From: a bacterium
Lineage (GTDB): Bacteria; Fidelibacterota; Marinisomatia; Marinisomatales; JAHJCW01
Length of the DNA stretch: 64,000 nucleotides
Reading direction: 5' to 3'
NCBI GenBank assembly: GCA_028282845.1
Contig: JANQGY010000013.1
Coordinates: 197,350 to 261,349, forward strand
The position numbers and the translations under genes were made by a program. Below are positions 1-64,000 of the stretch, one piece after another. A model generated the notes under the pieces. It made no database searches. It was not told the origin of the DNA and saw nothing but the letters and a program-made list of their open reading frames with translations. How positions within the stretch are numbered: position 1 is the first letter of the stretch; every line of letters begins with the position of its first letter.

Positions 1-3000
1 CTGTTTGGAATTTTAAATGTTTTTGAAGAAAATGACCGTTCTTTGCCTATTATGATTTCAGGGACGATCACCGATGCCAGTGGAAGAACCCTATCCGGGC
101 AAACTTTGCAGGCGTTCTATTATTCGGTAAAACAGGCACCGTTAGCGTCAGTCGGTCTGAACTGTGCTTTGGGTGCCGAGCAGCTTAGACCATATATTGA
201 AGAACTATCCAATATTTGTGAATCGTTGGTGAGTTTTCATCCCAATGCCGGCCTGCCTAACGAATTGGGTGGTTATGATGAAACGCCGGAATATATGGCT
301 AAAATAGTCCGTGATGTCGCCGAACGTGGATTTGTAAATATCGTTGGTGGGTGTTGTGGCTCGACACCCGAGCATATCTCGGCTATTGCCGAAGCCGTGA
401 CAAATGTTAAGCCGAGGGCTATTAAGATGTCGTCCCGCAAAACATTTTTAAGCGGATTAGAACCGCTTATTATTGATGACACATCCCTTTTTGTAAACGT
501 TGGAGAACGAACCAATGTTGCCGGATCCGCCAAATTCCGGCGATTGATCAAAGAAGATAATTTTTCAGAAGCATTGAGCATAGCAAGACAACAAATTGAA
601 GGCGGAGCGCAGGTTATTGATATTAACATGGATGAAGCCCTGTTGGATTCGGAAAAATCTATGGAAACATTTCTTCGATTGGTAGCATCGGAGCCCGATA
701 TTGCCAAAGTACCGGTGATGCTCGATTCTTCGAATTGGTCGGTTTTAGAAACCGGACTTAAAAACCTACAGGGCAAAGCGATAGTAAATAGTATCAGCTT
801 GAAAGAGGGCGAAGAACAATTTGTCGAGCAGGCACGTTTGATAAAAAAATACGGGGCAGCCGTAATTGTGATGGCATTTGACGAGCAAGGTCAGGCTGAT
901 ACATACCAACGCAAAATAGAAATTATTGATCGAAGTTTTAAAATATTAACCGAAGAAGTCGGCTTGTTGTCAACCGATATAATTTTTGATCCGAATATTT
1001 TTGCTGTAGCCACCGGGATTGAAGAACATAAAAATTATGTGGTTGATTATATAAAAGCTTGTGAATATATAAAAAAACAGTACCCGGGCTGTCTTGTGAG
1101 CGGTGGCGTTAGTAATCTGTCTTTCTCGTTCAGAGGAAATAATCGCATTCGCGAAGCGATGCATTCAGTGTTTCTTTATCATGCAATTCAAGCCGGCATG
1201 GATATGGGAATTGTGAATGCGGGGCAACTCGTTGTTTATGATGATATTGATGAAGAATTGCGAGTCGCAGTTGAAGATGTGATCCTTAATCGCAAAGACG
1301 ATGCAACCGATAAATTATTGCATTTAGCCGACAAATATAAGAATATCAAAAAAGACAGTACAGTTGAGCTAGAATGGCGCAATCAACCAATAAAGAAACG
1401 GATTGTCCATGCTTTGGTAGAAGGAATTACCGAATATATTGAATCGGATATTGAAGAATTAAGGAAAACTTATGATGATCCGGTCAAACTTGTTGAAGGT
1501 CCTTTAATGGACGGAATGAACAGAGTGGGCGATCTGTTCGGAGAAGGCAAAATGTTCTTACCGCAGGTAGTGAAAAGTGCCCGTGTAATGAAACAGGCAG
1601 TGGCTTATCTTGAGCCATTTATAAAGGCTTATCGGAAAAAAACTGACACCTCAAGTACCAACGCAAAAATTGTGCTCGCAACCGTCAAAGGTGATGTGCA
1701 CGACATCGGTAAGAATATTGTTAGCATAATTTTACAATGCAATAATGTTGATGTAATTGATCTTGGTGTAATGGTCACTGCCGAGGAGATCATCGCAACT
1801 GCGAAAAAAGAGAAGGCGGATTTAATCGGCTTGAGTGGCTTAATAACCCCATCGCTTGCGGAAATGGAACACGTTGCCGCCGAAATGGAAAGGCAAAATA
1901 TGGATATTCCAATCCTAATCGGCGGAGCTACGACATCAAAATTGCATACTGCCGTAAAGATTGCTCCTAATTACAGCAAACCGGTAGCCTATGTTCCCGA
2001 TGCCTCACGCAGCGTTCCGGTAGTATCGAGTCTGCTTAGTTCAACGAAAAGATACAAGTTTATCGAGCTATTGCAGAAAGAACAATCCGAAGTGGTCAAG
2101 GTTTATTTGAACAGAAAGAAACCGTCAAATTTATTGTCGTTAGCGGCGGCGCGGGAAAAGCGGTTTAGACCCGATTGGGACAAATACGCTCCTCATAGAC
2201 CGAAAACGACCGGTGTTAAGATTTATGAAAATCTGCCGCTTGCCGAACTTGTTCCATATATTGACTGGACACCGTTCTTTTCCGCTTGGGAGTTAAAAGG
2301 AAAATATCCTCAAATACTGGATAATAAAAAGCATGGTGAACTAGCGCGTGAATTGTATGATAACGCTAAGGGTTTACTGGATGAAACCATAACCAAGAAA
2401 TCAATAACGGCTAAGGCTGTTATCGGGATGTTTCCGGCTAATTCGGTAGAAGATGATATAGAGCTATATTCAGATGAGGCGCGCGAACACAGGATTTTGA
2501 CACTTTGCAATTTGCGTCAACAAGTCGAAAAATCAGAGGGTAAGGCAAATTATTGCTTATCCGATTTTGTTGCTCCCAAAGACAGTGCTAAAAATGATTG
2601 GCTCGGGGCTTTTGCCGTTACCGCTGGTATCGGCGTTAAAGATTTGGTGCGTGAATTTGAACAAAATAATGATGATTACTATGCGATAATGACCAAAGCT
2701 CTTGCCGATCGTTTAGCCGAAGCATTTGCGGAATTTATGCATAAAAAAGTGCGGAAAGAAATTTGGGGTTACTCAGACGAAGATTTCTCTAATGATGAAT
2801 TAATAAAAGAAAAATATATGGGTATTCGTCCGGCTCCCGGCTATCCTGCCTGTCCCGATCATTCGGAGAAACAAAAGCTGTGGCAATTGCTTGATGTCGA
2901 AAAACATACCGGGATTAAACTGACTGAAAATTTTGCCATGGTGCCGGCTGCTTCGGTGAGTGGTTGGTATTTTGCCCATCCGCAATCTCAATATTTTAAT

Positions 3001-3108
3001 GTGGGCAAAATTTCTCAGGAGCAGGTAGAGGATTACTCAGACAGAAAGAACGATTCCATAAAAACAGTAGAAAGACTTTTAACTACAAATTTAGATTATA
3101 GAAAATAA
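1..3108 (+). CDS. metH: Cobalamin-dependent methionine synthase MetH, 5' end cut by the window edge
   Basis: Frame 1 is open from base 1. Motifs seen: Hcy-domain tail ([27 protein letters not shown]), pterin-binding domain, B12-binding domain with GDVHDIGKN (DxHxxG), and C-terminal reactivation domain ([12 protein letters not shown]). Confidence 0.95.
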
Positions 3109-3109
3109 T

Positions 3110-4546
3110 TTATTGAGGTTTATATACCATTTCTCCTTTAGTATTAATTACACCATATTTACCATTTATTTCAACAGTTGCCAAACCATTGCTATCAAAT
3201 GACCAAACATTATCAAATTGGGGAGTAATGATTATTTCACCTTTCGAATTAACAAAACCATATTTCCAGTTATTACGAATTTGAGCAAAAGAATTTTCAC
3301 CAGTAAAATTAGATATAAAATCAAATTGTGGTGTTACGACAAACTCTCCATCTGTATTTATGATACCATATCTACCATCAATTTTTACAGGGGCTAAGTT
3401 GTTTTTATAAAATATAGTTCCCCCATCAAATTTAGGAAATATAATAATTTTTCCTGTAGCATCAATAAAACCATATTTATCTCCAATCTGTACAGCAGCA
3501 AGTTCATTTTGATAAAAACCAAATGCCCCATCAAATTGTGGGGTAATGACTACCTCACCTTTTAAGTTGATATATCCCCACTTTTTATCAATTTCGATAG
3601 GAGCAAGATTGTTAGCAAAATCGAACATGTTATCAAAATGGGGATATGTTATCATTTCACCGGTTGATTTTATTATTCCCCATTTATTATCAATCTCTAC
3701 CTGTGCTAAACTATTATTATTAAAGGCTTTTATAAAATCAAACTGTGGATTAAATACAAAGTCACCATTTTTATTAATAAGACCCCATTTCCCACTTATT
3801 ACAACAATTGCTAAATCATTTTTATCAAAATTTGATAAAATGGCATAATCCTTTTTTACTCTTGGATTACCCCGACGTTGATTTTTAACCCATTCATCAC
3901 CTTTATCGGCATATGTTTGTATGCTTTCAGAAATATCTTCAATATAATAATCAAATAAGGATTCTACAATTTTTTTGCCTTCGTCATTTATATATCCCCA
4001 CTTATTATTTAACTTAGTTCTAGCTAGTCCATTTTCAGAAAATTTATATGCTTCATCAAATTTGAATTTAATGATAGTATTACCTTTAGAATTAATGTAA
4101 CCCCATTTGTCATTAATTTTAACAGCGGCTAATCCATTTTCAGAAAATCCCTGAGCATCATCAAATTTTCTTTCAATAACGAATTTACCTTTTGTGTTTA
4201 TATATCCCCATTTCCCATTAATTTTTGCTCTAGCCAATCCATTGTTTGTAAAACTAAATGCCTCTTCATATTGAGGTTGAATGATAAATTTCCCCTTTCT
4301 ATTAATATATCCCCACTTGTTGTCATATTTTACTGGATTTGTTCCATTTTCTGAAAAACCATAAGCATTTTCAAATTGAGGTTCAATAATAATTTTACCA
4401 TTTCTATCCATAAAACCATAATTACCATCCTTGCTAATTCTATATAAAAAATCTTTTTCGGTAATATTACTATTATTATTACAGCCAACGATTATTATAA
4501 ATAATAAAACAATATTTAAAACTTTTATATTAGTTAAATATTTCAT
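3110..4546 (-). CDS. WG-repeat (KWGYIN) lipoprotein with about 12 tandem 35-aa repeats
   Basis: N-terminal signal peptide with lipobox (IIIVGC). Repeated units of the form KWGYINxKGKxIIxPxFDxAxxFSxNGLAxVKxN. The gene is lower in GC than its neighbours. Confidence 0.85.
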   Translation of the reverse strand: MKYLTNIKVLNIVLLFIIIVGCNNNSNITEKDFLYRISKDGNYGFMDRNGKIIIEPQFENAYGFSENGTNPVKYDNKWGYINRKGKFIIQPQYEEAFSFTNNGLARAKINGKWGYINTKGKFVIERKFDDAQGFSENGLAAVKINDKWGYINSKGNTIIKFKFDEAYKFSENGLARTKLNNKWGYINDEGKKIVESLFDYYIEDISESIQTYADKGDEWVKNQRRGNPRVKKDYAILSNFDKNDLAIVVISGKWGLINKNGDFVFNPQFDFIKAFNNNSLAQVEIDNKWGIIKSTGEMITYPHFDNMFDFANNLAPIEIDKKWGYINLKGEVVITPQFDGAFGFYQNELAAVQIGDKYGFIDATGKIIIFPKFDGGTIFYKNNLAPVKIDGRYGIINTDGEFVVTPQFDFISNFTGENSFAQIRNNWKYGFVNSKGEIIITPQFDNVWSFDSNGLATVEINGKYGVINTKGEMVYKPQ

Positions 4547-4723
4547 TGGTTTCCTTCTCCTAATAAAAAATTAATTTAATACCATTTAAGTTGTAAAATA
4601 TTAATTACATATACTCCCATATTTCAAGAAATAAAGAAACTAAATCTTTCAAATTAATCCAATATCCAATAGAAAATAATCAATTCTAACTATTTTCCAT
4701 CAACCATTCGTAGATTTCCGCCC

Positions 4724-5503
4724 ATGAAAAAGGAACTACAATCTGCGATTGATGCCGCCAAAGATGCCGGCTTGATCATAATGCAATACTATAAATCGAA
4801 ATACGAAATACGTGATAAAAGTTACCACAATCCGGTTACTACTGCCGATCATGCTTCAGATACATTTTTAAAAGAAACTTTGACCGAACAATATCCTGAA
4901 TATGGTTGGCTCTCGGAAGAGACGGTTGATTCCAAAGAGCGATTGAACAAAGAGCGAACTTGGGTTGTTGATCCGCTCGATGGTACAAAGGAATTTATTG
5001 AGGGCGTTGACCACTTTGTGGTCAGCATTGCCCTCGTTGAAAACGGTGAACCGGTAATTGGCGTTTTGTATAATCCGGCAAGCAGGGAATTATTTACCGC
5101 CTCAAAAGGCGATGGTGCTTATCAAGATGGTGAACGAATTAAATGTTCCAACCAAACCGATTTTAAAAAAATGGTAATTTTGAACAGTCGTTCTGAAACG
5201 CGTAAAGGTTTGTGGGAACCTTATTCAAACGACTTTCAAGAACAGCGCGCGATTGGCAGTGTGGCGTATAAGCTCGGTTTAACATCAGCCGGCAAAGCCG
5301 ATGTATTCGCATCCCTGCGTCCCAAGAATGAATGGGACATCTGTGCGGGTCATTGTATCATGCGTGAAGCCGGAGGTGAAATGTTATCTTTGAAGGGGGA
5401 TGCGATAACCTATAATAATGCAAGAACGCTGATAACTCCCGGCATCATCGCCGTGAGAAAAGATATTTTACAGAGTACAATTAATCTTTTTAATCAAAAT
5501 TGA
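4724..5503 (+). CDS. cysQ: Inositol monophosphatase family protein, likely 3'(2'),5'-bisphosphate nucleotidase
   Basis: WLSEE and WVVDPLDGTKEFI metal-binding motifs, plus a C-terminal WDICAG motif typical of the IMPase/CysQ family. Confidence 0.7.
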   Translation: MKKELQSAIDAAKDAGLIIMQYYKSKYEIRDKSYHNPVTTADHASDTFLKETLTEQYPEYGWLSEETVDSKERLNKERTWVVDPLDGTKEFIEGVDHFVVSIALVENGEPVIGVLYNPASRELFTASKGDGAYQDGERIKCSNQTDFKKMVILNSRSETRKGLWEPYSNDFQEQRAIGSVAYKLGLTSAGKADVFASLRPKNEWDICAGHCIMREAGGEMLSLKGDAITYNNARTLITPGIIAVRKDILQSTINLFNQN

Positions 5504-5510
5504 ACAGCTT

Positions 5511-6485
5511 ATGACCGATAAAGAATATCCACAAGGTGCAACAAAATGCTTAGATAAAGGATTCATCCGTTTGGTTGATTCAATGGGCGGCGATGATACA
5601 ATTGTTCAGGCAGCCCGCGTGAGTTACGGTAAAGGAACTACCAAGCTTAACCGTGACAAAGCATTGATCCGTTATTTGTTGAGGCATCGGCATTCCACGC
5701 CGTTTGAGATGGTGGAGTTAAAATTTCACGCCAAAATGCCGATATTTGTAGCCCGCCAATGGGTTAGACACCGTACGGCAAACATCAACGAATACAGCTT
5801 GCGTTACTCGGAAGCCCGGCACGATTTCTATATACCGCAGAAAAAAGACATTCATTTTCAAAGCAAGTTTAATAAGCAGGGACGTGATGATGCAGAAGTA
5901 CCGGGTGATTTAAAAAAGAAAGTTGTTAACTATTTTAAAGAGATTTCGGAGAAAACCTTTAAGATTTATGATGAATTGAACGAAGCCGGCATCGCCCGCG
6001 AATTAGCGCGGGGAATCCTGCCGGTAAATTTATATACTGAATGGTATTGGAAGAACGATCTGCATAATATTTTCCATTTCCTGAAATTACGGATGGATGA
6101 CCATGCGCAATATGAGATTCGCGTATTTGCCGATGCCATGGCTGATTTTGTCAAGCAAGTAGTGCCCATTGCCTACGAAGCATTTGAAGATTATATCTTG
6201 TATGGCATGTATTTTTCCAAGCTTGAAAGTAAACTTCTTCAATCAAAATTACCGGAAAGAGTTATTGACGATTTAAAAGATGACGTTATTTATAAAATTG
6301 TTGCTAGTTTGAATGATATTAAGGAACGTCAAGGTAACGAACTCTATAAATTATATACGGAAAATGGTGGAACTGACACCGAAGAAGATTTTAATGTAAA
6401 ATGGAATTCGGCTGAAATTGAAACCGGTAATATCTTTGAAATGCGCGAGTTTTTAAAAAAATTGGATAAATTGATAATACAATAA
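5511..6485 (+). CDS. thyX: FAD-dependent thymidylate synthase ThyX with a C-terminal extension
   Basis: ThyX signature RHRTANINEYSLRYS (RHRxxxxxxxSxR). N-terminal part LRHRHSTPFEMV. Confidence 0.93.
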   Translation: MTDKEYPQGATKCLDKGFIRLVDSMGGDDTIVQAARVSYGKGTTKLNRDKALIRYLLRHRHSTPFEMVELKFHAKMPIFVARQWVRHRTANINEYSLRYSEARHDFYIPQKKDIHFQSKFNKQGRDDAEVPGDLKKKVVNYFKEISEKTFKIYDELNEAGIARELARGILPVNLYTEWYWKNDLHNIFHFLKLRMDDHAQYEIRVFADAMADFVKQVVPIAYEAFEDYILYGMYFSKLESKLLQSKLPERVIDDLKDDVIYKIVASLNDIKERQGNELYKLYTENGGTDTEEDFNVKWNSAEIETGNIFEMREFLKKLDKLIIQ

Positions 6486-6494
6486 TTGTAAACT

Positions 6495-7256
6495 GTGAAA
6501 GATATAGTAGCGCTTGTTCACGAATTCAGTCAATTACTCAAAAACAATTCCGATAAAAATAAAAAAGAATGGTGGGAGAACTATCTCCGGAATGAAATCT
6601 CTTTCATTGGCATTGGGATACCGGATATACGGAAGCTATTAATTGAGTGGCACACCTCTAATAAACTATTAGATGAACCAAATTCTGTACAGTTTAAAAT
6701 AGCGGAAGAATTTCTAAAACTTGATCAAGCCGAAGAGAAAATAAGTGGCATTCTTTATATTCAATTGTTTTTATTAAAGCCCAACAATTATAATGATATA
6801 TTGTCTTTGATAGAAATCATCGTTGATAATGAACATATTTTTGATTGGAATACTTGTGATTGGCTAGCGGTTAGAATATTAACTGCAATTGTTGAGTCAA
6901 ATGATAAGAAATTGGTGAATCAAATAATTTCATGGAAAGATGCAGAGTATTTATGGAAAGCCCGAGCATCGGCTGTGGCGTTTGCCCAAGCCAAGAACTT
7001 GTCACAGTATTTGAATGAAGTAAAATCAATTAATACTATTTTGATTAAACGACCGGAAAGATTTTCAAAAACAGCAGTGGGTTGGATGCTAAGAGAAATT
7101 TCTAAAATCAATAAAGATTTTGTAGTTAATTTTATCGAACGCTATATAAAATACTTTAGTAAAGAAACGATCAATAATTCATTAAAATATTTTCCAAAGG
7201 GACTCAAAAAGGAATATATTGAAAGAATGAAATTTTTGAGAGAAAATGAAGGATAA
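6495..7256 (+). CDS. DNA alkylation repair protein (AlkD-like HEAT-repeat family)
   Basis: GTG start. About 250 aa and helical-repeat rich, with W/K/R pattern (KEWWENYLRN, WKARASAVAFA, KTAVGWMLREISK) resembling the DNA_alkylation family. This is a similarity call by eye. Confidence 0.6.
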   Translation: MKDIVALVHEFSQLLKNNSDKNKKEWWENYLRNEISFIGIGIPDIRKLLIEWHTSNKLLDEPNSVQFKIAEEFLKLDQAEEKISGILYIQLFLLKPNNYNDILSLIEIIVDNEHIFDWNTCDWLAVRILTAIVESNDKKLVNQIISWKDAEYLWKARASAVAFAQAKNLSQYLNEVKSINTILIKRPERFSKTAVGWMLREISKINKDFVVNFIERYIKYFSKETINNSLKYFPKGLKKEYIERMKFLRENEG

Positions 7257-7917
7257 AGCAGGACATCGCCAAAGACTGAGAGAGCGCTTCCTTAAGAGCG
7301 GGCTGCAGGGTTTCCATGATTATGAAGTTGTGGAACTTCTGCTTACACTTGGAACTCCCCGCAAAGATTGTAAACAAACAGCCAAAGACGCCTTGAAGAA
7401 ATTCGGTTCGCTGAATGCTGTTTTGGATGCATCTCCGGCTGAGCTACAGGAAATTAATGGAATCGGACCCAATAATGTTTTCGGACTAAAACTTACGCAA
7501 ACGGTTGCCCGCCGATATTTATCTCAGCGTATCATCGGCAAAGAAGTAATAACCTCGGTTGAAGAAGTAATGGATTATTTACAACATAATCTGAAAAATA
7601 AAAAACAGGAAATATTTTCAGTAATATACCTAAATGGCAGAAATGAAATTATTGAAATGGAAGATTTATTTGAGGGTACACTGACTTCATCAGTTGTTTA
7701 TCCTCGTGAAGTAATCAAAAAAGTCATAGAAAAACACGCGGCGGCGCTTATCTTTGTACATAATCATCCAAGCGGGAATCCCAAACCAAGCGATGAAGAC
7801 ATTGCCATTACAAATAAATTAAAAACAGCAGCGGCGACGATTGATGTTAAAGTTCATGACCACATAATTATTGCCGGTAATGACTATTATTCGTTTGCTG
7901 ATCACAACCTAATATAA
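7246..7917 (+). CDS. radC: RadC-like JAB-domain protein (UPF0758)
   Basis: N-terminal HhH region (GHRQRLRERF, ELLELLL-like). C-terminal JAMM motif HNHPSGNPKPSDED. Confidence 0.9.
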   Translation: MKDKAGHRQRLRERFLKSGLQGFHDYEVVELLLTLGTPRKDCKQTAKDALKKFGSLNAVLDASPAELQEINGIGPNNVFGLKLTQTVARRYLSQRIIGKEVITSVEEVMDYLQHNLKNKKQEIFSVIYLNGRNEIIEMEDLFEGTLTSSVVYPREVIKKVIEKHAAALIFVHNHPSGNPKPSDEDIAITNKLKTAAATIDVKVHDHIIIAGNDYYSFADHNLI

Positions 7918-8005
7918 AAACATAATTTTTCGTTCGGTTCAGCTTGCTACGCCTATCAGTAAGTTGATAAATTTTAACCCTTAAAAAGTTAAATGACAGG
8001 TAAAA

Positions 8006-9184
8006 ATGCCACACACATTCATTTCAGGCGCTAAAGGCGAAAAACCTCGTTCCGATCTGCGTGCCAAATTCACGCCATCAAATAAACCATTATCAATTTC
8101 AATTAACAGCACCGTAAAAAGAATGTATGGGCAAAACATTCTTAGTCAGGCGCAGTCAGTTTATCAAGAGCTGCAGATTAAAACCGGTGAACTTGAGATT
8201 GAGGATTTCGGAGCATTGCCGTTTGTAATCGCAGCGCGCATTGAATCAGTTATTAAACAGGCTTTTACAGATTTGAGACAGGAATCTTTGCCACCGATCA
8301 AAGATTTCTGTTTGGGGAATTCAACGCGCGATCGTTTTCGGCGCAGCCGATTATATTTGCCGGGCAATCAACCCAAATTAATGTTAAATGCCGGAATTCA
8401 TAACCCCGATGGAATTATATTGGATTTAGAAGATGCCGTATCTCCGGCAGAAAAAGAAGATACGCGTTATGTCGTTCGCAATGCTTTGCGCTCTGTTGAT
8501 TTTTTTGGTGCCGAGCGGATGGTACGCATAAATCAGGGAGAACCGGGGTTAAAAGATTTGGAGTTTGTTGTTCCGCATAATGTTCATCTAATTTTAATTC
8601 CAAAGGTAGAAGATGCCGAAGCGATAAAAAATGTGGATGCAAAAATTTCTGAAATATCGGCGGAATGCAGGCGCAAAACTCCGGTGTTTTTAATGCCGAT
8701 AATCGAAAGCGGGAGCGGGGTTCTGAAAGCGCTTGAGATTGCCGAAGCAAGTCCAAACATTGTTGCCATAGCAATTGGTTTGGAGGATTATACTGCAGAT
8801 ATCGGCGTACAACGAACCGATGAGGGGATCGAATCTTTTTTTGCCCGCAGCATGCTGATAAACGCAGCCCGGGCAGCCGGTATTCAAGCAATAGATACGG
8901 TTTACAGCGATGTTGCCAATGAAGCCGGTTTGAGAGCATCCGTACAGGAGGCAAAGACACTCGGATTTGATGGAAAAGGCTGCATACATCCCCGTCAGAT
9001 AAGGCCAATACATGAAGAATTTGCTCCGACACAAAGCGAAATCGAGAAAGCTCAAAAGATCGTCGCTGCCTACAATGAAGCTGAAAAAAAAGGACTTGGC
9101 GTTGTATCACTCGGCAGTAAAATGGTCGATCCACCGGTTGTTAAGCGAGCCTTGCGCACAGTTAAACTATCTGAAGAACTGTAA
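8006..9184 (+). CDS. citE: Citrate lyase gamma (acyl carrier, CitD)-beta (citryl-CoA lyase, CitE) fusion protein
   Basis: The N-terminal ~95 aa align by eye to CitD (RSDLRAKF, INSTVKRMYG, EDFGALPFVIAARIE vs E. coli ESGDVMIRI, INSSVEKQFG, DDKGALDCILRARLE). The remainder is HpcH/CitE-like (RSRLYLPGN, DLEDAV, IESG, GLEDYTADIG, GKGCIHPRQI). Confidence 0.85.
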   Translation: MPHTFISGAKGEKPRSDLRAKFTPSNKPLSISINSTVKRMYGQNILSQAQSVYQELQIKTGELEIEDFGALPFVIAARIESVIKQAFTDLRQESLPPIKDFCLGNSTRDRFRRSRLYLPGNQPKLMLNAGIHNPDGIILDLEDAVSPAEKEDTRYVVRNALRSVDFFGAERMVRINQGEPGLKDLEFVVPHNVHLILIPKVEDAEAIKNVDAKISEISAECRRKTPVFLMPIIESGSGVLKALEIAEASPNIVAIAIGLEDYTADIGVQRTDEGIESFFARSMLINAARAAGIQAIDTVYSDVANEAGLRASVQEAKTLGFDGKGCIHPRQIRPIHEEFAPTQSEIEKAQKIVAAYNEAEKKGLGVVSLGSKMVDPPVVKRALRTVKLSEEL

Positions 9185-9199
9185 GTATATTCAATATCC

Positions 9200-10624
9200 A
9201 TGTTAGATACCAGGCGTGAAATCAGAAGACTTGTCGGTGCTCTCCAGTTTAATTCGGTTAAGTCGTTAAGCAAATTCTCAGCCTGCCTGTTTATTGCAAT
9301 TTTGATAGTGTTTATTCCGGACTATCAAGGATTAACGGAAGCAGCACAATGGACTTTTTTCATTTTAGTATTTGCTGCAGGACTATGGATAACAGAAGCG
9401 ATCCCTGCGTTTGCAACAGGATTGGTCGTGATTGGATTGGAAATTGCAGTTCTTGGAACGCCGGGCGGTGTATTTGCTGAAACAGCCAACGATTGGGAAA
9501 TGTTTGTACGACCGTGGTCAAGTCCGTTAATCTGGCTGTTCTTTGGCGGATTCATATTAGCTGCTGCTGCTACCAAAACAAGATTAGACCGATGGATTGT
9601 CAGAAATGTACTAGCTCGTTTTGGTACTAATCCGCCTATTGTATTGCTCGGATTAATGGGTTTAACGTTTATCTTTTCAATGTTTATGTCAAATACAGCC
9701 ACAACTGTTATGATGTTGGCGGTTATCACGCCGGTTGTGGCAAATCTTGAAAAGGATGATCCGATTATTAAAGGTATGTTGTTGGCGATTCCCTTTGCTG
9801 CAAATTTGGGAGGAATGGGCACCATAATCGGCAGTCCGCCGAATGCGATTGCTGCAGGTGCCATCGCAAATATTTATCCCATAAATTTTGCGGAATGGAT
9901 GTTAGTCGGCTTACCACCGGCGATATTCTTAGGTGCAATAGCGTGGTTTTATATATTGAAGAAGTATCCGAGTCAAGCAAGCAAAATTGATCTGTCAAAA
10001 TTACTGGACGATTCCTATCAGAGTGCAATTTTACCGCTGTGGAAAAAAATATTGGTAATGCTTGTTTTTGTATTAACGATCGGATTGTGGTTGACCACGC
10101 CCTTGCACGGAATTTCCACGCCGGTAATTTCATTTATTCCCATTACCATATTTGCGGCTGTACGAGTGATCGGCGTTAGTGATATTCGTCAGTTACCATG
10201 GGATGTATTAATATTGCTTACCGGTGGACTGTCATTGGGATTGGCTGTATCAAGCACAGGGCTCGCCGAATGGTTAGTCGGGGGGATTCCACTTTCATCG
10301 GGAGCAATCATAATTGTTGCTTTTATTTTTAGTTATATCGCAACTATCATATCAAATTTTATGAGCAACACCGCTGCATCAAATATTTTAGTTCCTATCG
10401 GACTTGCGGCGGCGGTCGGATTTGAACCACAAGTTGTGATACCGATTGCACTTGGTGCTTCTGCAGCGATGTGTATGCCAATCTCCACACCGCCCAATGC
10501 TTTAGCTTATGCATCTGAAAAATTAACGATCAGGGATTTTTTAACGAGCGGAATTATAATTGGAATTATTGCACCGATTGCCTCGGTAATTTGGTGCGTA
10601 ATCGTTTTTAATAATTGGTTATAG
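9200..10624 (+). CDS. DASS/SLC13 family di/tricarboxylate (citrate?) sodium symporter
   Basis: Polytopic membrane protein with duplicated SNTATTVMM and SNTAASNILVPI hairpin motifs and PPNA motifs typical of DASS transporters. It sits between citDE and citF. Confidence 0.85.
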   Translation: MLDTRREIRRLVGALQFNSVKSLSKFSACLFIAILIVFIPDYQGLTEAAQWTFFILVFAAGLWITEAIPAFATGLVVIGLEIAVLGTPGGVFAETANDWEMFVRPWSSPLIWLFFGGFILAAAATKTRLDRWIVRNVLARFGTNPPIVLLGLMGLTFIFSMFMSNTATTVMMLAVITPVVANLEKDDPIIKGMLLAIPFAANLGGMGTIIGSPPNAIAAGAIANIYPINFAEWMLVGLPPAIFLGAIAWFYILKKYPSQASKIDLSKLLDDSYQSAILPLWKKILVMLVFVLTIGLWLTTPLHGISTPVISFIPITIFAAVRVIGVSDIRQLPWDVLILLTGGLSLGLAVSSTGLAEWLVGGIPLSSGAIIIVAFIFSYIATIISNFMSNTAASNILVPIGLAAAVGFEPQVVIPIALGASAAMCMPISTPPNALAYASEKLTIRDFLTSGIIIGIIAPIASVIWCVIVFNNWL

Positions 10625-10674
10625 AATTAGGGAGTATTAATTTTTATGAACACAAAATATTATGATGGTTTGCT

Positions 10675-12231
10675 ATGGAACAATTAGTTAAAAATGCTGC
10701 CGGTCGCTTAGTTCCAACGGTTGTAAATGGCGTAAAACAAACACCCTTTCAAGGGGTTGGAAAATATAAACCAAGCGGAAAGAAAGCAGCACCGCCAATC
10801 CGTTCTTGTTCGGAATACCCTGCCGATGGAAACAAAATAATTAAATCTCTGAAAGATGCCCTATTAAAATGTGGATTGCAAGATGGAATGACAATATCAT
10901 CGCATCATCATTTCAGGAATGGCGATCTAGTGATGAATCAGGTTTTTGACATCGCTGCTAAAGAAGGAATAAAGGGGCTGCGATGGTTTCCATCAGCTGC
11001 CTTTCCCTGCCATAAACCGGTAATTGATCATATTAAAAATGGTGTTGTTGATTGGGTTGAAGGATCGTTGAATGGTCCGCTTGGCGATAACGCTTCCCAC
11101 GGGAACATGAATGGAACGGCAGTTCTGCGGAGTCATGGCGGAAGGTGGCAAGCTATACAGGACGGCGAGGTGCATATAGATATAGCAGTTATTGCCGCGC
11201 CAACAGCCGATGCTTTCGGTAACGCCACCGGCGATAGAGGTCCATCAGCTTGCGGACTATTAGGTTTTGGTTTAGCGGATTCAATGTATGCTGATAAGGT
11301 GATTGTCGTTACCGATAATTTGGTTCACTTCCCTTGTGTGCCTTGGCAGATTCAAGGTCAGAATGTTGACTACGTTGTTGTTTTGGATAAAGTCGGTGAA
11401 CCGGAAAAGATTGTCAGTGGCACCACTCAGCTCACAAAATCACCTGATCGTTTACACATCGCTGAATTAACAGCGAAATTTGTTAGAAAAGCCGGAATCT
11501 TGAAGGATGGATTCAGTTTCCAAGCCGGAGCCGGTGGAACCGCGCTTGCTTTTGCAATCTTTTTAAAAGAAATGATGAAGGATGAGGGGATCAAAGCAAG
11601 GTTTATTCGAGGCGGCTCCACAAGGTATTTAGTTGAAATGTTGGAAGAAGGTCTGACTGATTTCATTTTAGATGGGCAAACATTTGATCTTGAAGGTGTG
11701 CGCTCAATGCGCGAGAATTTTGGTCACATTAATACATCACCATTCACAAGTTACAATTGGCACGGCAAAGGAAATTTTGCTTCGATGCTCGATGTAGTTG
11801 TGCTAGGTGCTACAGAGGTCGATGTCAATTTCAATGCCAATGTTGTGACCCATTCCGATGGACGGATGCTGCATGGCATCGGCGGATGGCAAAATTGTTT
11901 GTTTAGTAAATGTACAATTTTGCCGATACCGGCGTTCAGAAATAGAATTCCGGTAATCGTAGATAAAGTAACAACTTTAGTCGGACCCGGAGAATTGGTT
12001 GATGTTATTGTAACTGAACGTGGAATAGCCATCAATCCGCTGCGAAAAGACTTAATAAGAGCTACCAAGAACAGCGGTTTACCAATCCGTAAAATTGAAG
12101 AGATTAAAGCTGAGATTGATGACTTGATTGGCGGACAACCTGCCAAGCCTGAATTAGATGACGAAGTGGTTGGAATTGTCAAATGGGTTGATGGTACGGT
12201 CATCGATTCCATATTTAAAATTGCAGATTGA
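10675..12231 (+). CDS. citF: Citrate lyase alpha subunit (citrate CoA-transferase)
   Basis: GLQDGMTISSHHHFRNGD block and overall length (518 aa) match CitF. Confidence 0.9.
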   Translation: MEQLVKNAAGRLVPTVVNGVKQTPFQGVGKYKPSGKKAAPPIRSCSEYPADGNKIIKSLKDALLKCGLQDGMTISSHHHFRNGDLVMNQVFDIAAKEGIKGLRWFPSAAFPCHKPVIDHIKNGVVDWVEGSLNGPLGDNASHGNMNGTAVLRSHGGRWQAIQDGEVHIDIAVIAAPTADAFGNATGDRGPSACGLLGFGLADSMYADKVIVVTDNLVHFPCVPWQIQGQNVDYVVVLDKVGEPEKIVSGTTQLTKSPDRLHIAELTAKFVRKAGILKDGFSFQAGAGGTALAFAIFLKEMMKDEGIKARFIRGGSTRYLVEMLEEGLTDFILDGQTFDLEGVRSMRENFGHINTSPFTSYNWHGKGNFASMLDVVVLGATEVDVNFNANVVTHSDGRMLHGIGGWQNCLFSKCTILPIPAFRNRIPVIVDKVTTLVGPGELVDVIVTERGIAINPLRKDLIRATKNSGLPIRKIEEIKAEIDDLIGGQPAKPELDDEVVGIVKWVDGTVIDSIFKIAD

Positions 12232-12275
12232 AGAATTAAATGGAATTAATAAATACAGATTAAAAAAGGAATTAT

Positions 12276-12806
12276 ATGAAATCAAAAATATTAGAACTAT
12301 GGCCTGAAATAGATTGGATAGAAAATAAAGAAATCAGAGAGAAAACCGCAAAATGCTGGGAATATGCAATAGAAAAAAGTGTATTGTCAGCCGAAGATTT
12401 AGAAGAAATACCATTCTCATTATTGATCAAAGACTGCAATGTTACTTTTATGAATCATAAAAGAACCTGTGTGCAATTGGCGGTAGATATTGCCAAACGT
12501 ATGAAAGATAATTTTGGTGATGAGATTGACATTGACATGGATATCCTTATCTCAGGTGCCATACTGATTGACATTGGTAAGTTAATTGAATACAAAATTG
12601 AAGATGGCAAATTAACTACAAGTAATTTTGGTAAGATAGTCCGTCATCCGTTCAGCGGAGTTGCAATTGCAGACAGATTTGACTTGCCGGCTGAGGTACA
12701 ACATATTATTGGCACACATTCCAAAGAAGGTGATTTGGGAATCCGTACTGTTGAATCAATAATTGTTCATCATGCTGATTTCGTAAGCTTTGAACCGTTT
12801 AAGTAA
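12276..12806 (+). CDS. HD-superfamily-like protein with a variant ID dyad
   Basis: H..R..VA helix followed by AILIDIGK where canonical HD proteins have LLHDIGK, then later HHAD. Confidence 0.5.
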   Translation: MKSKILELWPEIDWIENKEIREKTAKCWEYAIEKSVLSAEDLEEIPFSLLIKDCNVTFMNHKRTCVQLAVDIAKRMKDNFGDEIDIDMDILISGAILIDIGKLIEYKIEDGKLTTSNFGKIVRHPFSGVAIADRFDLPAEVQHIIGTHSKEGDLGIRTVESIIVHHADFVSFEPFK

Positions 12807-12814
12807 ATAATACA

Positions 12815-14791
12815 ATGTCACAAAATTTAATTGAAAAGATCGCGCAGAAATATGCTGTGGGTTTGGATGATGGTCAAGTGGTACACAGTGGTGATTATAT
12901 TACAATTCGTCCGGAACATATTTTAACGCACGACAACACTGGTGCTGTGATGGGAAAGTTTAAGGCAATCGGTGCATCGAAAATGGATAATCCACAGCAG
13001 CCCATGTTTGCCTTAGATCATAATGTTCAAAATAAGTCAGAAGAGAATCTTCAAAAATATAGAAATATTGAAAAATTCGCTGATGAGATGGGCGTGGACT
13101 TTTATCCTGCCGGACGCGGGATCGGACATCAAATTATGCTTGAAGAGGGATATGCATTTCCGGGCGAAATGGCAGTTGCTTCCGACAGTCATTCCAATAT
13201 GTACGGTGGTCTTGGCTGTCTCGGTACTCCGGTCGTACGAACCGATGCTGCCGGAATTTGGGCTACCGGGAAAACATGGTGGCAAATACCACCGATAGCT
13301 ATGGTCGAATTAACCGGTAAACTGCAACCCGGTGTAACCGGCAAAGATGTCATCATATCATTAGCCGGACATTTCAATAATGACGAAGTATTGAATCACG
13401 CTTTGGAATTCACCGGAGAGGGTGTTTCATCTATTTCCATTGATGACCGCTTGGCGATTGCCAACATGACAACAGAATGGGGAGCATTGGTAGGATTATT
13501 CCCAATCGATGATAAAGTGATCGAATGGCTGAAAAACCGAGCAGATTTAATCAGTAAACGAGGATTAGAAGGGGTACCATCGGATGGTGATGGGGGAATA
13601 CATCCACGAATTAATGAAGATAGAATAGCTGAATTGATTGACGAAGATCTTAAGGCCGATAGAGATGCATTTTACGCAAAAATAATTACATTGGATTTGA
13701 GCACCGTCACTCCGCACGTAGCCGGTCCTGATAATGTTAAAACCAAAACAAGTATTGCTGAAATTGGCAAACAGGATGTAAAAATTAACAAGGCTTATTT
13801 AGTATCTTGTGTTAATAGTAGGGTGAGCGATATTGCCGAAGCGGCCAAAGTTTTAGAAGGGAAAAAGATCGCGGATGGAGTAGAGTTCTATATTGCTGCC
13901 GCTTCCAAGGAAGTTCAGGAAGAAAGTATTAAGCACGGTGATTGGCAAATAATTAAAGAAGCCGGAGCGATGGAATTACCACCGGGTTGTGGTCCTTGTA
14001 TAGGTCTTGGCGTAGGTTTGTTGGAAGATGGTGAAGTTGGAATTTCAGCAACAAATCGCAACTTCAAAGGACGCATGGGCAGCCGCGAAGCAAAAGCATA
14101 CTTAGGTTCACCTGCAGTTGTTGCGGCATCGGCGATTGCCGGTAAGATTACCGGACCTGAAAATTTTACTGATATTGATCTGAAGACATCCATAACTGAG
14201 AATAAAAAACAGGCAGCTGGAGAAGTTAGTGTCAAATTGCTGAAAGAATTCCCCGAGCAAGTTAGCGGAGAAATGATCTTTTGTCCGCAAAACAACCTGA
14301 ATACCGATGGAATTTATCCTGGCAAATATACGTATATAGATGACTTTACACCGAAACAACAAGCTGAAGTTGTAATGGAAAACTATGATCCCGAATTTGT
14401 AAAAATTGTTAACAAGGGTGACATTCTGATTGGCGGGTACAGTTTTGGATCGGGTTCATCGCGGGAACAGGCTGCTACCGCGTTAAAATATAGAGGTATC
14501 CAATTAGTGATTGCCGGCTCATTCAGTCAAACATATAAACGTAATGCAATAAATAACGGATATATTGTTATTGAAGCACCCGAATTGGTGAATGACCTAA
14601 AAACCAATTTTAATGCTGAGATTGATTCAGGTGAACTGACAATAAAAACAGGTATCCAAGTCGAAGTTAACTTCAAGAAATCACAATTAATTACGGAATC
14701 AAAAGTTTATGATATTGGTCCTGTTGGTGCAGCTGCTCAGGAATTGGTGATTGAAGAAGGTTTGGAGAATTGGGTTAAAAACCGTTTATAA
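12815..14791 (+). CDS. Aconitate hydratase (single-chain aconitase/homoaconitase family, short ~658-aa type)
   Basis: Fe-S ligand regions (ASDSHSNMYGGLG, CVNSR, PGCGPCIG, NRNFKGRMG) and a C-terminal swivel domain (GSGSSREQAA). Confidence 0.85.
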   Translation: MSQNLIEKIAQKYAVGLDDGQVVHSGDYITIRPEHILTHDNTGAVMGKFKAIGASKMDNPQQPMFALDHNVQNKSEENLQKYRNIEKFADEMGVDFYPAGRGIGHQIMLEEGYAFPGEMAVASDSHSNMYGGLGCLGTPVVRTDAAGIWATGKTWWQIPPIAMVELTGKLQPGVTGKDVIISLAGHFNNDEVLNHALEFTGEGVSSISIDDRLAIANMTTEWGALVGLFPIDDKVIEWLKNRADLISKRGLEGVPSDGDGGIHPRINEDRIAELIDEDLKADRDAFYAKIITLDLSTVTPHVAGPDNVKTKTSIAEIGKQDVKINKAYLVSCVNSRVSDIAEAAKVLEGKKIADGVEFYIAAASKEVQEESIKHGDWQIIKEAGAMELPPGCGPCIGLGVGLLEDGEVGISATNRNFKGRMGSREAKAYLGSPAVVAASAIAGKITGPENFTDIDLKTSITENKKQAAGEVSVKLLKEFPEQVSGEMIFCPQNNLNTDGIYPGKYTYIDDFTPKQQAEVVMENYDPEFVKIVNKGDILIGGYSFGSGSSREQAATALKYRGIQLVIAGSFSQTYKRNAINNGYIVIEAPELVNDLKTNFNAEIDSGELTIKTGIQVEVNFKKSQLITESKVYDIGPVGAAAQELVIEEGLENWVKNRL

Positions 14792-14820
14792 ACCACGAAT
14801 TGAACGAAAAACACGAATTC
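14791..14820 (+). repeat. Copy 1 of the short AACCAC(G/A)AATT... motif, directly after the aconitase stop
   Basis: aaccacgaattgaacgaaaaacacgaattc. About 19/24 identical by hand alignment to the copy at 16451. Confidence 0.5.
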
Positions 14821-14825
14821 TTTAA

Positions 14826-15203
14826 ATGAAAAACAAAGAGATCATTTATAAAGAATTATCTTACCAAATTATTGGTTGTGCAATAGAAGTGCATAAACAA
14901 TTGGGTGTTGGTTTTTTAGAATCTGTTTATGAAGAAGCCTTTAAATTAGAATTAAAAGCAAAAGATATTTTATTTAAATCACAAGAAAAATACTCTGTTG
15001 TTTACAAAAATACTATTATAAAAGATTTTTATTGTGATTTAGTGATAGATGATAAAATCGTAATTGAGTTAAAAGCCACAAGACAAATCACAGATATTGA
15101 AAGAGCGCAAATACTTAATTACCTCAAAGTAACAAAATTGAAATTAGGTATAATAATAAACTTTGGTGAAAAATCACTACAGTATGATAGGATATTATTA
15201 TAA
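14826..15203 (+). CDS. GxxExxY family protein (small PD-(D/E)XK-fold protein)
   Basis: Family-defining GFLESVYE (GxxExxY) motif, DLVIDDKIVIELK (D..ExK-like) and ILNYLK tail. 125 aa. Confidence 0.85.
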   Translation: MKNKEIIYKELSYQIIGCAIEVHKQLGVGFLESVYEEAFKLELKAKDILFKSQEKYSVVYKNTIIKDFYCDLVIDDKIVIELKATRQITDIERAQILNYLKVTKLKLGIIINFGEKSLQYDRILL

Positions 15204-15211
15204 ATATTTTT

Positions 15212-15235
15212 GTGCAATTGGTGAAATTTGTGGTT
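15212..15235 (-). repeat. Copy 2 (inverted) of the AACCACAAATTTCAC motif
   Basis: The reverse complement aaccacaaatttcaccaattgcac matches 16451..16474 at 21/24 positions by hand alignment. Confidence 0.55.
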
Positions 15236-15252
15236 AGAAATTAGGAGAAATA

Positions 15253-16449
15253 ATGTCAAGAAGAACAATAGTAGCAATGCCCGGTGACGGCATTGGTAAA
15301 ACCGTATTAGATGAAACGATTCGTGTACTTGATGCAGCCGGATTTGAGGCTGATTATGTTGAGGGTGATATCGGATGGGAATTTTGGTGCAATGAGGGTA
15401 ATCCATTACCCCAAAGAACTCTCGATCTAATTGAAAAGCACAAGATCGGCTTGTTTGGTGCAATCACATCCAAACCTAAAGATGAGGCTTTCAACGAACT
15501 TAAACCCGAGTTACAGGAAAAGGGATTGGTTTACTCGAGTCCGATTGTTGGTTTGCGCCAACATTTTGGATTAGATATATGTTTAAGACCATGTAGGACA
15601 TATAAAGGTAATCCGTTGAACTTTATTCGCCGTGGACAAGGCGATGTCATTGAAGAACCGGAAGTAGATGTGGCAATTTTCCGCCAGAACACTGAAGGAT
15701 TATACGGTGGCGTTGAATGGAGTGATCCTCCCGAGCATGTGTATGATGCCTTAATGACTCATCCAAAATTCAGTAAAAATTTTGGTTGGAGCCCCAAAGA
15801 AGATATCTCAGTATCAACTAGGATATTCTCCAAAAAATTTACCGAAAGAATCCTGAGAGCCGCATTTGAGCATGCCAAGAAATATGGCTATAAATCAGTC
15901 ACGGTTTGTGAAAAGCCAAATGTTATCCGTGAGACATCCGGTATGATGTATAAAATGGCACAGCAGATCCAAAAAGCAGACTATCCGAACATTGAATTGT
16001 GGAATACAAACATAGATGCACAAATGATGTGGCTCACCAAAAATCCGGAGAATTATGGTGTGATCGTAGCTGGAAACATGTTTGGGGATATTGTTTCCGA
16101 CGGATTCGCCGGTCTCATCGGCGGTTTGGGCTTTGCCTGCAGTGCACAGTATAATCCTGAAACCGGCATCGGAGTATTTGAACCGACTCACGGTTCTGCA
16201 CCGAAATACGCCGACTATCCGGTATCAATCGTCAATCCGATTGCCATGATGGAATCGGCCTGTATGATGCTCGATTTTATAGATGAACAGGAAATTGCCA
16301 AAAAGATTCGTAAGGCGATAGCCGAAGTTGTTGAGGAAGGCAAAGTAAGAACTTACGACATGGCAAAAATGCCCGGCCGAGCTGATGTTGTTGATAATGG
16401 TGCTGCCTCAACCGAAGAAATGACTGACGCGATCATCACAAAATTATAA
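15253..16449 (+). CDS. icd: Isocitrate/isopropylmalate dehydrogenase family enzyme, likely isocitrate dehydrogenase
   Basis: N-terminal GDGIGKTV, the NMFGDIVSD metal/substrate motif and GSAPKYA. Context next to aconitase. RBS aggag 8 nt upstream. Confidence 0.8.
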   Translation: MSRRTIVAMPGDGIGKTVLDETIRVLDAAGFEADYVEGDIGWEFWCNEGNPLPQRTLDLIEKHKIGLFGAITSKPKDEAFNELKPELQEKGLVYSSPIVGLRQHFGLDICLRPCRTYKGNPLNFIRRGQGDVIEEPEVDVAIFRQNTEGLYGGVEWSDPPEHVYDALMTHPKFSKNFGWSPKEDISVSTRIFSKKFTERILRAAFEHAKKYGYKSVTVCEKPNVIRETSGMMYKMAQQIQKADYPNIELWNTNIDAQMMWLTKNPENYGVIVAGNMFGDIVSDGFAGLIGGLGFACSAQYNPETGIGVFEPTHGSAPKYADYPVSIVNPIAMMESACMMLDFIDEQEIAKKIRKAIAEVVEEGKVRTYDMAKMPGRADVVDNGAASTEEMTDAIITKL

Positions 16450-16450
16450 T

Positions 16451-16480
16451 AACCACAAATTTCACGAATGACACAAAAAT
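16451..16480 (+). repeat. Copy 3 of the AACCACAAATTTCAC motif, directly after the icd stop
   Basis: aaccacaaatttcacgaatgacacaaaaatt. Confidence 0.55.
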
Positions 16481-16560
16481 TATAATTATTTAACCTGCAC
16501 AATTAGAAGTTTTTTAATTAATGTTATTTGTGTAATTCATAGTTTAAAAAGGAGTAAAAA

Positions 16561-17997
16561 TTGGAAAAATCAATTGCAAGACAAATAGCCGAATTCGCAG
16601 TTAATCTAAAATATGAAGATTTACCGGACGAGGTTATTCTTGAGGTAAAAAGATATTTATATGACTCCATAGGCTGTGCCGTTGGTTCCGTAAATACTAA
16701 AGATGTAAATGCCATTCGTGATATCTATACGGAAATGGGCGGTAATGGAGAGGCAACGACTCTTGTGTTTGGTGACAAATTGCCGGCAGTGAATGTTACT
16801 TTGATCAATTCCTTAATGATCCGTGCACTCGATTTCAATGATATATATTGGAAAGAAGACCCAAGTCATCCATCAGATATTATTCCGGCTGCACTATCAG
16901 CTGCCGAGCGGGTAGATGCTTCAATGGAAGATGTGATTGTTGCAATCGTGCTCGCTTATGAATTTGAACAAAGACTGTGCTTATTTGCTAAACCCGGTGT
17001 GCGTGAAAGGAAATGGCATCATGCTACATTAACACAATTTGTGTCACCAATTGTAGCAGGAAAAATACTTGGTCTTACTGTAGATGAAATGGTGAATGCT
17101 ATTGGCATTAGCGGTTGTCATAATCATACCATCGGTTGTCCGACAGCCGGCGTACTGACGATGATGAAAAACACAGTTGATCCAATGGCGGTGCAGTCAG
17201 GAGTATTGGCAGCATTAATGGCGCAAAAGGGTTATTCCGGTACCGAGAAAGTGTTTGAAGGTAAGGAAGGTTTTATGGACGCTTTCATTGGCTGGGATGT
17301 GAAAAATGCTGAAGTAAAAGCAACCGATATGCAAGGCAGAGATGGAATATCCGCTTGGAGTTGGGATGTTGATGCGTTGGTCGGCGACCTTGGTAAATCA
17401 TATAAAATATTGGAATGCGGAATGAAGGCATTTCCAACAGAGGCACTGACACATACCCATATTTCCTGCGCTCTTAATGCAATGATCAATAATAATTTAG
17501 ATTATACAGATATTGATGAAATAAAAGTCACCGCATTTGCGCAAGCCTATGACATTTTATTTGATCCTGCTAAATACAGACCTGAATCACGTGAAACCGC
17601 CGATCATTCCTTGCCGTACTGCTTAGCGGTAGCTATCGTAGATAAAAAAATCACTACCGAATCATTCTCGGATGAGAAATTAAAGGATCCGCGCATCTTC
17701 GAAGTGATCGATAAAATTAAAGGCGAGCCGTCTCAAGAATTCGAAAAGATGTTCCCGGCCAAACAACCATCAAAAGTAGTTATAACCACCAAGTCCGGAG
17801 ACAAATTTGAAGAATATTTGGAATATCCGAAAGGTGATCCGCGTGAGCCAATGACAATTGATGATCTTGAAAACAAGTTTAATTCGTTGGCAATGATTAA
17901 ATTCGATGATGCTGAAATGAAACATTTAAAAGATGTTATATTTGACTGCGAAAAATATTCTGCAAAAGAATTCATGGAAGAAATGGTCGCGAAATAG
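16561..17997 (+). CDS. MmgE/PrpD family protein (2-methylcitrate dehydratase-like)
   Basis: TTG start preceded by aaaggag. The N-terminal pattern (FAVNLKYEDLPDEV..KRYLYDSIGCA) and length are typical of PrpD. Confidence 0.8.
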   Translation: MEKSIARQIAEFAVNLKYEDLPDEVILEVKRYLYDSIGCAVGSVNTKDVNAIRDIYTEMGGNGEATTLVFGDKLPAVNVTLINSLMIRALDFNDIYWKEDPSHPSDIIPAALSAAERVDASMEDVIVAIVLAYEFEQRLCLFAKPGVRERKWHHATLTQFVSPIVAGKILGLTVDEMVNAIGISGCHNHTIGCPTAGVLTMMKNTVDPMAVQSGVLAALMAQKGYSGTEKVFEGKEGFMDAFIGWDVKNAEVKATDMQGRDGISAWSWDVDALVGDLGKSYKILECGMKAFPTEALTHTHISCALNAMINNNLDYTDIDEIKVTAFAQAYDILFDPAKYRPESRETADHSLPYCLAVAIVDKKITTESFSDEKLKDPRIFEVIDKIKGEPSQEFEKMFPAKQPSKVVITTKSGDKFEEYLEYPKGDPREPMTIDDLENKFNSLAMIKFDDAEMKHLKDVIFDCEKYSAKEFMEEMVAK

Positions 17998-19167
17998 ATG
18001 AAATATATTGGTCCGGACTACTTTGATTTAACAGAGCTACTGACTGAAGAAGAGTTAGTTATTCAGAAGACTGCAAATGAATTTGTAAAAAATGAATTTC
18101 TGCCGATCATTCAGCAGCATTTTCGGAATGCCACCTTTCCATTGGATTTAGTTCCCAAACTTGGTGCGCTCGGCGTATTTGGACCAACATTGCCATCACA
18201 ATATGGTGGATCAGAGATCAGTAACGTTGCCTATGGACTTCTAATGCAAGAATTGGAGCGCGGTGATTCAGGGCTGCGCTCCTTTGCTAGTGTACAGGGT
18301 GGTTTGGTAATGTATCCGATTTGGCGATATGGTTCAGAAGATCAAAAGAAAAAATGGCTTCCTAAGTTGGCGGAAGGTGAGCTTATTGGTTGCTTTGGAC
18401 TTACCGAACCCGAGTTTGGCTCTAATCCCGGAGGAATGATAACCCATGCTAAACGTGATGGTGACAATTGGATAATAAATGGTACTAAGATGTGGATTAC
18501 CAATGGGACAATCGCGGATGTAGCCCTCGTGTGGGCTAAAGATGAAGAAGGAACAATTAAGGGATTTTTAGTTGAAAAGGGAACAGATGGTTTCTCTGCT
18601 CCTGAAATGCATGGTAAACTTAGCTTACGCGCGTCAGTAACTTCTGAGTTAGTGTTTGATAATGTAATCATCCCTGAAAAAAATCAACTTCCCAAAGCTG
18701 AAGGATTAAAAGCGCCACTCTCGTGTTTATCTCAAGCTAGATACAGCATTGCTTGGGGAGCAATCGGAGCAGCCATAGATTGTTATGAGTCTGCCTTAAA
18801 TTATTCCAAAGATCGTAAACAATTCTCAAAACCGATTGCAGCCTATCAATTAACTCAGAAAAAATTAGTTGATATGCTTGAAGAAATAACCAAGGCGCAA
18901 TTATTAGCTGTTCAGCTTGGCAGGCTTAAGGATCAAGGAAAAGAAAAATTCACACAAATATCAATGGCAAAACGTAATAATGTTGCCATGGCGAGAAATA
19001 TCGCGCTAACAGCGCGCGAAATACTCGGAGCGAACGGCATAACTGATGATTACCCGATTATGCGGCACATGATGAATTTAGAGTCAGTTTATACTTATGA
19101 AGGCACGCATGAAATGCATACTTTGATAATCGGTAAAGATATAACCGGCCATGACGCTCTCGAGTAA
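17998..19167 (+). CDS. Acyl-CoA dehydrogenase, glutaryl-CoA dehydrogenase-like
   Basis: GCFGLTEPEFGSNPGGM, ARYSIAWGAIGAA and YEGTHEMHTLIIG blocks typical of GCDH-type ACADs. Confidence 0.85.
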   Translation: MKYIGPDYFDLTELLTEEELVIQKTANEFVKNEFLPIIQQHFRNATFPLDLVPKLGALGVFGPTLPSQYGGSEISNVAYGLLMQELERGDSGLRSFASVQGGLVMYPIWRYGSEDQKKKWLPKLAEGELIGCFGLTEPEFGSNPGGMITHAKRDGDNWIINGTKMWITNGTIADVALVWAKDEEGTIKGFLVEKGTDGFSAPEMHGKLSLRASVTSELVFDNVIIPEKNQLPKAEGLKAPLSCLSQARYSIAWGAIGAAIDCYESALNYSKDRKQFSKPIAAYQLTQKKLVDMLEEITKAQLLAVQLGRLKDQGKEKFTQISMAKRNNVAMARNIALTAREILGANGITDDYPIMRHMMNLESVYTYEGTHEMHTLIIGKDITGHDALE

Positions 19168-19235
19168 TGCAATTTGCCTCAATTTCCATTCTTTAGTATA
19201 ATTCACGACTAAATAACAAACAAAAGGAGTGAGTT

Positions 19236-19667
19236 ATGTATGACATTAACTATCTTGCCATATTAGTTTCGGCAATTGTCTTTTTTGCAATCGGCGCTTT
19301 ATGGTACAGCGATTCACTGTTCGGCAAATCCTGGCGCGCAGCGATGAGCAAGACCGATGAAGAGTTTGAAAAAGAACGTCAAGAGACCAATATGGGCAAA
19401 TCTTTTGGACTCATGTTCTTGGGTTCATTAATTATGGCTTTTGTTACTGCCCATCTCGTTGATATTATGGCAGTAGCATATCCTACGGCAACCAAGCTGA
19501 AATTAGGTCTTGTTAGTGGATTTTGGGTATGGTTTGGTTATATTGCTGCTTACGTGTTAACATCAGTTGCCTTTGAAAACAGGTCTTGGAAATATTATTT
19601 CATCAACACCGGATATTGGTTAGTAGGTGTTCTGATAATGGGAACAATATTGACTGCCTGGAATTAG
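19236..19667 (+). CDS. DUF1761-like small membrane protein
   Basis: INYLAILVSAIVFFAIGALWYSDSLFGKSW N-terminus and 4 predicted TM helices. Confidence 0.65.
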   Translation: MYDINYLAILVSAIVFFAIGALWYSDSLFGKSWRAAMSKTDEEFEKERQETNMGKSFGLMFLGSLIMAFVTAHLVDIMAVAYPTATKLKLGLVSGFWVWFGYIAAYVLTSVAFENRSWKYYFINTGYWLVGVLIMGTILTAWN

Positions 19668-19670
19668 CTT

Positions 19671-20843
19671 TTGAAGATATTCGATTATATAACCGATAAG
19701 TTCGTTAATAAGGAAGATGTCGCATTGCGATCTTACCGCAGTAGGATTGGAAAACATCAGGGCTGGATATCGGTTTTTATAAACGGATTATTATTCATTA
19801 TAAAAATAATAATCGGCATAGTGGTTGGATCCATCAGTTTAATCGCTGATGCGATCCATACCCTTTCCGATCTCATTTCTTCGGCGGTCGTCATTTGGGG
19901 ATTTAAACAAATCGAAAAACCGGCTGATTCGGAGCATCCTTACGGACATGGCAGAATAGAATATATTGCAACATTAATCATTGCGATATTATTAATTGTA
20001 GCCGGAGTGGAATTCATTAAATCGTCAATTGGTCGAATATCAGAACCAACTCCGATTTCACCATCTTGGTGGATGATCATATTGATTACGCTAACTATAA
20101 TTCTTAAGGAGATTGCCGCCCGATACGCTGATTTTCTGTCACGAAAGATATTGTCCGGGACATTAAACGCCGATGCCTGGCACCATCGCACCGATGCACT
20201 ATCATCATTGTTAGTAATAATTGCTATGATTGCAGGAAAATTTGGTTTTTACGCGGTTGACGGTTGGGCTGGCATTGGTGTAGCGCTAATTGTTATTTGG
20301 ACCGGGTTTTCAATCGCCAAAGAGGCAATTGATGATATAATCGGTGTCCCACCTGAAGAAGACGAAATAAATGATATTAAACAAGTTGTATCAACAATTA
20401 ATGGTGTACTCGGTGTTCATGATATTACTGTACATAGCTACGGTTCCGATAAATTTGCAAGCATTCATGTGGAAATTGACGAAACGATCAGTTCGGTCAC
20501 TGCCCATGATATTGCAGAAGATGTTTCACAAGCACTGAATAACCGAATGGAAATTGAAGCTACCGTTCATATAGACCCAATCAACATTGATAATCCAATG
20601 ATCAAAAAAGTTAAAAATTTCTTAGCTGATAATTGGTCCTCTGATGAAAGAGTTATTGGATGGCATGAAGTCAGGATAGTTGATACTGAAAAACATCATG
20701 TAATTTTGTTCGGGATCAATACCAAATCCGGATTAACGCGCATCGAAAATTTAAAAGTTTGTGAAGAAATGGAAGCTGCGCTTTCTAAAGAATTTGAGGA
20801 TTTTGAAGTAAAGATCAAGGCTTCACCACTTCACCGCTATTGA
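19671..20843 (+). CDS. Cation diffusion facilitator (CDF) metal efflux transporter
   Basis: TTG start. Six TM helices with HTLSDLISS and HHRTDALSS metal-site motifs, and a C-terminal cytoplasmic domain. Confidence 0.85.
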   Translation: MKIFDYITDKFVNKEDVALRSYRSRIGKHQGWISVFINGLLFIIKIIIGIVVGSISLIADAIHTLSDLISSAVVIWGFKQIEKPADSEHPYGHGRIEYIATLIIAILLIVAGVEFIKSSIGRISEPTPISPSWWMIILITLTIILKEIAARYADFLSRKILSGTLNADAWHHRTDALSSLLVIIAMIAGKFGFYAVDGWAGIGVALIVIWTGFSIAKEAIDDIIGVPPEEDEINDIKQVVSTINGVLGVHDITVHSYGSDKFASIHVEIDETISSVTAHDIAEDVSQALNNRMEIEATVHIDPINIDNPMIKKVKNFLADNWSSDERVIGWHEVRIVDTEKHHVILFGINTKSGLTRIENLKVCEEMEAALSKEFEDFEVKIKASPLHRY

Positions 20844-21582
20844 AGACCTGTACTTTTCCATCAATCAATATTTTTGCTTCCCCTGATTCTGTCAACTCCA
20901 TAAACCTGCCTTTTATAACTTTATTATTATAATTGAATTTTGTTACTTTATTTAGGTGCACGCAGCGATTTTGCCAATCCTCAATTTGATCGTTAAAAGA
21001 AGTGAATTGATTTAATCTCACTTCCAAATTATTGATAACAGATGCTAAAAATTGTTCCCGATCCTGAGCCTTACCTAGTTCGATAAAAAGAGAAGTACTT
21101 GATAGTTGTAATTCGGACGGGAAATCTGTTCTTTCTTCGTTTATATTAATTCCGATCCCAATTACTAAAGTTTTTATGTAATTATTTTGGATTTTACTTT
21201 CACAGAGGATTCCGCCAACTTTTTTACCATCAATTAGGATGTCATTGGGCCATTTTAACTGAGTCAAAATATTTAGTTCATTTAAGGAATCGGAAACGGC
21301 TAAACCGGCAACTATGGAATACCTATTTATTTGATCAATGGAGCAATCGGGGAAAAGTATAACTGAAAAAGTTAAACTTTTACCTGGCAATGAAAACCAC
21401 TTTTTTGATTGTCTGCCACGCCCGGCTGTTTGATGATCGGTGATTACTACAGTACCATTTGCAATATTTGATTTAGACAATTCAAGTGCTTTTGAATTGG
21501 TAGAATCCAGTTCATCGAAATATTTTATATTATCGAAATTGCTGGTCTTAAGATGTTGCTTATATAATTCGCTGTTGAACAT
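20815..21582 (-). CDS. birA: Biotin--[acetyl-CoA-carboxylase] ligase
   Basis: GRGRQSKKW biotin-binding motif and KWPNDILIDGKKVGGIL. The start is moved to Met16 of the ORF because the longer ORF runs through the upstream terminator hairpin. Confidence 0.85.
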   Translation of the reverse strand: MFNSELYKQHLKTSNFDNIKYFDELDSTNSKALELSKSNIANGTVVITDHQTAGRGRQSKKWFSLPGKSLTFSVILFPDCSIDQINRYSIVAGLAVSDSLNELNILTQLKWPNDILIDGKKVGGILCESKIQNNYIKTLVIGIGININEERTDFPSELQLSSTSLFIELGKAQDREQFLASVINNLEVRLNQFTSFNDQIEDWQNRCVHLNKVTKFNYNNKVIKGRFMELTESGEAKILIDGKVQVFNSGEVVKP

Positions 21583-21590
21583 ATTAATAT

Positions 21591-21621
21591 AAAAAAAGCC
21601 GCTGAAAAGTACTTCAGCGGC
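21591..21621 (-). terminator. Rho-independent terminator downstream of the LysM gene
   Basis: On the minus strand, a gccgctgaa/ttcagcggc 9-bp stem with a 6-nt loop is followed by ttttttt. Confidence 0.8.
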
Positions 21622-21644
21622 TTCCAAAATAATACAATTATTAA

Positions 21645-22220
21645 TTATTCACATGGATCAAGATTTTTCCGCAATTGGAAAACCATGCCGGGGTAAATGA
21701 TTCCACCGTTACGGTCAATAATATCCTGATTGTCCATATAAATTATTATCCAAGCCAATTGGTCACCAAAAACCCTGCCGGCGAGATTCCATGGCGTATC
21801 ACCTTCTTCAATGGTGTAATTATAAAATTCAACCTGACAATCTTTGGCTACCGCGGCAGCTTTTAGTAATTGCAAAAATCTATAGGGATAGATCAGATCG
21901 GGATTATCGCCGATCATTTCTTTGTTATACTCATATATCTCCCGCCATTTACTCCAATCGCCTAATTCTTTGCGGGCGATTTTGGATAAATAATCACCAC
22001 GTTTGATCATGTATGGTTCTTCTACCATACCGGGTACAATAGTACCTTCACCGCGATCAACATTATAAGGTTCAACAACAATTCCTTCATCCTCAGCAAC
22101 AGGAGTAGTAGTTTCTTCAATTGCGGTATCATCCGGAACAGGCGCTGCTTCCGGCACGGCTTGTTTTGCACAAGATGCTAATAAAATGATTGCAATTAGA
22201 AAAAGTGAGATATTTTTCAT
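21645..22220 (-). CDS. Lipoprotein with two LysM-like domains
   Basis: Signal peptide with lipobox (LLASC). Two YxIxxGDxLxxIA-like segments (YMIKRGDYLSKIA, YTIEEGDTPWNLA). Confidence 0.7.
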   Translation of the reverse strand: MKNISLFLIAIILLASCAKQAVPEAAPVPDDTAIEETTTPVAEDEGIVVEPYNVDRGEGTIVPGMVEEPYMIKRGDYLSKIARKELGDWSKWREIYEYNKEMIGDNPDLIYPYRFLQLLKAAAVAKDCQVEFYNYTIEEGDTPWNLAGRVFGDQLAWIIIYMDNQDIIDRNGGIIYPGMVFQLRKNLDPCE

Positions 22221-22289
22221 AAACGTCCTCCGCGTTTTAACAATTATAAAATTTATTAAAGTTAAATATAAATGCGTGATAAATGATAA

Positions 22290-23783
22290 TTAATTTTGGG
22301 TGTATTCACCAAAAACACTGCGTAATGTGTTGGCAATTTCTCCAAGCGTGCAATTGTTCTTTAAACAATTGATGATCTGTGGAAATAAGTTGCCATCGCC
22401 TTTTGCGATTTTTTCCAGTCGTAATAAATTGTCTTCAACCGGCTTTTCATTGCGTAGTTTTTTAAATCTGTGTAGTGCTTTAATTTGATTTTTAGTTGCC
22501 TTTGGATCAATTTTAAGCAGTTCGGATTTTGTTGTGTCCTGTTCAATAAATTTGTTCACCCCAATCACCGTTTTATCATTTTGATCAACAGCCTTTTGGT
22601 ATTCGTAAGCGCTTTTAGCGATTTCGTTCTGTATCCAATTGTTTTCTATCGCTTTGACAGAACCGCCCATTTCATCAATTTGATTGATAATTTGTTGAGC
22701 TTCCTGAATCAAGTTATCGGTTAATTCCTCAACTACATAGCTGCCACCGAACGGATCGGGATGATCGGTAACCCCTGATTCATAAGCAATAATTTGCTGA
22801 GTCCTTAGTGCGAGTTTGGCTGATTCGTCAGTGGGAAGCGCTAATGCTTCATCCTTGCTGTTGGTGTGTAACGATTGTGTTCCGCCGAGAACCGACGACA
22901 TCGCTTGAATGGTTGTTCTGATAATATTATTATCAATCTGTTGGGCTGTCAGGGTGGAGCCTCCTGTTTGAGTATGAAAGCGACACAATTGAGCTTTAGT
23001 TTCAGTGACGTTGAATCTATCTTTCATAGTTGTAGCCCATAATTTTCGAGCGGCCCTGAATTTGGCAATTTCCTCTAAAAATCCGTTATGCGTGTTGAAA
23101 AAGAATGACAAGCGTTTCCCAAATGAATTAGGGTCTAAACCGGAATCAATTGCTGCTTGGACATAGGCAATCGCGTTGGAAAAAGTAAATGCCAGTTCCT
23201 GAGCTGCGGTGCTGCCGGCTTCGCGAATGTGATAACCAGAGATCGAGATAGTATTCCACTGCGGTAGATTATCGGCACAATAATCAAAGATATCAGTGAT
23301 AATGCGCATTGATTGTTTGGGCGGAAAAATGTAAGTACCGCGCGCCACGTATTCCTTCAAAATATCATTTTGGATTGTACCGCGTAGTTTGTCGGCTGAA
23401 ATTCCGTTTTTTTCTGCAACAACAATATACATTGCCAATAATATAATGGCAGTTGAATTAATGGTCATCGAAGTGGAAATTTTATCAAGGGGTATTTTAT
23501 TTAATAAGCGTTCCATATCCTCGATGGTTGATATTGGCACGCCGACACGCCCGACTTCACCTTCCGCCATAGGATGGTCAGAATCGTAACCGATTTGAGT
23601 CGGTAGATCGAAAGCCACCGAAAGGCCGGTCACTCCTTGTTCTAAAAGATAGCGATATCTTTTATTGGATTCCTCTGCAGATGTGTAGCCGGCATACTGA
23701 CGCATAGTCCAGAAGCGCTTCTTATACATGTCAGGATATATGCCGCGCGTAAAAGGGAATTCACCGGGTTTCGGTATCTTCAT
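22290..23783 (-). CDS. Methylmalonyl-CoA mutase family catalytic (substrate-binding barrel) subunit without a B12-binding domain
   Basis: [33 protein letters not shown] and [13 protein letters not shown] blocks. 497 aa, ending before the cobalamin domain. Confidence 0.9.
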
Positions 23784-23871
23784 TGCAATCCTCTGTTTTT
23801 ATTGGAACACCAATAATATATTATGGTAAAAACTACGCAGTTTCATAATTTCGCCAAAGATTTATTAACTT

Positions 23872-24417
23872 ATGAAAATACCTTTAAAAACAAAGATCGC
23901 TTTTTGGTGGTGGAGAAAATTACAGTATAAAAAGCCGGCAAACCTGCTGCAAAAAATATCAGTTAACGGTGATGGAATAAGCCCCCTTTTATTCATATTG
24001 CCACAAGATCGAACTCATTTGGCAATTGCATTGCATTTTCTTAAAACGTTAACGGAACAGGGCCATCTTGATATTATTGAACGAATAATCGGATTGCGAG
24101 AGCATAAGGAGAGTATAAATCCTGAATTATCAATAAAAATGCAGTACATTGCTGAGGAAGATGTAAACCGGTATGGACTGCTAACAACCAATGCTTTAAA
24201 AAGATTGACTGAAAGTAAATTCAAGAGTGTAATTAATTTAGATCCAGAATCCGGACCTATTTCCATGCAACTTGTGAGTGCTTACAGTGCCAAGATCAGA
24301 ATCGGTTTTGGTTCAGACAGAGCCAAAGATATATATAATATTAGCATTGAAAATGATCATAGTAATAATTATGTTGAAAAAGGCTATAAGTACATAATAG
24401 AGGTACTTGGTTTATGA
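23872..24417 (+). CDS. Hypothetical protein
   Basis: Clean ORF, translationally coupled (ATGA overlap) to the downstream nucleotidyltransferase-like gene. No motif recognised. Confidence 0.45.
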   Translation: MKIPLKTKIAFWWWRKLQYKKPANLLQKISVNGDGISPLLFILPQDRTHLAIALHFLKTLTEQGHLDIIERIIGLREHKESINPELSIKMQYIAEEDVNRYGLLTTNALKRLTESKFKSVINLDPESGPISMQLVSAYSAKIRIGFGSDRAKDIYNISIENDHSNNYVEKGYKYIIEVLGL

Positions 24418-25613
24418 GAAAAATTTACATATATGAAAACAATGAGGCGCTGAATCTTGAGCCTATCGCATTGACAAGGCCGGTTTGCGATTTGAGATGT
24501 GGGGCTTATACCTTTTTTGAACGCATAAAAAAATTATTTCCGGATGCCGATATTGAACTGATAGTAAGAGATGAAATAAAACAACTGACCGAAGAGATAT
24601 ATCCGAATCATGTGGTTAATCCCGACACTGTTGAAGATGGACTATGGATTATGGCGAATGTATTTTGGTCGGATGCCGATATTAAAAGAATATCCCAAGA
24701 AGAATATCAATTTTACTACAGTGAAAAGGTATTAGCCGCAGCTTATCTGAGTAAAGATGTCGGGAATAATTGGCTGAAACTGCGTGGGCCGGTACAAGGC
24801 AATATGGTCGCCTGTTTTCCCGTAGCAGAAATAAAATCGAAAGTCGTTAAATATTTATGGAATACCATAGCATTGATTGGCGAAGCACTCGAAAATGATA
24901 AAAAGGATTTTCAACCAAAAAAAATAAATCGCAATGATATACATTTGGTCAATAAAAACAATATATTTGTAAAATCACCGGATCAGATCAGCCCGGGCGT
25001 TGTAATTGATGCCACCGACGGACCGGTAATTATAGAAAAAGATGTACAAATCAATTCACATTCTTTATTGCGGGGACCATTGTATATTGCCGGAGGTTCG
25101 GTGGTTCAACCACAGACTTTTGTAAGGAACAGCATTATCGGGCCGGTTTCTAAAATCGGCGGTGAAGTTAGCGCGACCATTATTCAAGGATATTCCAACA
25201 AATCACATTTTGGATTTTTAGGTAGTGCTTATATTGGACAATGGGTAAATTTTGGAGCCGGAGCTACCAATAGCAATCTAAAAAATAATTATACGCCGGT
25301 AAATATTTCCATCAATGAACAGGTTGTCGAGACCGGCGAATTGTTCATCGGCCTATTTGCCGGAGACTATTCGACTTTTGCCATCGGCACTACCTTAAAT
25401 ACCGGAACAAACATCGGGCCGGGTTGTAACGTTGTTACAAGCGGTTTCCCACCAAAGCGTTTAAAACCATTTACTTGGTATCTGAATGGTCGGCAAAAGC
25501 GAGCGGATGAAAGGATGTTTTTAGAGACCGCTGAAGCGATGCAATCCCGTCGCGGGAAAACACTTTCCGAAGCGGAAAAATATGTATTAACAAATATCTT
25601 GAGAAAACAGTAA
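24414..25613 (+). CDS. Putative sugar nucleotidyltransferase / left-handed beta-helix (hexapeptide) protein, GlmU-like
   Basis: The C-terminal half has hexapeptide-repeat character (IGPVSKIGGEVS, IGQWVNFGAGATNSNLKNNY). The N-terminus is LTRPVCDLRCG. Confidence 0.65.
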   Translation: MRKIYIYENNEALNLEPIALTRPVCDLRCGAYTFFERIKKLFPDADIELIVRDEIKQLTEEIYPNHVVNPDTVEDGLWIMANVFWSDADIKRISQEEYQFYYSEKVLAAAYLSKDVGNNWLKLRGPVQGNMVACFPVAEIKSKVVKYLWNTIALIGEALENDKKDFQPKKINRNDIHLVNKNNIFVKSPDQISPGVVIDATDGPVIIEKDVQINSHSLLRGPLYIAGGSVVQPQTFVRNSIIGPVSKIGGEVSATIIQGYSNKSHFGFLGSAYIGQWVNFGAGATNSNLKNNYTPVNISINEQVVETGELFIGLFAGDYSTFAIGTTLNTGTNIGPGCNVVTSGFPPKRLKPFTWYLNGRQKRADERMFLETAEAMQSRRGKTLSEAEKYVLTNILRKQ

Positions 25614-25686
25614 TATATTACAAGAAAGTATTGACCACCTCAATTTGACAAATTATATTATCGCCCAATTTTAGAGGATTTAATCA

Positions 25687-26076
25687 ATGTTAGAAGGTAT
25701 CATTTGTCCCGTTTGTGAATCAACACTGAAGGAGGAGGACCTTAAAGAAAATTTGGTTTGCGTTGAATGTAAGACCGACCTTAAAGACCGCCAGTATTTA
25801 GACTTCTTGGAATATTTGATGACAAATGGTATTGTCGAGAATCTTGACTTCTTTGATGAGGATGTTTACAGTGAAGATATTGAACGGCTTGAACCGGATG
25901 AGGAAGAAGACATTGATCCTTCAAAGTTTGAAAAGAAAAAAGATATTCTGAGCTTTTATGAAGATGAATATATCCAAAGTGATTCCAATGACGAATTGCC
26001 GGAAGTGATCGAGGAGTTCAAAGGAATCGAGGAGGATTGGGAAGAATTTAATAAGCGCGAATTTGGTGGTAATTAA
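25687..26076 (+). CDS. Small zinc-ribbon protein with a highly acidic tail
   Basis: CPVCES..(13)..CVECKT followed by a D/E-rich C-terminus. Confidence 0.5.
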   Translation: MLEGIICPVCESTLKEEDLKENLVCVECKTDLKDRQYLDFLEYLMTNGIVENLDFFDEDVYSEDIERLEPDEEEDIDPSKFEKKKDILSFYEDEYIQSDSNDELPEVIEEFKGIEEDWEEFNKREFGGN

Positions 26077-26090
26077 AAAGGGATAAAATT

Positions 26091-26420
26091 ATGGATCAAA
26101 AGAAGAATCCACAAAACATGCAAAAGATCAATATCGAATTGGATGAAAAAGCCGGTTCGGGAGAATATTCCAATTTCGTCGTTGTTACACATTCTCCGGC
26201 GGAATTTGTAATGGATTTTACCCGTATTTTGCCGGGAGTTCCAAAGGCAAAGGTCCATTCGCGTATCATTATGGCTCCGCAGCATGTTAAATCTTACATG
26301 CAGGCCTTAAAAGACAATATCGGCAAATTTGAAGAAAAATATGGCGAGATTAAAGTCTATAAACAGGAAGGAATGCCAAATTTCGGGGTGAAACCAACCG
26401 ATTCAGAGTTGCCGAATTAG
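26091..26420 (+). CDS. DUF3467-like protein
   Basis: YSNFVVVTHSPAEFVMDF core resembles DUF3467. Confidence 0.6.
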   Translation: MDQKKNPQNMQKINIELDEKAGSGEYSNFVVVTHSPAEFVMDFTRILPGVPKAKVHSRIIMAPQHVKSYMQALKDNIGKFEEKYGEIKVYKQEGMPNFGVKPTDSELPN

Positions 26421-26992
26421 GTATAATTTACCCAGGTCTTTCCACGCTTAGCTTCACGAACCTTAAGCAATACCCAAATAGTTATAATCATCCAAGCGGT
26501 TATACATCCGAATAGCCATCCGCCGAGCACATCAAATGGATAATGGACACCTACATATACTCTGCTAAACCCTACTATCAGTGAAACAGTGATTGTAAAA
26601 TAACCCCATTTTCTGAAGAAATATAAAATAATCATCGCTGCTGACATTGTGTTAGCAGCGTGGTTGGATACAAAACCATATTTGCCGCCGCGTGGCACTA
26701 ATAGATTGATACTATCAATCATTGCGCGCGATGGTCGTAAACGTTCAAAATGAGGTTTAATGACCTGGGCTGCAAAAACATCTGTTATAATTAATGTCAA
26801 TAGCAATAATACCGCAGCGATTCGACCGCGTTTCCCGCTAAAGATTAACAGCCATAACCAGATCAGAATCAGCGGTATGGCAACATTATTTTCATTGGTG
26901 ATGATCGGCATGATCCAATCCAGAAATGGATTGGCGATCGTATCATTAATAAAATGAAATATTTTATGATCCAAACGAATTAAAAAATCCAT
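26417..26992 (-). CDS. PAP2-family phosphatase (membrane lipid phosphate / undecaprenyl-diphosphate phosphatase type)
   Basis: KxxxxRxRP (KPHFERLRPS), SNH (FVSNHA) and SRVYVGVHYPFD acid-phosphatase motifs. Confidence 0.85.
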   Translation of the reverse strand: MDFLIRLDHKIFHFINDTIANPFLDWIMPIITNENNVAIPLILIWLWLLIFSGKRGRIAAVLLLLTLIITDVFAAQVIKPHFERLRPSRAMIDSINLLVPRGGKYGFVSNHAANTMSAAMIILYFFRKWGYFTITVSLIVGFSRVYVGVHYPFDVLGGWLFGCITAWMIITIWVLLKVREAKRGKTWVNYT

Positions 26993-27097
26993 AATACCTA
27001 AAAGTTTAATGGCGGAAATTTAGGTAAAGCAAGCATTTGTTGACATAAAAATATCTTGTTGAGATATTGCGAATATTATTAGTTTTGAATGTTAGTA

Positions 27098-27171
27098 GGT
27101 AGGGGTGTGTATCACATACAACTGGTTGTTCCCCCGCTCCCAGTACCGTGATCTATCCCCTACCGTCTTTT
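27098..27171 (+). other. Long GC-rich nested hairpin followed by a T-run in a divergent intergenic region (candidate sRNA or terminator-like element)
   Basis: ggtagggg (27098..27105) pairs with cccctacc (27157..27164). Inner pairs are atcac/gtgat and ctgg/ccag. The element is followed by gtctttt. Confidence 0.4.
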
Positions 27172-27302
27172 AAAAAAGATAAAATTATCTTATTTATAAT
27201 AGAAATCCATTCTCTTTCGTAATTTATCATAATTCAACAGGTTAAATGATAAACTGTTGTAAGAAAAAATCTTGTATAAAATATGGAATTCTTGTAAAAT
27301 AG

Positions 27303-27316
27303 ACCGACCGGTCGGT
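27303..27316. promoter_or_regulatory. Perfect 14-bp palindrome ACCGACCGGTCGGT 70 nt upstream of etfB (candidate operator)
   Basis: Read directly from the sequence. It is the only GC-rich element in an otherwise AT-rich leader. Confidence 0.35.
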
Positions 27317-27385
27317 TTATAATTCTAATTTTATAAGTTGGATCGTTTTTACCAAGATTTTGATGAAAAATTTGGAGGAAATAAT

Positions 27386-28165
27386 ATGAAAATTGGTGTA
27401 TTGGTTAAACAAGTAGCCGGTAGCGAATCACCTTTGCGGATTGATTCTGAAGCAAAATGGGTGGATGAAAGCGCTGTTGACTTTTCGATCAATGAAAGTG
27501 ATTCTTATGCTTTGGAGGAAGCTTTGCAAATAATAGAGCGTTCCGGCGGTGATGGGGAAGTGGTAGTTGTCAGTATGGGACCGGCGGGGCGAACACCAAA
27601 AGTAATTCGAGAGGCTTTGGCAAAAGGTGGGCATAGAGCGATTCATATTCAGGAGGAAGCTCCGTATGAAACTGATCCATTTATGATCGCTAGTATATTT
27701 GCTGAAGCGCTTAAGGATGAACAATTTGACCTAATACTTTCCGGATTACAATCCGATGACTTGAGTTCCGGACAAACCGGCGTTATTCTTGGGGAATTGC
27801 TTGGTATGTCCACCGCAACTCTGGTGATGGGAGTTGAAGTACAGGACGGTAATTTGAGAGCAAAGCGTGAATTGGAATCAGGTTGGTTTCAATGGGTAAC
27901 TTTACCATTCCCGGCCTGCATCACGATACAATCAGGATTGAATCAGCCACGTTATCCCTCGCTAAAAGGAATCATGGGAGCTAAGAAGAAGGAAATTAAA
28001 CCCGTTTCAAAGGCGGATTTGGTCGATGATTTAAAACCGCTGCAGGATTATTCCAATATGTATTTATTTAAAGCGGAGAAAAGTACCGAGATGATCGAAG
28101 GTTCGGCTGATGAAGTAGTTGATAAGCTGGCAGATATTTTTAAAAATAAAATAAAAGCTTTATAG
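27386..28165 (+). CDS. etfB: Electron transfer flavoprotein beta subunit
   Basis: MKIGVLVKQV start with ggagg RBS. ETF-beta pattern (NESDSYALEEAL, GLQSDD..SGQTG, PRYPSLKGIM). Confidence 0.92.
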   Translation: MKIGVLVKQVAGSESPLRIDSEAKWVDESAVDFSINESDSYALEEALQIIERSGGDGEVVVVSMGPAGRTPKVIREALAKGGHRAIHIQEEAPYETDPFMIASIFAEALKDEQFDLILSGLQSDDLSSGQTGVILGELLGMSTATLVMGVEVQDGNLRAKRELESGWFQWVTLPFPACITIQSGLNQPRYPSLKGIMGAKKKEIKPVSKADLVDDLKPLQDYSNMYLFKAEKSTEMIEGSADEVVDKLADIFKNKIKAL

Positions 28166-28173
28166 GAGTTGCC

Positions 28174-29145
28174 ATGGATATTTTAGTAGTTCTCGAAGGG
28201 GCAAATGGGGCAATCCACCGCATTAGTAAAGAAGCACTTGCAGCAGCGCAATTGTTGAGTAAAGATCTTGAACAGAAAATAAGTATCTTGGCGTTTGGTC
28301 AAAATGCCGAACAATTAGCCAATGAAGCAACGGGATTTAATGCTGAAGAAGTAGTGCTAATCAATGATGAAAAACTTAATAGTTATTCTGCCGATGGGTA
28401 TGCAGAAGCAATCATGCAGATTGTTGAAAAGGAAGCACCGCAATATGTGTTAACGGGGTATTCCTATTTGATAAGGGATTTTTTGCCGAAGGTTAGTGCC
28501 AGGTTACAAAAACCGTTGATCACGGATGTAATTTCCTATAAGAATGAAGGCGGCAAAATATTGTTCACTAAGCAGGTGTTGCATGGCAAATTAACTGTTG
28601 ATATTGAACCAAAAGTAACTGATTCGGTTATGGTCGCATTTCAATCAGCAGCCTACTCAGCCGATAATTTGATTAGCGGTTCGGCTAATATCAGAAATGT
28701 GGAGATTGAATTAAATGCTGATATGTTGAAAACCTCTTCAGAGGAGCCCTTCCAAGAGGAAACCGGTGGTGTGGATCTGACTTCGGCTGAAAAGATAATT
28801 TCCATCGGAAGAGGAATCGGCAAGGAAGAAAATATGCCCTTAGTGAAAGAACTTGCTGAGGTTTTGAAAGCCGAGATCGGCGCTTCACGCCCGATTGTTG
28901 ATGCCGGATGGTTACCAAGTTCACATCAGGTTGGTAGCTCCGGTCAGAGTGTTACACCCAATCTATATTTAGCATTAGGAATATCCGGTGCGATACAACA
29001 CGTGGTTGGTATGAAAGGTTCAAAGAATATCGTAGCGATCAATCGCGATGCCGACGCTCCAATATTTGAAATTGCAGATTACGGGGTCATCGGAGATATA
29101 GTTGAAATCATACCCAAATTGACTGAGGTAATTAAGAGCCAATAG
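28174..29145 (+). CDS. etfA: Electron transfer flavoprotein alpha subunit
   Basis: C-terminal FAD-binding signature (GASRPIVDAGW, QVGSSGQSV.P.LY.ALGISGAIQH, AINRDADAPIFE). Confidence 0.92.
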   Translation: MDILVVLEGANGAIHRISKEALAAAQLLSKDLEQKISILAFGQNAEQLANEATGFNAEEVVLINDEKLNSYSADGYAEAIMQIVEKEAPQYVLTGYSYLIRDFLPKVSARLQKPLITDVISYKNEGGKILFTKQVLHGKLTVDIEPKVTDSVMVAFQSAAYSADNLISGSANIRNVEIELNADMLKTSSEEPFQEETGGVDLTSAEKIISIGRGIGKEENMPLVKELAEVLKAEIGASRPIVDAGWLPSSHQVGSSGQSVTPNLYLALGISGAIQHVVGMKGSKNIVAINRDADAPIFEIADYGVIGDIVEIIPKLTEVIKSQ

Positions 29146-29260
29146 AAGCATTTTGCGGAAAAGTAAATAACAGTTTTATATACATAATCCGGCTTTTGCA
29201 AAACGGATGCTAACTTGTTATAGTTCTTATTGATTAACCGTTAAATGGAAAGTAATAGGA

Positions 29261-31339
29261 ATGATAAGCCAAATACTATTCGTCGGACTCCTAGCAAGCG
29301 GTATTGTTTTGTTTGCCAGACGAGTCAAACAAATTCGAACTAATATTCTTTTAGGAAAAGATTTAGATCGCACCGATCATCCGGTTGTAAGATGGAAAAC
29401 AATGTTCAAAGTTGCCCTCGGGCAAATAAAAATGGTCAAAAGGCCGGTTTCCGGAATATTACATATCATTGTTTATGCCGGTTTTATTATCGTCAACATT
29501 GAAATGTTAGAAATAGTTCTCGATGGAATTTTGGGAACGCATAGACTTTTTGCTCCGGTCGGGACTTTGTATAGTTTGTTAATCGGTAGTTTCGAAGTAA
29601 TCGCTTTGCTAGTAATCTTGGCTTGTGCCACTTTCTTAGTACGTAGAAACGTAGTCCGGATGAAGCGCTTCCATTCCAAGGAAATGACGGCTTGGCCTAA
29701 AACTGATGCCAACATAATTTTGGTTACCGAAATATTGCTAATGTCGGCATTTATTTTTATGAATGCGGCAGATATGTTGTTGCAAGATATTGATCCGGCA
29801 CATTATGCAAGTACCGGCACTTTTCCAATTAGCAGCGTTGTGCAGCCGTTACTCTTAGGTTTTAGCGAAAATGGATTAGTTCTGATTGAACGCGGCTTGT
29901 GGTGGTTTCATATAGTTGGGGTAATGGCTTTTTTAGTATATGTAACCTATTCCAAGCATTTCCATATTCTTTTGGCATTTCCGAATACTTATTACAGTAA
30001 TTTGGAGAACAGAGGGAAATTACCCGTTATGCCGGCCGTATTGAATGAGGTAAAGACAATGTTGGATCCGAATGCTGATCCCTATGCCGATTCAGGAACC
30101 GGCGATGAAGATGATGAAAATTTTGGCGCCAATGACGTACGGGATTTAACTTGGAAACAATTAATGGACGGTTATGCCTGTACCGAATGCGGACGTTGTA
30201 CATCGGTATGTCCGGTAAATATGACGGGTAAAGTGCTCTCCCCAAGAAAAATTTTGATGGATACACGTGATCGTTTGGAGGAAGTGGGCAAAAATATCAG
30301 ATCGAATAACGGGGAATTCGTCGACGATAAAAAATCATTATTATATACGTACATAACCGAAGAGGAACTGTGGGGTTGTACCACCTGCGTTGCTTGTGTG
30401 GAAGCTTGTCCGGTGTTAATTGATCCTCTGAGCACGATCATTGACTTGCGGCGATATTTGGTTTTATCTGAGGGGAAACCGCATTCTCAGGCTGCGGAAA
30501 GTTTGGAGAAAACAATGAATACCGGCAATCCTTGGGGCTATTCTCAAAGTGAGAGAACAAAATGGGCGACCGATGCGGGGCTTGATCTGCCGCTAATGTC
30601 TGAAAAGAAAGAAGCCGATGTTTTGTATTGGGTCGGATGTGCCGGTTCTTATGATCCTCGTAATCAACAGGTTTCTAAGGCTATGATCAAGATATTGGAA
30701 GCTGCCGAAGTGGATTATGCTGTTCTTGGAACAGAGGAATCATGTACAGGGGATTCAGCCCGGAGGCTTGGTGAAGAATATTTATTTGAGACAATGACAT
30801 TGCAAAATATTGAAACATTTAAAAAATATAAATTCAATAAGATTGTTGCTCCTTGTCCGCATTGTTTTCATACGATTGGAAATGAATATACCGATTTTGA
30901 GGTGAATTATAAGGTGCAGCATCATTCACAATTCATCGGAGAGTTGGTTGATTCCGGCAAATTGAACTTGAAAAAATATTATGATAATAAAGTAACTTAC
31001 CATGATCCTTGCTATTTGGGACGCCACAATAATGAATATGACGCTTCACGGAATATTATCAACGGTGTTCTGAAAAATGACAAGCTGATCGAGATGAAGC
31101 AGAATCGGAAAAATAGTTTTTGCTGCGGTGCCGGTGGTGGAAATATGTGGTATGACCTTGAAGGAGGAGACCGTATAAATTATGTTCGTTTTCAGGAAGC
31201 AATTGATACCGGTGCCGATGTAGTTGCCACCGCCTGCTCATTTTGTACTTTTATGATGGATGATGCCATGAAAGTTAAAGGCAAAGAAGATACCATGCAG
31301 GTATTGGATATTGCCGAAATGGTGGCAACGGCGTTATAA
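29261..31339 (+). CDS. Membrane-anchored Fe-S oxidoreductase (N-terminal multi-TM domain + 2x[4Fe-4S] + two CCG domains), EtfD/HdrD-like ETF-oxidising partner
   Basis: About 6 TM helices, then CTECGRCTSVCP and CTTCVACVEACP, then CCG-type motifs (CPHCFHT, DPCYLGRH, FCCGAGGG, ACSFC). It lies directly downstream of etfBA. Confidence 0.8.
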   Translation: MISQILFVGLLASGIVLFARRVKQIRTNILLGKDLDRTDHPVVRWKTMFKVALGQIKMVKRPVSGILHIIVYAGFIIVNIEMLEIVLDGILGTHRLFAPVGTLYSLLIGSFEVIALLVILACATFLVRRNVVRMKRFHSKEMTAWPKTDANIILVTEILLMSAFIFMNAADMLLQDIDPAHYASTGTFPISSVVQPLLLGFSENGLVLIERGLWWFHIVGVMAFLVYVTYSKHFHILLAFPNTYYSNLENRGKLPVMPAVLNEVKTMLDPNADPYADSGTGDEDDENFGANDVRDLTWKQLMDGYACTECGRCTSVCPVNMTGKVLSPRKILMDTRDRLEEVGKNIRSNNGEFVDDKKSLLYTYITEEELWGCTTCVACVEACPVLIDPLSTIIDLRRYLVLSEGKPHSQAAESLEKTMNTGNPWGYSQSERTKWATDAGLDLPLMSEKKEADVLYWVGCAGSYDPRNQQVSKAMIKILEAAEVDYAVLGTEESCTGDSARRLGEEYLFETMTLQNIETFKKYKFNKIVAPCPHCFHTIGNEYTDFEVNYKVQHHSQFIGELVDSGKLNLKKYYDNKVTYHDPCYLGRHNNEYDASRNIINGVLKNDKLIEMKQNRKNSFCCGAGGGNMWYDLEGGDRINYVRFQEAIDTGADVVATACSFCTFMMDDAMKVKGKEDTMQVLDIAEMVATAL

Positions 31340-31371
31340 TTTTGGTAATCATTTACTAATTTTATTACAAT

Positions 31372-33123
31372 ATGGCGACGCATTTCTATCTTCCGTTTGA
31401 ACGAAAAGGGAAGTTTGATTATCATAAATTAAATGAATATGAGAAATATCAACTATCCTTTCATCCCGAACGACCCAAGTATTTAGATTATCTAAAAATA
31501 TTTGATGATGCTAAGGTATGTTTCCGCAGCGACGCTTTCGGATCCTGTTTGATTCAGACCCATCGTGCCAATCTTATAATTGACGACAATAAAATTCCGG
31601 TAATGCTGATTGGTCAACAGACCGGACCAACCTCTGATTATAAAGAACTAAGCAAGATGATGCGGGATGTCGAACAAATGCGCAAGTGGAATGAGGGTAT
31701 GCCGACACCGGCATCGTATGAAAGAGCTGTCAAGGCTATTAATGCTGCCAATAATGAGAATCGGCTGATCATTATTTTCGTTGATACGCCGGGCGCTGAC
31801 CCGACGGAAACATCGGAAGCCGGCGGTATCGCCTGGCGGATTGGTGATACAATCCATGCTTTAGCTGAAACGCAGGTTCCAACCTTGTCGGTTATTATGA
31901 ATCGCGCCTGCAGTGGTGGTGCAATCGGGCTGACCGGTTGTGATTTAGTATTGGCGATGGAGTATTCCACCTATTTAGTGATCACTCCGGAGGCTTGTTC
32001 GTCTATTTTATTTCACACCCGCGATAGAGCAAATGAGGCTGCCTCCGCTTCGCGGATAACCTCTAAAGAAGGATTCGAGCTTGGTATTGTTGACGTATTA
32101 GTAGCGGAGCCGGAAGGCCCGGCGCATAGATTTAAGGGTAAAGCGATTGAATCGTTACATGCTGAAATTGAGAAGGCTGCGGTTAAATTGCAGTCAATCC
32201 CGACAACTAAATTATTTGCAAAACGGGTTGAGCGATGGTCGAATATTGGACAGTGGTCCGAAACGACTATCGAAAAAGTGAACTCAGTTCAAAGGGAAGT
32301 ATCAAGATTACCGGTTCCCAATAGTGATGGTTATTTGAAACGGCACAAAGGTTGTTATGATATGCACGGTGTGCATAAATATGATCCCGTTCGATTTGAC
32401 AGATTAAAGAGCAATGGTTTTGTTTGTGAGACTTGTGGTTTCCGTTATACAAGGCCTTCAATATGGGATTGCATGAATAGTTTATTTGATAAGGATAGTT
32501 TTGAGGAACACGCCGAAACCAAATTGATTATTGACAAAGATATTTTGGGATTTCCGGAGTACAAAGAAAAATTGATCGGTGCCCAAAAGCGCACCGGATT
32601 GATGACAACGATGATAACCGGCAATGCTAAAATAAGAGATATTGACATTGTTTTCGGTGGTGCCGATTTTGGATTCTTCGGGGCTTCATTTTGTATGACC
32701 ACCGGAGAGAAAATTTGGCGAGCCGCTGAAATCGCCATAAAGGATAAAAAACCGTTGATACTTCATGCCGCCGGCGGCGGAGCACGAATGCATGAAGGTT
32801 GCTCATCAATGGTCAGTATTCCCAAAGCTCATATTGCAATAACACGGGTAGAAAAAGCCGGAATACCGGTGATTACGATAATTACTGATCCGACATTAGG
32901 CGGCGTTGCCATCGGGTATGGTTCGCGCGGTAAGCGTATTTTCTTAAAGCATGCCGGCAATATCGGATTTTCCGGCCGACGGGTCATCGAACAATATACC
33001 GGTAAAAAGACTTCTAAGGATTTTCAAACTACTCCGTGGTTACAAAGACACGGGCATGTAAAATATGTTGCAACGCAAGACAGTCTCAGGAATGAGATTA
33101 CATATATTTTAAATCAAGTTTGA
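31372..33123 (+). CDS. Fused acetyl-CoA carboxylase carboxyltransferase alpha (AccA-like) and beta (AccD-like) in one polypeptide
   Basis: N-terminal half is AccA-like (HPERPKYLDY, FVDTPGADP, ACSGGAIGL, ITPEACSSIL). C-terminal half is AccD-like (CETCG, GGARMHEG, TDPTLGGVA, GFSGRRVIEQ). Confidence 0.8.
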   Translation: MATHFYLPFERKGKFDYHKLNEYEKYQLSFHPERPKYLDYLKIFDDAKVCFRSDAFGSCLIQTHRANLIIDDNKIPVMLIGQQTGPTSDYKELSKMMRDVEQMRKWNEGMPTPASYERAVKAINAANNENRLIIIFVDTPGADPTETSEAGGIAWRIGDTIHALAETQVPTLSVIMNRACSGGAIGLTGCDLVLAMEYSTYLVITPEACSSILFHTRDRANEAASASRITSKEGFELGIVDVLVAEPEGPAHRFKGKAIESLHAEIEKAAVKLQSIPTTKLFAKRVERWSNIGQWSETTIEKVNSVQREVSRLPVPNSDGYLKRHKGCYDMHGVHKYDPVRFDRLKSNGFVCETCGFRYTRPSIWDCMNSLFDKDSFEEHAETKLIIDKDILGFPEYKEKLIGAQKRTGLMTTMITGNAKIRDIDIVFGGADFGFFGASFCMTTGEKIWRAAEIAIKDKKPLILHAAGGGARMHEGCSSMVSIPKAHIAITRVEKAGIPVITIITDPTLGGVAIGYGSRGKRIFLKHAGNIGFSGRRVIEQYTGKKTSKDFQTTPWLQRHGHVKYVATQDSLRNEITYILNQV

Positions 33124-33551
33124 GTTTTGCCCAAATGAATCAGCTCAAGCCCTAATTGTTTGGCGAGTTTTGTAATTCTTTCATCGCGGTAGAATTCACC
33201 GTAATAAATCTTAATTATTCCGGCATTCACAATCAATTTAAAACAATTATAACAGGGTGATGCCGTTATATAAATTTCACTGCCCTCAACTCTTACGCCA
33301 TGCCGGGCAGCCTGTACAATTGCATTAGCTTCGGCGTGGACGGTTCTTGTGCAATGGCCGTTTTCCATTTCATGACCGACTTCATCACAGTGCGGTAATC
33401 CGCGTAAACTGCCGTTATAACCGGTGGATAATATTGTACGTCCGCGTACGATAACCGCCCCGACTTTTTTCCTATCGCAAGTGGCGCGCGTAGCGACTTC
33501 CTTTGCGATATTCATGAAGTAATTTTCCCAAGATACGCGCTGTTTCGACAT
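33114..33551 (-). CDS. dCMP deaminase (ComEB family, zinc-dependent)
   Basis: HAEANAI and PCYNCFKLI zinc-binding motifs. ATGA coupling to sufS. Confidence 0.88.
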   Translation of the reverse strand: MSKQRVSWENYFMNIAKEVATRATCDRKKVGAVIVRGRTILSTGYNGSLRGLPHCDEVGHEMENGHCTRTVHAEANAIVQAARHGVRVEGSEIYITASPCYNCFKLIVNAGIIKIYYGEFYRDERITKLAKQLGLELIHLGKTQT

Positions 33552-34771
33552 TACAATCCTCTAAAGAATTTAGCGGTTTTGACTAAACTGTCACATAATT
33601 TATCGATGTCTGCTTTAGTATTGTAAATGTAAAGACTGGCTCGGATCGTTGAGCTTATTCCAAGCTTATCCATTACCGGTTGGGCACAGTGATGCCCGGC
33701 GCGTACAGCGATATTATCCTGATCCAAGAATTGTGCCAAATCATGCGGATGAACATCCTGCAAATTGAAACTTATCACACTACTGCTTTTATTTTTGGTA
33801 TGTCCATATACCTTAATTCCTTCAATGGCTTTTAATTGTATTAAAGCGTATAGTTTTAGATCTTGTAAGTACTCAGAAACATTTTGCATTCCAAGTTGAT
33901 CCAAATAATCAATGGCAGCGCCAAAGCCAACTGCCTGAGCAATATTTGGTGTTCCCGCTTCAAATTTGTAGGGCGCATCATTCCAGGTAGATTTAGACAT
34001 AGTAACTGAATTTATCATATCACCGCCGCCCATGAATGGCTCCATTCCTTCAATTATATCCAATTTACCATATAAAATACCGATACCGGTAGGTCCCAGC
34101 ATTTTATGTCCTGATAAAGCCAGGAAATCACAATCCATATCTTGAACATCAAGTGTGTCGTGCGGAGCGCTTTGGGCGGCATCAATTAATGTTATTGCAC
34201 CAACCTTTTTGGCTTTGTTAATGATTTCTTGTATTGGATTGATCGTTCCGAAAACATTCGACTGATGTATGATACTGACCAATTTGGTTTTATCGGAAAG
34301 GAGTGTACCTAAATCGGAAAGATCAAGTGTACCATCTTGATTTATGGGAATATATTTTAGTATGGCACCGCGATCTTCGGCAATTAATTGCCACGGTACG
34401 ATATTACTGTGGTGCTCCATTTCCGTAATTAATATCTCATCACCCATATTTAGATTTTTTCTTCCCCAACTATGGGCTACAAGATTGATTGATTCGGTAG
34501 TTCCACCTGTAAAAATTATTGACTGCCAATCCTTGGCATTAATGAATTTTTGAGCTTTTAGCCTTGCACCATGATAGGCTTCAGTTGCCTTAAAGCTTAA
34601 ATTATAAATACCACGATGGACATTAGCATAGCTGTGCGAATAAAATTCGGAAATGGCATCAATTACTTGGTGCGGTTTTTGGGTGGTGGCGGCACTATCC
34701 AAATAAACTAGCGATTGATCTTGAAAAACAGGAAAATCCGAGCGGATTTTATTTACATCCAATTTACTCAT
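33551..34771 (-). CDS. sufS: Cysteine desulfurase SufS (group II)
   Basis: SGHKMLGPTGIG PLP-lysine motif and RAGHHCAQP active-site loop. The start is set at MSKLDVNKIR, giving an ATGA overlap with the sufT stop. Confidence 0.92.
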   Translation of the reverse strand: MSKLDVNKIRSDFPVFQDQSLVYLDSAATTQKPHQVIDAISEFYSHSYANVHRGIYNLSFKATEAYHGARLKAQKFINAKDWQSIIFTGGTTESINLVAHSWGRKNLNMGDEILITEMEHHSNIVPWQLIAEDRGAILKYIPINQDGTLDLSDLGTLLSDKTKLVSIIHQSNVFGTINPIQEIINKAKKVGAITLIDAAQSAPHDTLDVQDMDCDFLALSGHKMLGPTGIGILYGKLDIIEGMEPFMGGGDMINSVTMSKSTWNDAPYKFEAGTPNIAQAVGFGAAIDYLDQLGMQNVSEYLQDLKLYALIQLKAIEGIKVYGHTKNKSSSVISFNLQDVHPHDLAQFLDQDNIAVRAGHHCAQPVMDKLGISSTIRASLYIYNTKADIDKLCDSLVKTAKFFRGL

Positions 34772-35310
34772 AATATTCCAAGTTGAAGCAAGGCAGCTTC
34801 TGACATCATATCCCGATTCCACAGTGGTTCCCAAACCAATTCCACGTTTGCCTCAATAACTCCCGGAATGCCTTCAACTTTGTGTTTGGCTTCATCGGTT
34901 ATGATCGGGCCCATGCCACAGCCGGGGGCAGTTAACGTCATCTTAATATTTACAATTGTACCTTTTTTTGATTTTTCCAATTTACAATCATATATCAATC
35001 CGAGATCAACAATATTTATCGGGATCTCCGGATCATAAACCGTTTTCAATTGATTCCATACCTGTTGCTCATTTACTTTCCGGTTGGTTTCCGTATCTGT
35101 AACAACAGTCTTTTCTTGGACCTCCATGCCAATCGCATCGGCATCCTGACCATCAATTTTGAACAGATTACCGTTGACCATTAATGTATAACTGCCGCCT
35201 AAGGCTTGAGTTATGACAGCAATCTCTCCCTTTTTAATGGTAACTTTATCTCCGGATGGGATCAAAAAGGCGCTTACGTTGCGTTCAATTTTTTTTCTTT
35301 CCTGTTTCAT
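34768..35310 (-). CDS. sufT: SUF system Fe-S assembly protein SufT-like (N-terminal domain + DUF59)
   Basis: C-terminal DUF59 pattern (VYDPEIPINIVDLGLIY, TLTAPGCGMG). About 180 aa, located in the suf operon. Confidence 0.75.
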   Translation of the reverse strand: MKQERKKIERNVSAFLIPSGDKVTIKKGEIAVITQALGGSYTLMVNGNLFKIDGQDADAIGMEVQEKTVVTDTETNRKVNEQQVWNQLKTVYDPEIPINIVDLGLIYDCKLEKSKKGTIVNIKMTLTAPGCGMGPIITDEAKHKVEGIPGVIEANVELVWEPLWNRDMMSEAALLQLGIL

Positions 35311-35753
35311 TATTCTGTAACCGCAATTTGATCTTTATTTTCTAAAGCATTTTTTAATGTCCGCCATGGTAAAATAGCGCATTTGACCCGCGCCGGGAAT
35401 TTATGCACTCCCGATAAAACCGCCAATTTGCCGATTCCTTCGATATCGGCTTTGCCTTTGGTTAGCATGTCATGTACTTTTTCAAATAAATGGTCTGCTT
35501 CGTCTATGCTTTTACCGATCAGTGCCTCGGTCATTAGCGATGAAGAAGCCTTTGAAATAGCACAGCCCGATCCGGTAAATCCGACATCAGTGATCAGATT
35601 ATCTTTGATTATTATGTAAATATCAATTTTATCACCGCATAATGGATTATGCCCCTTAGCCACGTGGGAGGCTTGCTCAATTTCTTTAAAATTGCGCGGA
35701 TTGTGATTGTGGTCAATAATAACTTGCTGATATAGATCTTGCAGATCGTTCAT
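35310..35753 (-). CDS. sufU: SUF-type NifU/IscU-like scaffold or sulfurtransferase SufU
   Basis: NPLCGD, GSGCAISKAS and ARVKCA cysteine motifs. The start at MNDLQ gives an ATGA overlap with the sufD stop. Confidence 0.85.
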   Translation of the reverse strand: MNDLQDLYQQVIIDHNHNPRNFKEIEQASHVAKGHNPLCGDKIDIYIIIKDNLITDVGFTGSGCAISKASSSLMTEALIGKSIDEADHLFEKVHDMLTKGKADIEGIGKLAVLSGVHKFPARVKCAILPWRTLKNALENKDQIAVTE

Positions 35754-37012
35754 TTTACCAACCACTCTAATAGATCGTTTGTGACTCGCTTATGGAATGA
35801 TTCATTCCCCGCCTGATCAATAATTTCTCGGGCAAAGCCCTCAATTAATAATGCTTTGGCGGTTTCATTATCAAGGCCGCGACTTCTTAAATAAAATATT
35901 GCTTCCTGATCTAATTCGCCGGTTGCCGAACCGTGCGAACATTGTACATCATCGGCATAAATTTCTAATTGTGGATTTGAATTCATCAATGCCTTTTTCG
36001 ATAATAGAATATTTTTATTGGTTTGCTGTGAATCAGTTTGTTGCGCCCCGGGTTGAACTTTAACTAATCCGTTGAATACGCCTTCAGCAGAATCCTTCAA
36101 AATATATTTGAATAGTTGTTGGCTATTGCAATGCGGCTGATTGTGGATTATGTTGGTATAATTCTCGATGTGATCATTACTATCTAGCAAACCAAGTCCG
36201 GATATATTTGAATCACAATTTTCACCGTTTATTTGAATATCAATTTCATTTCTGATCAGCGAACCGTTTTTGGTTATAATCTGTGCAGCATAATTACTAT
36301 CCTGTGCTTGCTCGATAAATAGGTGATTCAGATTAATGTTGCGATGATCAAAATTCTGAAATGTAGCATATTTAAAATTGGAGTTTTCTTGCAATACGAC
36401 TTTATTGACCGTGTTGCCAAAAATATTAGCGCTATGAAGATTAATGTGGTCTTCAACGACAGATACGGAACTGTTCCGGCCGATTCCGATAAAATTGAAT
36501 TGATGTAGTTGAACATCTTTTTTGTGATCGGTTATTATGTTTATAATGTGTAGAGGTTTGTCAGCATTCAAATTATCGGTCAATTCAATATAATAACCGG
36601 AATTGCTATAAGCATGATTTAGTGCCACGAATGGGCTAGCCTCCGATGTTATTGATAAATTAGGAATTGGTAATACATCAGAAAGCTGTTTAACAGTTAA
36701 GGCATCATCAAATTCCGATAAAGCAAAATCAATTGTGCCGTCCACTAAAACGATCCTGTCATTGTCGGACAAAGCCAATTTGTTAAAAACATCTTTATTG
36801 ATCTGAACGCCGTTCTTTTTAAGTAAATCGAATTTGGATTTTGATATCGGAGTTAGATCAGTATATTGCCACGCTTCGGATCGCTTATTTGGAAAGCCCG
36901 CCAGTATGAACTTATCAAAGGCTTGTTGCCTTTCGTCAGTCATGGGATTTGGTTCCTTGGCTAACGAAGCAATAAACTGTTCAAATTGTGCTATGTAATT
37001 GTTCCGATCCAT
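35750..37012 (-). CDS. sufD: Fe-S cluster assembly protein SufD
   Basis: C-terminal beta-helix block (PQLEIYADDVQCSHGATTG-like: PQLEIYADDVQCSHGSATGELD, FYLRSRGL). Confidence 0.88.
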   Translation of the reverse strand: MDRNNYIAQFEQFIASLAKEPNPMTDERQQAFDKFILAGFPNKRSEAWQYTDLTPISKSKFDLLKKNGVQINKDVFNKLALSDNDRIVLVDGTIDFALSEFDDALTVKQLSDVLPIPNLSITSEASPFVALNHAYSNSGYYIELTDNLNADKPLHIINIITDHKKDVQLHQFNFIGIGRNSSVSVVEDHINLHSANIFGNTVNKVVLQENSNFKYATFQNFDHRNINLNHLFIEQAQDSNYAAQIITKNGSLIRNEIDIQINGENCDSNISGLGLLDSNDHIENYTNIIHNQPHCNSQQLFKYILKDSAEGVFNGLVKVQPGAQQTDSQQTNKNILLSKKALMNSNPQLEIYADDVQCSHGSATGELDQEAIFYLRSRGLDNETAKALLIEGFAREIIDQAGNESFHKRVTNDLLEWLVK

Positions 37013-37018
37013 AACTAA

Positions 37019-37762
37019 TTAATTGGCAACTAACCATTGATATCCTTTCTCTTCAACCGCGCGACCCAACTCTTGCCCGCCGGATTTCACGATCTTTCCG
37101 TCTATAAGTACATGGACAACATCCGGTTTGACATAATTCAGCAGTCTTTGATAATGTGTAATTACCAGAAAAGATCGCTTGTCATCACGGTAGGAATTAA
37201 CGCCGTTGGCGATGGTTTTCATTGCGTCAATATCCAATCCGGAATCGGTTTCATCTAAGATAGCCAGTTCCGGTTCAAGGGTTAGCATTTGTAATATTTC
37301 GTTGCGCTTTTTTTCGCCGCCCGAAAATCCATCATTAACCGAACGCCTAAGGTACGCCTCATCCATGCCGACCAACTCTAATTTTTCTTTTATCAGTTTC
37401 ATAAAATCAATTGCGTCAATTTCGGGCTCGCCAAAGTATTTTCGTTTAGCGTTCAAAGCAGCTTTCAAAAAATAAGTATTGTTAACTCCCGATATCACCG
37501 ATGGATATTGAAATGACATAATGATTCCATTTAAGGCGCGTTCCTCGGCGGACATTTCCTCAAGGTTTTTGCCTTTATACATGATAGATCCTTTGGTAAT
37601 CTCATATATTTCATTACCGGAGAGTACATGCGCCAGGGTACTTTTCCCGGAACCATTCCGACCCATAATGGCATGTGTTTCACCGGGATTGATCTTGAGG
37701 TTGACGCCTTTCAATATTTGACTGTCTTCGACTGAAACGTGTAAATCTTTTATTTCTAACAT
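37019..37762 (-). CDS. sufC: Fe-S cluster assembly ATPase SufC
   Basis: Walker A GRNGSGKST, signature FSGGEKKRNEILQ and Walker B AILDETDSGLD. Confidence 0.95.
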   Translation of the reverse strand: MLEIKDLHVSVEDSQILKGVNLKINPGETHAIMGRNGSGKSTLAHVLSGNEIYEITKGSIMYKGKNLEEMSAEERALNGIIMSFQYPSVISGVNNTYFLKAALNAKRKYFGEPEIDAIDFMKLIKEKLELVGMDEAYLRRSVNDGFSGGEKKRNEILQMLTLEPELAILDETDSGLDIDAMKTIANGVNSYRDDKRSFLVITHYQRLLNYVKPDVVHVLIDGKIVKSGGQELGRAVEEKGYQWLVAN

Positions 37763-37803
37763 ATTATTATAATTTTAAGTTTTGAGTTATCAATTTTTAA
37801 TTG

Positions 37804-38784
37804 TTACCAATAACGAATAGTTAAATATTTTATTAATTCTTCATAGGTCTTTTTATTTATTCCATCTAAAAATTTCTCGGGTGATATAATTACATACTTT
37901 GATTGATTTTGCAAGTGCTCCCGCCAAGTTGTCTCCATATCTTTATTGCTGCATTTGTATTGTTTATTAAGTAGATCTAGATTTTCAGAAGGAATTATAT
38001 GAACATGTAAATAATCTGATGCTTTTAATCTTTCATTTTGTCTATTTTTAATTAACTGTTCAGTCCATAGCGTTTGTCTCATTAACTGATAAAATGGCTC
38101 AAAGTAATAACAATAATGATTTTCACTTTTTAATTGCTTTGAACCATTTATCAAATCAGTATATCTTCTCTGACGTTCTTTACCTTTGCATTTCTCAGGA
38201 TTGGCTTTGCAGCCTTCTTTTGCTTTGTTTAGGTTACCGTAATGTTCAGTATATTTCCATTCAATAGGGATTAACCACGTCTTGCCATCTTTGTGTACTG
38301 CATGAATTAATGCGTCTATCGAAGTACAATTGCTTCCTCTTCTTGATGTTTTTTCATTTAGATTATCAATATAACTCACTGCTTCAAATTGGATATATGC
38401 AGGATCAAAATCATCAGTAATTATAGGTAAAACATCTATAAAATCATTTGAAATATTATTTGCTAAGGATAAAGTTGCATCTTTACCATGTCTTAACGGG
38501 AAAAGATGATTAACACACGCAATTTGTGATGACAAAATGTGTCCGGTAGGTTTTTTACCTCCCCACCAAGAAATCCCATTTTCAGCAAAATAATTAATAG
38601 CATCATCTTTAATGGGGTGGAAAAGGTTTTTATTAAAATCAGTTAATACAAAATCTCTTTCTGTTTTTTTATATATTGCTCCTCCACGACCATCATAAAA
38701 TACAGGATTCTTATCCTTAATTAAATTTAATCCCTTTTTACGCTGTTCTTCTTGATAATGTGATGCCATATATTTTTTCTTCAC
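37804..38784 (-). CDS. Hypothetical PD-(D/E)XK nuclease-like protein inserted between sufB and sufC
   Basis: 326-aa ORF with candidate catalytic D157..E175-W-K177 (SIDALIHAVHKDGKTWLIPIEWKYTE). Visibly lower GC than the flanking suf genes. No adjacent methyltransferase. Confidence 0.5.
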   Translation of the reverse strand: MKKKYMASHYQEEQRKKGLNLIKDKNPVFYDGRGGAIYKKTERDFVLTDFNKNLFHPIKDDAINYFAENGISWWGGKKPTGHILSSQIACVNHLFPLRHGKDATLSLANNISNDFIDVLPIITDDFDPAYIQFEAVSYIDNLNEKTSRRGSNCTSIDALIHAVHKDGKTWLIPIEWKYTEHYGNLNKAKEGCKANPEKCKGKERQRRYTDLINGSKQLKSENHYCYYFEPFYQLMRQTLWTEQLIKNRQNERLKASDYLHVHIIPSENLDLLNKQYKCSNKDMETTWREHLQNQSKYVIISPEKFLDGINKKTYEELIKYLTIRYW

Positions 38785-38816
38785 TTAAAATTCAACATTT
38801 AACACTCAAAATTATT

Positions 38817-40295
38817 CTACCCAACTGACCCTTCCAAACTGATCTCCATTAGTTTGTGGGCTTCCACAGCAAACTCCATTGGCAGCTCGGCGAATACTTC
38901 CTTGCAGAATCCGTTCACGATCATTGAAACCGCATCCTCGGTAGATATTCCGCGTTGGTTACAATAGAATAATTGATCGTCGCCGATATTCGAGGTGGTG
39001 GCTTCATGTTCCATCTGAGCTGTTGGATTACGCACATCAATATATGGAAAGGTATGCGCACCGCACTGATCACCGATCAGGATGGAATCGCATTGTGAAA
39101 AATTGCGCACATTCTCAGCATTTTTCATAACTTTAACACCACCGCGATAAGTGTTTTGTGATTTGCCTGCCGAAATCCCTTTCGATATAATGGTGCTCTT
39201 GGTATTATTGCCGATATGGATCATTTTCGTACCGGTGTCGGCTTGCTGATAATTATTGGTCATGGCTACGGAATAGAATTCTCCGACCGAATTATTACCT
39301 TTTAATATTACACTTGGATATTTCCAGGTAATTGCCGAACCGGTTTCAACCTGTGTCCATGATATCTTTGAATTATTCCCTTCACATAAACCACGTTTGG
39401 TAACGAAGTTATAAATGCCGCCCTTACCGTCTTTATCCCCGGGATACCAATTTTGTACGGTTGAATATTTTACGGTTGCATCCTTGTGGGCAATTATCTC
39501 AACGACTGCGGCGTGCAATTGATTTTCATCGCGCATCGGAGCGGTACAACCCTCCAAATAGCTGACATAACCACCTTCGTCGGCAACAATTAATGTTCTC
39601 TCAAATTGTCCGGTTTGCGCAGCATTTATTCTAAAATAGGTCGAAAGCTCCATCGGACAGCGGACACCTTTGGGAACATAGACAAATGAACCATCGCTGA
39701 ATACAGCGGAATTTAAGGCCGCATAAAAATTATCGGTGGGCGGCACCGACATCCCCAAATATTTTTTGACCAATTCAGGATGTTTTTGTACAGCTTCCGA
39801 AAACGGCAAAAAGATCACGCCGTGTTTGGCAAGCTCCTCCTTGAAAGTGGTTGCTACGGAAACGCTATCAAACACGGCATCAACTGCCACATTTGATAGC
39901 ATTTTTTGCTCTTCTAATGGAATACCTAATTTGTTGTAGGTCTCTAATAATTCCGGATCAACCTCATCCAAACTTTTTAATTTTTTCTTTTCTTTGGGGG
40001 CGGCATAATAACTGATCGCTTGAAAATCAACCGGTGGATATTTGATATTTGCCCAAGTTGGTTCGGTCATTTTTAGCCAATTACGATAGGCTTTTAGGCG
40101 CCATTCCAACAGCCAGTCCGGCTCATTTTTCTTGGTTGATATTAATCTGATCACATCTTCATTCAGTCCGGGCGGTAGTTTTTCCTGCTCGATGTCGGTT
40201 GTAAAACCGTACTTATAGTCCTGACTGATGGCGTCATCAAGAATTTTATCTTCACGTTCCTTGAACGATGCTGTTTTCGGTGGAATTTTTGACAT
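38817..40295 (-). CDS. sufB: Fe-S cluster assembly scaffold SufB
   Basis: Highly conserved blocks ([42 protein letters not shown]). Confidence 0.95.
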
Positions 40296-40296
40296 A

Positions 40297-40611
40297 TTAG
40301 ATGTTTAGTTTTTTTCTCGCTTCAGCACTGATCATATTAGTATTCCATTTTGGGTCAAATGTTATATCAATAGCAATATCATTCATCCCATTCAGCGATG
40401 ACAATTTTGATTGAACATCCTCTTTGATATGCTTAACCATCGGACAGCCGGGCACCGTTAAGGTCATTATTATTGCAACATCCTGTTTATCTGCGACATT
40501 GCTATCTTTAATCTGAATATCATAAATCAAACCCAAATTCCAAATATCAACCGGAATCTCCGGATCCATACATTCTTTTAATTTCTCTATTACTTGTTGC
40601 TCGGTTATCAT
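40297..40611 (-). CDS. DUF59 (MIP18/PaaD-like) Fe-S assembly accessory protein
   Basis: [16 protein letters not shown] and TLTVPGCPM motifs. Confidence 0.85.
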
Positions 40612-40616
40612 GTTTT

Positions 40617-41015
40617 CTATTTAGTTACATCTGCCAAGGTCATGTTGGAAAACAGATTAATAATTGTGTTGTTCACTCTTTCAATTGGAGATCGAATATT
40701 GCAGGTGGAAACATGATCACAATCCGGATCACTTAAACATTCAACCAATCCAACAGGACCTTCAATTATTTCAATAAAATCATTCATTTTAATATGTTCT
40801 AAAGCTTGATTGAGTTTGTAACCGCCGCTTGGTCCTTGAATTGGAGTTACAATATTGTTTTTCGCCAATTGTTGTAAAACCTTTGCAACCAAAGATGGTG
40901 ATAACTCAAATTTATCGGCAATTTCCTTTGCGCTTGTTATATCCTCACCGTCTTTTCCCTGCATATATCTCAGGGCAATAAGTCCGTATTCTATCTTTTT
41001 TGTAAGCTTTAGCAT
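40617..41015 (-). CDS. Rrf2-family transcriptional regulator (IscR/SufR-like), first gene of the suf operon
   Basis: N-terminal wHTH (MLKLTKKIEYGLIAL) and three clustered Cys (CLSDPDCDHVSTC) for an Fe-S sensor cluster. Confidence 0.9.
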   Translation of the reverse strand: MLKLTKKIEYGLIALRYMQGKDGEDITSAKEIADKFELSPSLVAKVLQQLAKNNIVTPIQGPSGGYKLNQALEHIKMNDFIEIIEGPVGLVECLSDPDCDHVSTCNIRSPIERVNNTIINLFSNMTLADVTK

Positions 41016-41023
41016 GTTAATAC

Positions 41024-41036
41024 GACTAAATTAGTC
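41024..41036. promoter_or_regulatory. GACTAAATTAGTC palindrome matching the core of the IscR type-1 box (GACTRwwwYAGTC)
   Basis: Perfect 13-bp palindrome 9 nt upstream of the Rrf2 start codon. Confidence 0.5.
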
Positions 41037-41130
41037 CTATTAAATTACGAAGTAATATTTTAATTAAAAATATTATTTTGTTTTTACCCCCTCTTCAATC
41101 TACGCTAAAGCTACGATTGATAAATTAATT

Positions 41131-41461
41131 CTCCCCCTAAAATAGGGGGAGACGTTGAGTGAAACGAAACGGAGGGGGTATTAACAAAGTATGTCATTCT
41201 GAAAACCCGATTCATTGGGGGTGAATTCCCACTATCATTGCGATCCCGACTTGTCGGGGGACGAAGAATCTATAGTCTTTCACCCGTCTATCCTTCGGAC
41301 ATCTCCCCTCCAAAGGCTGACAAGCCCTCGAGGGTAGACAAAGGAGGGGTGAATAGTATTGTCATTTCCAACTTGATTGGGAATCTATACTTAAATTGGA
41401 TTCCCGCTTTCGCGGGAATGACAAATAATAAGTGTAGAGACGTAGCATGCTACGTCTCTAC
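41131..41461. repeat. Cluster of GC-rich palindromic hairpin elements (REP/BIME-like)
   Basis: ctcccccta-aaa-tagggggag (41131..41151), cccgac-tt-gtcggg, ccctcgaggg, attcccgc-tttc-gcgggaat (41400..41419), and the perfect 28-bp palindrome gtagagacgtagcatgctacgtctctac (41434..41461). Confidence 0.7.
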
Positions 41462-41476
41462 TACTAAGTATAAAAA

Positions 41477-41523
41477 TTATAATCCCGTCTCAGCAACTAC
41501 TTCCTTTACATGTTCAGCAGGTG
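41477..41523 (-). pseudogene. Orphan diverged copy of the last ~15 codons plus stop of mdh
   Basis: It encodes PAEHVKEVVAETGL* versus TADHVKEVVAETGL* at the real mdh end. 37/44 nt are identical by hand alignment, and 6 of the 7 differences are synonymous third-position changes. Confidence 0.6.
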
Positions 41524-41556
41524 AAAAAACCCTCAAGGTTTTATAAACCTTGAGGG
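41524..41556 (-). terminator. Rho-independent terminator of mdh
   Basis: On the minus strand, an 11-bp stem ccctcaaggtt/aaccttgaggg with a 5-nt loop is followed by tttttt. It lies 38 nt after the mdh stop. Confidence 0.85.
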
Positions 41557-41593
41557 CTTGATAAAGGGTTTGGTAAAACGTAATAGGCAAATA

Positions 41594-42529
41594 TTACAAT
41601 CCCGTTTCAGCTACTACTTCTTTTACGTGATCTGCAGTATTTGCGAGCGCGGCTTTCTCGTCCTCAGTTAGATCAATTTCTAATACTTTTTCAATTCCAT
41701 CAGCACCAATAACACAAGGTACACCAATGAAATAACCATCAATTCCGTATTCACCTTCACAAAGTGCTGCTGAAGGTATTACGCGTTTTTTATCTTTCAA
41801 GTAGGCTTCCACCATTTCCATGATTGATGCAGCAGGGCTGAAGAAGGCACTGCCATTGCCAAGTAGTTTTACGATCTCGGTTCCGGCTTCGCGGGTGCGT
41901 TTTTCAATTGCTTCAATCTTCTCTGTGGAAAGCAATTTATCAATTGGTACTCCACCGACTGTTGCTAATCTTGAAAGCGGAACCATTGTCGGTCCGTGCC
42001 CACCAAGCACAACACAGGAAACATCCTGCGCGGAAAGTCCGGTTTCCATTGCAATGAAAGCGCGGAATCTACCGGAATCCAAAGCCCCGGCCATTCCAAC
42101 TACGCGGTTTTTGGGGAATCCGCTAACCTTGTAGAATGAGTATACAATTGCATCCAACGGATTGGATACAACGATAACAAAGGCATTCGGCGCGTATTTT
42201 TTTACATTGTTGGCAACATTGGTAATGATCTTTAAATTAATTTCGAGCAGATCATCACGGGTCATGCCGGGTTTGCGCGGTACACCGGCGGTGATCACCA
42301 CAACATCTGATCCTTCAATATCTTTGTAGTCACTTGTACCGGTGATGTTGGCATCGTAACCATCGTGCGGTCTCAATTCCATAATGTCCAAAGCCTTACC
42401 TTTTACCATTCCCTCGACTTCGGGAATATCAAGAACAACAATGTCGCCAAGTTCTTTTTGCGTGCCGATCAGTGCCAATATGCCACCAATTTGTCCACCG
42501 CCAATTAAGGCGATCTTTTTTCTAGCCAT
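41594..42529 (-). CDS. mdh: Malate dehydrogenase (LDH-like type)
   Basis: KIALIGGGQIGG Rossmann motif, ITAGVPRKPGMTRDDL and GGHGPTMVP. Confidence 0.95.
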   Translation of the reverse strand: MARKKIALIGGGQIGGILALIGTQKELGDIVVLDIPEVEGMVKGKALDIMELRPHDGYDANITGTSDYKDIEGSDVVVITAGVPRKPGMTRDDLLEINLKIITNVANNVKKYAPNAFVIVVSNPLDAIVYSFYKVSGFPKNRVVGMAGALDSGRFRAFIAMETGLSAQDVSCVVLGGHGPTMVPLSRLATVGGVPIDKLLSTEKIEAIEKRTREAGTEIVKLLGNGSAFFSPAASIMEMVEAYLKDKKRVIPSAALCEGEYGIDGYFIGVPCVIGADGIEKVLEIDLTEDEKAALANTADHVKEVVAETGL

Positions 42530-42551
42530 AAATAATTCTCCTTTTTAGTTA

Positions 42552-42613
42552 GCCACAGAGGTCGCAGAGATTTTCAACAATAATATTTTAAATATTTCTC
42601 TGTTCTCTGTAGC
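42552..42613. repeat. Imperfect inverted repeat (CACAGAG word family) between citrate synthase and mdh
   Basis: gccacagaggtcgcagaga ... ttctctgttctctgtagc. There is no T-run, so it is not a clear intrinsic terminator. Confidence 0.5.
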
Positions 42614-42621
42614 AATTAAAA

Positions 42622-43893
42622 TTATACGTTCTCTTTGATCCACTCAGCCGTGATTGATTTTGGTCGTGTGATCGGTATACCTAACGCACGGTTAATTACC
42701 ATTTGTGATACCATGCCCATTGCTCTTGAAATACTGAATAGTACAGTGTAAAAACTAAATTCGGTCATTCCGAAATGATAGAGCAAAGAACCCGATGCTG
42801 CATCAACATTGGGCCAGGGATTCTTGGCTTTCCCTTGTTCCTTCAGTACATTTGGAACAACATCAAACAGATCACTTACAATATCAAACACCGGATCACC
42901 TTTAATATGTTTTTTACCAAAATCAATGAAAGCGGTAAAACGTGGATCGGGGCAGCGTAGTACGGCATGTCCATAACCGGGAACTACTCTACCACTATTT
43001 AAACGATCCCATACAAATTGACGTAAATCATCCTGGGATGGTGAGCCTCCAAAGTGGTCTTTGATCTCAAGTACAAATTTTAAACATTCCTGATTTGCGA
43101 GTCCGTGTAGTGGTCCGGCAAGTCCGTTTAATCCGGCCGAAACCGCATAATATGGATCGGATAATGCAGATGCCACAGTTAATGCACTAAATGCGCTGAC
43201 GTTGCCACCTTCGTGATCGCAGTGCAGCATTAAATATAGCCGCATCAACTTTTTCAAGATTCCATCGGGATCGTCAATTCCAAGCATGTGGGCAAAATTT
43301 GCCCCCCAATCTAATTCCTTATCAGGGGCGATAAGATCGCCTTTGTCAAATCGCATGCGATATACTCCGGCACCAACGGCAGGAAGTTTTGCGATCAATC
43401 TAATCGCATCTTCCAAAATTGCTTTCCAATAATCCTGTTTTTGCATTCCTTCATCATAGCGTTGTCTGAATACAGATTCCTTTTCCATCACAAGGATTGC
43501 AGTGTTGAACATTGCCATCGGATGTGAATCCTTAGGCATTGCTTTTAATACATCCCAAACATATTCAGGCACTTCGGAATGTTCAGAAAACTGTGCTTGC
43601 AGATCTTGCAACGCAGCTTCATCGGGTAATTCCCCGGTCAGCAGTAAATAGAAGACCTCCTCCGGTAAAATTTCGGTGATCTCCAATAGCGGTCTGCCTC
43701 GAATAATCAGACCTGAGTCGGCTGATACCGCTGAGGTATCGCAAACAAGTCCTTTTACTCCACGCATTCCGCCGTAAGCCTGCGCAACCGTTACATTGCT
43801 AACAACTTTATCTCCTTTTTCTTCGAGCAGTTGTTGAGCTTCATAACGCCAATCGGGGATTTTTTTACTTAATGCTTCTAGTAAATTCGGCAT
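42622..43893 (-). CDS. gltA: Citrate synthase
   Basis: GGMRG, HCDHEGGNVSA, GPLHGLANQ and PGYGHAVLR catalytic blocks. Confidence 0.93.
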   Translation of the reverse strand: MPNLLEALSKKIPDWRYEAQQLLEEKGDKVVSNVTVAQAYGGMRGVKGLVCDTSAVSADSGLIIRGRPLLEITEILPEEVFYLLLTGELPDEAALQDLQAQFSEHSEVPEYVWDVLKAMPKDSHPMAMFNTAILVMEKESVFRQRYDEGMQKQDYWKAILEDAIRLIAKLPAVGAGVYRMRFDKGDLIAPDKELDWGANFAHMLGIDDPDGILKKLMRLYLMLHCDHEGGNVSAFSALTVASALSDPYYAVSAGLNGLAGPLHGLANQECLKFVLEIKDHFGGSPSQDDLRQFVWDRLNSGRVVPGYGHAVLRCPDPRFTAFIDFGKKHIKGDPVFDIVSDLFDVVPNVLKEQGKAKNPWPNVDAASGSLLYHFGMTEFSFYTVLFSISRAMGMVSQMVINRALGIPITRPKSITAEWIKENV

Positions 43894-44071
43894 TATTAAC
43901 TCCTTATATTATTATTTTTTGCTAATGAATAGTGAGAGAAGAAACAGCATAGTGCGTAAAACGCCACTTCTCGTATTAGTAATTCATAGAGCGCGGTTTA
44001 TATAAATCAATAATTAGATAATTTATGTATCTAATTGTTACGAAAAATATAGAACTACTTTTTAATAAATA

Positions 44072-44215
44072 CTATTTCTTAATCGGCTTTTTTACTTTGC
44101 GAACGCTGTTGCTAGCACATTTAGGACAAGCCCGTTCCATCGGCACTTTTCTATCGTAAGGTCCGGTAAATTCGTGTCCGCAACGTAAGCATTTAAAATC
44201 TACTATCTCAGCCAT
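44072..44215 (-). CDS. 47-aa zinc-ribbon protein (below the ORF-track size cutoff), last gene of the kor-hdr operon
   Basis: My translation: MAEIVDFKCLRCGHEFTGPYDRKVPMERACPKCASNSVRKVKKPIKK. CxxC-x17-CxxC. It starts 14 nt after the hdrA stop with a purine-rich gagag upstream. Confidence 0.6.
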   Translation of the reverse strand: MAEIVDFKCLRCGHEFTGPYDRKVPMERACPKCASNSVRKVKKPIKK

Positions 44216-44229
44216 AATTTCTCTCGCTT

Positions 44230-46728
44230 CTATGCGCTTGGACTTATTCCGATATCGGGTTTATCGGTTTTGGGGATTACAGTTTTGGATTTCTTTTTAG
44301 CTTTTTTCGCCTCCGCTTTTTCGCGATCCTCTTTCAGCACTTTCATTGTCTGTTCAACCTCTTCTTTGGTAACCTCCTTGCGCATTTCCTCTAATTCCTT
44401 CATCGTCCGAGCCCATTTTTGTCCCTCGGCCGCGCTAATCCATTCAAGCTGTAAACGTTCGGGGCGTATTCCAAGCCGTTCGAGTTTGTCCCATAATTTT
44501 TCAACGCGTTTTTGCGTCCAACGATTAGCATCAATGTAATGGCAGTCAGCAAAATGGCAACCCGATACAAGCACAATTGGCGCCCCTTTTTCAAAAGCGT
44601 GCAATACAAACTCAGAGTCAACACGCCCGCTGCACATTGTCCGTATTATTCGTTGAGTTGTAGGATATTGCAAGCGCGATAATCCTGCCAAGTCTGCTCC
44701 GGCATATGAACACCAATTACAGGCGAATACCGTTATTGTATCCATGGGATTTTTTTCAAGCGAAGCATCAATTTGAGATATATATTGTGAGTCCTCAAAA
44801 TGCTTCATAGCAAGTGCATCAAAATTACATTCTGCTGCACAAGTACCGCAGCCTTTGCACATTGCTTCAATCACTTCTGCTTTAAGTCCGGCTTTGGCGT
44901 CGGCTCCGCGAATTGCATTAAACGGACATACATTCACGCATATTCCGCAAGATGTGCAAAGATCAGTGTAGCACTCCGAAGTAATTGCCTCAATATTTAT
45001 CATATCGGAATTAAGCAATACTTCCGAACGTGCCGCTGCTGCACTTGCCTGAGTTACACTGTCTTTCACATCTTTGGGGAACTCGGCACACCCGGCAAAG
45101 AAAACTCCGCCCGTTGGTGCATCAACCGGTTTCAATTTTGGATGCGATTCCATGAAAAAGCCATCTTCAGTTTTAGATAATGTCAGCAGTTTTTGAACTG
45201 CGCTACTATCACGTCGTGGAATTACTCCAACTGAAAGTACCACTAAATCAAAGTCATAATCTTTAACGGTATTCGCCACCGTGTCCTCAACAATCAGTTT
45301 TAGATCATTAGTTTTCGGATCCTCGAAAATTTCACCCGGTAAACCACGGATGTACTGAACACCCGCTTTTTTACTGCGAATGTACAGATCTTCGAATCCT
45401 TTGCCGAAAGCCCGGATATCCATATAGAAAACTGATATTTCAGTATCGGGATAATGATCTTTTAATAATAGACTATCCTTAACCGTGTTCATACAACAGA
45501 TATTGCTGCAATATGGGTTTCCAACTTCGGAATGCGAACGCGATCCAACACATTGAATAAAGGCAATTCGCTTTGGTACTTTATGATCGGTCGGTCGAAT
45601 AAAATGTCCTTCTGTTGGTCCACCCGCCGAAATCAGTCTCTCAAATTCCATGCTCGTAATAACGTTTTCGTATTGAGTATAACCGTATTCATCCATTTCT
45701 GTCGGATCGTATACATCCATTCCGGTGGCAACAATCACCGCACCAACGTCCAATTCGATTATCTCATCTTTCATATCGAAATCGATACATTCCTTTTCGC
45801 AAACATCGGCACATTTACCGCAGGCAATCGGATTATTTCCAAGACAGTCACCATCATTTAAGATATACACGGATGGGACGGCTTGCGGGAAAGGCATATA
45901 TATCGCTTTGCGGGATGAGAAACCTTGCTGAAATTCATCGGCTACAGCAACCGGACAAACCTTTTCACACTCGCCGCAGGCATTGCATAGGTCTTCATCA
46001 ACATAACGAGCCTTGCGGCGCACCTTTACTTTAAAGTTGCCAATATAACCGCTAACGTCCTCGACTTCGCTGTAAGTGTATAAATTAATATTGGGATGTC
46101 GACCGACATCCATCATTTTCGGTCCGAGTATTCATATGGAACAATCCATAGTGGGGTAAGTCTTGTCTAATGTAGCCATTAGCCCACCAATGGATGCCTC
46201 CTTCTCAACCAAATTAACTTGATAACCGGCGTCGGCAAGATCTAAAGCCGATTGAATACCGGCTACGCCACCGCCGATAACCAATACTTCCTTTTTCATT
46301 GGTACTTTGGATTCTATTTGTTCTTCAAGCAACCGCGCCCTTGCAACCGACATTCTGACCATGTCTTTAGCTTTGCTCGTGGCTCCATCATAATCATCTA
46401 AATGTGCCCAACTACAATGCTCACGGATATTGGTCATCTCCATTAAATAGGGATTCAAACCGGCTTCCTGAACACAGTTTCTGAAGGTTGGTTCATGCAT
46501 GCGCGGCGAGCAAGATGCCACAACTACTCTATTCAAGTTGTGTTCTTTTATATATTTTTTAATTTCCTGTTGTCCGGGTTCCGCACAAGTGTATTTGTTC
46601 ACCACCGAACAAGTTACATTCGGAAGAGTGGCAGCATAATCGGAAACCGCTTGGCAATCAAGCGATCCGGCAATATTGCGACCACACTCACAAACGAACA
46701 CACCTACGCGTAGATCGTTTTCACTCAT
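44230..46728 (-). CDS. hdrA: Heterodisulfide reductase subunit A-like flavoprotein fused to an MvhD domain; selenocysteine (UGA at 46132..46134) read-through joins two track ORFs
   Basis: Both ORFs are in the same frame. The junction reads [36 protein letters not shown], a contiguous HdrA motif. Also present: FAD motif [16 protein letters not shown], four CxxCxxCxxxCP clusters, and MvhD block [31 protein letters not shown]. Confidence 0.85.
46101..46124 (-). promoter_or_regulatory. Candidate bacterial SECIS hairpin downstream of the hdrA UGA
   Basis: gaccga-N12-tcggtc stem-loop starting 8 nt 3' of the UGA. Confidence 0.4.
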
Positions 46729-46767
46729 TCTATTTTCCTGTCTTATCGACTAGTTTAGTAAAATTTT

Positions 46768-47907
46768 TCATTTCATACGTTCCAATACGACGGTAGAAAT
46801 ATCTTTAATATCCATCTCGTAATTATCCTTTACAAAATCATCTTTCATTGTGCAGGAGAGATGGATATGGCATTTCGGACAAGCAACAGTAAGTACATCA
46901 GCTCCGGTCTGTTTGGCTTGTCTTAATCTTTCTTTTTGGATTCTTTTTGATGTAATATCACAATTCATCCACGCACTAACACCGCAACACAATGAGCGCT
47001 TGTTGTTTTGCATCATTTCATGATAATGTTCGCCATCGTTGTGCTGCAACACTTGGCGCGGTTCATCATATATTCCAAGATGCCTTCCTAATCGGCAGGG
47101 ATCTTGGAAGGTTACATTAATTTCAGGCTCCCTGAGATCTAATTTTTCATTTTCAATTTGCTCGGCAATAAATTGACTCATGTGCATCAATTTCTGATTT
47201 ACTTTGAAACCATTATCAGGATATAAATTGGCAAACGAACTCATACATTCAGCACATGAGAATAATATTGTTTTAGCTCCGGTTGCATTGACTGCATCAA
47301 TATTCTTCTGTGCTAGCATTTTGAAATTCTCCACATCGCCATTCCATAAAAGATCGTGTCCGCAGCAGCGTTCATCTTTCATCACAACCGGTTTAACGCC
47401 AAGCTTATTCAATATTTTAATGCTGCTTTTAGCAGCTTCAGTTGTGGAAATATTTATATCGTCAAAGAATATATCGAAATATGGGGCGCAGCCAACGTAG
47501 TAGAGAATTTCACCTTCCTCAGCGGTATCTAAATCGTTAGTAACCCAATCCATTCTATTCTGATTGATGTTCTCTGTGGTCATCACTTTTTGTAATAATT
47601 CCATAGCGCCCGAATGTGAGCATTTCCCCTTGAAACCGGAATCTTTGGCTGAAGTACGGACAATTTGATTTAGCCGACTATAGTCGATGTTTGCGGGGCA
47701 GACCGCATCGCAGCGGCGGCAGGTGAGACAGCTCCATAAGTCATAATCAACAAATAGTGAATCATATTCATTTCGAATGGTTTTGGTCAGCATGGAGCGC
47801 GGTGAATAGGAATTGCTGAACAATGAGACCGGACAAACCGCTGTACATTTACCACATTCTAAGCAGCCGTAAGCATTGGCAGCTTTGATCTGTTCAACGA
47901 GATTCAT
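46768..47907 (-). CDS. Fused HdrC-like (2x[4Fe-4S]) / HdrB-like (two CCG domains) Fe-S protein
   Basis: CLECGKCTAVCP and CLTCRRCDAVCP, then CCG-domain motifs (CCGH, DPCRLGRH, LCCGVSAW, ACPKCHIH). Confidence 0.8.
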   Translation of the reverse strand: MNLVEQIKAANAYGCLECGKCTAVCPVSLFSNSYSPRSMLTKTIRNEYDSLFVDYDLWSCLTCRRCDAVCPANIDYSRLNQIVRTSAKDSGFKGKCSHSGAMELLQKVMTTENINQNRMDWVTNDLDTAEEGEILYYVGCAPYFDIFFDDINISTTEAAKSSIKILNKLGVKPVVMKDERCCGHDLLWNGDVENFKMLAQKNIDAVNATGAKTILFSCAECMSSFANLYPDNGFKVNQKLMHMSQFIAEQIENEKLDLREPEINVTFQDPCRLGRHLGIYDEPRQVLQHNDGEHYHEMMQNNKRSLCCGVSAWMNCDITSKRIQKERLRQAKQTGADVLTVACPKCHIHLSCTMKDDFVKDNYEMDIKDISTVVLERMK

Positions 47908-50219
47908 TATTTAATCTTCCTTGCATAATCATTCACAATCTCGATGAATTTCTCGGTGTTTTTGCCTGATACAGTCGCATATTCCAAACGATTCTTATCA
48001 TAGCCAAGCATATAAGCTATCTGCTGAACCTTGGCATAAGTTTCCGCAAACCGTTTTGCTCCAAATTCATAATGACATTCATCAGCAGCGCAGCCAACAA
48101 CTAATACACCGGCTGTATCTTTTTCCAATGCTTTTAAAATGAATGATGACTCGATCCTACCGGTACACATGGTTTGGATGAAGATCAAATTTGTGTCTCT
48201 TACTTTAATTTTTGAGAATTGCTCAAAATCCGCTCCATTCCAACTGCAGGAAAAAACCACAATAGATTTTTTATTCAGATCAATCGCCTGCAATTTGAAA
48301 TCCAGCCAATCAGAAGTGAATCTACCGGGTTGAATGACAGAAGAAGGACAAAGCGCAACACAGGTTCCACAACCGCGGCATAGATCAGGATCAATTTTTG
48401 ATATTTTGACCTCATCACCCATATCAATAAGCTGAATTGCATCATAATCACAGACGGTAACACAATCGCCGCAGCCACGGCAGAGACTTGCTGTAACTAG
48501 TGGAATATAACTATCAACCTCAATTGGAATGTCTTTTCCATTTTGTCCTTTAATAACAGCTTCCAATTTTCCATTTTTCAAGATCGTGTCGTCAAATTCT
48601 GATGGAAGTCTTAGAACATAATCATTTTGACCGTCTGAAGTGTGCACAACCGATAAACCTTTATTACATTCTGAAACACAAATAAAGCACTCATCGCAAG
48701 GACCGCAGCGTAAACATCTTTGAGCTTCTGCGATCGCTGTTTTTTCATCAAAACCGTATTCTACTTCGCTAAAATTCCCTTTCCGCTTAGTAACATTTTG
48801 CATTGGAATTTTTGCTCTTTTGATCTTGGGCTGAGTATTATAGTCAATTTTTATTTCAGCTTCAGTTGACTTGGAGCCATCTGATGTTGAGGTCAAATCT
48901 TCCCCGTTAATAAATTGTTCGATTGAACGAGCGGCAATATGTCCTTGTGCTATTGCATCAATTACCGTATTTGGACCGGTAACGGCATCGCCACCGGCAA
49001 ATACGCCGGGAATATTGGTTGCCATTGTCGATTCATCAGCCAATAATGTTTGCCATTTAGATATGTCTATTTCATGGTTTTTGGGCAAAAATGATAGATC
49101 AGGTTTTTGACTGATAGCAGGAATTATCACATCAGCATCAATAATAAATTCTGAATCTTTGATCGGAATTGGTTTGGCGCGACCACTTTCATCGGGTTTA
49201 CCAAGCTTCATCTTAACACACTCAAGTCCGGTTGCAGTGCCATTTTTACCAACGATTTTATTTGGAGCGGCAAGATAATGAATTTTGATGCCCTCTTTTT
49301 CGGCATCTTCTATTTCTTCGTCATTAGCGGGCATTTCATCTCGGGATCGGCGATAAGCAATGGTAACCTTTGAACCGAGTCTCAAAGCCGTTCGAGCAGC
49401 ATCAATTGCCGAATTTCCACCGCCGATTATTATTACATTTTCACCGGGTTTTTTAGCGGTGCCAAGGTTTACTGCGCGTAGAAAAGTCACCGCATCTAAA
49501 AAACCTTTAAATTCGTCTTCACCAGGTATACCTAGTTTTTTGCCAACATGGGCACCAATTGCTAAATAGACGGCATCAAAATCTTTCAATAATTTATTAT
49601 AGGCAGCTTTTCCGGATATTTTTTTGCTTGTTATAATTTTAACACCAATATTTTTAATGTAGCCGATCTCTATATCTAAAATGTCGCGTGGCATGCGGTA
49701 ACTTGGAATTCCTGCAATCAGCATTCCGCCGGGTTCCGATAGTTCTTCAAATATTGTTACATTGAAGCCACTCTTGGCAAGATCGTGTGCAGCAGTTAGA
49801 CCGGCGGGTCCCGAGCCGATTATAGCAATTTTCTCTGTTCTTTTTCCGGCAGTCTTTCCCGGTTTTGGAATGGGATTCTTCAACTCGTAGTCGGCTACGA
49901 ATCTTTTTAAGGCACGTATTGCAACCGGAGCATCTATTTGGTTGCGGTTACAATAACTTTCACAGGGATGTGTACAGACTCTACCGCAAATTCCCGGTAA
50001 TGGATTCTTTTCACGAACCACATGCAAAGCTTCATGAAATTTTCCTGCCGCAATCAATGAAACATAGGCTTTAACATTAACGCCTGCCGGACAGGCCTCC
50101 ATACAAGGTGAAGGATCAACAATTCCAATTGGATAGAACACATTCGGTTTATCCGAAAAGGAAACGGTATTCTTATGTTTCCTAATAAAATTTTTAAAGT
50201 TTGATTCGGTAGTTGGCAT
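47907..50219 (-). CDS. GltD/NfnB-like NAD(P)H-binding flavoprotein fused to a 2x[4Fe-4S] ferredoxin and an MvhD domain
   Basis: N-terminus CMEACPAGVNV, PLPGICGRVCTHPCE and IAIIGSGPAGLTAAHDLA; second dinucleotide site VIIIGGGNSAIDAA; CRGCGDCVTVC and CRGCGTCVALCP; MvhD block VFSCSWNGAD..CTGRI..VVGCAADECHY. Confidence 0.8.
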   Translation of the reverse strand: MPTTESNFKNFIRKHKNTVSFSDKPNVFYPIGIVDPSPCMEACPAGVNVKAYVSLIAAGKFHEALHVVREKNPLPGICGRVCTHPCESYCNRNQIDAPVAIRALKRFVADYELKNPIPKPGKTAGKRTEKIAIIGSGPAGLTAAHDLAKSGFNVTIFEELSEPGGMLIAGIPSYRMPRDILDIEIGYIKNIGVKIITSKKISGKAAYNKLLKDFDAVYLAIGAHVGKKLGIPGEDEFKGFLDAVTFLRAVNLGTAKKPGENVIIIGGGNSAIDAARTALRLGSKVTIAYRRSRDEMPANDEEIEDAEKEGIKIHYLAAPNKIVGKNGTATGLECVKMKLGKPDESGRAKPIPIKDSEFIIDADVIIPAISQKPDLSFLPKNHEIDISKWQTLLADESTMATNIPGVFAGGDAVTGPNTVIDAIAQGHIAARSIEQFINGEDLTSTSDGSKSTEAEIKIDYNTQPKIKRAKIPMQNVTKRKGNFSEVEYGFDEKTAIAEAQRCLRCGPCDECFICVSECNKGLSVVHTSDGQNDYVLRLPSEFDDTILKNGKLEAVIKGQNGKDIPIEVDSYIPLVTASLCRGCGDCVTVCDYDAIQLIDMGDEVKISKIDPDLCRGCGTCVALCPSSVIQPGRFTSDWLDFKLQAIDLNKKSIVVFSCSWNGADFEQFSKIKVRDTNLIFIQTMCTGRIESSFILKALEKDTAGVLVVGCAADECHYEFGAKRFAETYAKVQQIAYMLGYDKNRLEYATVSGKNTEKFIEIVNDYARKIK

Positions 50220-50755
50220 TAATTTGTTAATTCTTTTCCGTAAGTGTAGCCTCTTTCGAGGGCTTCAATATTTTTATCGATAAATCTATCCGGCACCGAT
50301 CCGGGTAGTGCTTTCTTCATTGCATCAATACTTACAACTCCGGTTATCGCCGTAAAAAATCCGACCATCACAACATTGGCAAAAATACGGTTGCCCATTT
50401 CCTCGGCAATTCGTGTAGCCGGGATGGAGAATAATTTTACATCCTTCCGTTTGGTCTTTGGTTTTACGAGGTCGGTATCGGTCAATACTATACTTCCTTT
50501 TTTCGGATCACCGATGAATTTCTCATAAGCTTCCTGTGACATAGCTACCAATATCTCCGGTGTGACAATGTAAGGGTACAATACAGCATTGCTATCAATC
50601 ACAACTTGAGCAGAACAAGCACCGCCGCGTGCTTCGGGTCCAAAACTTTGTGTGAGTGTGGCAAATTTACTGTCAAATAATGATGCAGCTTTTCCGATCA
50701 GCATTCCTGATTTAATTATTCCTTGACCGCCAAATCCTGAAAATCTAATGTCCAT
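50219..50755 (-). CDS. korG: 2-oxoacid:ferredoxin oxidoreductase gamma subunit
   Basis: MDIRFSGFGGQGII start motif. The stop overlaps the start of the downstream GltD-like gene by 1 nt (TAATG). Confidence 0.88.
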   Translation of the reverse strand: MDIRFSGFGGQGIIKSGMLIGKAASLFDSKFATLTQSFGPEARGGACSAQVVIDSNAVLYPYIVTPEILVAMSQEAYEKFIGDPKKGSIVLTDTDLVKPKTKRKDVKLFSIPATRIAEEMGNRIFANVVMVGFFTAITGVVSIDAMKKALPGSVPDRFIDKNIEALERGYTYGKELTN

Positions 50756-51656
50756 TTGGTCCTCTATACGGTATATATTTGTCACCTAATTTTTTAGAGA
50801 GGAATTGATCTCTATTGGTATAAAAATCAGGTTTTTCTTTATCAATAAATTTTCCTACCACTATTTCTTTTTGATAATCAATATCAATATCCCGGGTATC
50901 TGCTCCGTGTTGTATTTTTGCGCTGTTATGGTAGAAGCGCATTAGGTCTAAACCGGAGCCGAGTCGATTACGCCTCGCGTAGAGAGTAGGGCAAGGCGAT
51001 ACAACTTCAATAAATGAGAAGCCCGGTTTAAGCAATGCTTCAGCTATTGATTTGGTAGTTCTGCGAATATGTAGAGCCGTCCAGCGTGCTACATAAACTG
51101 CACCACTGGATTCAGCAAGATAAGGCAAATTAAAGGGGAACTCATAAGCCCCAAATGGAGCGGTGGAAGCATTTGCCTCTTCCGGTGTGGTTGGTCCGGC
51201 TTGACCACCCGTCATGGCATAATTGAAATTATTAATACAAATAATTGTAAGATTCATATTGCGCCGGGCAGCATGTATAAAATGATTTCCACCGATAGCT
51301 GCAATATCTCCGTCTCCGCTTATCACAACAACCTTAAGCTCAGGATTACCAAGAGCCAGTCCGGTTGCAAATGGTACTGCGCGTCCGTGTGTAGAGTGAA
51401 ATGAATCCAATCTTAAATAACCCGCCGCACGTCCTGAGCAGCCAATACCGGAAACGACCGATACCTTATTACGATCCAAACCTGACTTTTGTAATCCCGC
51501 AATAAAAGCAGTTATAACTGTACCAATTCCGCAGGTCGAGCACCAAATATGCGGTAATCGCTCGGTGCGTAAAAAGTCAGTCATTGGATGTTGCAGTTTA
51601 TCAGGAGCTTGGGGTATCTTTAAAGTACTTGTAGTTGGTGCTGAAATTTCGCTCAT
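50745..51656 (-). CDS. korB: 2-oxoacid:ferredoxin oxidoreductase beta (TPP-binding) subunit
   Basis: WCSTCGIG, GIGCSGR, GDGD..AIGGNH TPP motif and NNFNYAMTGGQ. Confidence 0.9.
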   Translation of the reverse strand: MSEISAPTTSTLKIPQAPDKLQHPMTDFLRTERLPHIWCSTCGIGTVITAFIAGLQKSGLDRNKVSVVSGIGCSGRAAGYLRLDSFHSTHGRAVPFATGLALGNPELKVVVISGDGDIAAIGGNHFIHAARRNMNLTIICINNFNYAMTGGQAGPTTPEEANASTAPFGAYEFPFNLPYLAESSGAVYVARWTALHIRRTTKSIAEALLKPGFSFIEVVSPCPTLYARRNRLGSGLDLMRFYHNSAKIQHGADTRDIDIDYQKEIVVGKFIDKEKPDFYTNRDQFLSKKLGDKYIPYRGPNGH

Positions 51657-52813
51657 TTTACACCTTTCTTGATTGCTTTCAAAATATCATTCGGGTCATG
51701 GACCCATCCTCCGGCATGCGGTACACCAATGGTAGTTGCTTTGCCTGCTGCGCATCTTTCAACTTCAATTGAGACTTGTCCCAAATTAATTTCAGGGACA
51801 ATAAATGCTTTAACCTTTGAACTTAATTTTTTAATAAGTTTTTCAGGAAATGGCCAAACCGTGATTAGGCGCATAATACCAACTTTCATTCCTGCTGCAC
51901 GGGCATCCTGAACTGCCTTTAGGGCAACACGTGAAGTAATTCCATAAGAAATAACAATGACTTCCGCATCATCAATCTGATCGGTTTCGATCATACGAAT
52001 ATCTTCTTCATTCTTGATTATTTTATCGACCAAATGATTAACGTTCTTATCCTGAGCATCAGCATTGATAACTGGATAACCACGCTCATCATGAGTAAGT
52101 CCGGTAATATGAATGTTATATCCGTCTCCGGCTTTGATCATTGGTCCGACGGAATTATCGCCATTGAATTTGTATGGTCTATAATCTTCCTTTTTCCCTT
52201 TATAAAAATTGCGCGGAACGATGTCAATCTTATCAGCTTCAGGAATGACAACTTTCTCCGTCATGTGTCCTACGCACTCATCCATCATAAATAGAACAGG
52301 TACTCTGTATTTTTCCGAAAGATTGAAAGCCTTCACCGTAAGATCAAAACATTCCTGCGGTGAATTGGGTGAAATGGCAATTATTTCATAGTCGCCGTGC
52401 GATCCCCAACGCGCTTGCATCATATCGGCTTGACCGGTAAGGGTCGGCAATCCTGTTGAAGGTCCGCCGCGCTGTACATTCACTACAACACAGGGTGTCT
52501 CCATCATTATCGCTAAACCTAAATTCTCCATCATTAGCGAGAAGCCCGGTCCGGATGTTACCGTCATGGATTTTGGTCCCGCCCAAGCCGCACCGACTAC
52601 CGCTGCCATGGATGCAAGTTCATCTTCCATTTGGATAAACATGCCGCCGACTTTTGGGAAACGTTCTGCCATGCGTTCGGCTACTTCCGTCGAGGGGGTA
52701 ATTGGATAACCTGCTAAGAATCGGCAGCCAGCGGCAATGGCACCTTCGGCGCAGGCGTGGTCACCATCAATATAATGACTTCCGGTGGCAACACCAATTG
52801 GATCAGCTTTCAT
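51653..52813 (-). CDS. korA: 2-oxoacid:ferredoxin oxidoreductase alpha subunit
   Basis: GDHACAEGAIAAGCRF.AGYPITPSTE, TVTSGPGFSLM and RGGPSTGLPT. Confidence 0.9.
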   Translation of the reverse strand: MKADPIGVATGSHYIDGDHACAEGAIAAGCRFLAGYPITPSTEVAERMAERFPKVGGMFIQMEDELASMAAVVGAAWAGPKSMTVTSGPGFSLMMENLGLAIMMETPCVVVNVQRGGPSTGLPTLTGQADMMQARWGSHGDYEIIAISPNSPQECFDLTVKAFNLSEKYRVPVLFMMDECVGHMTEKVVIPEADKIDIVPRNFYKGKKEDYRPYKFNGDNSVGPMIKAGDGYNIHITGLTHDERGYPVINADAQDKNVNHLVDKIIKNEEDIRMIETDQIDDAEVIVISYGITSRVALKAVQDARAAGMKVGIMRLITVWPFPEKLIKKLSSKVKAFIVPEINLGQVSIEVERCAAGKATTIGVPHAGGWVHDPNDILKAIKKGVK

Positions 52814-53115
52814 ACTTTTGCCTCTTTCTTTAATACATCATTCACATCAGGGTTGATTGGTTTGCCCTCAACAACAAATATCGCAAATTCAGGACAGATC
52901 ATTTCACATAACGTACAATTAACACAGGCATTATGCTTCAGCACATTTGGATAATGATAACCTTTGCGGTTGAAATCTGTGGATAATTCCAATACGTCCC
53001 GAGGACAATATTCAACGCAAAATTCGCAGCCTTTGCACTGTTCAACGTCAATCTGAACATCGCCGTGCGGGATTTCAATTTTGTTTATATCGAGCGGTAC
53101 GCGCCAATAATTCAT
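52810..53115 (-). CDS. korD: 2-oxoacid:ferredoxin oxidoreductase delta (2x[4Fe-4S] ferredoxin) subunit
   Basis: CKGCEFCVEYCP and CVNCTLCEMICP. Confidence 0.85.
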   Translation of the reverse strand: MNYWRVPLDINKIEIPHGDVQIDVEQCKGCEFCVEYCPRDVLELSTDFNRKGYHYPNVLKHNACVNCTLCEMICPEFAIFVVEGKPINPDVNDVLKKEAKV

Positions 53116-53126
53116 AATGATTCCTT

Positions 53127-53402
53127 TTATTGGACGAAGTTCTCGCCCTCTTCCTTTTTTACTTGTAAATAGAATTCGCAGACATCACAGCTTTCAACAT
53201 TCTTGTTTAGTAACGTCCGGCAGGTTGGTTCACCATCTTGATATGTACCGGTTATGTGCCAACAATAGCGACCACCGAAAAGCCCGCCATTGATACCATT
53301 AAAAGATTTATATTGTACGGAATGGCATTTGCCATATTTCTTAACGTTTTTACCGCCATGTTCACGACCACAACCGTTAAAATCCCAACAATTCATTTTC
53401 AT
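53127..53402 (-). CDS. Small Cys-rich two-CW-like domain protein, first gene of the kor-hdr operon
   Basis: NCWDFNGCGREHGG ... GRYCWHITGT ... CDVCEFY pattern (two C-W motifs). Separated from korD by 11 nt. Confidence 0.55.
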   Translation of the reverse strand: MKMNCWDFNGCGREHGGKNVKKYGKCHSVQYKSFNGINGGLFGGRYCWHITGTYQDGEPTCRTLLNKNVESCDVCEFYLQVKKEEGENFVQ

Positions 53403-53656
53403 TGTAAACTCCGCTGATTATTGGTTATAAAAAAATGATAATTAGTTAGGGCGAAATTAATTTGGACATATTTTTGATAAATCGGAGAGCTAATTGATAG
53501 AATCTGTTTTTTTAAATACACAGTATGTACTTTAGATATCCTTTAGCCTTATTTTTAAATTAACTGTAGTAAATTAATAAAATTTTCTACAAATAGGTAT
53601 AGTAGATTCTATTATCCTAATTATATATTAGGAAATTAAATAATAATTATAGATTA

Positions 53657-53706
53657 AAAGAAAGCATAATTGAAAAATGATTCAAAAAGCTCAATTATGC
53701 TTTCTT
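53657..53706 (-). terminator. Hairpin downstream of the TonB-dependent receptor gene
   Basis: A 16-bp stem aagaaagcataattga/tcaattatgctttctt lies within a few nt of the stop at 53712. It is AT-rich and its T-tract is weak. Confidence 0.55.
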
Positions 53707-53711
53707 ATTTT

Positions 53712-56123
53712 TTAGAAATTATATTTGATTTCAGCGGTGAATAATCTGCCGATTGATGGTGATCCAACCATTTGATAGGCAGTGTCGTCCAGTAAGTTTT
53801 CGATACTGAATTGAATGCCGAGAAATTCACTGATTTGGTAAATTGCTGCAATATCAATCAAGTAAAATCCGCCCAATGGCCCGTTATTGACATAATACGG
53901 ATTGGTCCCGGCAGTACTTAGTCCACTCCCTTCATCGGATGCCTTCCACCTACCGGATACAAATTCGTATTCAGCGACATGGCGTAGATGGGCATTTATA
54001 TCAAAACCTTTTAGGAATATATCATTACCGCGTATTCCGATGGTCCATTTATCAGTAGGCGTATTGAAGTAAAAGCCTTGATAGAAAGTTGAGTCTGCGG
54101 AATTTAATCCGTCTTCTTTAACTTTATCAAAATTGGAGCGGTCAACAAACGAATAATTGGCAAAGATATTCAATTTATTGGAGATCGGATAAGTAATTGC
54201 AACATCAATTCCATTAATTTTTATATTCCCAAAATTCAAATAAGTCAACAGCGGTACGGATGGATCAAGCTCTTCGTCACCCATCAAGATAGCCGGTCCC
54301 ACCGGTATGAAACCGCTTATAAAATTTTTATAACGGCTGTTATAGGCGTTGATGTCTATATATATATTATTATTTAATAAGCCTCTGTAGCCAACCTCGA
54401 TAGTTTCATTAGTTTCAGGCTTTAGAGGATCAATTTTTGTTCCATCAGCTAAGGTGAACCCAAGTCCGTTACCGGCTTGATATCTGCTGCCCGGAACGTA
54501 GATATATAGATATTGTTGGGCAATTGCCGGTGCTTGGAAAGCACGATTCCAGGTTATCCTAAAAGTACCGTTTTCGATTCCACGCCAAGTAAGTCCAAGT
54601 CTTGGGCTGAATTGATCTTCATAATTATCATGCCGATCATATCGAAATGCAAGTGTGGTGCTGAAATCGAATGGCAGATTGCTTTCAATTTGTGTATATA
54701 TCCCAACCTGATCAACAATAATTTCCTCGCCTTGTAATTTGCCGGTTCTCGGGTCTATCCCATGGTCGAAGAGCACCGTTCTTTCACTCACCGGATTCTC
54801 GCGGTCCCAGTTAAATCCTCCGATAATATTGACTCCACCAACTTGAAGGTTGCCCTGCACTTCAGCGCTTAAACGATTGGATTTATCAACAAGATTGATT
54901 GCCTCAATAGCAGTTTCTTCCGGCATTCCCTGCGTAACCTGTAATAGAGCTTTTACATCTTCCTGATAATAACCATCGGAAATATTTCCGATAGAGTGAA
55001 CTCTCGCAAAAATACGGGGATGCGTTATTTGAGCAAACCACCTTTGGGTTGTCCAGTCATCCAAAATATTATGGCCTATGTTGGTGACATTCCGGGTTGA
55101 AAATTGATGATAACCATAACCGCCCGAGATCTCCAGATCGGAAGTGGGTTTATAGTACAAAGTTCCGTTGAGGCGCGCATGCTCAATGGGAATATTATTG
55201 CCCTCAATCGTATATTCACCTGATTCGCGGATTCCATTCTTATTGCCGTCTAACCAGTAAATACGATTATCATCGTAATCTTTGCCGGTTAAATATTCAG
55301 CATTCAATTTATAAGCTAACTGACCGTATGAATCGGCGTAGCGGGCGCGAAAATTTAGAATCGAATTCTGACCGGCTCCCGCTACAACTGTGCCACCTTT
55401 GGAATCTCTGGGATGTAATGTTATCACATTAAGCAGACCGTTATGGGCGTTGGGTCCGTATAAAGCGGAACTGGGTCCCAAAACAATTTCAACTCTATCA
55501 ATGTCCTCACGGGTAATAAGATTCATATTTGCAGCGCTTAATCCGTTCCCCGTCATCATTTCACTCATTCCATCGGTCATTAATTGAAAACGGTAATTGT
55601 AACCGGTCATGAATCCACGGGCATTAATACCCAAGCCATCCATACCGGTACGATAAATATTCACTCCTTTGAGATGTTGAATGGCATTGGCGTAGGAAAA
55701 TCCGGACCATTTGCGTAATTCAAGTGCATTTACTACCGCAACCGTTGATGGTGCATCAACTAATTTTTGATTACGCCGCGCCGCCGATACAACAACTTTG
55801 TCGCCTTCGATTGTTCCTTCAGGTAGAATAAAATCGAGTACATTTGTTTGACTGATAATTTCAATTTCTTTGGTCAATGTTCGATAACCGATGTATGCGG
55901 CATTCAGCTCATAGGTGCCGGCTTTAACATTGTTAATTACATATTTGCCTTCAGAATTGGTTGAAGCTCCCATCGAAGTACCATTGATCCAAACATTTGA
56001 TCCAACCAATGGCTCGCCACTGCTATTTTTAACATAGCCGTTAATTGAATATTGTTGTCCGATCAGTGCAACATTTAAGAACATAATAAGTAAGATTATT
56101 ATGAACTTCTTATAGTTATTCAT
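53712..56123 (-). CDS. TonB-dependent outer-membrane receptor with an N-terminal carboxypeptidase-regulatory-like domain
   Basis: Start set at MNNYKKF (aggag RBS). CarbopepD_reg segment (INGYVKNSSGEPLVGSNVWINGT), plug domain, and a C-terminal beta-barrel ending in ...AEIKYNF. Confidence 0.9.
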   Translation of the reverse strand: MNNYKKFIIILLIMFLNVALIGQQYSINGYVKNSSGEPLVGSNVWINGTSMGASTNSEGKYVINNVKAGTYELNAAYIGYRTLTKEIEIISQTNVLDFILPEGTIEGDKVVVSAARRNQKLVDAPSTVAVVNALELRKWSGFSYANAIQHLKGVNIYRTGMDGLGINARGFMTGYNYRFQLMTDGMSEMMTGNGLSAANMNLITREDIDRVEIVLGPSSALYGPNAHNGLLNVITLHPRDSKGGTVVAGAGQNSILNFRARYADSYGQLAYKLNAEYLTGKDYDDNRIYWLDGNKNGIRESGEYTIEGNNIPIEHARLNGTLYYKPTSDLEISGGYGYHQFSTRNVTNIGHNILDDWTTQRWFAQITHPRIFARVHSIGNISDGYYQEDVKALLQVTQGMPEETAIEAINLVDKSNRLSAEVQGNLQVGGVNIIGGFNWDRENPVSERTVLFDHGIDPRTGKLQGEEIIVDQVGIYTQIESNLPFDFSTTLAFRYDRHDNYEDQFSPRLGLTWRGIENGTFRITWNRAFQAPAIAQQYLYIYVPGSRYQAGNGLGFTLADGTKIDPLKPETNETIEVGYRGLLNNNIYIDINAYNSRYKNFISGFIPVGPAILMGDEELDPSVPLLTYLNFGNIKINGIDVAITYPISNKLNIFANYSFVDRSNFDKVKEDGLNSADSTFYQGFYFNTPTDKWTIGIRGNDIFLKGFDINAHLRHVAEYEFVSGRWKASDEGSGLSTAGTNPYYVNNGPLGGFYLIDIAAIYQISEFLGIQFSIENLLDDTAYQMVGSPSIGRLFTAEIKYNF

Positions 56124-56139
56124 TGTTACTCCTTGTAGA

Positions 56140-57036
56140 TTACCTGATAAATATTCCAAAAATTATTATAATCCCGTTTAAAAAATATATTTTCCTGATT
56201 AAATCACCGCGTTGATTTAATAATACCCAATCGGTTTCTTTTTTCATCAATTGTAATATTTTTATAAACAGTGGTATAGTTATTAGCGTGAGCAGGCAAA
56301 TGATTGGATAAACATCTAATAGTATGAGTGTTACAGTTGACAAATAGATTAAAATACCGATTATTAGCATTGCTATGATGGAACCGTTTCGACTTAACAT
56401 AACCGCTAACGTATTCTTGCCGACTTTCTTATCGGATTCAATATCCGGTAAATTTTGATAAAATAGAATGGCGGCAACCATTATGCCGATTGGGATGGAA
56501 GCCCACAGGGGACTCCAAGTCAGATTACCGTTTATTGCCCAATATGAACCTGCTACCATAATTGGTCCCATATTGATTCCTACAAAGAATTCACCCAAAC
56601 CTCTGTAACCGTATTTAATTGGCGGGGCAACATAAAACACACTGCTCAGAAAGGCAAACAGAATAAAACTCCATAATAACCAAATATTTTGAATATAGGT
56701 TATGTAGATGGCAATCAGTCCAGCAATAAAATATAAGGAGGTTACTGCTATCCATAATGATTTTAGACTTATTTTCCCTTCCTGAATTACTCTTGAACCG
56801 CCAATTGATTCATCGGCATCGGCGCCCTGATAATGGTCAAATAAATCATTAGCAAGATTTGTGGCAAGATGCACCATGAAAGCGGCAATATTAATAAATA
56901 GGAACATACTTAGTTTGTCGGCGTCAATTGGTTTTGATAATGCCAATCCAGCCGTCAAGGGGATAATGGTCGCAATGTAAAAAGGCGGACGACTGGCTTG
57001 ATACCATGCTTTAAGTTGATTTGATTTCTTGCTCAT
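56140..57036 (-). CDS. UbiA-family prenyltransferase, MenA-like (1,4-dihydroxy-2-naphthoate prenyltransferase type)
   Basis: NLANDLFDHYQGADAD (NDxxDxxxGxD) motif and 8-9 TM helices. Confidence 0.75.
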   Translation of the reverse strand: MSKKSNQLKAWYQASRPPFYIATIIPLTAGLALSKPIDADKLSMFLFINIAAFMVHLATNLANDLFDHYQGADADESIGGSRVIQEGKISLKSLWIAVTSLYFIAGLIAIYITYIQNIWLLWSFILFAFLSSVFYVAPPIKYGYRGLGEFFVGINMGPIMVAGSYWAINGNLTWSPLWASIPIGIMVAAILFYQNLPDIESDKKVGKNTLAVMLSRNGSIIAMLIIGILIYLSTVTLILLDVYPIICLLTLITIPLFIKILQLMKKETDWVLLNQRGDLIRKIYFLNGIIIIFGIFIR

Positions 57037-57039
57037 TCT

Positions 57040-57795
57040 CTATTGCTCTAAATTTTTCCATTTACTGGAATATTTTTCCAATGAGTCAAAAATCTCATAC
57101 AAAACGATTCCGGTTAATGAGAGTGCTATAATACCAACAAACATGGTAATATAATCGGCTCTTCCCCAAGCATCAATTATATAGATTCCCAAACCGCTGC
57201 GGGCGCTGAGTGATTCGACAAAGAAAAGAACCGCAACTGCCGTTCCGATGCCAATTCGCAAAGCGGTGTACACACCCGGCAGTGCCGCCGGCCAAACCAC
57301 ATGCCGGAAATATTGCCATTTTGAACCGCCAAGCGATTTAAAAGAATATTTGATATTATTGTCAATTTGACGTGCTGAATCACGAGTTGTGATTAATAGC
57401 TGGAAGAAAATAATTATCGCTATCAAAATAATTTTGCTTAAGTGATTTAGTCCAAATATTAATAAAATTATCGGAAGTAAAACTATTTTTGGAATAGGAT
57501 AACTGATATAGATGAGCGGGGAAAAGATTTTATCTAATTTTTGTGAACTGCCGAGTGCTAAACCAAGTGGAACAGCGGAAATAAATGCTAAGAACAGACC
57601 GGCGATTATTCTAATCAAGCTACTGTAGATATGATACCAAAAGTCAGTATTGGCTAATTCGACTGTTAATTTTTTAAGAACAGGCAATGGCTTTGGTAAA
57701 ATTTGATTATTGATTAATAGCGCTAAAATTTGCCAAAACACCAAAATTGTTATTATGCTGAGTAAATATAGTATTATCTTTTTGGACTTAATCAT
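57040..57795 (-). CDS. ABC transporter permease (NitT/TauT family)
   Basis: Six TM helices and an EAA-like loop (TTRDSARQIDNNIKYSFKSLGGSKWQYFRHVVWPAALP). Confidence 0.88.
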   Translation of the reverse strand: MIKSKKIILYLLSIITILVFWQILALLINNQILPKPLPVLKKLTVELANTDFWYHIYSSLIRIIAGLFLAFISAVPLGLALGSSQKLDKIFSPLIYISYPIPKIVLLPIILLIFGLNHLSKIILIAIIIFFQLLITTRDSARQIDNNIKYSFKSLGGSKWQYFRHVVWPAALPGVYTALRIGIGTAVAVLFFVESLSARSGLGIYIIDAWGRADYITMFVGIIALSLTGIVLYEIFDSLEKYSSKWKNLEQ

Positions 57796-58547
57796 TAATT
57801 GAGCAATGCCTTATGAACATCGTAACAAAGGTCAAAATAAATTTTGGAAGATCTGAAGCCTTTGGTAAATACATTTGGATTATCAATAACAGCGTTCAGA
57901 TTTTGTTTTGCAGGATCAAAGATCATAATTCTTTGTCCCAAAGCAACAGCTTCTTCGATTGAGTGCGTTACAACAATGAAACCAAATTTCCGCGCACGAT
58001 ATTCGTCCATTAAAAAATGCTGTAATTTCTCGCGGGTGATGGCGTCTAAAGCCGAAAATGGTTCATCAAGTAGCAGGAGTTGTGGTTTGAGCAAAAATAC
58101 ACGGGCTAAAGCTACCCTCTGTTTTTGTCCGCCGCTCAATTGTTCAGGATATAATCTATCAAGATGTTCAATCCCGAGTGTGTGCTTTACACGGGAAATT
58201 GCATTATTATTAATATTCAGTTTTTGTAATTTTGCTCCGAGGACGATATTTTCAGAAACCGTTTTCCATGGCAGCAATCCATAATTTTGTAATACTAATC
58301 CAATCCTTGAAGATGAGCCTGTCAGCGCGGAGCCGTTAAATAATATCTCTCCGGAATCAAATTTTAGTAATCCTGCTAATAATAATAGAAGGGTAGTTTT
58401 TCCACAGCCTGATGGACCAACAATCGCTAAAGAGCTTTCACGGTTTAAGCTAAAACTGACATCACTCAATACCGACACGGTTGAGCCATCCTGCTCAAAT
58501 GCTTTGGATAGTTTAGATACTTCAAGCAGTTTAGGGGAGGTATTCAT
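57795..58547 (-). CDS. ABC transporter ATP-binding protein (NitT/TauT family)
   Basis: Walker A GPSGCGKTT, signature LSGGQKQRVALAR and Walker B LLLDEPFSALD. Confidence 0.92.
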   Translation of the reverse strand: MNTSPKLLEVSKLSKAFEQDGSTVSVLSDVSFSLNRESSLAIVGPSGCGKTTLLLLLAGLLKFDSGEILFNGSALTGSSSRIGLVLQNYGLLPWKTVSENIVLGAKLQKLNINNNAISRVKHTLGIEHLDRLYPEQLSGGQKQRVALARVFLLKPQLLLLDEPFSALDAITREKLQHFLMDEYRARKFGFIVVTHSIEEAVALGQRIMIFDPAKQNLNAVIDNPNVFTKGFRSSKIYFDLCYDVHKALLN

Positions 58548-59463
58548 CAGTCAATAATTCTTCTATATTGATTGCTTTTTCAATTGTCCCTGTATTTAAT
58601 AACCAAGCCTGCGCGTCGAGCATGTTTTCCTTCGACGGGACAATTGGCTGTGGGAATTGTGGTGCCGGATAACTATCACGAATAGAATTGGGTACTTGAC
58701 AATTATTTAACATGATGTCTCTGACCGAATCCGGCGATCTATTGATTATATCAATTGCCTCAGAGATAGCTGATAGAAATCGTCTGACATTCTTCGGGTT
58801 TTGTTCAAGGAAATTACTTCTAAAAGCGGCTACAGTGGGCGCCATACCTAAATTCCGGTCATCTGCCAAAATAATTGCTCCACTTTGTTCGGCAAAAGTT
58901 GCCATTGGTTCCGGTAATACGGCACCGGCGACTTGGTTTTGAAGCAGTAATTGTAACCGGATTGGGATCTTTTTTATGTCAACCTTGTGATATTCAAAAA
59001 CATCATCATCGGCAGAGTTAAGTAGATACGGTGTTAAATAGTCAATTACTGTACTTGAGCTGACCGCTATGCCGGCTTTGGCAATTGACTTAGTATCAAT
59101 TACTTGGTTAGTTGGCGGTGCCAGCAATGCGAACATTCTTTGGTTGCTGTCAGTTTGAAATAAAGTGGTTATTATTTTTAAATCAGTTCCGTTTGCAGTT
59201 AGAATAATTGGTGTAATAATATCGGCAAAATAGCCGTCTAATTGATTGGCGGTAAGGGCTATTTCCGACTCTAGCGCCGAACTGAATTTTATGATTTCAA
59301 TATCTACATTATGTTTTTGATATAATCCGAGATCATTAGCCACAAATATCGGCAAAGCTTGTATCACTCGCAAAGTTCCGAATTTTATTTTAGAATTATC
59401 GGTTTTGCTCGAACAGCTTACAAGAATAATAATAAAAAGAATATATATTCGTTTAATTAACAT
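58531..59463 (-). CDS. Lipoprotein substrate-binding protein (NMT1/THI5-like; MqnA/MqnD/SBP-fold family)
   Basis: Signal peptide with lipobox (ILVSCSS). Type-2 periplasmic-binding-protein-like pattern. Operon context with the ABC permease and ATPase. Confidence 0.7.
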   Translation of the reverse strand: MLIKRIYILFIIILVSCSSKTDNSKIKFGTLRVIQALPIFVANDLGLYQKHNVDIEIIKFSSALESEIALTANQLDGYFADIITPIILTANGTDLKIITTLFQTDSNQRMFALLAPPTNQVIDTKSIAKAGIAVSSSTVIDYLTPYLLNSADDDVFEYHKVDIKKIPIRLQLLLQNQVAGAVLPEPMATFAEQSGAIILADDRNLGMAPTVAAFRSNFLEQNPKNVRRFLSAISEAIDIINRSPDSVRDIMLNNCQVPNSIRDSYPAPQFPQPIVPSKENMLDAQAWLLNTGTIEKAINIEELLTDEYLP

Positions 59464-59464
59464 T

Positions 59465-60106
59465 TTAAGGTTTACCGGATAAGCCGTTTTTTAAAACTCC
59501 CACAATACTGTTTATCCACTCTTTATTTTCTTTATCTATATCTGATTCGGGATCGAACAGATCCAGATAATAGGTTTGCAAGATTCGATTCAGGATTGCT
59601 TCAAGCATAAAAGCCGTCGTTGAAATATTTAACTTGTCGCTTAATTCTTTTCGTTCAATTCCTTCCATAATGAATTGCTTTAAATAATCAACGGCTTCGG
59701 TGTGCAGTTCTTTAATAATCTTTTTACCGCGCGGTGAATCATCGCTGTTAAGTAATCGAAAATATATTTTTGCCAGTAGAGGATGCTTATCAATGAAATT
59801 AATTCCGGCGTGAATTATCTTGCTTAAGCGGGTAAAAAATTCATCCTGATTTGATTCATCCCGCACCCGCGCCAAATACGCTTTCACTTCTTTAAGAGCC
59901 AAGGTATAGACATACTCAAATAAAAGTGATTTTGACTTGAAATAATTGAATAGCGAGCCCTTGGCGATGCCGGCATTATTAACGATCTTATTTACACTGG
60001 CATTTTTAAAACCGTTATCAGCAAACTCCGCTACTGAGGCGTCAATGATTATCTGTTGTTTTTCGTCCGGTAAGTGATCAAACTTTTTGGTATTAGTTAA
60101 ATTCAT
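59465..60106 (-). CDS. TetR/AcrR family transcriptional regulator
   Basis: N-terminal HTH (FADNGFKNASVNKIVNNAGIAKGSLFNYF). Confidence 0.9.
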   Translation of the reverse strand: MNLTNTKKFDHLPDEKQQIIIDASVAEFADNGFKNASVNKIVNNAGIAKGSLFNYFKSKSLLFEYVYTLALKEVKAYLARVRDESNQDEFFTRLSKIIHAGINFIDKHPLLAKIYFRLLNSDDSPRGKKIIKELHTEAVDYLKQFIMEGIERKELSDKLNISTTAFMLEAILNRILQTYYLDLFDPESDIDKENKEWINSIVGVLKNGLSGKP

Positions 60107-60124
60107 TAGGAGAATTTAATTATA

Positions 60125-60144
60125 AAATGACCGGGTGGTCATTT
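60125..60144. promoter_or_regulatory. Inverted repeat AAATGACC-gggt-GGTCATTT upstream of the TetR gene (candidate operator)
   Basis: 8-bp perfect arms with a 4-bp spacer, 19-38 nt upstream of the TetR start. Confidence 0.45.
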
Positions 60145-60182
60145 AAATAATTTATAGATTAATGATTTAATAGTTTAAACTA

Positions 60183-60914
60183 TTAGGAATCACTTTTAAG
60201 ACGATCAATTTCGGCTTTTATTTCTTCAATAATTTCCTCATTGACAATTACTTTTTTATCTCCTTCCCGAGTAGAAAATATAACAAATACTTTACCACCG
60301 TATTTTTCCTCAAAATCGATGAAACTTTTACTCATTCTTTCGGTTATTTTATAATTGGCAAAATTCGCATTAGCTGTAATAGGTTTGATTTGAATACCAA
60401 ATGCTTTGTCACCAACTTTTCCAATGTAATCAATATCTCCTGCGTGGTCAAGTTCAGGGTCACTTTCTACAAACTCAACATTAGAAAATAATTTGACAAG
60501 TATGTCACTGATTACGGATTTTTCGAGGAGAAAACCATCATATGTTCTAACAATTGTCAACTCATATATGTAGTCTTTACAATCTTGTAGTGTTAAATCT
60601 TTGAAAGCTGCCGTCCATTCAGGGATTACTATTTCTGTTATCTTTGAATATAGTCTTTCGCCTAGTTCATCCAAAGTCTTTTTTGTTACTTTTATAGGTT
60701 CTTTCGTTTTAGTATATGCTTCTTCAAAATAATATTGTTCCCATTCTTCTATAACTTTGGGTTGACATTTTCTTATTAATGCCATTACTTCACCAACTTT
60801 GGGTGGTCTAGTTAGCTGATAATTACTTGCAGTATAGTTAAGGACTCTTTCTTTCTTCCCAAATGGTTTAGCATATTTTTTTATATCTTTTTTTGTCATT
60901 TTATATAGATTCAA
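60183..60914 (-). CDS. Putative type II restriction endonuclease (PD-(D/E)XK-like)
   Basis: Candidate motif GDIDY-x12-IQIKP (D160/D162..Q175-x-K177). Last gene of the operon with the DNA methyltransferase. Low GC. Confidence 0.45.
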   Translation of the reverse strand: MNLYKMTKKDIKKYAKPFGKKERVLNYTASNYQLTRPPKVGEVMALIRKCQPKVIEEWEQYYFEEAYTKTKEPIKVTKKTLDELGERLYSKITEIVIPEWTAAFKDLTLQDCKDYIYELTIVRTYDGFLLEKSVISDILVKLFSNVEFVESDPELDHAGDIDYIGKVGDKAFGIQIKPITANANFANYKITERMSKSFIDFEEKYGGKVFVIFSTREGDKKVIVNEEIIEEIKAEIDRLKSDS

Positions 60915-61257
60915 TTCTTAAATCTGGTAATGTAGTTGGATTTTGTTGATTTGGAAGATTATTCCAGCCGTTGCGCATACTTTGCCTCCTGTTTAATATA
61001 CTTTCAGCTCTACTTTGTAAAGAATTAAGATTTTCCTCAATTTCAGTTAAATTTCTTATTATATAGAAACCTCTATTACAACTGCCTATAAGATTACCTC
61101 TATTAATTGCGTTACGAATTACATCTCTCATTTCAACTTCAACGCCGCGATCAGAAATTCCAAAAAATACTGCTAATTCGGTTGCAGTTATTGAATTTTC
61201 GCGACCTATGTGACCATTATTATTCAGATACAATATCAATTCATGAATTTCTGGCAT
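60901..61257 (-). CDS. Small putative winged-helix DNA-binding protein between the methyltransferase and nuclease genes
   Basis: 118 aa. ITATELAVFFGISDRGVEVEMRDVIRNAI resembles an HTH. It overlaps both neighbours (17 and 14 nt). Confidence 0.4.
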   Translation of the reverse strand: MPEIHELILYLNNNGHIGRENSITATELAVFFGISDRGVEVEMRDVIRNAINRGNLIGSCNRGFYIIRNLTEIEENLNSLQSRAESILNRRQSMRNGWNNLPNQQNPTTLPDLRIESI

Positions 61258-62545
61258 AATTATCCTCCAGATTAATAAATTTATTTAAATATTTAAAATC
61301 AAATTCTTTGTCAACATTTACTAATCCATTTTTTATTAAATGGGCATTGACAAAAGTTTTATTTTTTAAATAAACGTACCCTAGAATATTGTTATTTGAG
61401 TCAAATTTTATTTCATCATGCTTTAGAAAAATTCTCTGATTTTTAAATTTTTGTTTTAGAAATTCTATCGCTTGACCATTTTTGGTTGAATCTGTCTTTA
61501 CTCCTATCAGGCGTATTTTCAAACCATTTTCTAAGGCAATAAGCTCCGGTGAAATTATTTCCTTTACTTTGTGGTATTCTTCTCTGTGTTGTGAATTTTT
61601 ATCAATCTTTGATCCATATTGTAATTTTTTTGGGTCAACCTTTTTATTAAAAGTGTGATTATCTTTAAAAATATAGGGTAGTTTTTGAATCCTATCTTTG
61701 AAGTTTGTATCTTTTGATTTTTGTTCAATGAATTTGTATTCGGAGGGGAATATTTCGTTTTGATTTATGTCTAACTTATCTTTGATAAAAGGAATAAAAT
61801 CTTTATTAATTTCATATCCCCAAGAATTTCTTTCTAAATTTTTAGCTGCTAAGGAAGTTGTTCCACTACCCAAAAATGGATCTAAAATTGTATCACCAAC
61901 GAATGAAAACATTTTAATTAATCTTTTTGGTAATTCCTCAGGGAACATTGCAATATGTCCATCCTGCTTTGCTCCATTAAAATTCCAATGTCCTGAGAAA
62001 TATTTCTTCCATTCTTCAGTTGTCAATTTTGATTGTTCCTTTAATATTGGATCAGGTTTAATCGGAGTACCAAGTTTTTTTAAAATTAAAATGAATTCGT
62101 AGTCGATTGATACAATACCATTTTTTGGGAATGGAAAACTTCCCATAATGCTGGCTCCACCAGTTGTATTCATTGTAGTTTGCTTTTGCCAAATAATTGC
62201 ACCCATATAATCAAAGCCAATAGATTCACAGAATTTGATTATTTCTGTTCTTATGGGAATTACTTTATATCTTCCATAATAAACTGCGCGGGCAAATTGG
62301 TCACCGATATTGACACATAACCTACTTCCATTTTTTAGCACTCTATGACATTCACTCCATACAAGATTTAAGTTATTGATATAATCCTCATAACTATCAT
62401 CAAAGCCTATTTGATTTTCAGCTTCATAATCTTTTAATTGCCAATAAGGAGGTGAAGTAATAATTAAATCAATTGTCCGATCTTTTAGCTCAGACATATT
62501 TCGGCAATCGCCTGTTATTATTGTATGGATTGTTTTAATGTTCAA
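61241..62545 (-). CDS. Beta-class N4/N6 DNA methyltransferase with a C-terminal degenerate SNase-like (OB-fold) domain
   Basis: Motif IV DLIITSPPY precedes motif I DPFLGSGTT. The C-terminus IRLIGVKTDS...ILGYVYL...NAHLIKNGLVNV resembles thermonuclease but lacks the DAPE catalytic residues. Confidence 0.88.
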   Translation of the reverse strand: MNIKTIHTIITGDCRNMSELKDRTIDLIITSPPYWQLKDYEAENQIGFDDSYEDYINNLNLVWSECHRVLKNGSRLCVNIGDQFARAVYYGRYKVIPIRTEIIKFCESIGFDYMGAIIWQKQTTMNTTGGASIMGSFPFPKNGIVSIDYEFILILKKLGTPIKPDPILKEQSKLTTEEWKKYFSGHWNFNGAKQDGHIAMFPEELPKRLIKMFSFVGDTILDPFLGSGTTSLAAKNLERNSWGYEINKDFIPFIKDKLDINQNEIFPSEYKFIEQKSKDTNFKDRIQKLPYIFKDNHTFNKKVDPKKLQYGSKIDKNSQHREEYHKVKEIISPELIALENGLKIRLIGVKTDSTKNGQAIEFLKQKFKNQRIFLKHDEIKFDSNNNILGYVYLKNKTFVNAHLIKNGLVNVDKEFDFKYLNKFINLEDNYARNS

Positions 62546-62588
62546 TTTATTAATAAATATATTAATTCATTGAAATTTACAAATTATT

Positions 62589-62891
62589 TTACTTCTTCCC
62601 ACAAGCCCCTTTACAACCACCACCGCTGATAACCATCACACCAAATATAAATCCGAAATCGTACCAACCACCGTTATTATAGACTTCATAAATTGAGACA
62701 GTATCTTTAAATAATGATATGATAAAAGTTACCGGTGTAATTATGCCGTGCCATAAGCCAAGCCAAAAACCGGCTGCTTCACCATCTTTGGCGACCGTAC
62801 CGACCAACTCGTTGGGGCCGGCTGTGCAGGAAATGATTGCCAATATAACGAATGAAAATAGTAATAACATTGTTTTCTTATTCATGTTCAC
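62589..62891 (-). CDS. Small lipoprotein/membrane protein with a Gly/Cys-rich C-terminus
   Basis: Signal peptide with lipobox (AIISC), two hydrophobic segments, and a C-terminal GGGCKGACGKK. Confidence 0.5.
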   Translation of the reverse strand: MNMNKKTMLLLFSFVILAIISCTAGPNELVGTVAKDGEAAGFWLGLWHGIITPVTFIISLFKDTVSIYEVYNNGGWYDFGFIFGVMVISGGGCKGACGKK

Positions 62892-62896
62892 TCCTT

Positions 62897-63946
62897 TTAA
62901 TTAACTGAAATTATATTTTTATTCTTAGCAATTATCTCTCCGATAATCACTGCTTTTATATCTGATAATTTGTTGAACTCATTAATATATTCTTCCGCTT
63001 TTTCGGGTGCAAGCGATATTAAAAGTCCACCGGAGGTTTGCGCATCGGCGCATAGCAATTTATCTATTTCGCTGATATTCTTCGAAAAGGCTACCTTATC
63101 TTTGATAAAATTGAAATTCCGTTTGGTGCCGCCGGGTAAAATACCTTTTTCGGCGGTTGCTTTTACGGTTGGTAAAAATGGCAAATCAGCATAATTAATA
63201 TTTGCCGATACGTTGCTGGCCTGACACATTTCCGCTAAATGTCCGAGCAGTCCGAAACCGGTTACATCGGTAGCGGCGTTCACGCCGACACTTTGCGTCA
63301 CTTCAGCCGCTAATTTATTTAGTGTTGCCATTGATTTGGCAGATGCTTGTACGGCTTTGGAATCAGCCGCCCCGCGCTTTACCGCCGTGGCGATGATGCC
63401 GGTGCCGATCGGTTTAGTAAGGATTAACTTATCGCCAACTTTGGCGGTACTATTGGTAATTAATTTAGCTTCATCAATTTCGCCGGTTACAACCAAGCCG
63501 TATTTCGGTTCGGGATCGTCAACACTATGTCCGCCAACGATCGAAATCCCCGCCTCTTCCGCTTTATCTATTCCGCCCTGCAGTATTTTGGACAGGTCGG
63601 ATTTGGGCAGTGTATTGATCGGAAAGCCGATGATATTTAGGGCAAATAATGGTTTGGCGCCCATAGCATAAATATCGGATAATGAATTAGCGGCAGCAAT
63701 TTGACCGAAAATGTAGGGATCGTCATCAATCGGTGTGAAAAAATCAACGGTTTGCACTAATAATCGTCCATCGCCGAGGCGCACTACGGCGGCGTCATCT
63801 TTGTCATCGTAACCGACAAGGATGCGTTCATCACGCTTTGACTTAAGGTTACTCAATACTTGAGCAAGGTCCTCCGGACCGATTTTGCAAGCTCAGCCCG
63901 AACCGTGTGTAAGCGTAGTTAAACGTATTTTTTCTTTTTTGTCCAT
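62897..63946 (-). CDS. selD: Selenide, water dikinase (selenophosphate synthetase) SelD, selenocysteine-containing (UGA at 63893..63895)
   Basis: Extending the track ORF upstream in frame gives MDKKEKIRLTTLTHGSG-U-ACKIGPEDLAQVLSNLK..., the SelD glycine-rich active-site loop with U at the Cys/Sec position. The rest is AIR-synthase-like (DDAAVV, VQTVDFFTP, GGHSVDD). Confidence 0.9.
63864..63888 (-). promoter_or_regulatory. Candidate bacterial SECIS hairpin downstream of the selD UGA
   Basis: gcaa-aatc-ggtcc-gga-ggacc-ttgc begins 4 nt after the UGA. The apical loop contains GG. Confidence 0.5.
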
Positions 63947-64000
63947 TATATTCTAAAAATTAAAGACAGAATTTGACGGTTTTTATATGGAATTTGCAAA

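Follow-up and report, generated by a model that had tools for sequence, protein, structure and literature searches.

The question raised by this locus is why an operon for Fe-S assembly should carry, between sufB and sufC, a gene that resembles a restriction endonuclease. The suf cluster of the window (the term used here for the whole 64,000-nt stretch of DNA that was analysed) runs, on the minus strand, from the Rrf2 regulator through FeS_assembly_P, sufB, the extra ORF, sufC, sufD, a nifU-like gene and a second FeS_assembly_P gene to sufS. The original prediction took the extra ORF for an orphan nuclease gene and offered three options for it, namely a selfish or homing-type insertion, a solitary defence nuclease or a domesticated factor. 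The ORF is present exactly as it was described, in the same orientation as its neighbours, 981 nt in length and separated by 32 nt from sufB and by 41 nt from sufC, and its translation contains both of the peptides that had been singled out, GHILSSQIACVNHLFPL and SIDALI...LIPIEWKYTE. The ORF is intact, but the length of 326 aa has to be revised. All homologues in the alignment begin at the position of an internal ATG (MASHY...), and the real start is thus most likely this ATG at 38769, 15 nt downstream of the GTG, which gives a protein of 321 aa and an upstream spacer of 47 nt; counted from it, D157, E175 and K177 become D152, E170 and K172. The junction of sufB with the nuclease gene recurs without a mismatch (100% identity) in another public assembly (L001), possibly of the same source as the window, and Rfam and tRNA scans over the whole window were empty. 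The features discussed below are collected in Table 1.

Table 1. Positions of the suf-locus features and of the restriction-modification pair, numbered from the first nucleotide of the window
Feature	Position	Strand	Remarks
Maximal ORF	37804..38784	-	981 nt, 326 aa from GTG at 38784
REase-ARP / PGN_0703-family PD-(D/E)XK nuclease gene (predicted)	37804..38769	-	321 aa from ATG; PF22558, PF20796, invariant motif, AlphaFold2 model
sufB, left flank of insertion	38817..40295	-	82% identical to Marinimicrobia SufB (MAGs)
sufC, right flank of insertion	37019..37762	-	83-84% identical to SufC of L188 and L189
Upstream spacer/leader, sufB stop to nuclease ATG	38770..38816	-	left inverted-repeat arm 38787-38815; GTTAAATG motif 38803-38796
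Downstream spacer, nuclease stop to sufC ATG	37763..37803	-	right inverted-repeat arm 37769-37797; TTGATAAC motif
Low-GC self-contained Type II R-M pair	60183-62497		21 kb from nuclease gene
MjaI-family endonuclease	60183-60899		partner of adjoining methyltransferase
N6_N4 methyltransferase	61241-62497		low-GC; only methyltransferase in window

What the protein is can be judged from its profile, its motif and its predicted structure. It matches Pfam PF22558, "Restriction Endonuclease associating with ARP" (REase-ARP), over model positions 10-270 of 270 with 173.8 bits (E=7.5e-51), far above the gathering cut-off of 27 bits, and more weakly PF20796 (PDDEXK_13, E=4.6e-15); the resemblance to restriction endonucleases that had been proposed is thus borne out by a full-length profile match. 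A large protein search gave 1681 homologues at E<=1e-3, a few of which NCBI names "PGN_0703 family putative restriction endonuclease", and at the same cut-off an exhaustive search of representatives gave 1061 clusters. Across 52 aligned homologues, with 75 invariant columns and a mean column identity of 59%, E129, D152, E170 and K172 are all invariant, and the same D and ExK align in a distant paralogue of 288 aa. The AlphaFold2 model is confident (pLDDT 92.4, pTM 0.91) and places these residues on the successive strands 126-130, 151-159 and 164-171, in the canonical PD-(D/E)XK order of an acidic residue, D and (D/E)xK on consecutive core β-strands; the nuclease core first proposed as D157-x17-E175-x-K177 therefore stands. 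We assign the fold from the Pfam profile and the motif, since Foldseek gives no significant relative: in the PDB library EcoO109I (best, at E=0.5), MspI, HamA and MspJI appear at E>=0.5 with TM ~0.2, and in the viral library BFVD the nuclease matches are likewise weak (best E=0.038). PDB sequence and profile searches were empty, scans against PADLOC, NCBIfam and PHROGs matched no model, and no modified-base reader domain (SRA, EVE, winged-helix or other) was recognised by Pfam, NCBIfam or PADLOC. In the literature on REase-ARP, PGN_0703 and PDDEXK_13 we found no experimentally characterised member, and the sole mention of PGN_0703 that we found has it adjoining a btuB riboswitch. By its profile and motif, the protein is therefore a PD-(D/E)XK member of the REase-ARP family, itself biochemically uncharacterised, and its activity is a predicted one.

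The composition of the gene sets it apart from the operon. Its GC lies at 0.28-0.33 in 400-nt windows, as against 0.41-0.45 in sufB and sufC, or at 0.30 overall against 0.41-0.43 in the flanks, so that it is indeed AT-richer than its surroundings, as had been noticed; its GC3 of 0.20 compares with 0.372±0.025 (minimum 0.31) for the 16 long genes of the window and falls about 7 SD below them. A CAI-like index does not discriminate between the nuclease gene and the host genes and is uninformative here, because the host itself favours AT-ending codons. Homologue genes hold a GC of 0.30-0.35 regardless of the GC of their hosts. Comparison with the suf operons of relatives is equally telling. Two close relatives without the nuclease (L188 and L189), reached only through the large protein search, share the order of the window from citrate synthase (gltA) and malate dehydrogenase through Rrf2, sufB, sufC, sufD, nifU and sufS to dCMP deaminase, with SufC proteins 84% and 83% identical to that of the window and sufB-sufC spacers of 29 nt and 23 nt, respectively; scans of genome and metagenome contigs with SufB and SufC gave no close relative, with identities of at most 82% and 70%. 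Since both syntenic relatives have an empty site, the insertion postdates the split from their lineage, and measured against their spacers it added ~1.03 kb. AATAAT possibly stands at both of its ends, in spacers whose AT-richness precludes base-exact boundaries or a confident target duplication. A nuclease homologue is likewise missing from ~150 further suf loci (searches with SufB or SufC gave 80 loci from genomes and 80 from metagenomes), in which the sufB-sufC gap is usually 3-250 nt. The gene is thus neither clade-wide at this position nor like the long genes of the window in GC3 and, as gene order and composition tell, it is a horizontally acquired insertion between sufB and sufC of one Marinimicrobia-like lineage, in agreement with the insertion first suspected; that it is an acquired gene of the PD-(D/E)XK family we hold with high confidence.

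The opposite view, that the gene encodes an integral or domesticated component of Suf Fe-S assembly, was among the three options and can draw only on where the gene lies, which way it points and the likelihood that it is co-transcribed with its two neighbours. Against it stand the lack of conserved presence in suf operons (two syntenic relatives and ~150 loci across phyla do without the gene), the deviant GC3 and the location of all homologues examined outside suf operons, and we regard it as effectively refuted. In the passenger reading, the gene would have no part in Fe-S assembly and would simply ride in the suf operon. There is no terminator-like site in either of the spacers that flank the gene, and read-through from the suf promoter is therefore plausible and would probably account for its transcription; a σ70-like TTGATA-16-TATAAT lies in the downstream spacer at 37793-37766, pointing toward sufC. 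An extended SufC identity considered for protein P0122 was ruled out, the protein being unrelated and internally duplicated.

Where the homologues sit bears on what the gene does. The nearest is 69% identical and lies elsewhere in its own genome, and the best 120 of the 1681 homologues, which share 58-69% identity with the window protein, belong to Bacteroidota, Spirochaetota, Kapaibacteria, Marinimicrobia and further groups. We read 11 distinct contexts, none of them a suf operon and no two at one site. The homologue follows directly after McrB-McrC (McrBC) in Thiospirochaeta (L166), stands in front of an island of Type I R-M, SIR2 and DUF87 with an integrase and a resolvase (L169), follows Fic and YhcG-like genes (L182), lies beside AbiEii pairs and a resolvase (L185), has an Xer/IntI-like tyrosine recombinase immediately upstream (L002), or lies between housekeeping genes, none of its neighbours being a defence gene (L167, L170 and L181); in marine contigs (L171-L180) a 4,248-bp tandem unit holds the 321-aa gene together with the divergent 288-aa paralogue. 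The company of McrBC, of R-M with SIR2, of Fic/YhcG and of AbiEii is consistent with a role in defence, and the three loci amid housekeeping genes, together with the lack of a PADLOC model, count against it. The "ARP" partner implied by the family name is absent at the window locus and in the 11 contexts, there is no conserved small partner, the small ORFs downstream of homologues being mutually unrelated, and the neighbours at the P0043 locus carry no Pfam domain. GenBank phages and IMG/VR viral contigs hold no homologue, and PLSDB plasmids hold one only, at 31% identity. Taken from these searches, the distribution of REase-ARP is patchy, strain-level and scattered across phyla.

The same contexts allow us to weigh whether the protein could be an orphan Type II restriction enzyme, protected by a methyltransferase from some other part of the genome, a reading suggested by its restriction-endonuclease-like family and by the low-GC N6_N4 methyltransferase of Table 1. 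That methyltransferase is already paired with the adjoining MjaI-family endonuclease, and the neighbours of the nuclease gene in the window are sufB and sufC, so that it lacks the adjoining cognate methyltransferase of a Type II system; the original prediction was right in this respect. None of the 11 homologue contexts offers a dedicated partner either: a methyltransferase adjoins in one (1/11), as the hsdM of a Type I system with its own hsdR (L169). Furthermore, a lone Type II enzyme that crossed phyla as a single-gene unit would kill the cells that received it, and a mean column identity as high as that of the alignment is far above what is usual for Type II enzymes. We consider an orphan Type II enzyme very unlikely.

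Not only the gene but also its borders can be traced among the homologues. L167 and L185 have unrelated neighbourhoods, and their identity of 89.5% is confined to a segment that runs from 48 nt upstream of the ATG to 19 nt past the stop; this common segment starts with GTTATGGCAA and ends with TTGCCATAAC, which form a perfect 10-bp inverted repeat. Between the two, synonymous sites differ by 39%, dN/dS is 0.069 and 20/20 repeat bases are identical, and because of this low ratio and these unchanged bases we conclude that constraint acts on both the protein and the ends of the unit. Downstream, L002 and L003 agree at 100% of positions, and they diverge exactly at the equivalent left repeat, GTTATAGCC. 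A conserved imperfect 3' palindrome of ~135 nt starts at the right repeat in L002, L167 and L182, and in L167 a direct copy of the left-end sequence follows the palindrome, just before the next small ORF. The recombinase beside L002 scores 235 bits, above cut-off, with NF040815 ("tyrosine recombinase/integron integrase") and 197.6 bits with IntI, below the 265 required. To judge from these breakpoints, REase-ARP homologues travel as discrete repeat-bounded units of ~1 kb, and we take their cassette-like organisation as a lead. None of the single-strand DNA folds of the 3' trailers reached significance (z -0.1 to -2.0), a consensus fold of three trailers gave one 6-bp stem only, and a regular-expression search for arrays of GTTATRGY/RCYATAAC boxes returned only the pair that brackets each gene.

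At the window copy, repeats had been said not to flank the gene, and this part of the original prediction needs some correction: the spacers form an imperfect inverted repeat (38787-38815 versus 37769-37797) that is placed as the ends of the homologous units are, matches at 22/29 positions and is marginally significant, 28 of 2000 spacer shuffles equalling its score (p≈0.014). In homologous units the left end reads GTTAT(R)GC..AATG, which the upstream GTTAAATG resembles, and the right end reads TTGCCATAAC, which the downstream TTGATAAC resembles; the window spacers appear to keep GTTA..AATG and TTGATAAC as vestiges of unit ends. Neither the ~135-nt palindrome nor a recombinase was found at this copy. 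A compact unit with inverted-repeat ends that are more conserved than synonymous sites, without a partner gene and wedged between two essential conserved genes in the manner of free-standing phage homing genes, would also suit a selfish mobile nuclease, which would spread its own gene by homing-like cutting of empty sites or would act as the transposase on the inverted-repeat ends, with the essential suf flanks protecting it against deletion. Homing, however, requires occupied and empty alleles of one conserved site, and what we find is an empty site in relatives, 0 of ~150 other suf loci occupied and every homologue examined at a different locus (11/11), so that the homing-type insertion once envisaged finds no support. 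As for transposition, inverted ends are present, but there is no transposase family match for the nuclease in the Pfam scan, nor did we find multiple dispersed copies or a clear target-site duplication, and the separate tyrosine recombinase beside the L002 unit could do the moving. Moreover, the low dN/dS and the fact that homologues from different phyla are still about 60-69% identical suggest that the host benefits from the protein. A selfish mobile nuclease is in our judgement unlikely, even if the contexts lead us to infer that, among the three options, it and the solitary defence nuclease fit best.

The landing place itself deserves comment. Among the retrieved suf loci, more than 300 nt are inserted at the sufB/sufC junction in 11/150 cases, as against 0/128 at sufC/sufD (Fisher p=0.0011), so that accessory genes have come to rest at sufB/sufC repeatedly. 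The inserted genes of one locus are unrelated to those of the next, and their classes include R-M, ATPase, Uma2 and toxin-antitoxin genes: L099 carries an N6_N4 methyltransferase and a weak DpnII-like gene, L073 an AAA_15/AAA_21 ATPase together with a 162-aa partner, L058 Uma2, an ORF judged DinB-like by eye and one more small ORF, L068 23S_rRNA_IVP, L012 DUF433 and L085 a hexapeptide transferase. One may speculate that REase-ARP genes are minimal single-gene cassettes with a cross-phylum range, each made up of a leader of ~50 nt, the ORF, an attC-like 3' palindrome and inverted GTTAT.../...ATAAC sites, that Xer/IntI-like tyrosine recombinases move them and so seed solitary nucleases into those spacers of essential operons that tolerate them, with sufB/sufC as a recurrent landing pad, and that the window copy is a fixed one with eroded ends. 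We put this forward tentatively and think it could easily prove wrong.

How, then, is the locus best explained? We propose that the gene encodes a predicted Mg2+-dependent PD-(D/E)XK DNA endonuclease of the REase-ARP family, that horizontal transfer brought it in as part of a compact ~1.05-kb unit and that this unit settled in the sufB-sufC spacer, which was short and AT-rich. The enzyme would be a stand-alone defence nuclease without a cognate methyltransferase and would not need methylation for self-protection. Since a single-gene unit spreads without a methyltransferase, its nuclease must be harmless to a naive, unmethylated host, and this harmlessness indicates a defence nuclease that is Type IV-like or otherwise restrained; it may cut modified or otherwise foreign DNA, or may be held back in some other way. 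The dependence on modification is purely what we infer, and the lack of a recognisable reader domain gives the Type IV idea no direct support. A different reading would have an accessory nuclease outside defence, one acting in DNA repair or recombination, a structure-specific enzyme, or an effector dependent for its activation on an unlinked partner, to which the words "associating with ARP" in the Pfam name may hint. The very high sequence conservation and strong purifying selection agree with it, as do the several loci amid housekeeping genes and the fusion of ~25 of the best 150 cluster representatives to a second, uncharacterised domain of ~300 aa; the N-terminal domain of these fused forms shows no relationship by hhalign, Pfam or PDB. 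The patchy strain-level distribution, the foreign composition, the absence from close relatives and the recurrence beside McrBC, R-M and Abi/TA genes speak against a role outside defence, which we hold to be improbable. Taken as a whole, the reading of a horizontally acquired, mobile, methyltransferase-independent defence-type nuclease riding in the suf operon is one that we think reasonably probable.

An odd gene in an essential operon is thereby explained as foreign cargo and not as a new Suf factor, and annotation as well as metabolic reconstruction should follow. Beyond the locus, REase-ARP/PGN_0703 emerges as a large and strongly conserved family (>1000 clusters at 50% identity) that has no known activity and behaves like a methyltransferase-free defence nuclease. 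The sufB/sufC junction, unlike sufC/sufD, has repeatedly taken up accessory and defence genes in distant phyla, and this suggests that some junctions in essential operons offer mobile cargo a safe harbour. Nothing here overturns current views, and the acquisition of this accessory or defence gene is genuine but rather ordinary; the parts most worth attention are the cassette-like mobility and the sufB/sufC hot spot.

We finally compare the nuclease with known systems. First of all, within the PF22558 REase-ARP family nothing sets the window protein apart, since it shares the ~320-aa length class, the E...D...ExK arrangement and the full-length profile. Second, it resembles Type IV enzymes with PD-(D/E)XK cores (such as Mrr, McrC and MspJI) in that homologues are stand-alone, lack a methyltransferase, occur in defence islands and follow McrBC in one case, and MspJI is among the weak Foldseek matches to its model; it differs from them in having no homology or significant structural match to these enzymes and neither a reader domain nor a GTPase partner. 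Third, like the phage homing genes Seg and Mob of T4, it is a single AT-rich nuclease ORF in a short spacer between conserved co-oriented genes; the window gene, on the other hand, is chromosomal, phage and viral collections contain no member of its family, its sites differ per genome and it belongs to no known homing-endonuclease family. Finally, the homologous units invite comparison with integron cassettes (ORF plus attC) and with the Xer-dependent dif modules of Acinetobacter (PMC6449649, PMC7399989). Integron cassettes are recognised by a downstream attC (R''-L''...L'-R'), G/TT boundaries, cassette arrays and an IntI integrase, and the units depart from this pattern in that they form no arrays, their boxes fit GTTRRRY/RYYYAAC only partly, their folds are statistically weak, the L002 recombinase falls below the IntI cut-off and the window copy has neither a 3' palindrome nor a recombinase nearby. 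Yet each unit is a single promoter-poor ORF with inverted ...GTTAT/ATAAC... ends, the breakpoints between homologue contexts fall exactly at these ends, and the 3' palindrome of three units, the left-end copy that follows it in L167 and the Xer/IntI-like recombinase of L002 all recall the organisation of such cassettes and modules.

Of 150 retrieved comparison loci, 11 (L012, L021, L058, L061, L068, L073, L079, L085, L093, L099 and L106) have inserts longer than 300 nt at the junction between sufB and sufC, compared with 0 of 128 for the sufC|sufD junction (p = 0.0011). The phyla to which these insert-bearing loci belong are distant from one another, and the cargo includes, among others, an R-M pair, an AAA_15/AAA_21 ATPase with its partner, Uma2, DUF433, 23S_rRNA_IVP and a hexapeptide transferase. 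In the window, a near-consensus σ70-type sequence lies at the 3′ end of the insert, with the sufC ATG 4 nt past its end, and this promoter-like site could relieve polarity on sufCD; across the surrounding region overall, σ70-type matches are not in excess.

Low GC content is also found elsewhere in the window. A second low-GC island (GC 0.27–0.32) contains a complete Type II R-M pair, whose GC3 of 0.21–0.22 is similar to that of the suf-embedded nuclease. The gene for a WG-repeat protein has a GC of 0.28, the minimum for the window, and a GC3 of 0.17; it is likely to have been acquired as well.

Coordinates of features in the window and in three loci with nuclease homologues
Feature	Locus	Position	Strand	Remark
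σ70-type TTGATA-16-TATAAT	window	37766-37793	-	3′ end of insert; 11/12 matches
Second low-GC island	window	60183-62497	-	
N6_N4 DNA methyltransferase	window	61241-62497	-	in low-GC island; SNase domain at C-terminus
MjaI-family restriction endonuclease	window	60183-60899	-	in low-GC island
WG-repeat protein	window	3110-4546	-	478 aa; PF14903, 10 repeats
mdh-Rrf2 intergenic region	window	41016-41593		578 nt
Perfect 28-bp palindrome	window	41434-41461		in mdh-Rrf2 intergenic region
Conserved imperfect palindrome, ~135 nt	L002	6984-7125		3′ of nuclease gene
Conserved imperfect palindrome, ~135 nt	L167	7981-8136		3′ of nuclease gene
Direct copy of unit's left-end sequence	L167	8116-8136		follows palindrome
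Conserved imperfect palindrome, ~135 nt	L182	5978-6120		3′ of nuclease gene

The REase-ARP family itself occurs in further arrangements. First, roughly 25 of the 150 top-ranking family representatives are fusion proteins of 560–710 aa (for example P0252, P0260, P0271, P0276, P0278 and P0288), which carry an additional domain of ~300 aa N-terminal to REase-ARP. This domain is unmatched in Pfam, in PDB or by hhalign against the REase-ARP alignment; it contains an invariant D...ELK motif (DIW...YELK) of its own, which suggests a second, putatively nuclease-like domain. Second, in marine contigs (L172/L173 on Ga0211531_1000752, L171 and L174–L180), the gene for the 321-aa REase-ARP protein lies within a 4,248-bp unit present in three or more tandem copies, an arrangement that may represent a genuine array or an assembly effect. 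The unit also encodes a divergent 288-aa REase-ARP paralogue, together with ORFs of 211, 243 and 72 aa that gave no significant match in a Pfam search, and it adjoins DUF559, WYL and DNA ligase genes.

Finally, palindromic sequences occur both in the window and beside homologous nuclease genes. The mdh-Rrf2 intergenic region, longer than the 205–323 nt of the close relatives L189 and L188, is crowded with GC-rich hairpins, among them the perfect palindrome as well as GTCATTCCCGCGAAAGCGGGAATC and TCTCCCCCTATTTTAGGGGGAGA, and these look like small palindromic repeat elements. In the three loci with nuclease homologues, the ~135-nt palindrome begins at the right inverted repeat of the unit, and in L167 it is followed by the left-end copy; it is a candidate attC-like element.

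Follow-up and report, generated by a model that had tools for sequence, protein, structure and literature searches.

In Mvh-Hdr systems, MvhD is the adaptor that passes electrons to HdrA. The soluble HdrA2B2C2 complex of Methanosarcina acetivorans, whose HdrA carries a C-terminal MvhD domain and whose HdrB2 and HdrC2 are separate proteins, bifurcates electrons from a mid-potential hydride carrier (F420H2) to ferredoxin and a high-potential acceptor (CoM-S-S-CoB) and also oxidises ferredoxin; NADH use by bacterial homologues was suggested in the same study (PMC5296606). Among pyridine-nucleotide-linked Hdr systems, bifurcation to ferredoxin plus a disulfide has been proposed for FlxABCD-HdrABC of Desulfovibrio and for the proteins that have an NfnB/GltD module inserted within HdrA, namely HdrL of Desulfobacterota and type III HdrA of ANME-1 and Bathyarchaeota (PMC9012536, PMC12054007), none of which has been reported next to kor genes for a 2-oxoacid:ferredoxin oxidoreductase (OFOR). 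Hdr genes embedded with kor are found in the rTCA clusters of tubeworm symbionts and Thioflavicoccus, where Flx serves as the NADH module and where, in Endoriftia, Hdr-Flx is co-expressed with korABCD (PMC6315080, PMC11636981); the proposed role of these clusters is bifurcation that gives 2-oxoglutarate:ferredoxin oxidoreductase (OGOR) its low-potential electrons.

The window analysed here is a 64,000-nucleotide stretch of a bacterial contig (GCA_028282845.1 JANQGY010000013.1:197350-261349). Nine minus-strand open reading frames occupy positions 44072-53402, with the coordinates, order, overlaps and gaps that a preliminary description had given: a two-CW domain protein, korD, korA, korB, korG, a GltD/NfnB-ferredoxin-MvhD fusion, a fused hdrCB, a selenocysteine (Sec)-containing hdrA-mvhD and a zinc-ribbon gene. 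A gap of 11 nt separates the two-CW gene from korD; korD/korA and korA/korB overlap by 4 nt each, and korB/korG by 11 nt, counting korG from the ATG at 50755; korG/fusion and fusion/hdrCB each overlap by 1 nt in a TAATG junction; and gaps of 39 nt and 14 nt precede hdrA and the zinc-ribbon gene, respectively. The TAATG junctions and 4-nt overlaps, as signs of translational coupling, count in favour of a single unit. The only strong minus-strand terminator-like hairpin (41434-41461) lies past the downstream mdh. Domain calls from Pfam and NCBIfam, with NCBIfam scores judged against the curated cut-offs, agree with the domain anatomy first proposed, including its two MvhD domains (Pfam FlpD, in the fusion and at the C-terminus of HdrA); the zinc-ribbon scores fall below cut-off. 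On balance we lean, with little more than even confidence, towards reading the nine genes as one unit, in which the KorDABG OGOR would be served by a dedicated, soluble, NADP(H)-linked, HdrA-based module that bifurcates or confurcates electrons.

The first gene encodes the two-CW protein (53127..53402, 91 aa with 7 Cys; NCBIfam NF045718, 76.6 bits versus a cut-off of 35; no Pfam match), which among the surveyed loci is restricted to Marinimicrobia, with orthologues directly upstream of korD in seven of them. It is followed by the delta subunit KorD (52810..53115, a 4Fe-4S dicluster domain protein, Pfam Fer4 and Fer4_7), the alpha subunit KorA (51653..52813, Pfam POR_N and PFOR_II; NF006412 for 2-oxoacid:acceptor oxidoreductase alpha subunits, 578 bits versus a cut-off of 411), the TPP-binding beta subunit KorB (50745..51656, Pfam TPP_enzyme_C) and the gamma subunit KorG (50219..50755, Pfam POR), whose ATG start and length of 178 aa are the same in an independent gene call on an identical contig. 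The top PDB matches of KorA are 1yd7_A and the alpha subunit of 2-oxoglutarate synthase (8ys5_A), and that of KorB is an OGOR beta subunit (8ys5_C). The 2-oxoglutarate specificity of this OFOR is unproven, because the OGOR-specific NCBIfam models, which are the top models of KorD (OGOR_delta, 77 bits) and KorB (OGOR beta, 224 bits), score below their cut-offs of 125 and 364.

The fusion gene (47907..50219, 770 aa) encodes a GltD/NfnB-like NAD(P)H:FAD module with Fe-S clusters, a Cys-rich motif, a dicluster ferredoxin and MvhD (Pfam Fer4_20, Pyr_redox_2, Fer4_9 and FlpD; NF009410, 551 bits versus a cut-off of 516), with Cys ligands that are invariant in alignment A1 and a C-terminal 200 aa paralogous to the C-terminus of HdrA. 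By a motif rule quoted in PMC12054007, the nucleotide-binding signature of the fusion (GGGNSA, then YRRSR) favours NADP(H) over NADH, which would narrow the NAD(P)H site originally assigned to this GltD/NfnB-like module. Compared with MvhAGD-HdrABC of hydrogenotrophic methanogens (5ODC), in which MvhD is likewise the electron-entry adaptor, MvhD joined to an NfnB/GltD-type NAD(P)H flavoprotein takes the place of the MvhAG hydrogenase, and no hydrogenase, formate dehydrogenase, MetFV or Flx gene is present among the annotated open reading frames of the window, as had been noted before.

The N-terminal 520 aa of the fusion are a close homologue of the NADPH-binding FAD/Fe-S subunit of NfnB type in the NfnAB and StnABC transhydrogenases. 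The PDB matches of the fusion include MvhD chains and NfnB-type chains (9bov_A, 9n5u_A, 8oh5_C and 4ylf_B), and the nearest solved relatives of its GltD half are bifurcating proteins of NfnB type (9n5u_A, 8oh5_C, 4ylf_B and 5jca_L). The NfnB-like FAD could therefore itself be the bifurcating flavin, as in Nfn, or one of two bifurcating flavins in series, which counts against the favoured reading; the electrons of NADPH would then diverge into a low-potential branch and, through MvhD and HdrCB, a high-potential one, leaving HdrA mainly as the interface with ferredoxin or OGOR. Two bifurcation sites have been proposed for the HdrA-NfnB fusions of ANME-1 (PMC9012536), and fusion homologues occur without hdrA in a Spirochaetales locus (L032, where the fusion and hdrCB adjoin genes for DAO and Fer2_4/Pyr_redox_2 dehydrogenases) and in an archaeal locus (L046, where a 1027-aa homologue precedes the same DAO and Fer2_4/Pyr_redox_2 partner genes and neither hdrA nor hdrCB was detected), which implies that the fusion can operate without HdrA. 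We nevertheless consider a bifurcating centre in the fusion improbable: unlike NfnAB and StnABC, the operon has no NfnA (PyrK-like) or StnAB partner, the fusion instead having its C-terminal ferredoxin and MvhD domains and Hdr partners, and HdrA, with 57-90% identity across phyla, is better conserved than any other protein of the cluster and retains every cofactor motif of bifurcating HdrA.

This full-length HdrA, of HdrA2 type with a fused C-terminal MvhD (44230..46728, 832 aa; NF040770, 1189 bits versus a cut-off of 1100), is collinear over residues 6-655 with HdrA of MvhAGD-HdrABC (5odc_A, 823 bits), sharing its cofactor motifs and the Sec/Cys position. Its frame runs unbroken through a TGA codon at 46132-46134 that corresponds in the alignment to a DCSIC-motif Cys of the solved HdrA and is kept, across phyla, in all kor-linked orthologues caught by a motif scan. 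A SECIS-like hairpin (GGAUGUC-GGUC-GACAUCC, 46094..46111, minus strand) begins 20 nt past the UGA; it matches no Rfam family at threshold, and all 7 of its 7 pairs are kept in a 12-sequence cross-phylum alignment, with one compensatory change from U-A to C-G. The Sec codon first assigned to hdrA is upheld by these features, and selD, itself with Sec, is also encoded in the window.

The fused HdrC/HdrB-like protein of HdrD type (46768..47907; Pfam Fer4_8 and two CCG domains), which, like the other proteins of the Hdr module, has no hydrophobic segment, combines two CX2CX2CX3CP motifs with two complete CCG motifs. HdrC-type dicluster and HdrB-type CCG folds are common to this locus and to MvhAGD-HdrABC, but here HdrC and HdrB are fused and diverged (HdrD/EtfD-like) and MvhD domains number two. 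The top NCBIfam model is TfrB (142 bits, under its cut-off of 385), the HdrB model reaches no more than 27 bits, and the AF2 model (pLDDT 90.6) has EtfD of M. smegmatis (9ojn, TMq 0.75) as its top fold match, ahead of LutA and HdrB. By sequence and fold the protein is not an orthologue of methanogen HdrB, its nearest relatives being EtfD, TfrB, LdhH and HdrD-type proteins. Mycobacterial EtfD, the top match in both sequence and fold, likewise has two 4Fe-4S motifs and two CCG domains and belongs to a class of HdrD-type CCG proteins that includes TfrB, LutA, GlpC and DsrK; it is a membrane protein with a haem-binding domain and ETF as partner, whereas the HdrC/B of the window is soluble and encoded with HdrA. 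A separate EtfD-like gene adjoins etfBA elsewhere in the window (29261-31339).

Since HdrC/B is closer to EtfD, TfrB and HdrD than to methanogen HdrB, the third redox partner need not be a thiol. The CCG domains expected from the preliminary description are present, but the disulfide that it named as a possible acceptor is an assumption: the CCG sites of EtfD, TfrB and LutA relatives are not all disulfide reductases, and the conserved cluster contains no candidate disulfide carrier, thiol-cofactor gene, Tfr or DsrC. The host, a bacterium, is not known to make CoM or CoB. Across 30 homologues, every motif Cys of HdrC/B is invariant apart from C221, which is kept in at least 90% of rows; since the Fe-S and CCG ligands of the module as a whole are conserved to this degree across homologues, all three branches are under selection.

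HdrC/B also bears on whether electrons are bifurcated at all. The unit might instead be a simple 2-oxoglutarate:NADP+ oxidoreductase with no energetic coupling, electrons travelling between OGOR and NADP+, in either direction, by way of HdrA, MvhD and the GltD module, and HdrCB being an extra electron-transfer or regulatory subunit. OFORs with an added NAD(P)+-reducing flavoprotein exist, such as PadEFGHI, a phenylglyoxylate:NAD+ oxidoreductase with models that give weak matches to KorA, KorB and KorG, and Azoarcus evansii has a 2-oxoglutarate:NADP+ oxidoreductase of this kind. HdrA2B2C2 also runs simple ferredoxin-dependent reactions (PMC5296606), and some bacterial Hdr modules are reported to be non-bifurcating, among them MetFV-HdrCBA-MvhD of Sporomusa, which is reported to use reduced ferredoxin without bifurcation (PMC9430772). 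Such uncoupled transfer seems unlikely here, however: hdrCB is present in 27 of the 33 loci whose downstream flank is long enough (all but three archaeal loci and L006, L026 and L031), with both CCG motifs conserved, which is hard to square with a passive subunit, and a direct drop from about -500 mV to -320 mV would waste energy normally conserved by HdrA-type enzymes.

Conservation of gene order across genomes, proposed earlier as a refuting test, supports the functional linkage of kor to the Hdr-like genes. Of 28 informative non-redundant loci, 24 have kor immediately upstream of the fusion gene and keep the order korDABG, fusion, hdrCB, hdrA-mvhD, zinc ribbon on one strand, across at least seven named bacterial phyla (Marinimicrobia/Fidelibacterota, KSB1, Zixibacteria, Eisenbacteria, WOR-3, Thermoanaerobaculia and Planctomycetota, plus unnamed lineages); because the same order recurs in so many phyla, the arrangement is far beyond chance. 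It is very unlikely, then, that kor and the Hdr-like genes are adjacent yet functionally independent, sharing nothing more than the free ferredoxin pool or co-regulation that arose by chance. The fusion gene does occur without kor in four surveyed loci (L032, L044, L046 and L069), promoter-like matches within the operon are no more frequent than chance expectation, and physical contact between Kor and Hdr proteins is a prediction. Against independence, order and strand are conserved, korG and the fusion gene overlap by 1 nt here, at most a few hundred bases separate kor from the fusion gene downstream of it in the other loci, and a different type of OFOR (korA-B-A'-B'-G-D) keeps the Hdr module directly downstream in L004, L008, L060 and L088. 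The survey also turned up HdrA genes with an inserted GltD domain in Desulfobacterales and elsewhere, and L060, L063 and L088 combine such a gene with kor.

The last gene of the operon encodes a 47-aa FmdB-type zinc-ribbon protein with a CxxC...CxxC pattern (44072..44215; Pfam Zn_ribbon_8, 31.2 bits versus a cut-off of 34.4; TIGR02605, 27.9 bits versus 31.3). An orthologue follows hdrA in 22 of the 28 loci with enough downstream flank, and the four Cys and an SNS(V/I)R motif are kept in every aligned orthologue. Two lineages carry the zinc ribbon as an in-frame extension at the C-terminus of HdrA, so the protein is probably a subunit.

An Hdr bifurcating complex encoded among kor genes has already been put forward in the literature, but the Sec-containing, probably NADP(H)-linked architecture found here is uncharacterised. 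This exact combination of kor, GltD-ferredoxin-MvhD, HdrCB and HdrA was not found in the searchable literature, so the earlier statement that no characterised complex of this exact architecture was known holds for the architecture, whereas linkage of kor to Hdr has precedent (PMC6315080, PMC11636981). The precedent clusters (Hdr-Flx/korABCD/tfrAB of Ca. Endoriftia, the Escarpia symbiont and Thioflavicoccus mobilis), also biochemically uncharacterised, likewise have kor on the same strand as hdrA, hdrB and hdrC, an MvhD-type protein (FlxD) and a pyridine-nucleotide module. They differ in that their NADH module, FlxABCD, consists of four separate proteins instead of one fusion, kor lies between hdrCB and hdrA rather than upstream of the fusion, HdrC and HdrB are separate, and tfrAB and aclAB are part of the cluster, in autotrophic Gammaproteobacteria; the window contains no Flx, Tfr or ACL genes. 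In HdrL and type III HdrA the GltD module is inserted within HdrA, whereas here it belongs to a separate protein ending in ferredoxin and MvhD beside an intact HdrA of HdrA2 type. HdrA2B2C2, whose HdrA2 model the window protein passes, lacks the GltD module, the second MvhD and the kor linkage, all of which are present here.

Electron exchange among NAD(P)H, ferredoxin and a third substrate, as first suggested, would be consistent with every domain found. In the favoured reading, NADP(H) would react at the FAD of the GltD/NfnB-like domain, and single electrons would pass through the Fe-S clusters of the fusion and its MvhD [2Fe-2S] cluster to the FAD of Sec-HdrA, where the pair would be split. 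The low-potential branch would lead through the ferredoxin domains of HdrA to KorD or ferredoxin, and the high-potential branch through the fused HdrC/B to an acceptor X bound at the two CCG clusters, with the zinc-ribbon protein as a small structural subunit on HdrA. The net reaction would be reversible: 2 NADPH + Fd(ox)/OGOR + X(ox) <-> 2 NADP+ + Fd(red)/OGOR + X(red). It counts against this scheme that the complex is predicted from sequence and gene order, and that HdrA has an MvhD domain of its own, so that docking of the second MvhD is unexplained.

The likely direction of the reaction may differ among hosts. Genes for citrate synthase (42622-43893) and malate dehydrogenase (41594-42529), both identified by Pfam and NCBIfam, follow the operon on the minus strand, are possibly co-transcribed with it, and follow on the same strand in four surveyed loci (L009, L010, L011 and L013). 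TCA cycle genes accompany the cluster in several phyla: gltA and mdh here and in L039, acn and idh in L004, and sucCD and frdAB in L008. In the heterotrophic Marinimicrobia host, with the operon in an island of TCA cycle genes, the 2-oxoglutarate-oxidising, NADPH-forming (confurcating) direction is slightly more likely, whereas relatives in which the cluster comes after sucCD-frdAB and a multi-subunit OFOR more probably run it in the NADPH-driven direction that reduces ferredoxin (reductive carboxylation). The module probably links the 2-oxoglutarate step of the TCA cycle to the cellular NADPH pool.

Nine consecutive open reading frames, all on the minus strand, occupy positions 44072-53402 in the order two-CW protein gene, korD, korA, korB, korG, a gene for a 770-residue GltD/NfnB-ferredoxin-MvhD protein (the fusion protein), a fused hdrC/hdrB-like gene (hdrCB), hdrA and a zinc-ribbon gene. 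The gene order and spacing reported in the preliminary description were borne out: an 11-nt gap separates the two-CW gene from korD, korD/korA and korA/korB overlap by 4 nt each, korB and korG overlap by 11 nt with the korG ATG at 50755 (the start also chosen by an independent gene call on an identical contig), korG/fusion and fusion/hdrCB each share one base in TAATG, and gaps of 39 nt and 14 nt follow hdrCB and hdrA, respectively. The first gene product is recognized by the two-CW domain model NF045718 and, among the loci surveyed, is restricted to Marinimicrobia. Citrate synthase (gltA) and malate dehydrogenase (mdh) genes lie directly downstream of the nine. The only strong terminator-like hairpin on the minus strand (12 bp, 41434-41461) is located 3' of mdh, and the terminator scan detected none comparable between the zinc-ribbon gene and gltA; thus, the transcription unit may comprise 11 genes, from the two-CW gene through gltA to mdh. 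Inside the operon, a scan for terminators and for promoters of the sigma-70 consensus only, as distinct from the FCB type, gave counts at the level of shuffled sequence.

The window is a central-metabolism island, and the closest homologs of its fusion protein are labelled Marinimicrobia, Neomarinimicrobiota or Fidelibacterota. On the plus strand (8006-17997), genes for an ATP-independent citrate lyase (an ACP-CitE fusion, citDE-like, and CitF) and a DASS/citrate transporter precede those for aconitase, an isocitrate/homoisocitrate-type dehydrogenase and PrpD. With citrate synthase also encoded, enzymes that cleave and that form citrate are both present. Genes of acyl-CoA dehydrogenase, methylmalonyl-CoA mutase, a carboxyltransferase and a Suf operon are found as well; the last includes an REase-ARP/PD-(D/E)XK nuclease ORF (37804-38784, minus strand) flanked by sufB and the gene of a sufC-like ABC ATPase. 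On the plus strand at 27338-31339, etfB and etfA precede the gene of a 692-residue protein that combines hydrophobic helices at its N-terminus with one dicluster and two CCG domains; this ETF-linked membrane oxidoreductase is of the EtfD-like kind and is the second HdrD-type protein of the window. A restriction-modification pair (60183-62545, minus strand) consists of a MjaI-type endonuclease and a DNA methylase of the N6/N4 type that bears a staphylococcal-nuclease domain at its C-terminus.

The linkage of kor to NAD(P)H/Hdr-like genes recurs in other genomes. The survey started from the contigs encoding five diverse homologs of the fusion protein, one genome per GTDB species was scanned with the fusion-protein alignment as the query, and the nine window proteins were mapped by tblastn onto 88 loci (numbered with the prefix L). 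Counted over non-redundant loci in which the fusion gene is separate (and, for the kor count, has at least 3 kb upstream of it), korA, korB and korG lie directly upstream of the fusion gene on the same strand in 24 of 28, spread over several phyla; hdrCB comes next after it in 27 of 33, hdrA is present in 23 of 28, and the zinc-ribbon gene in 22 of 28. The cluster is carried by, among others, Marinimicrobia/Fidelibacterota, KSB1, Zixibacteria, Eisenbacteria, WOR-3, Thermoanaerobaculia, Planctomycetota and unnamed bacteria. Together with translational coupling to kor, this synteny across phyla argues that the Hdr module (fusion protein, HdrCB, HdrA and zinc ribbon) is dedicated to the oxoglutarate step. 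The four loci without upstream kor are one from Spirochaetales and three from archaea, and the reading in which the kor and Hdr-like genes are merely adjacent is very improbable. Two of these four (L032:8947-15629 of Spirochaetales and L046:8947-15274 of an archaeon) have a fusion gene with neither kor nor hdrA, followed by Fer2_4/Pyr_redox_2/BFD and DAO genes (proline/opine-dehydrogenase-like), with hdrCB between the fusion gene and the dehydrogenase genes in L032; the fusion gene thus pairs with other dehydrogenases elsewhere.

Several loci carry variants of the arrangement. A larger 2-oxoacid:ferredoxin oxidoreductase (OFOR; korA-B-A'-B'-G, with D), having two alpha-like, two beta-like, one gamma and one delta subunit, is encoded directly upstream of the same Hdr module at L004:5101-9957 and L008:5072-9997, and also in L060 and L088; in L004 it adjoins acn and idh, in L008 sucCD and frdAB. 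KorA of the window is most similar to the second alpha subunit of these larger sets, and KorB to the first beta subunit. In L060, L063 and L088, the NAD(P)H domain is inserted in a second HdrA-like protein. In four Marinimicrobia loci the cluster is followed by citrate synthase and mdh genes in its own orientation; in L039 these two genes have the opposite orientation. Just upstream of kor-hdr in L004, a divergent NfnAB-like pair (2537-4824, minus strand; GltD-like, 479 residues, and DHODB_Fe-S_bind, 283 residues) adjoins aconitase and monomeric IDH genes. Five Marinimicrobia loci (L012, L018, L021, L024 and L025, at about 500-2600, minus strand) possess a second, divergent OFOR alpha/beta pair (32-41% identical to KorA/KorB), encoded some 3 kb upstream in the reverse orientation, which is absent from the window. 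An apparent MvhD-HdrCB fusion (P0199/L090) was rejected as Rosetta-stone evidence, its contig containing Ns and a frameshifted hdrA upstream.

All four OFOR subunit types are recognized by Pfam/NCBIfam models: delta (KorD, with a 4Fe-4S dicluster domain), alpha (KorA, with POR_N and PFOR_II), beta (KorB, with a TPP-binding domain) and gamma (KorG, with POR). KorA exceeds the cut-off of the alpha-subunit model NF006412 (578 versus 411 bits), the best PDB match of KorB is the beta subunit of a 2-oxoglutarate:ferredoxin oxidoreductase (OGOR), and OGOR is the second-best match of KorA. The enzyme is a member of the Kor/Oor branch. The OGOR-specific NCBIfam models fall below their cut-offs (388 of 579 bits for alpha, 224 of 364 for beta, 77 of 125 for delta), so the assignment of 2-oxoglutarate specificity rests mainly on the TCA gene context.

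The fusion protein contains Fer4_20, Pyr_redox_2, dicluster ferredoxin and FlpD/MvhD domains (Pfam/NCBIfam) and scores above the cut-off of NF009410 (551 versus 516 bits). The nearest relatives of its N-terminal half are NfnB-type subunits of Nfn and Stn, which bind NADPH (9n5u_A, 8oh5_C, 4ylf_B at 336 bits and 5jca_L at 327 bits). Its C-terminal 200 residues, comprising ferredoxin and MvhD, have a paralogous counterpart in the HdrA C-terminus (32% identity, E = 2e-29). The second Rossmann motif reads GGGNSA, followed by an invariant YRRxR; taken with general knowledge of GltD-family enzymes, the GXGXXA rule for nucleotide preference (PMC12054007) suggests that the nucleotide is NADP(H). The fusion protein shares with NfnAB the NfnB-type subunit (FAD, NADPH site and two 4Fe-4S clusters), but the operon contains no gene for an NfnA partner (PyrK-like, with [2Fe-2S] and FAD), and Nfn-like bifurcation at the GltD flavin appears distinctly unlikely.

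HdrA, 57-90% identical across phyla, is collinear with the solved HdrA 5odc_A over residues 6-655 (823 bits), possesses the N-terminal Fe-S domain, the thioredoxin-reductase-like FAD domain and the inserted and C-terminal ferredoxin domains, and ends in a FlpD/MvhD domain (Pfam/NCBIfam), scoring above the curated cut-off of the HdrA2 model NF040770 for HdrA-MvhD fusions (1189 versus 1100 bits). It is close to canonical. Its frame is continuous through a TGA (46132-46134) that aligns with a cysteine of the DCSIC motif in 5odc_A, at the Cys/Sec position of the motif DC(S/A)xC/U. All kor-linked hdrA orthologs found by motif scan have TGA at this position, whereas HdrA paralogs outside the kor context have TGT or TGC. 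A hairpin recognized by comparative folding (GGAUGUC-GGUC-GACAUCC) lies 20 nt downstream of the TGA; all seven pairs are kept in 12 sequences from several phyla, with one compensatory change from U-A to C-G. No SECIS element or other RNA family reached the Rfam gathering threshold in the window, and no tRNA genes were found there. The window also encodes selenide, water dikinase (selD, 62897-63949, minus strand), predicted to be a selenoprotein itself from the in-frame TGA within its GSG*ACK active-site motif; a mechanical ORF list shows only the part of selD 3' of this codon. In L008, selB adjoins the kor-hdr cluster. The cysteine alignment, the conserved TGA, the hairpin, SelD in the window and selB in L008 make the predicted selenocysteine a sound reading of the hdrA TGA.

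HdrCB (379 residues) comprises two CX2CX2CX3CP motifs and two CCG domains (C..CCG..CxxC), the cysteines of which are invariant in 30 homologs except C221 (kept in at least 90% of rows); C96, H98, C316 and C352 are likewise invariant. HdrCB is not an ortholog of methanogen HdrB: the HdrB model TIGR03288 gives 27 bits against a cut-off of 345, so its likeness to HdrB and HdrC holds at the superfamily level only. Its best NCBIfam match is TfrB, below that model's cut-off, its best PDB sequence match is 9ojn, and public annotations name the family 'Fe-S oxidoreductase' or 'HdrD'. The AF2 model (pLDDT 90.6) best matches the fold of Mycobacterium smegmatis EtfD (TMq 0.75), then LutA, HdrB and HdrC. 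The host is a bacterium, and the window showed no CoM or CoB genes.

The product of the last gene is a zinc ribbon of the FmdB type (CxxC...CxxC) that reaches the curated cut-off of neither matching model; its orthologs keep the four cysteines and an SNS(V/I)R motif. In-frame fusions of the zinc ribbon to the C-terminus of HdrA-MvhD in L038:9521-11461 (WOR-3) and L077:10022-12016 (Anaerolineae) are Rosetta-stone evidence that it is probably a subunit. Hydrophobic segments are absent from all four proteins of the Hdr module, which is thus soluble.

In Mvh-Hdr, MvhD is an adaptor that passes electrons from the donor module to HdrA, whose FAD bifurcates them to ferredoxin and, via HdrC and HdrB, to the heterodisulfide (5ODC, 7BKB). 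Here an MvhD domain is joined to an NAD(P)H flavoprotein in the fusion protein, and on the simplest reading the mid-potential role of H2 would fall to NADP(H): 2 NADPH + Fd(ox) + X(ox) <-> 2 NADP+ + Fd(red) + X(red), where the low-potential partner would be KorD or free ferredoxin, and X, a third redox partner, would bind at the CCG clusters. Direct docking of Kor on the Hdr module is plausible. The heterotrophic TCA context of the window slightly favors 2-oxoglutarate oxidation with confurcation to NADPH, and the sucCD-frdAB-OFOR context of L008 favors NADPH-driven reductive carboxylation there. That the Hdr module is instead a non-bifurcating 2-oxoglutarate:NADP+ wire is unlikely. Two candidates for X in the bifurcating scheme were rejected: fumarate via Tfr, as in Endoriftia, since no tfrA-like gene occurs in the window or most loci and only L008 has frdAB nearby; and ETF (HdrCB being EtfD-like, and etfBA 13 kb away), since the ETF genes lie outside the conserved cluster. 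A more ambitious version, tentative and somewhat doubtful, is a widespread, hitherto overlooked OGOR-Hdr supercomplex in which OGOR would be docked directly on selenocysteine-containing HdrA, NADP(H) would enter via the NfnB-like flavoprotein, two flavins would potentially bifurcate, and the high-potential branch would end at the EtfD-like HdrCB, serving a non-heterodisulfide partner (quinone, ETF or a small protein).

Known systems differ from this cluster in their donor modules and gene order. The methanogen MvhAGD-Hdr and Fdh-Hdr complexes draw on a hydrogenase or formate dehydrogenase, and FlxABCD-HdrABC has flxA, flxB and flxC beside flxD, whereas here there are only MvhD domains and a GltD/NfnB-like NAD(P)H module; as the preliminary description held, no hydrogenase, Fdh, MetFV or Flx gene is present among the annotated ORFs of the window, nor is any Tfr or ACL gene. 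Among published systems, the rTCA cluster of tubeworm symbionts and Thioflavicoccus comes closest, with korDABC flanked by hdrCB and hdrA-flxDCBA and with tfrAB and aclAB adjacent (PMC6315080); operon-like co-expression of the kor-hdr-flx cluster was later shown in Endoriftia (PMC11636981). Clusters of the Endoriftia type interleave kor with hdr and include flxABCD, tfrAB and aclAB, whereas the window has kor upstream of the hdr genes and, in place of those genes, citrate synthase and citDE-like/citF. The interpretation first offered for this operon is largely right in outline, with a mechanism reached by inference and a general idea that has precedent. Methanosarcina HdrA2B2C2 is the characterized relative of the HdrA-MvhD fusion, and its authors pointed to bacterial homologs for which NADH and other disulfides are possible substrates (PMC5296606). 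ANME-1 and Bathyarchaeota are described as having HdrA into which an NfnB/GltD domain is inserted (PMC9012536, PMC12054007). The literature searched, which excluded most subscription journals, contained no description of the kor, GltD-MvhD, HdrCB and HdrA2 arrangement, and in the papers checked on Marinimicrobia, WOR-3, Caldithrix and Chloroflexi, hdr and kor appear as separate entries. The 2021 survey of HdrA modules by Appel et al. may cover the arrangement.

As a variant of the Hdr-type bifurcating systems, the cluster is new, widely conserved and uncharacterized, and it is linked to a defined TCA enzyme. It bears on two questions of anaerobic bioenergetics, namely by what means bacteria provide or discharge the very low-potential electrons of 2-oxoglutarate:ferredoxin oxidoreductase, and which role the many bacterial HdrABC homologs play; since a near-canonical bifurcating HdrA is tied to one metabolic enzyme and one nucleotide module in a compact operon of many uncultured phyla, both questions are directly testable by heterologous expression. 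The supercomplex, if real, would give non-phototrophic, non-hydrogenotrophic bacteria a new route for producing or using the electrons of the oxoglutarate step, at roughly -500 mV, including NADPH-driven reductive carboxylation in organisms with a reversed TCA cycle. Marinimicrobia, one of these phyla, are widespread in the ocean. If the module uses NADPH to drive reductive carboxylation, it would bear on estimates of dark carbon fixation, and if it confurcates, it would be a new way to conserve the energy of the oxoglutarate step.

Follow-up and report, generated by a model that had tools for sequence, protein, structure and literature searches.

Selenoproteins of the HdrA family are well established in bacteria as well as in archaea (PMC1794560, PMC9312934), a preliminary description of the present locus having stated this for archaea and Deltaproteobacteria, and the motif listed for the family is CxxU (PMC9312934). 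It is among the commonest prokaryotic selenoprotein families; recoding of UGA to selenocysteine (Sec) in HdrA is well known and mechanistically ordinary, and gene callers routinely miss it. In the Methanococcales, HdrA of M. maripaludis bears Sec197 (PMC13518236), and HdrA of M. thermolithotrophicus (HdrABC-MvhAGD, 5ODC) has Cys197. Bacterial Sec-HdrA has been described in Syntrophobacter, Syntrophus, Desulfotalea, Moorella, Carboxydothermus and others, in glpC-hdrA-frhD-frhG-frhA hydrogenase-type operons of Deltaproteobacteria and Clostridia (Zhang et al. 2006, PMC1794560). A third related system is HdrA2B2C2 of M. acetivorans, an electron-bifurcating heterodisulfide reductase acting with ferredoxin or F420H2; the word selenocysteine is absent from the paper describing it (PMC5296606).

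The gene analyzed here lies on the minus strand of a 64-kb stretch of Marinimicrobia/Fidelibacterota (SAR406) DNA, hereafter the window (table 1). We put at roughly 0.9 the probability that it is a single gene of the HdrA2 subclass whose residue 199 is Sec, encoded by UGA with the help of an in-frame SECIS. Its product shows the same fold and domain order as the Methanococcales proteins across 650 residues, with the same CxxU motif and Sec column; however, it is bacterial and fused to MvhD, and its proposed SECIS is located within the ORF just past the UGA, whereas that of archaea is in the 3' UTR (PMC10778597). Like the bacterial cases reported earlier, it has a bacterial-type SECIS candidate and a Sec-type SelD alongside, but it belongs to Marinimicrobia, represents the HdrA2 fusion type and is found beside a 2-oxoacid:ferredoxin oxidoreductase operon. 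With HdrA2 of M. acetivorans it shares the HdrA-MvhD fusion and the adjacency of HdrB/C-type partners, although the HdrB-like and HdrC-like parts are here one fused protein of 379 aa.

Table 1. Features in and around the hdrA2 locus (positions in the window; all on the minus strand)
Feature	Position	Strand	Evidence
Zinc-ribbon ORF (CxxC...CxxC), 47 aa, immediately downstream of hdrA2	44072..44215	-	translation
Complete hdrA2 coding sequence (HdrA fused to MvhD)	44230..46728	-	frame, translation, phmmer, NCBIfam NF040770
MvhD ([2Fe-2S]) domain at the HdrA C-terminus, residues 665-779	44392..44736	-	5odc_D match
Proposed bacterial SECIS, 7-bp hairpin GGAUGUC-[GGUC]-GACAUCC, encoding (M)DVGRH(P)	46094..46111	-	minimum-energy fold, synonymous-site freezing
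Spacer of 20 nt between UGA and hairpin, encoding I-L-G-P-K-M-M	46112..46131	-	amino-acid identity vs codon entropy
UGA predicted to be read as Sec, CxxU motif C196-S-I-U199	46132..46134	-	Cys197 column, TGA in homologues
Upstream partner, fused HdrC-like (two [4Fe-4S]) and HdrB-like (CCG) protein, 379 aa	46768..47907	-	Pfam CCG 8.9e-28, Fer4_8
Flavoprotein of 770 aa, GltD/NfnB-like and NAD(P)H-binding, carrying a second MvhD domain as a fusion	47907..50219	-	Pyr_redox_2, Fer4_20, FlpD
selD (selenophosphate synthetase), itself a predicted selenoprotein	62897..63946	-	AIRS and AIRS_C domains, TIGR00476

Two ORFs of the minus strand, one of 198 aa (46132..46728) and one of 628 aa (44230..46116), lie in one common frame and have nothing between them but a TGA (46134..46132) and five sense codons; the TGA is followed by ATA CTC GGA CCG AAA and then by ATG ATG, and the hdrA2 stop codon is TAG (44232..44230). 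Translation bears out the earlier proposal that reading through the TGA gives a fusion of 832 aa, in which the UGA is residue 199. The fused product matches HdrA of the solved complex (5odc_A, phmmer E = 4e-246, query 6-655 against chain 4-648) without a break at the UGA, and its residues 665-779 match MvhD (5odc_D, E = 7.8e-39). The homology covers the full length of HdrA, including the N-terminal Fe-S domain, in which the cysteine pattern is kept, the FAD/thioredoxin-reductase-like domain, and the inserted and C-terminal ferredoxin domains. The protein, once its two parts are joined at the UGA, scores 1188.9 bits against NCBIfam NF040770 (HdrA2, cut-off 1100 bits) over profile positions 1-776 of 777; this score, together with the C-terminal MvhD fusion, places it in the HdrA2 subclass. 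Residue 199 aligns with Cys197 of M. thermolithotrophicus HdrA, the Cys form that serves as the alignment reference. A single HdrA-MvhD selenoprotein whose UGA occupies the DCSxC column that holds Cys or Sec, as proposed from the letters alone, is thus what the alignment supports: the column holds Cys197 in 5odc_A, TGT or TGC in 31 homologous loci, and Sec197 in M. maripaludis (PMC13518236).

Of the 80 best genome loci, 77 carry TGA in the same column, and so do 16 of the 47 classifiable metagenome loci; the coding sequence is conserved on both sides of the TGA. The genome loci represent more than 10 bacterial phyla, with members in Marinimicrobia, Zixibacteria, KSB1, Calditrichota, Ignavibacteria, WOR-3, Krumholzibacteriota, Eisenbacteria, Nitrospinae, Anaerolineae and others. 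The break codon is always TGA and never TAA or TAG in either set of loci, and every homologue without TGA encodes Cys in this column. Among the 91 distinct Sec forms, codons +1 to +5 (ILGPK) show 100% amino-acid identity with a codon entropy of 1.0-1.8 bits. Because the amino acids are fixed while the third bases vary, the spacer must be translated, and so translation continues past the UGA. The context A-UGA-A is invariant. The apparent stop that splits the HdrA-MvhD gene is therefore, as far as sequence comparison can tell, almost certainly a selenocysteine codon.

It is also evident that a hairpin downstream goes together with the TGA codon. GGAUGUC-GGUC-GACAUCC, the local minimum-energy structure, starts 20 nt past the UGA, which together with its 7-nt arm puts the apical loop at 27 nt, within the range of 16-37 nt given for bacterial SECIS elements (PMC10778597). 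In essentially all of the 91 Sec forms, codons +8 to +12 read GAT GTC GGT CGA CAT (entropy 0-0.5 bits), whereas in 29 Cys forms with the same DVGRH peptide the synonymous codons are free (1.0-2.2 bits). The mean hairpin energy is -9.1 kcal/mol in the Sec forms and -2.0 kcal/mol in the Cys forms. The 91 Sec and 29 Cys forms make a clean natural experiment, which narrows the likely functional SECIS down to 18 nt, the GGUC loop included; the structure appears to be under selection only where the codon is UGA. Of the 91 Sec forms, 90 have GGUC as the loop and one has GGUA, and the conserved G (GU) is present. GGUC is also the apical loop of the minimal upper stem-loop of the E. coli fdhF SECIS. 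The spacer is longer than in fdhF (20 against 11 nt), and the stem differs in being a perfect 7-bp helix closed by C-G without the bulged U; the extended lower helix is not conserved.

The evidence for this hairpin is mostly its invariance. Pairing is kept in 99.4% of cells among the Sec forms, with 12 wobble changes and one compensatory change (U-A to C-G in locus L053, costing a Val-to-Ala replacement); covariation is weak, with a score that shuffled alignments reached in 64 of 500 trials. The local 60-nt fold (-10.2 kcal/mol, z = -0.36; other folds to -0.68) is no better than chance. As the energy is unremarkable when taken alone, it is because of the comparative data that the hairpin can be regarded as more than a chance structure, and we consider it the likely SECIS for the UGA at residue 199. 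Searches of Rfam gave no relevant match, either in the whole window at the gathering threshold or in 46040..46170 at an E-value threshold, the single match being a chance hit to S4-leader (E = 0.28). To our knowledge, Rfam holds no general bacterial SECIS model that could match, and the lack of a match therefore carries little weight.

Two other stem-loops near the UGA were rejected. One is gaccga-N12-tcggtc, pointed out in the preliminary description: it does start at the 8th base past the TGA, but its role as a conserved SECIS did not hold. Two synonymous (wobble) positions in its 5' arm vary freely, breaking the pairing in 45-52% of the Sec forms; 83% of cells are paired with zero covariation, and its loop starts only 14 nt past the UGA. 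It also overlaps GGAUGUC-GGUC-GACAUCC, so that the two structures are mutually exclusive. The comparison of Sec and Cys forms thus points away from the hairpin that strikes the eye first. The other, UAUGGA-UUGU-UCCAUA, lies upstream and ends at the AUA before the UGA. It was dismissed as the cause of the invariant AUA: the pair with the invariant A is kept in just 19% of the Sec forms, and its other pairs reflect fixed amino acids.

A second, independent case of UGA with a hairpin is found in the window in selD, whose Sec-type nature had been noted from the sequence and is confirmed here. Its TGA (63895..63893, minus strand) is at residue 18, in the U position of the UxxK motif (MDKKEKIRLTTLTHGSG-U-ACK), and with U replaced by C the protein scores 169.6 bits against TIGR00476 (cut-off 125). 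By folding, a hairpin GGUCC-GGA-GGACC is present at 63880..63868, 12 nt past the selD UGA. TGA is the ordinary stop of 11 of the 49 long ORFs in the window, and the genetic code is therefore the standard one; an alternative code with UGA as a sense codon was rejected for this reason, and no other real gene carries an in-frame TGA. A scan of the window for further selenoprotein genes (in-frame TGA in a redox-type context) returned only noise from antisense or out-of-frame stretches. Genes for selA, selB and tRNA-Sec were found neither in the 64-kb window nor in the 10 kb beyond selD (about 74 kb of the genome, on a contig of 455 kb), nor in any of the other loci compared. Within the window there is no tRNA, and Pfam searches of the large ORFs gave no SelA or SelB; ARAGORN detected no tRNA-Sec across all 140 loci, and the 10 kb beyond selD (L140), reached by exact matches of proteins, showed neither sel genes nor tRNA-Sec.

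By analogy with the established bacterial pathway, the 18-nt hairpin would act in frame as the SECIS. SelB carrying Sec-tRNA(Sec) is expected to bind the GGUC loop and would bring Sec to the A site of the ribosome, competing there with release factor 2, with the selenium donor supplied through the selD of the window. The residue so inserted, Sec199, would stand in place of Cys197 of the CxxC in the thioredoxin-reductase-like domain of HdrA, according to the literature. Going by solved structures, it would either be a ligand of the partner protomer's N-terminal [4Fe-4S] cluster or form a Cys-Sec redox pair between this cluster and the bifurcating FAD.

Could the gene instead be truly split, with translation stopping at the UGA and restarting at an ATG five codons on, and the pieces of 198 and 628 aa assembling non-covalently? 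An ATG-ATG pair is indeed placed there, this is the model of the public gene callers, and tandem or split HdrA arrangements are known in other organisms (PMC9012536, PMC1794560). We nevertheless judge it very improbable. Such a break would cut the FAD-binding thioredoxin-reductase-like domain right at the conserved Cys, and the fixed amino acids with varying third bases in the five inter-ORF codons of the 91 sequences are unexpected if these codons are untranslated. Nor does a split explain that the break codon is invariably TGA and that the downstream hairpin exists only with this codon. The one-base distance between TGA and TGC or TGT, and the origin of the window from a metagenome-assembled genome, might suggest a pseudogene or a misread Cys codon due to assembly or sequencing error. 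This reading is effectively refuted by the comparative data, as the TGA recurs in 93 loci that were assembled independently, in many studies and phyla, and the conserved coding sequence around it is intact; the cluster of 198-aa fragments alone has 95 members.

A further rival is read-through of the UGA without selenium, in which, for example, near-cognate tRNA-Trp decodes it or Cys is inserted, and the hairpin does no more than make the ribosome pause or keep release factor 2 away. Stimulatory hairpins are known for stop-codon read-through in other systems, and the absence of selA, selB and selC from the 74 kb of genome would agree with it. Against this, every homologue without TGA has Cys at the position, and it is here that Sec is documented in HdrA (PMC13518236, PMC9312934); the hairpin has the SelB-type loop GGUC, as E. 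coli fdhF does, and has it at the correct distance (PMC10778597); and the genome has a selD that is itself of the Sec type. Selenium-free read-through is thus a highly improbable account, and we infer that Sec is what is inserted at residue 199.

It is possible, though we advance this as a conjecture rather than as the probable history, that Sec, one frozen 18-nt SECIS and the invariant A-UGA-A context represent the ancestral and dominant state of a bacterial HdrA2 clade across more than 10 phyla, the Cys forms being secondary losses in which the SECIS has decayed; locus L114 may be a case in which a fossil of the element survives. Abundant uncultured lineages, Marinimicrobia/SAR406 among them, would on this view have a central electron-bifurcating enzyme that needs selenium, and this dependence would be systematically hidden by the split annotation.

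The neighboring genes suggest in which enzyme the protein works. Of 81 loci, 63 have the HdrC/B-like gene upstream of hdrA2 and 62 have the zinc-ribbon ORF downstream; the score of the 379-aa HdrC/B-like protein falls well short of the equivalog cut-offs for HdrB and HdrC. The 770-aa GltD/NfnB-like protein reaches 550.9 bits against NF009410 (cut-off 516) and is the probable electron-input module. The region adjoins not only the 2-oxoacid:ferredoxin oxidoreductase operon but also TCA-cycle genes. From this gene context, HdrA2, the HdrC/B-like protein and the GltD-like/MvhD flavoprotein would most likely form a flavin-based electron-bifurcating NAD(P)H:ferredoxin/disulfide oxidoreductase. Where the Methanococcales system has a [NiFe] hydrogenase, the predicted partners here are the GltD-like flavoprotein and the HdrC/B-like fusion, and the electron donor is likely to be NAD(P)H via the GltD-like protein, in contrast to F420H2 in M. 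acetivorans. As to its substrates, CoM-S-S-CoB is unlikely for the bacterial HdrA2.

A literature search found no paper joining Marinimicrobia and selenoproteins, and the present case implies a selenium requirement for an abundant marine lineage. Because of the split calls, metabolic reconstructions of Marinimicrobia, Zixibacteria, KSB1, Calditrichota and others misread an intact and probably central electron-bifurcating enzyme. That automated annotation would split the gene had been anticipated, and public gene calls do list two proteins, one of 198 aa and one of 628 aa. The second piece bears the NCBI name "hydrogenase iron-sulfur subunit, partial".

The in-frame UGA of the bacterial hdrA2 gene (44230..46728, minus strand) is a real selenocysteine (Sec) codon, and very probably a functional one (probability about 0.92); its recoding signal is other than the one proposed in the preliminary description. 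Around the TGA the minus strand reads ACT ATG GAT TGT TCC ATA TGA ATA CTC GGA CCG AAA ATG ATG GAT GTC GGT CGA CAT CCC, so that the TGA (46134..46132) and five sense codons are all that part the 198-aa and 628-aa ORFs; read-through yields a product of 832 aa with the UGA at residue 199. The coordinates, the frame, the peptide and the gaccga-N12-tcggtc string reported in the preliminary description are all present in the sequence. With U replaced by C for alignment, the fused protein aligns unbroken with HdrA of Methanothermococcus thermolithotrophicus (5odc_A, E = 4e-246; query 6-655, chain 4-648), with the cysteine pattern of the N-terminal domain kept, and its C-terminal residues 665-779 align to MvhD (5odc_D, E = 7.8e-39). 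The fused sequence scores 1188.9 bits (cut-off 1100) with NCBIfam NF040770 "HdrA2", the HdrA-MvhD fusion subclass, over profile positions 1-776 of 777. The UGA stands opposite the second Cys of DCSIC (Cys197 in 5odc_A numbering), and its earlier assignment to the Cys/Sec column is thus borne out.

Features on the minus strand around hdrA2 and selD
Feature	Position	Strand	Length	Remarks
selD	62897..63946	-		second selenoprotein gene; in-frame TGA at codon 18, GSG-U-ACK
2-oxoacid:ferredoxin oxidoreductase	53115..50219	-		four subunits
GltD/NfnB-like flavoprotein fused to MvhD	47907..50219	-	770 aa	
HdrC/HdrB-like CCG protein	46768..47907	-	379 aa	
N-terminal ORF of hdrA2	46132..46728	-	198 aa	frame common with ORF 44230..46116
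C-terminal ORF of hdrA2	44230..46116	-	628 aa	
Conserved hairpin	46111..46094	-		GGAUGUC-[GGUC]-GACAUCC; minimum-energy structure 3' of UGA, 20-nt spacer
Zinc-ribbon ORF	44072..44215	-	47 aa	CxxC...CxxC, MAEIVDFKCLRCGHEF...CPKCASNSVRKVKKPIKK; directly 3' of hdrA2

Cys197 of HdrA coordinates the N-terminal [4Fe-4S] cluster in the partner protomer (PMC9012536). The 2026 cryo-EM structure of the M. maripaludis complex has Sec197 (U197) at this position, and the residue may act with a Cys as a redox pair placed between cluster A3 and FAD (PMC13518236). The C-S-I-U of the window's HdrA2 matches the CxxU motif given for HdrA selenoproteins in a review table (PMC9312934), and HdrA ranked fourth by frequency among bacterial selenoprotein families in a 2006 survey (PMC1794560). 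The hdrA2 case joins a well-known selenoprotein family, with the standard bacterial mechanism, and Sec-HdrA2 bears on annotation practice and on selenium ecology in abundant uncultured lineages more than on mechanism. We found no paper linking Marinimicrobia with selenoproteins, and the word selenocysteine is absent from the text of the paper that defines HdrA2. As the preliminary description anticipated, annotation splits the gene, and public collections carry its two ORFs as separate proteins: the 198-aa cluster, with 95 members, goes under the name "heterodisulfide reductase subunit A", and the 628-aa cluster contains NCBI entries called "hydrogenase iron-sulfur subunit, partial". The closest relatives in a protein search (86-96% identity) are all 627-628 aa long, which indicates that they are cut at the same place as the window's C-terminal ORF.

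Of the 80 best loci in a set of 185,579 species genomes, 77 have TGA in the Sec/Cys column, 1 has TGC and 1 has TGT, with 1 unmatched by the pattern. The loci with TGA belong to Marinimicrobia, Zixibacteria, KSB1/Zhuqueibacterota, Calditrichota, Ignavibacteria, WOR-3, Stahlbacteria, Krumholzibacteriota, Eisenbacteria, Nitrospinae, Terriglobales and Anaerolineae. Scanning metagenomes with a Cys-type Chloroflexota protein as seed recovered 16 TGA and 31 TGT/TGC loci, and neither TAA nor TAG was ever seen in this column among the genome and metagenome loci compared. The five codons from the UGA to the next ATG (I-L-G-P-K) show 100% amino-acid identity in 91 distinct Sec forms, with variation at the third positions (entropy 1.0-1.8 bits), the mark of a stretch that is translated and under purifying selection. 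This speaks against a split gene, a pseudogene and an assembly error alike. Since TGA is also the stop of 11 of the window's 49 long ORFs, the genetic code there is the standard one. Next to the Sec codon (window 46131..46137, minus strand; loci L001-L132), the preceding codon is AUA in 89/91 Sec forms versus 21/29 Cys forms, and the following base is A in 91/91 Sec forms (Ile AUH) versus G (Val) in 24/29 Cys forms. These fixed flanking bases may reflect an influence of codon context on how SelB competes with release factor 2; an upstream hairpin does not account for them.

The conserved hairpin downstream of the UGA has an energy of -10.2 kcal/mol, unremarkable by energy alone (z = -0.36). 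Its codons +8 to +12 (D-V-G-R-H) are GAT GTC GGT CGA CAT in practically every one of the 91 Sec forms (0-0.5 bits; flanking codons 1-2.2 bits), whereas in 29 distinct Cys forms with the same peptide they vary freely (1.0-2.2 bits). Only 6 distinct 18-mers occur at the hairpin among the 91 Sec forms, compared with 22 among the 29 Cys forms, and the mean energies of the two groups are -9.1 kcal/mol (Sec) and -2.0 kcal/mol (Cys). In an alignment of 72 Sec forms, 99.4% of cells are paired, with wobble changes from U-A to U-G (8 times) and from G-C to G-U (4 times); the sole compensatory change, U-A to C-G in one locus (L053), comes at the price of a Val-to-Ala substitution. Being nearly invariant, the element gives only a weak signal of formal covariation. 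The hairpin fits the description of bacterial SECIS elements, whose apical loop lies 16-37 nt from the UGA (PMC10778597), since its own loop lies 27 nt away and begins with GGU. The E. coli fdhF SECIS, checked against 5,419 E. coli genomes (100% identity, inside fdhF), also folds with a GGUC apical loop, but its spacer is 11 nt rather than 20 nt and the window's hairpin is without the bulged U. The gaccga-N12-tcggtc stem-loop, put forward earlier as the SECIS, did not hold up: two synonymous positions unpair it in 32/71 and 37/71 sequences, and no covariation is seen. It is not the fold of lowest energy after the UGA and is mutually exclusive with the conserved hairpin.

In a neighbour-joining tree of 119 sequences, built without support values, the window's hdrA2 falls in a large all-Sec clade. 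Sister to it is a clade of Chloroflexota type, mostly Cys, in which two Sec forms (L126 and L087) sit near the base; more distant Cys forms branch outside both clades. The pattern is compatible with, but only suggestive of, a single Sec origin with later Sec-to-Cys losses and decay of the SECIS; on this tree, independent Sec gains are just as parsimonious. Four metagenome Sec forms (L087, L112, L115 and L126) nest among Cys-type Chloroflexota-like HdrA2, at 79-82% identity to the Cys form P0008, which points to Sec/Cys interchange inside one clade. These Sec forms within the Cys clade have the identical hairpin but carry Thr for the second Met (KMTDVGRH). One Cys form (TGC; L114:1594 and the next 50 nt) bears a near-intact hairpin, GGACGUCGGGCGACAUCC (-8.2 kcal/mol), which may be a fossil SECIS from a recent Sec-to-Cys conversion.

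The window also encodes a Sec-type SelD, as noted earlier: its in-frame TGA lies at the U of UxxK, the SelD motif (PMC9312934), and the N-terminus (U to C) passes TIGR00476 (169.6 bits versus 125). A hairpin, GGUCC-GGA-GGACC, starts 12 nt after this UGA, with its loop 17 nt after it. No selA, selB or tRNA-Sec was found in the window, in the 10 kb beyond selD or in the other collected loci. Between selD and a tetR gene, 60183..62545 (minus strand) encodes an MjaI-like restriction endonuclease and an N4/N6 DNA methylase fused to an SNase domain. The block may be a variable insertion, since independent Logan contigs from this organism are broken at each side of it.

The closest genomic loci among the 80 best (80-89% protein identity) belong to Candidatus Neomarinimicrobiota/Marinimicrobia/Fidelibacterota MAGs and single-cell genomes; the G+C content of the window is 39%. 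On the minus strand, the genes of the 2-oxoacid:ferredoxin oxidoreductase, the GltD/NfnB-like-MvhD protein and the HdrC/HdrB-like protein precede hdrA2, which is followed by the zinc-ribbon ORF, citrate synthase and malate dehydrogenase. The HdrC/B-like gene adjoins hdrA2 in 63/81 loci and the zinc-ribbon ORF does so in 62/81 related loci of several phyla; a Cys-type Chloroflexota locus has the identical core gene order. The zinc-ribbon ORF is too small for the 50-aa ORF list and is therefore missing from it. NCBIfam NF045663 "diclust_near_Sec", a family that NCBI named for its position next to selenoprotein genes, matches both the GltD-like/MvhD and the HdrC/B-like protein, in each case partially and below threshold. 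A second Hdr-related electron-transfer module would lie at 27338..31339 (plus strand), with probable EtfB and EtfA (by eye, from translation starts) followed by a 692-aa Fe-S/CCG protein, HdrD/GlpC-like; this module has no in-frame TGA and cysteine throughout. Genes of organic-acid metabolism are dense at 9200..23783 (citrate/sulfate symporter, citrate lyase alpha, aconitase, PrpD and methylmalonyl-CoA mutase, with SufB nearby) and, together with citrate synthase and malate dehydrogenase beside hdrA2, suggest a coupling of the Hdr module to TCA-cycle and propionate-type carbon flow.

Follow-up and report, generated by a model that had tools for sequence, protein, structure and literature searches.

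The selD gene lying at the end of the analyzed window (a 64,000-nucleotide stretch of DNA, G000:C13:197350-261349) is almost certainly an ordinary bacterial gene of the Sec type, in which the in-frame UGA at 63895-63893 is read as selenocysteine at residue 18 of the product. The mechanical ORF list opened this gene at a TTG codon and gave it as 62897..63856, encoding 319 aa, against 349 aa for the full product: because the catalytic residue is encoded by an in-frame UGA, stop-to-stop ORF calling drops the first 30 codons. The preliminary description of this DNA had claimed both the missing 30 codons and a frame open from ATG 63946 except for one TGA; both held, with all coordinates checking (TGA at 63893-63895). 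The minus-strand sequence at the start reads ...TAG AAT ATA ATG GAC AAA AAA GAA..., and because of the TAG no start other than ATG 63946 is available ahead of the TGA. Orthologues share this start position, their sequences opening with M-(D/T)-K-K-E-K-I-R-L-T. With the TGA translated as U, the N-terminus of SelD reads MDKKEKIRLTTLTHGSG-U-ACKIGPEDLAQVL. The features of the gene and of the other candidate selenoprotein genes are collected in Table 1.

Table 1. Features of selD and of further candidate selenoprotein genes. Positions are those of the window, except for entries with a contig label (C8, C10, C15), which lie elsewhere in the same genome (G000).
Feature	Position	Strand	Remarks
Full-length selD coding sequence	62897..63946	-	349 codons plus TAA; UGA as predicted Sec at codon 18
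True ATG start of selD	63944..63946	-	TAG two codons upstream; start position shared by orthologues
UGA, predicted to be read as Sec (residue 18)	63893..63895	-	sole in-frame TGA; aligned with Cys17 of E. coli SelD
Hairpin H1, GGUCC-GGA-GGACC	63868..63880	-	5-bp stem, 3-nt loop; upper hairpin of the preliminary description
Hairpin H2, UGCUCAA-GUA-UUGAGUA	63850..63866	-	7 pairs conserved, extended here to 8 bp (63849-63867)
TTG start of the ORF list, really Leu31	63854..63856	-	inside the 3' arm of H2
TAA stop of selD	62897-62899	-	ends the 349-aa frame
HdrA (candidate), CSI-U (TMDCSI-U-ILGPK)	44230-46749, TGA 46134-46132	-	GGUC loop 27 nt from UGA, 7-bp hairpin
Prx-like 1 (AhpC/TSA family, candidate), W-U-PVC	G000:C15:112526-112891	+	GUU loop 17 nt from UGA
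Prx-like 2 (AhpC/TSA family, candidate), G-U-SSC	G000:C10:87010-87363	-	GGUC loop 14 nt from UGA
Rdx/SelW-like (candidate), CNE-U	G000:C8:16478-16693	+	GUU loop 22 nt from UGA

The identity of the 349-aa product was clear from its family scores, which reached 405.4 bits with the selD equivalog model TIGR00476 (cut-off 125) and 391.4 bits with NF002098 (cut-off 299), the HMM matches covering residues 4-344. The two-domain PurM-like architecture was present, residues 50-157 forming AIRS (PF00586, 102.9 bits) and residues 169-347 forming AIRS_C (PF02769, 82 bits). The best matches among solved structures were to the SelD of E. coli (3u0o, residues 5-339, E = 8.9e-84) and to that of Aquifex aeolicus (2yye, residues 5-342, E = 3.2e-71). 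In the alignment with 3u0o, HGSG-U-ACK fell on HGAG-C-GCK, with U18 on Cys17 and K21 on Lys20, which are the two essential loop residues of the E. coli enzyme; the N-terminal extension accordingly corresponds to SelD's catalytic loop. The DDAAV, DFF, SDI(Y/F)AMG and TDVTGFGL motifs were identical in the alignment to the PDB SelD structures. The proposal of a Sec-type SelD with U at the Cys/Sec position of the glycine-rich loop was borne out by the family scores and by the U18-Cys17 alignment, the extension matching the active-site loop in both the E. coli and the Aquifex structure.

The protein resembles the Cys-type E. coli SelD in its AIRS/AIRS_C fold domains, Lys20 and Asp-containing motifs, but differs from it in having UGA/Sec (GSG-U-ACK) in place of Cys17 (GAG-C-GCK). 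With the Sec-type SelD proteins of Aquifex aeolicus (2yye/2zod) and Haemophilus influenzae it shares Sec where E. coli has Cys17, in the glycine-rich loop, as well as a stem-loop within the coding region 3' of the UGA. The Aquifex loop SSG-C-AAK aligns with HGSG-U-ACK; the native residue of the Aquifex enzyme is Sec, the crystallized form being a Cys variant.

Conservation of the UGA was followed in a set of 41 genomes, comprising 40 of the same order and the present one. SelD was found in 38 of them, with exactly one in-frame TGA in every full-length orthologue, and all 30 same-order orthologues that were extracted read G-S/A-G-U-A-C/S-K at this site. In other phyla (Gemmatimonadota, Chloroflexota, Myxococcota and others) the aligned site was TGA in 33 selD genes and TGC/TGT in 10, in a sample biased toward sequences similar to the query. 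If, on the contrary, the TGA were a true stop, the gene would either encode a truncated SelD starting from TTG 63856, where the mechanical ORF call does begin, or be a decaying pseudogene. The truncated product, however, would be devoid of the glycine-rich catalytic loop bearing Sec/Cys17 and Lys20, and its TTG is an internal Leu codon within a conserved hairpin. Moreover, the 17 codons 5' of the TGA show protein-level conservation throughout the order together with an invariant TGA, which is unexpected for untranslated sequence, and the genome has the full Sec machinery as well as further selenoprotein genes. Termination at this codon is, therefore, highly improbable.

Additional SelD-like sequences were observed in three of the relatives. 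Two genomes had a second SelD-like region without TGA, lying within open frames of 733-742 aa (G034:C12:55780-56808 and G007:C193:2636-3637). In a third, a 52-aa copy of the SelD N-terminus including the TGA, with 54% identity, was located at G028:C34:32442-32597, approximately 6.5 kb from the full-length selD on the same contig, and may represent a duplicated fragment.

The genome itself, a 2.26-Mb assembly of 19 contigs with 92.7% completeness, encoded the components of Sec decoding beyond the window, where the preliminary description had suggested looking for them. Two adjacent genes of contig C18 were identified as selA, at 538 bits with a cut-off of 268, and selB, at 349 bits with a cut-off of 242, and a tRNA-Sec was found on contig C7 (RF01852, 62.4 bits with a gathering score of 47; identified as tRNA-SeC with anticodon TCA by ARAGORN); none of the three adjoins selD. 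At its C-terminus the SelB protein had the winged-helix domains responsible for SECIS RNA binding (SelB-wing_3, 55 bits; SelB-wing_2, 22.3 bits). Together with the Sec-HdrA gene inside the window, these findings support the Sec-decoding trait that had been deduced from the window. No match to selU/ybbB (TIGR03167) was obtained in the 92.7%-complete genome, giving no evidence of a selenouridine trait, so that within the assembled genome SelD appears to serve Sec synthesis. A molybdopterin oxidoreductase similar to FdhA, at G000:C17:266630-268765 on the plus strand, gave the single match to TIGR01591, at 562 bits and thus below the equivalog cut-off of 666 bits. No in-frame TGA was present in this FdhA-like gene, indicating that the Sec trait of the genome is not tied to Sec-FdhA. 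This fits a published pattern, in which Sec-decoding organisms without Sec-FdhA carry Sec-SelD (PMC1794560).

Beside selD, four further candidate selenoprotein genes with typical motifs were recognized in the genome (Table 1). The UGA codons of all four precede hairpins with G-U loops, as that of selD precedes H2 with its GUA loop; such a hairpin follows 3.0% of all 94,006 TGA triplets in the genome, a contrast which is overstated, since the G-U-loop criterion was set after viewing the five sequences. These genes also bear on the alternative that the selD UGA is decoded as Trp, or as Cys, by a near-cognate or reassigned tRNA as in genetic code 4. The selD frame is equally open with TGA translated as W, and Cys at residue 18 would also be functional, given that Cys-type SelD genes exist. 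Against this, TGA also terminates genes in this genome, for example at the end of the Rdx-like ORF, and the in-frame TGAs are single and placed at redox-active Cys positions (UxxC, CxxU) rather than at Trp positions. Furthermore, the genome has selA, selB and a tRNA-Sec dedicated to the purpose, its anticodon being UCA, and the UGA of selD is associated with a conserved RNA structure that is lost in Cys-type genes. The chance of such a Trp or Cys decoding is, therefore, very slight.

Decoding of the selD UGA as Sec is inferred from these sequence data. In the predicted pathway, translation would start from ATG 63946, and SelB with its load of Sec-tRNA(Sec) would be recruited by an RNA element that lies within the gene, a short way 3' of the UGA. 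Residue 18, in the glycine-rich loop HGSG-U-ACK, would thereby become Sec, where E. coli SelD has its catalytic Cys17. The complete enzyme of 349 aa would then produce selenophosphate from selenide and ATP, and SelA would use the selenophosphate to charge tRNA-Sec. Since this charging needs selenophosphate, SelD would depend on its own product.

The RNA structure 3' of the UGA consisted of two adjacent short hairpins, H1 and H2. The preliminary description had placed a single hairpin here, beginning 4 nt after the UGA and composed of a GCAA/TTGC lower stem and the upper hairpin GGTCC-GGA-GGACC; the upper part, H1, proved to be conserved, while the lower stem, although pairable in this gene, was broken in most relatives. 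The lower stem (GCAA at 63888-63885, TTGC at 63867-63864) showed no covariation and was not above shuffles, 22 of 30 genes had its pair 22-42 disrupted, and its formation is in competition with H2; it was rejected as a conserved feature. A closing stem including the UGA, which appeared in larger-window folds, was set aside as well: it was not conserved in the orthologues, and the ribosome would melt it.

H1 is separated from the UGA by a 12-nt spacer, its loop beginning at 17 nt, and has a stand-alone energy of -7.2 kcal/mol. Pairing was retained in 91% of its cells in the alignment of 30 orthologues. Because H1 hardly varies, its synonymous sites were tested against the codon usage in the rest of each gene. 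Gly was encoded by GGU in 28 of 30 genes as against approximately 30% expected, and none of 200,000 simulations exceeded 20/30; with expectations likewise drawn from the remaining codons of the genes, Asp was GAC in 29/30 (29% expected) and Glu was GAG in 16/22 (18% expected). This codon bias points to H1 being held by selection at the RNA level, acting on synonymous sites. In the Sec-type selD of other phyla a longer helix of 7-8 bp occupied the place of H1, with the pairing register shifted by 2 nt between phyla. The sequence of the H1 loop was variable, being AAA or CAAAA in several orthologues and CCC or CCA in most Gemmatimonadota, and in these loops neither of the first two positions is a G.

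H2, which was absent from the preliminary description, has a 3-nt loop, GUA, beginning 33 nt past the UGA, and a stand-alone energy of -6.2 kcal/mol (z = -3.85). In the register taken from RNAalifold, compensatory changes were found at four of its seven pairs, and none of 500 shuffles matched the observed covariation. A register two columns off was discarded: it gave no signal, with 58.7% pairing and the best score at the -2 slide. The loop was GUN in 61 of 63 Sec-type genes. Across phyla, H2 was present in the same register with 92% pairing among 50 distinct Sec-type genes. Its pair 45-55 was C-G in 20, G-C in 18 and U-A in 7 of the genes across phyla, changes that entail amino-acid replacements (Gly, Ser, Arg) and so are not explained by base composition alone.

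When both hairpins were scored together in the 30 orthologues, 89% of the cells were paired, against 52-55% with the 3' partners slid by one column, and doubly changed cells numbered 27, where shuffles gave 12.8 +/- 2.5, none of 500 shuffles reaching the observed score. A comparison of Sec- and Cys-type genes at equal GC served as the control for coding constraint: at a GC of 0.70 the Sec-type genes had 6.93 of the 7 pairs of H2 and a best stem of 7.6 bp for H1, against 4.2 of 7 pairs and 4.4 bp in the Cys-type genes. The two hairpins are not kept in Cys-type genes. Three Cys-type selD genes of Gemmatimonadales that are close to Sec-type ones (L051, L052 and L053) had partial remnants of H2, with 3-5 of the 7 pairs. 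Such remnants are what a recent Sec-to-Cys conversion, a process described previously (PMC1794560), would leave.

The published bSECIS model (PMC13188914) demands an apical loop of 3-9 nt with G in its first two positions, usually G[G/U], an upper stem of 4-16 bp, a distance of 16-37 nt from the UGA to the apical loop, and an MFE of -7.5 kcal/mol or lower. With regard to the SECIS prediction proposed as a check in the preliminary description, both H1 (5 bp, GGA, 17 nt) and H2 (7-8 bp, GUA, 33 nt) of this gene fit the loop, stem and spacing rules. An Rfam search of 63700-64000 with E <= 10 gave only chance snoRNA/miRNA matches and no SECIS family. With respect to the energy threshold of -7.5, each hairpin alone was slightly too weak and the two together reached -13.4 kcal/mol. 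The present selD is AT-rich, and fold energies down to -15 to -20 occur among orthologues. Folds of single sequences had modest z-scores (-1.2 to -2.2). Like the E. coli fdhF SECIS and the bSECIS consensus, the selD element is a stem-loop structure 3' of the UGA with a small loop beginning with G(G/U) and a stem of at least 4 bp, but it is composed of two tandem hairpins instead of one long hairpin. From Sec-containing bacterial SelD such as those of A. aeolicus and H. influenzae, the present one differs only in its Marinimicrobia lineage and in details of the recoding element, here a pair of adjacent short hairpins.

As to which hairpin would be bound by SelB, the balance inclines toward H2 as the putative SelB-binding hairpin, with its GU loop 33 nt from the UGA and H1 as a conserved structured spacer. 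A distance of 33 nt falls toward the upper limit of the bSECIS range (16-37 nt). The reverse assignment, with H1 as the SelB-binding SECIS, possibly on the GCAA/UUGC lower stem, and H2 as accessory or unrelated, is a less probable option but one of some weight. The minimal SECIS spacing in E. coli fdhF is 11 nt, and H1, with a 12-nt spacer and its loop at 17 nt, comes close to that geometry. H1 is also strongly held at synonymous sites, with a longer helix in the Sec-type selD of other phyla, and its GGA loop, with G first, fits the bSECIS rule (PMC13188914). However, the loop of H1 is not conserved, its register differs among phyla, and its lower stem does not covary and competes with H2; in addition, the four other selenoprotein UGAs of the genome precede G-U loops, which H1 does not have. 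The small probability left after these two assignments would fall to H1 and H2 both being required.

A bipartite, SelD-specific recoding element common to Marinisomatota, Gemmatimonadota, Chloroflexota and Myxococcota is a tentative and rather unlikely extension of these observations. In such an element, H1 would form a spacer helix at the ribosome entry site and the G-U-loop hairpin H2 would stand approximately 33 nt from the UGA, both being needed; a reduction of the effective spacing to H2, or a pause imposed on the ribosome, might be the role of H1. If true, the combination of H1 and H2 would represent a distinct class of bSECIS, not covered by the single-hairpin model. A literature search found no described two-hairpin SECIS in selD, which leaves an earlier description possible.

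As the preliminary description had it, selD is the last gene of the window, and the contig (C13, 455 kb in total) runs on. Upstream of selD, on the same strand and separated by a gap of 54 nt, lies a 267-aa ORF without a Pfam match (L047:1351-2154 on the minus strand, corresponding to G000:C13:261350-262153, past the window end); beyond it are a 2-oxoacid:ferredoxin oxidoreductase pair, a fumarase and a PBP1 gene. Right after selD, with a few-base overlap with its stop region, a 100-aa ORF (window 62589-62891, minus strand) was observed, with a lipoprotein-like N-terminus (LAIISC), a Gly/Cys-rich tail and no Pfam match. Two genes downstream of selD, a 434-aa ORF (61241-62545, minus strand) combines an N6/N4 DNA methylase with a C-terminal staphylococcal-nuclease-like domain.

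Among prokaryotic selenoprotein families SelD ranks second in breadth of distribution (PMC13188914), and genes of this kind are routinely truncated by annotation pipelines (PMC13188914; PMC1794560). The Sec-type selD arrangement is already well known and common, and the present result is a correction of annotation and not a discovery. Its practical value is in restoring the catalytic N-terminus of SelD that is lost in standard ORF calling, and the genome is to be listed among the Sec-decoding ones, its candidate selenoprotein genes numbering at least five. The only mildly new point is the two-hairpin layout of selD conserved across phyla, which could refine the bacterial SECIS models.
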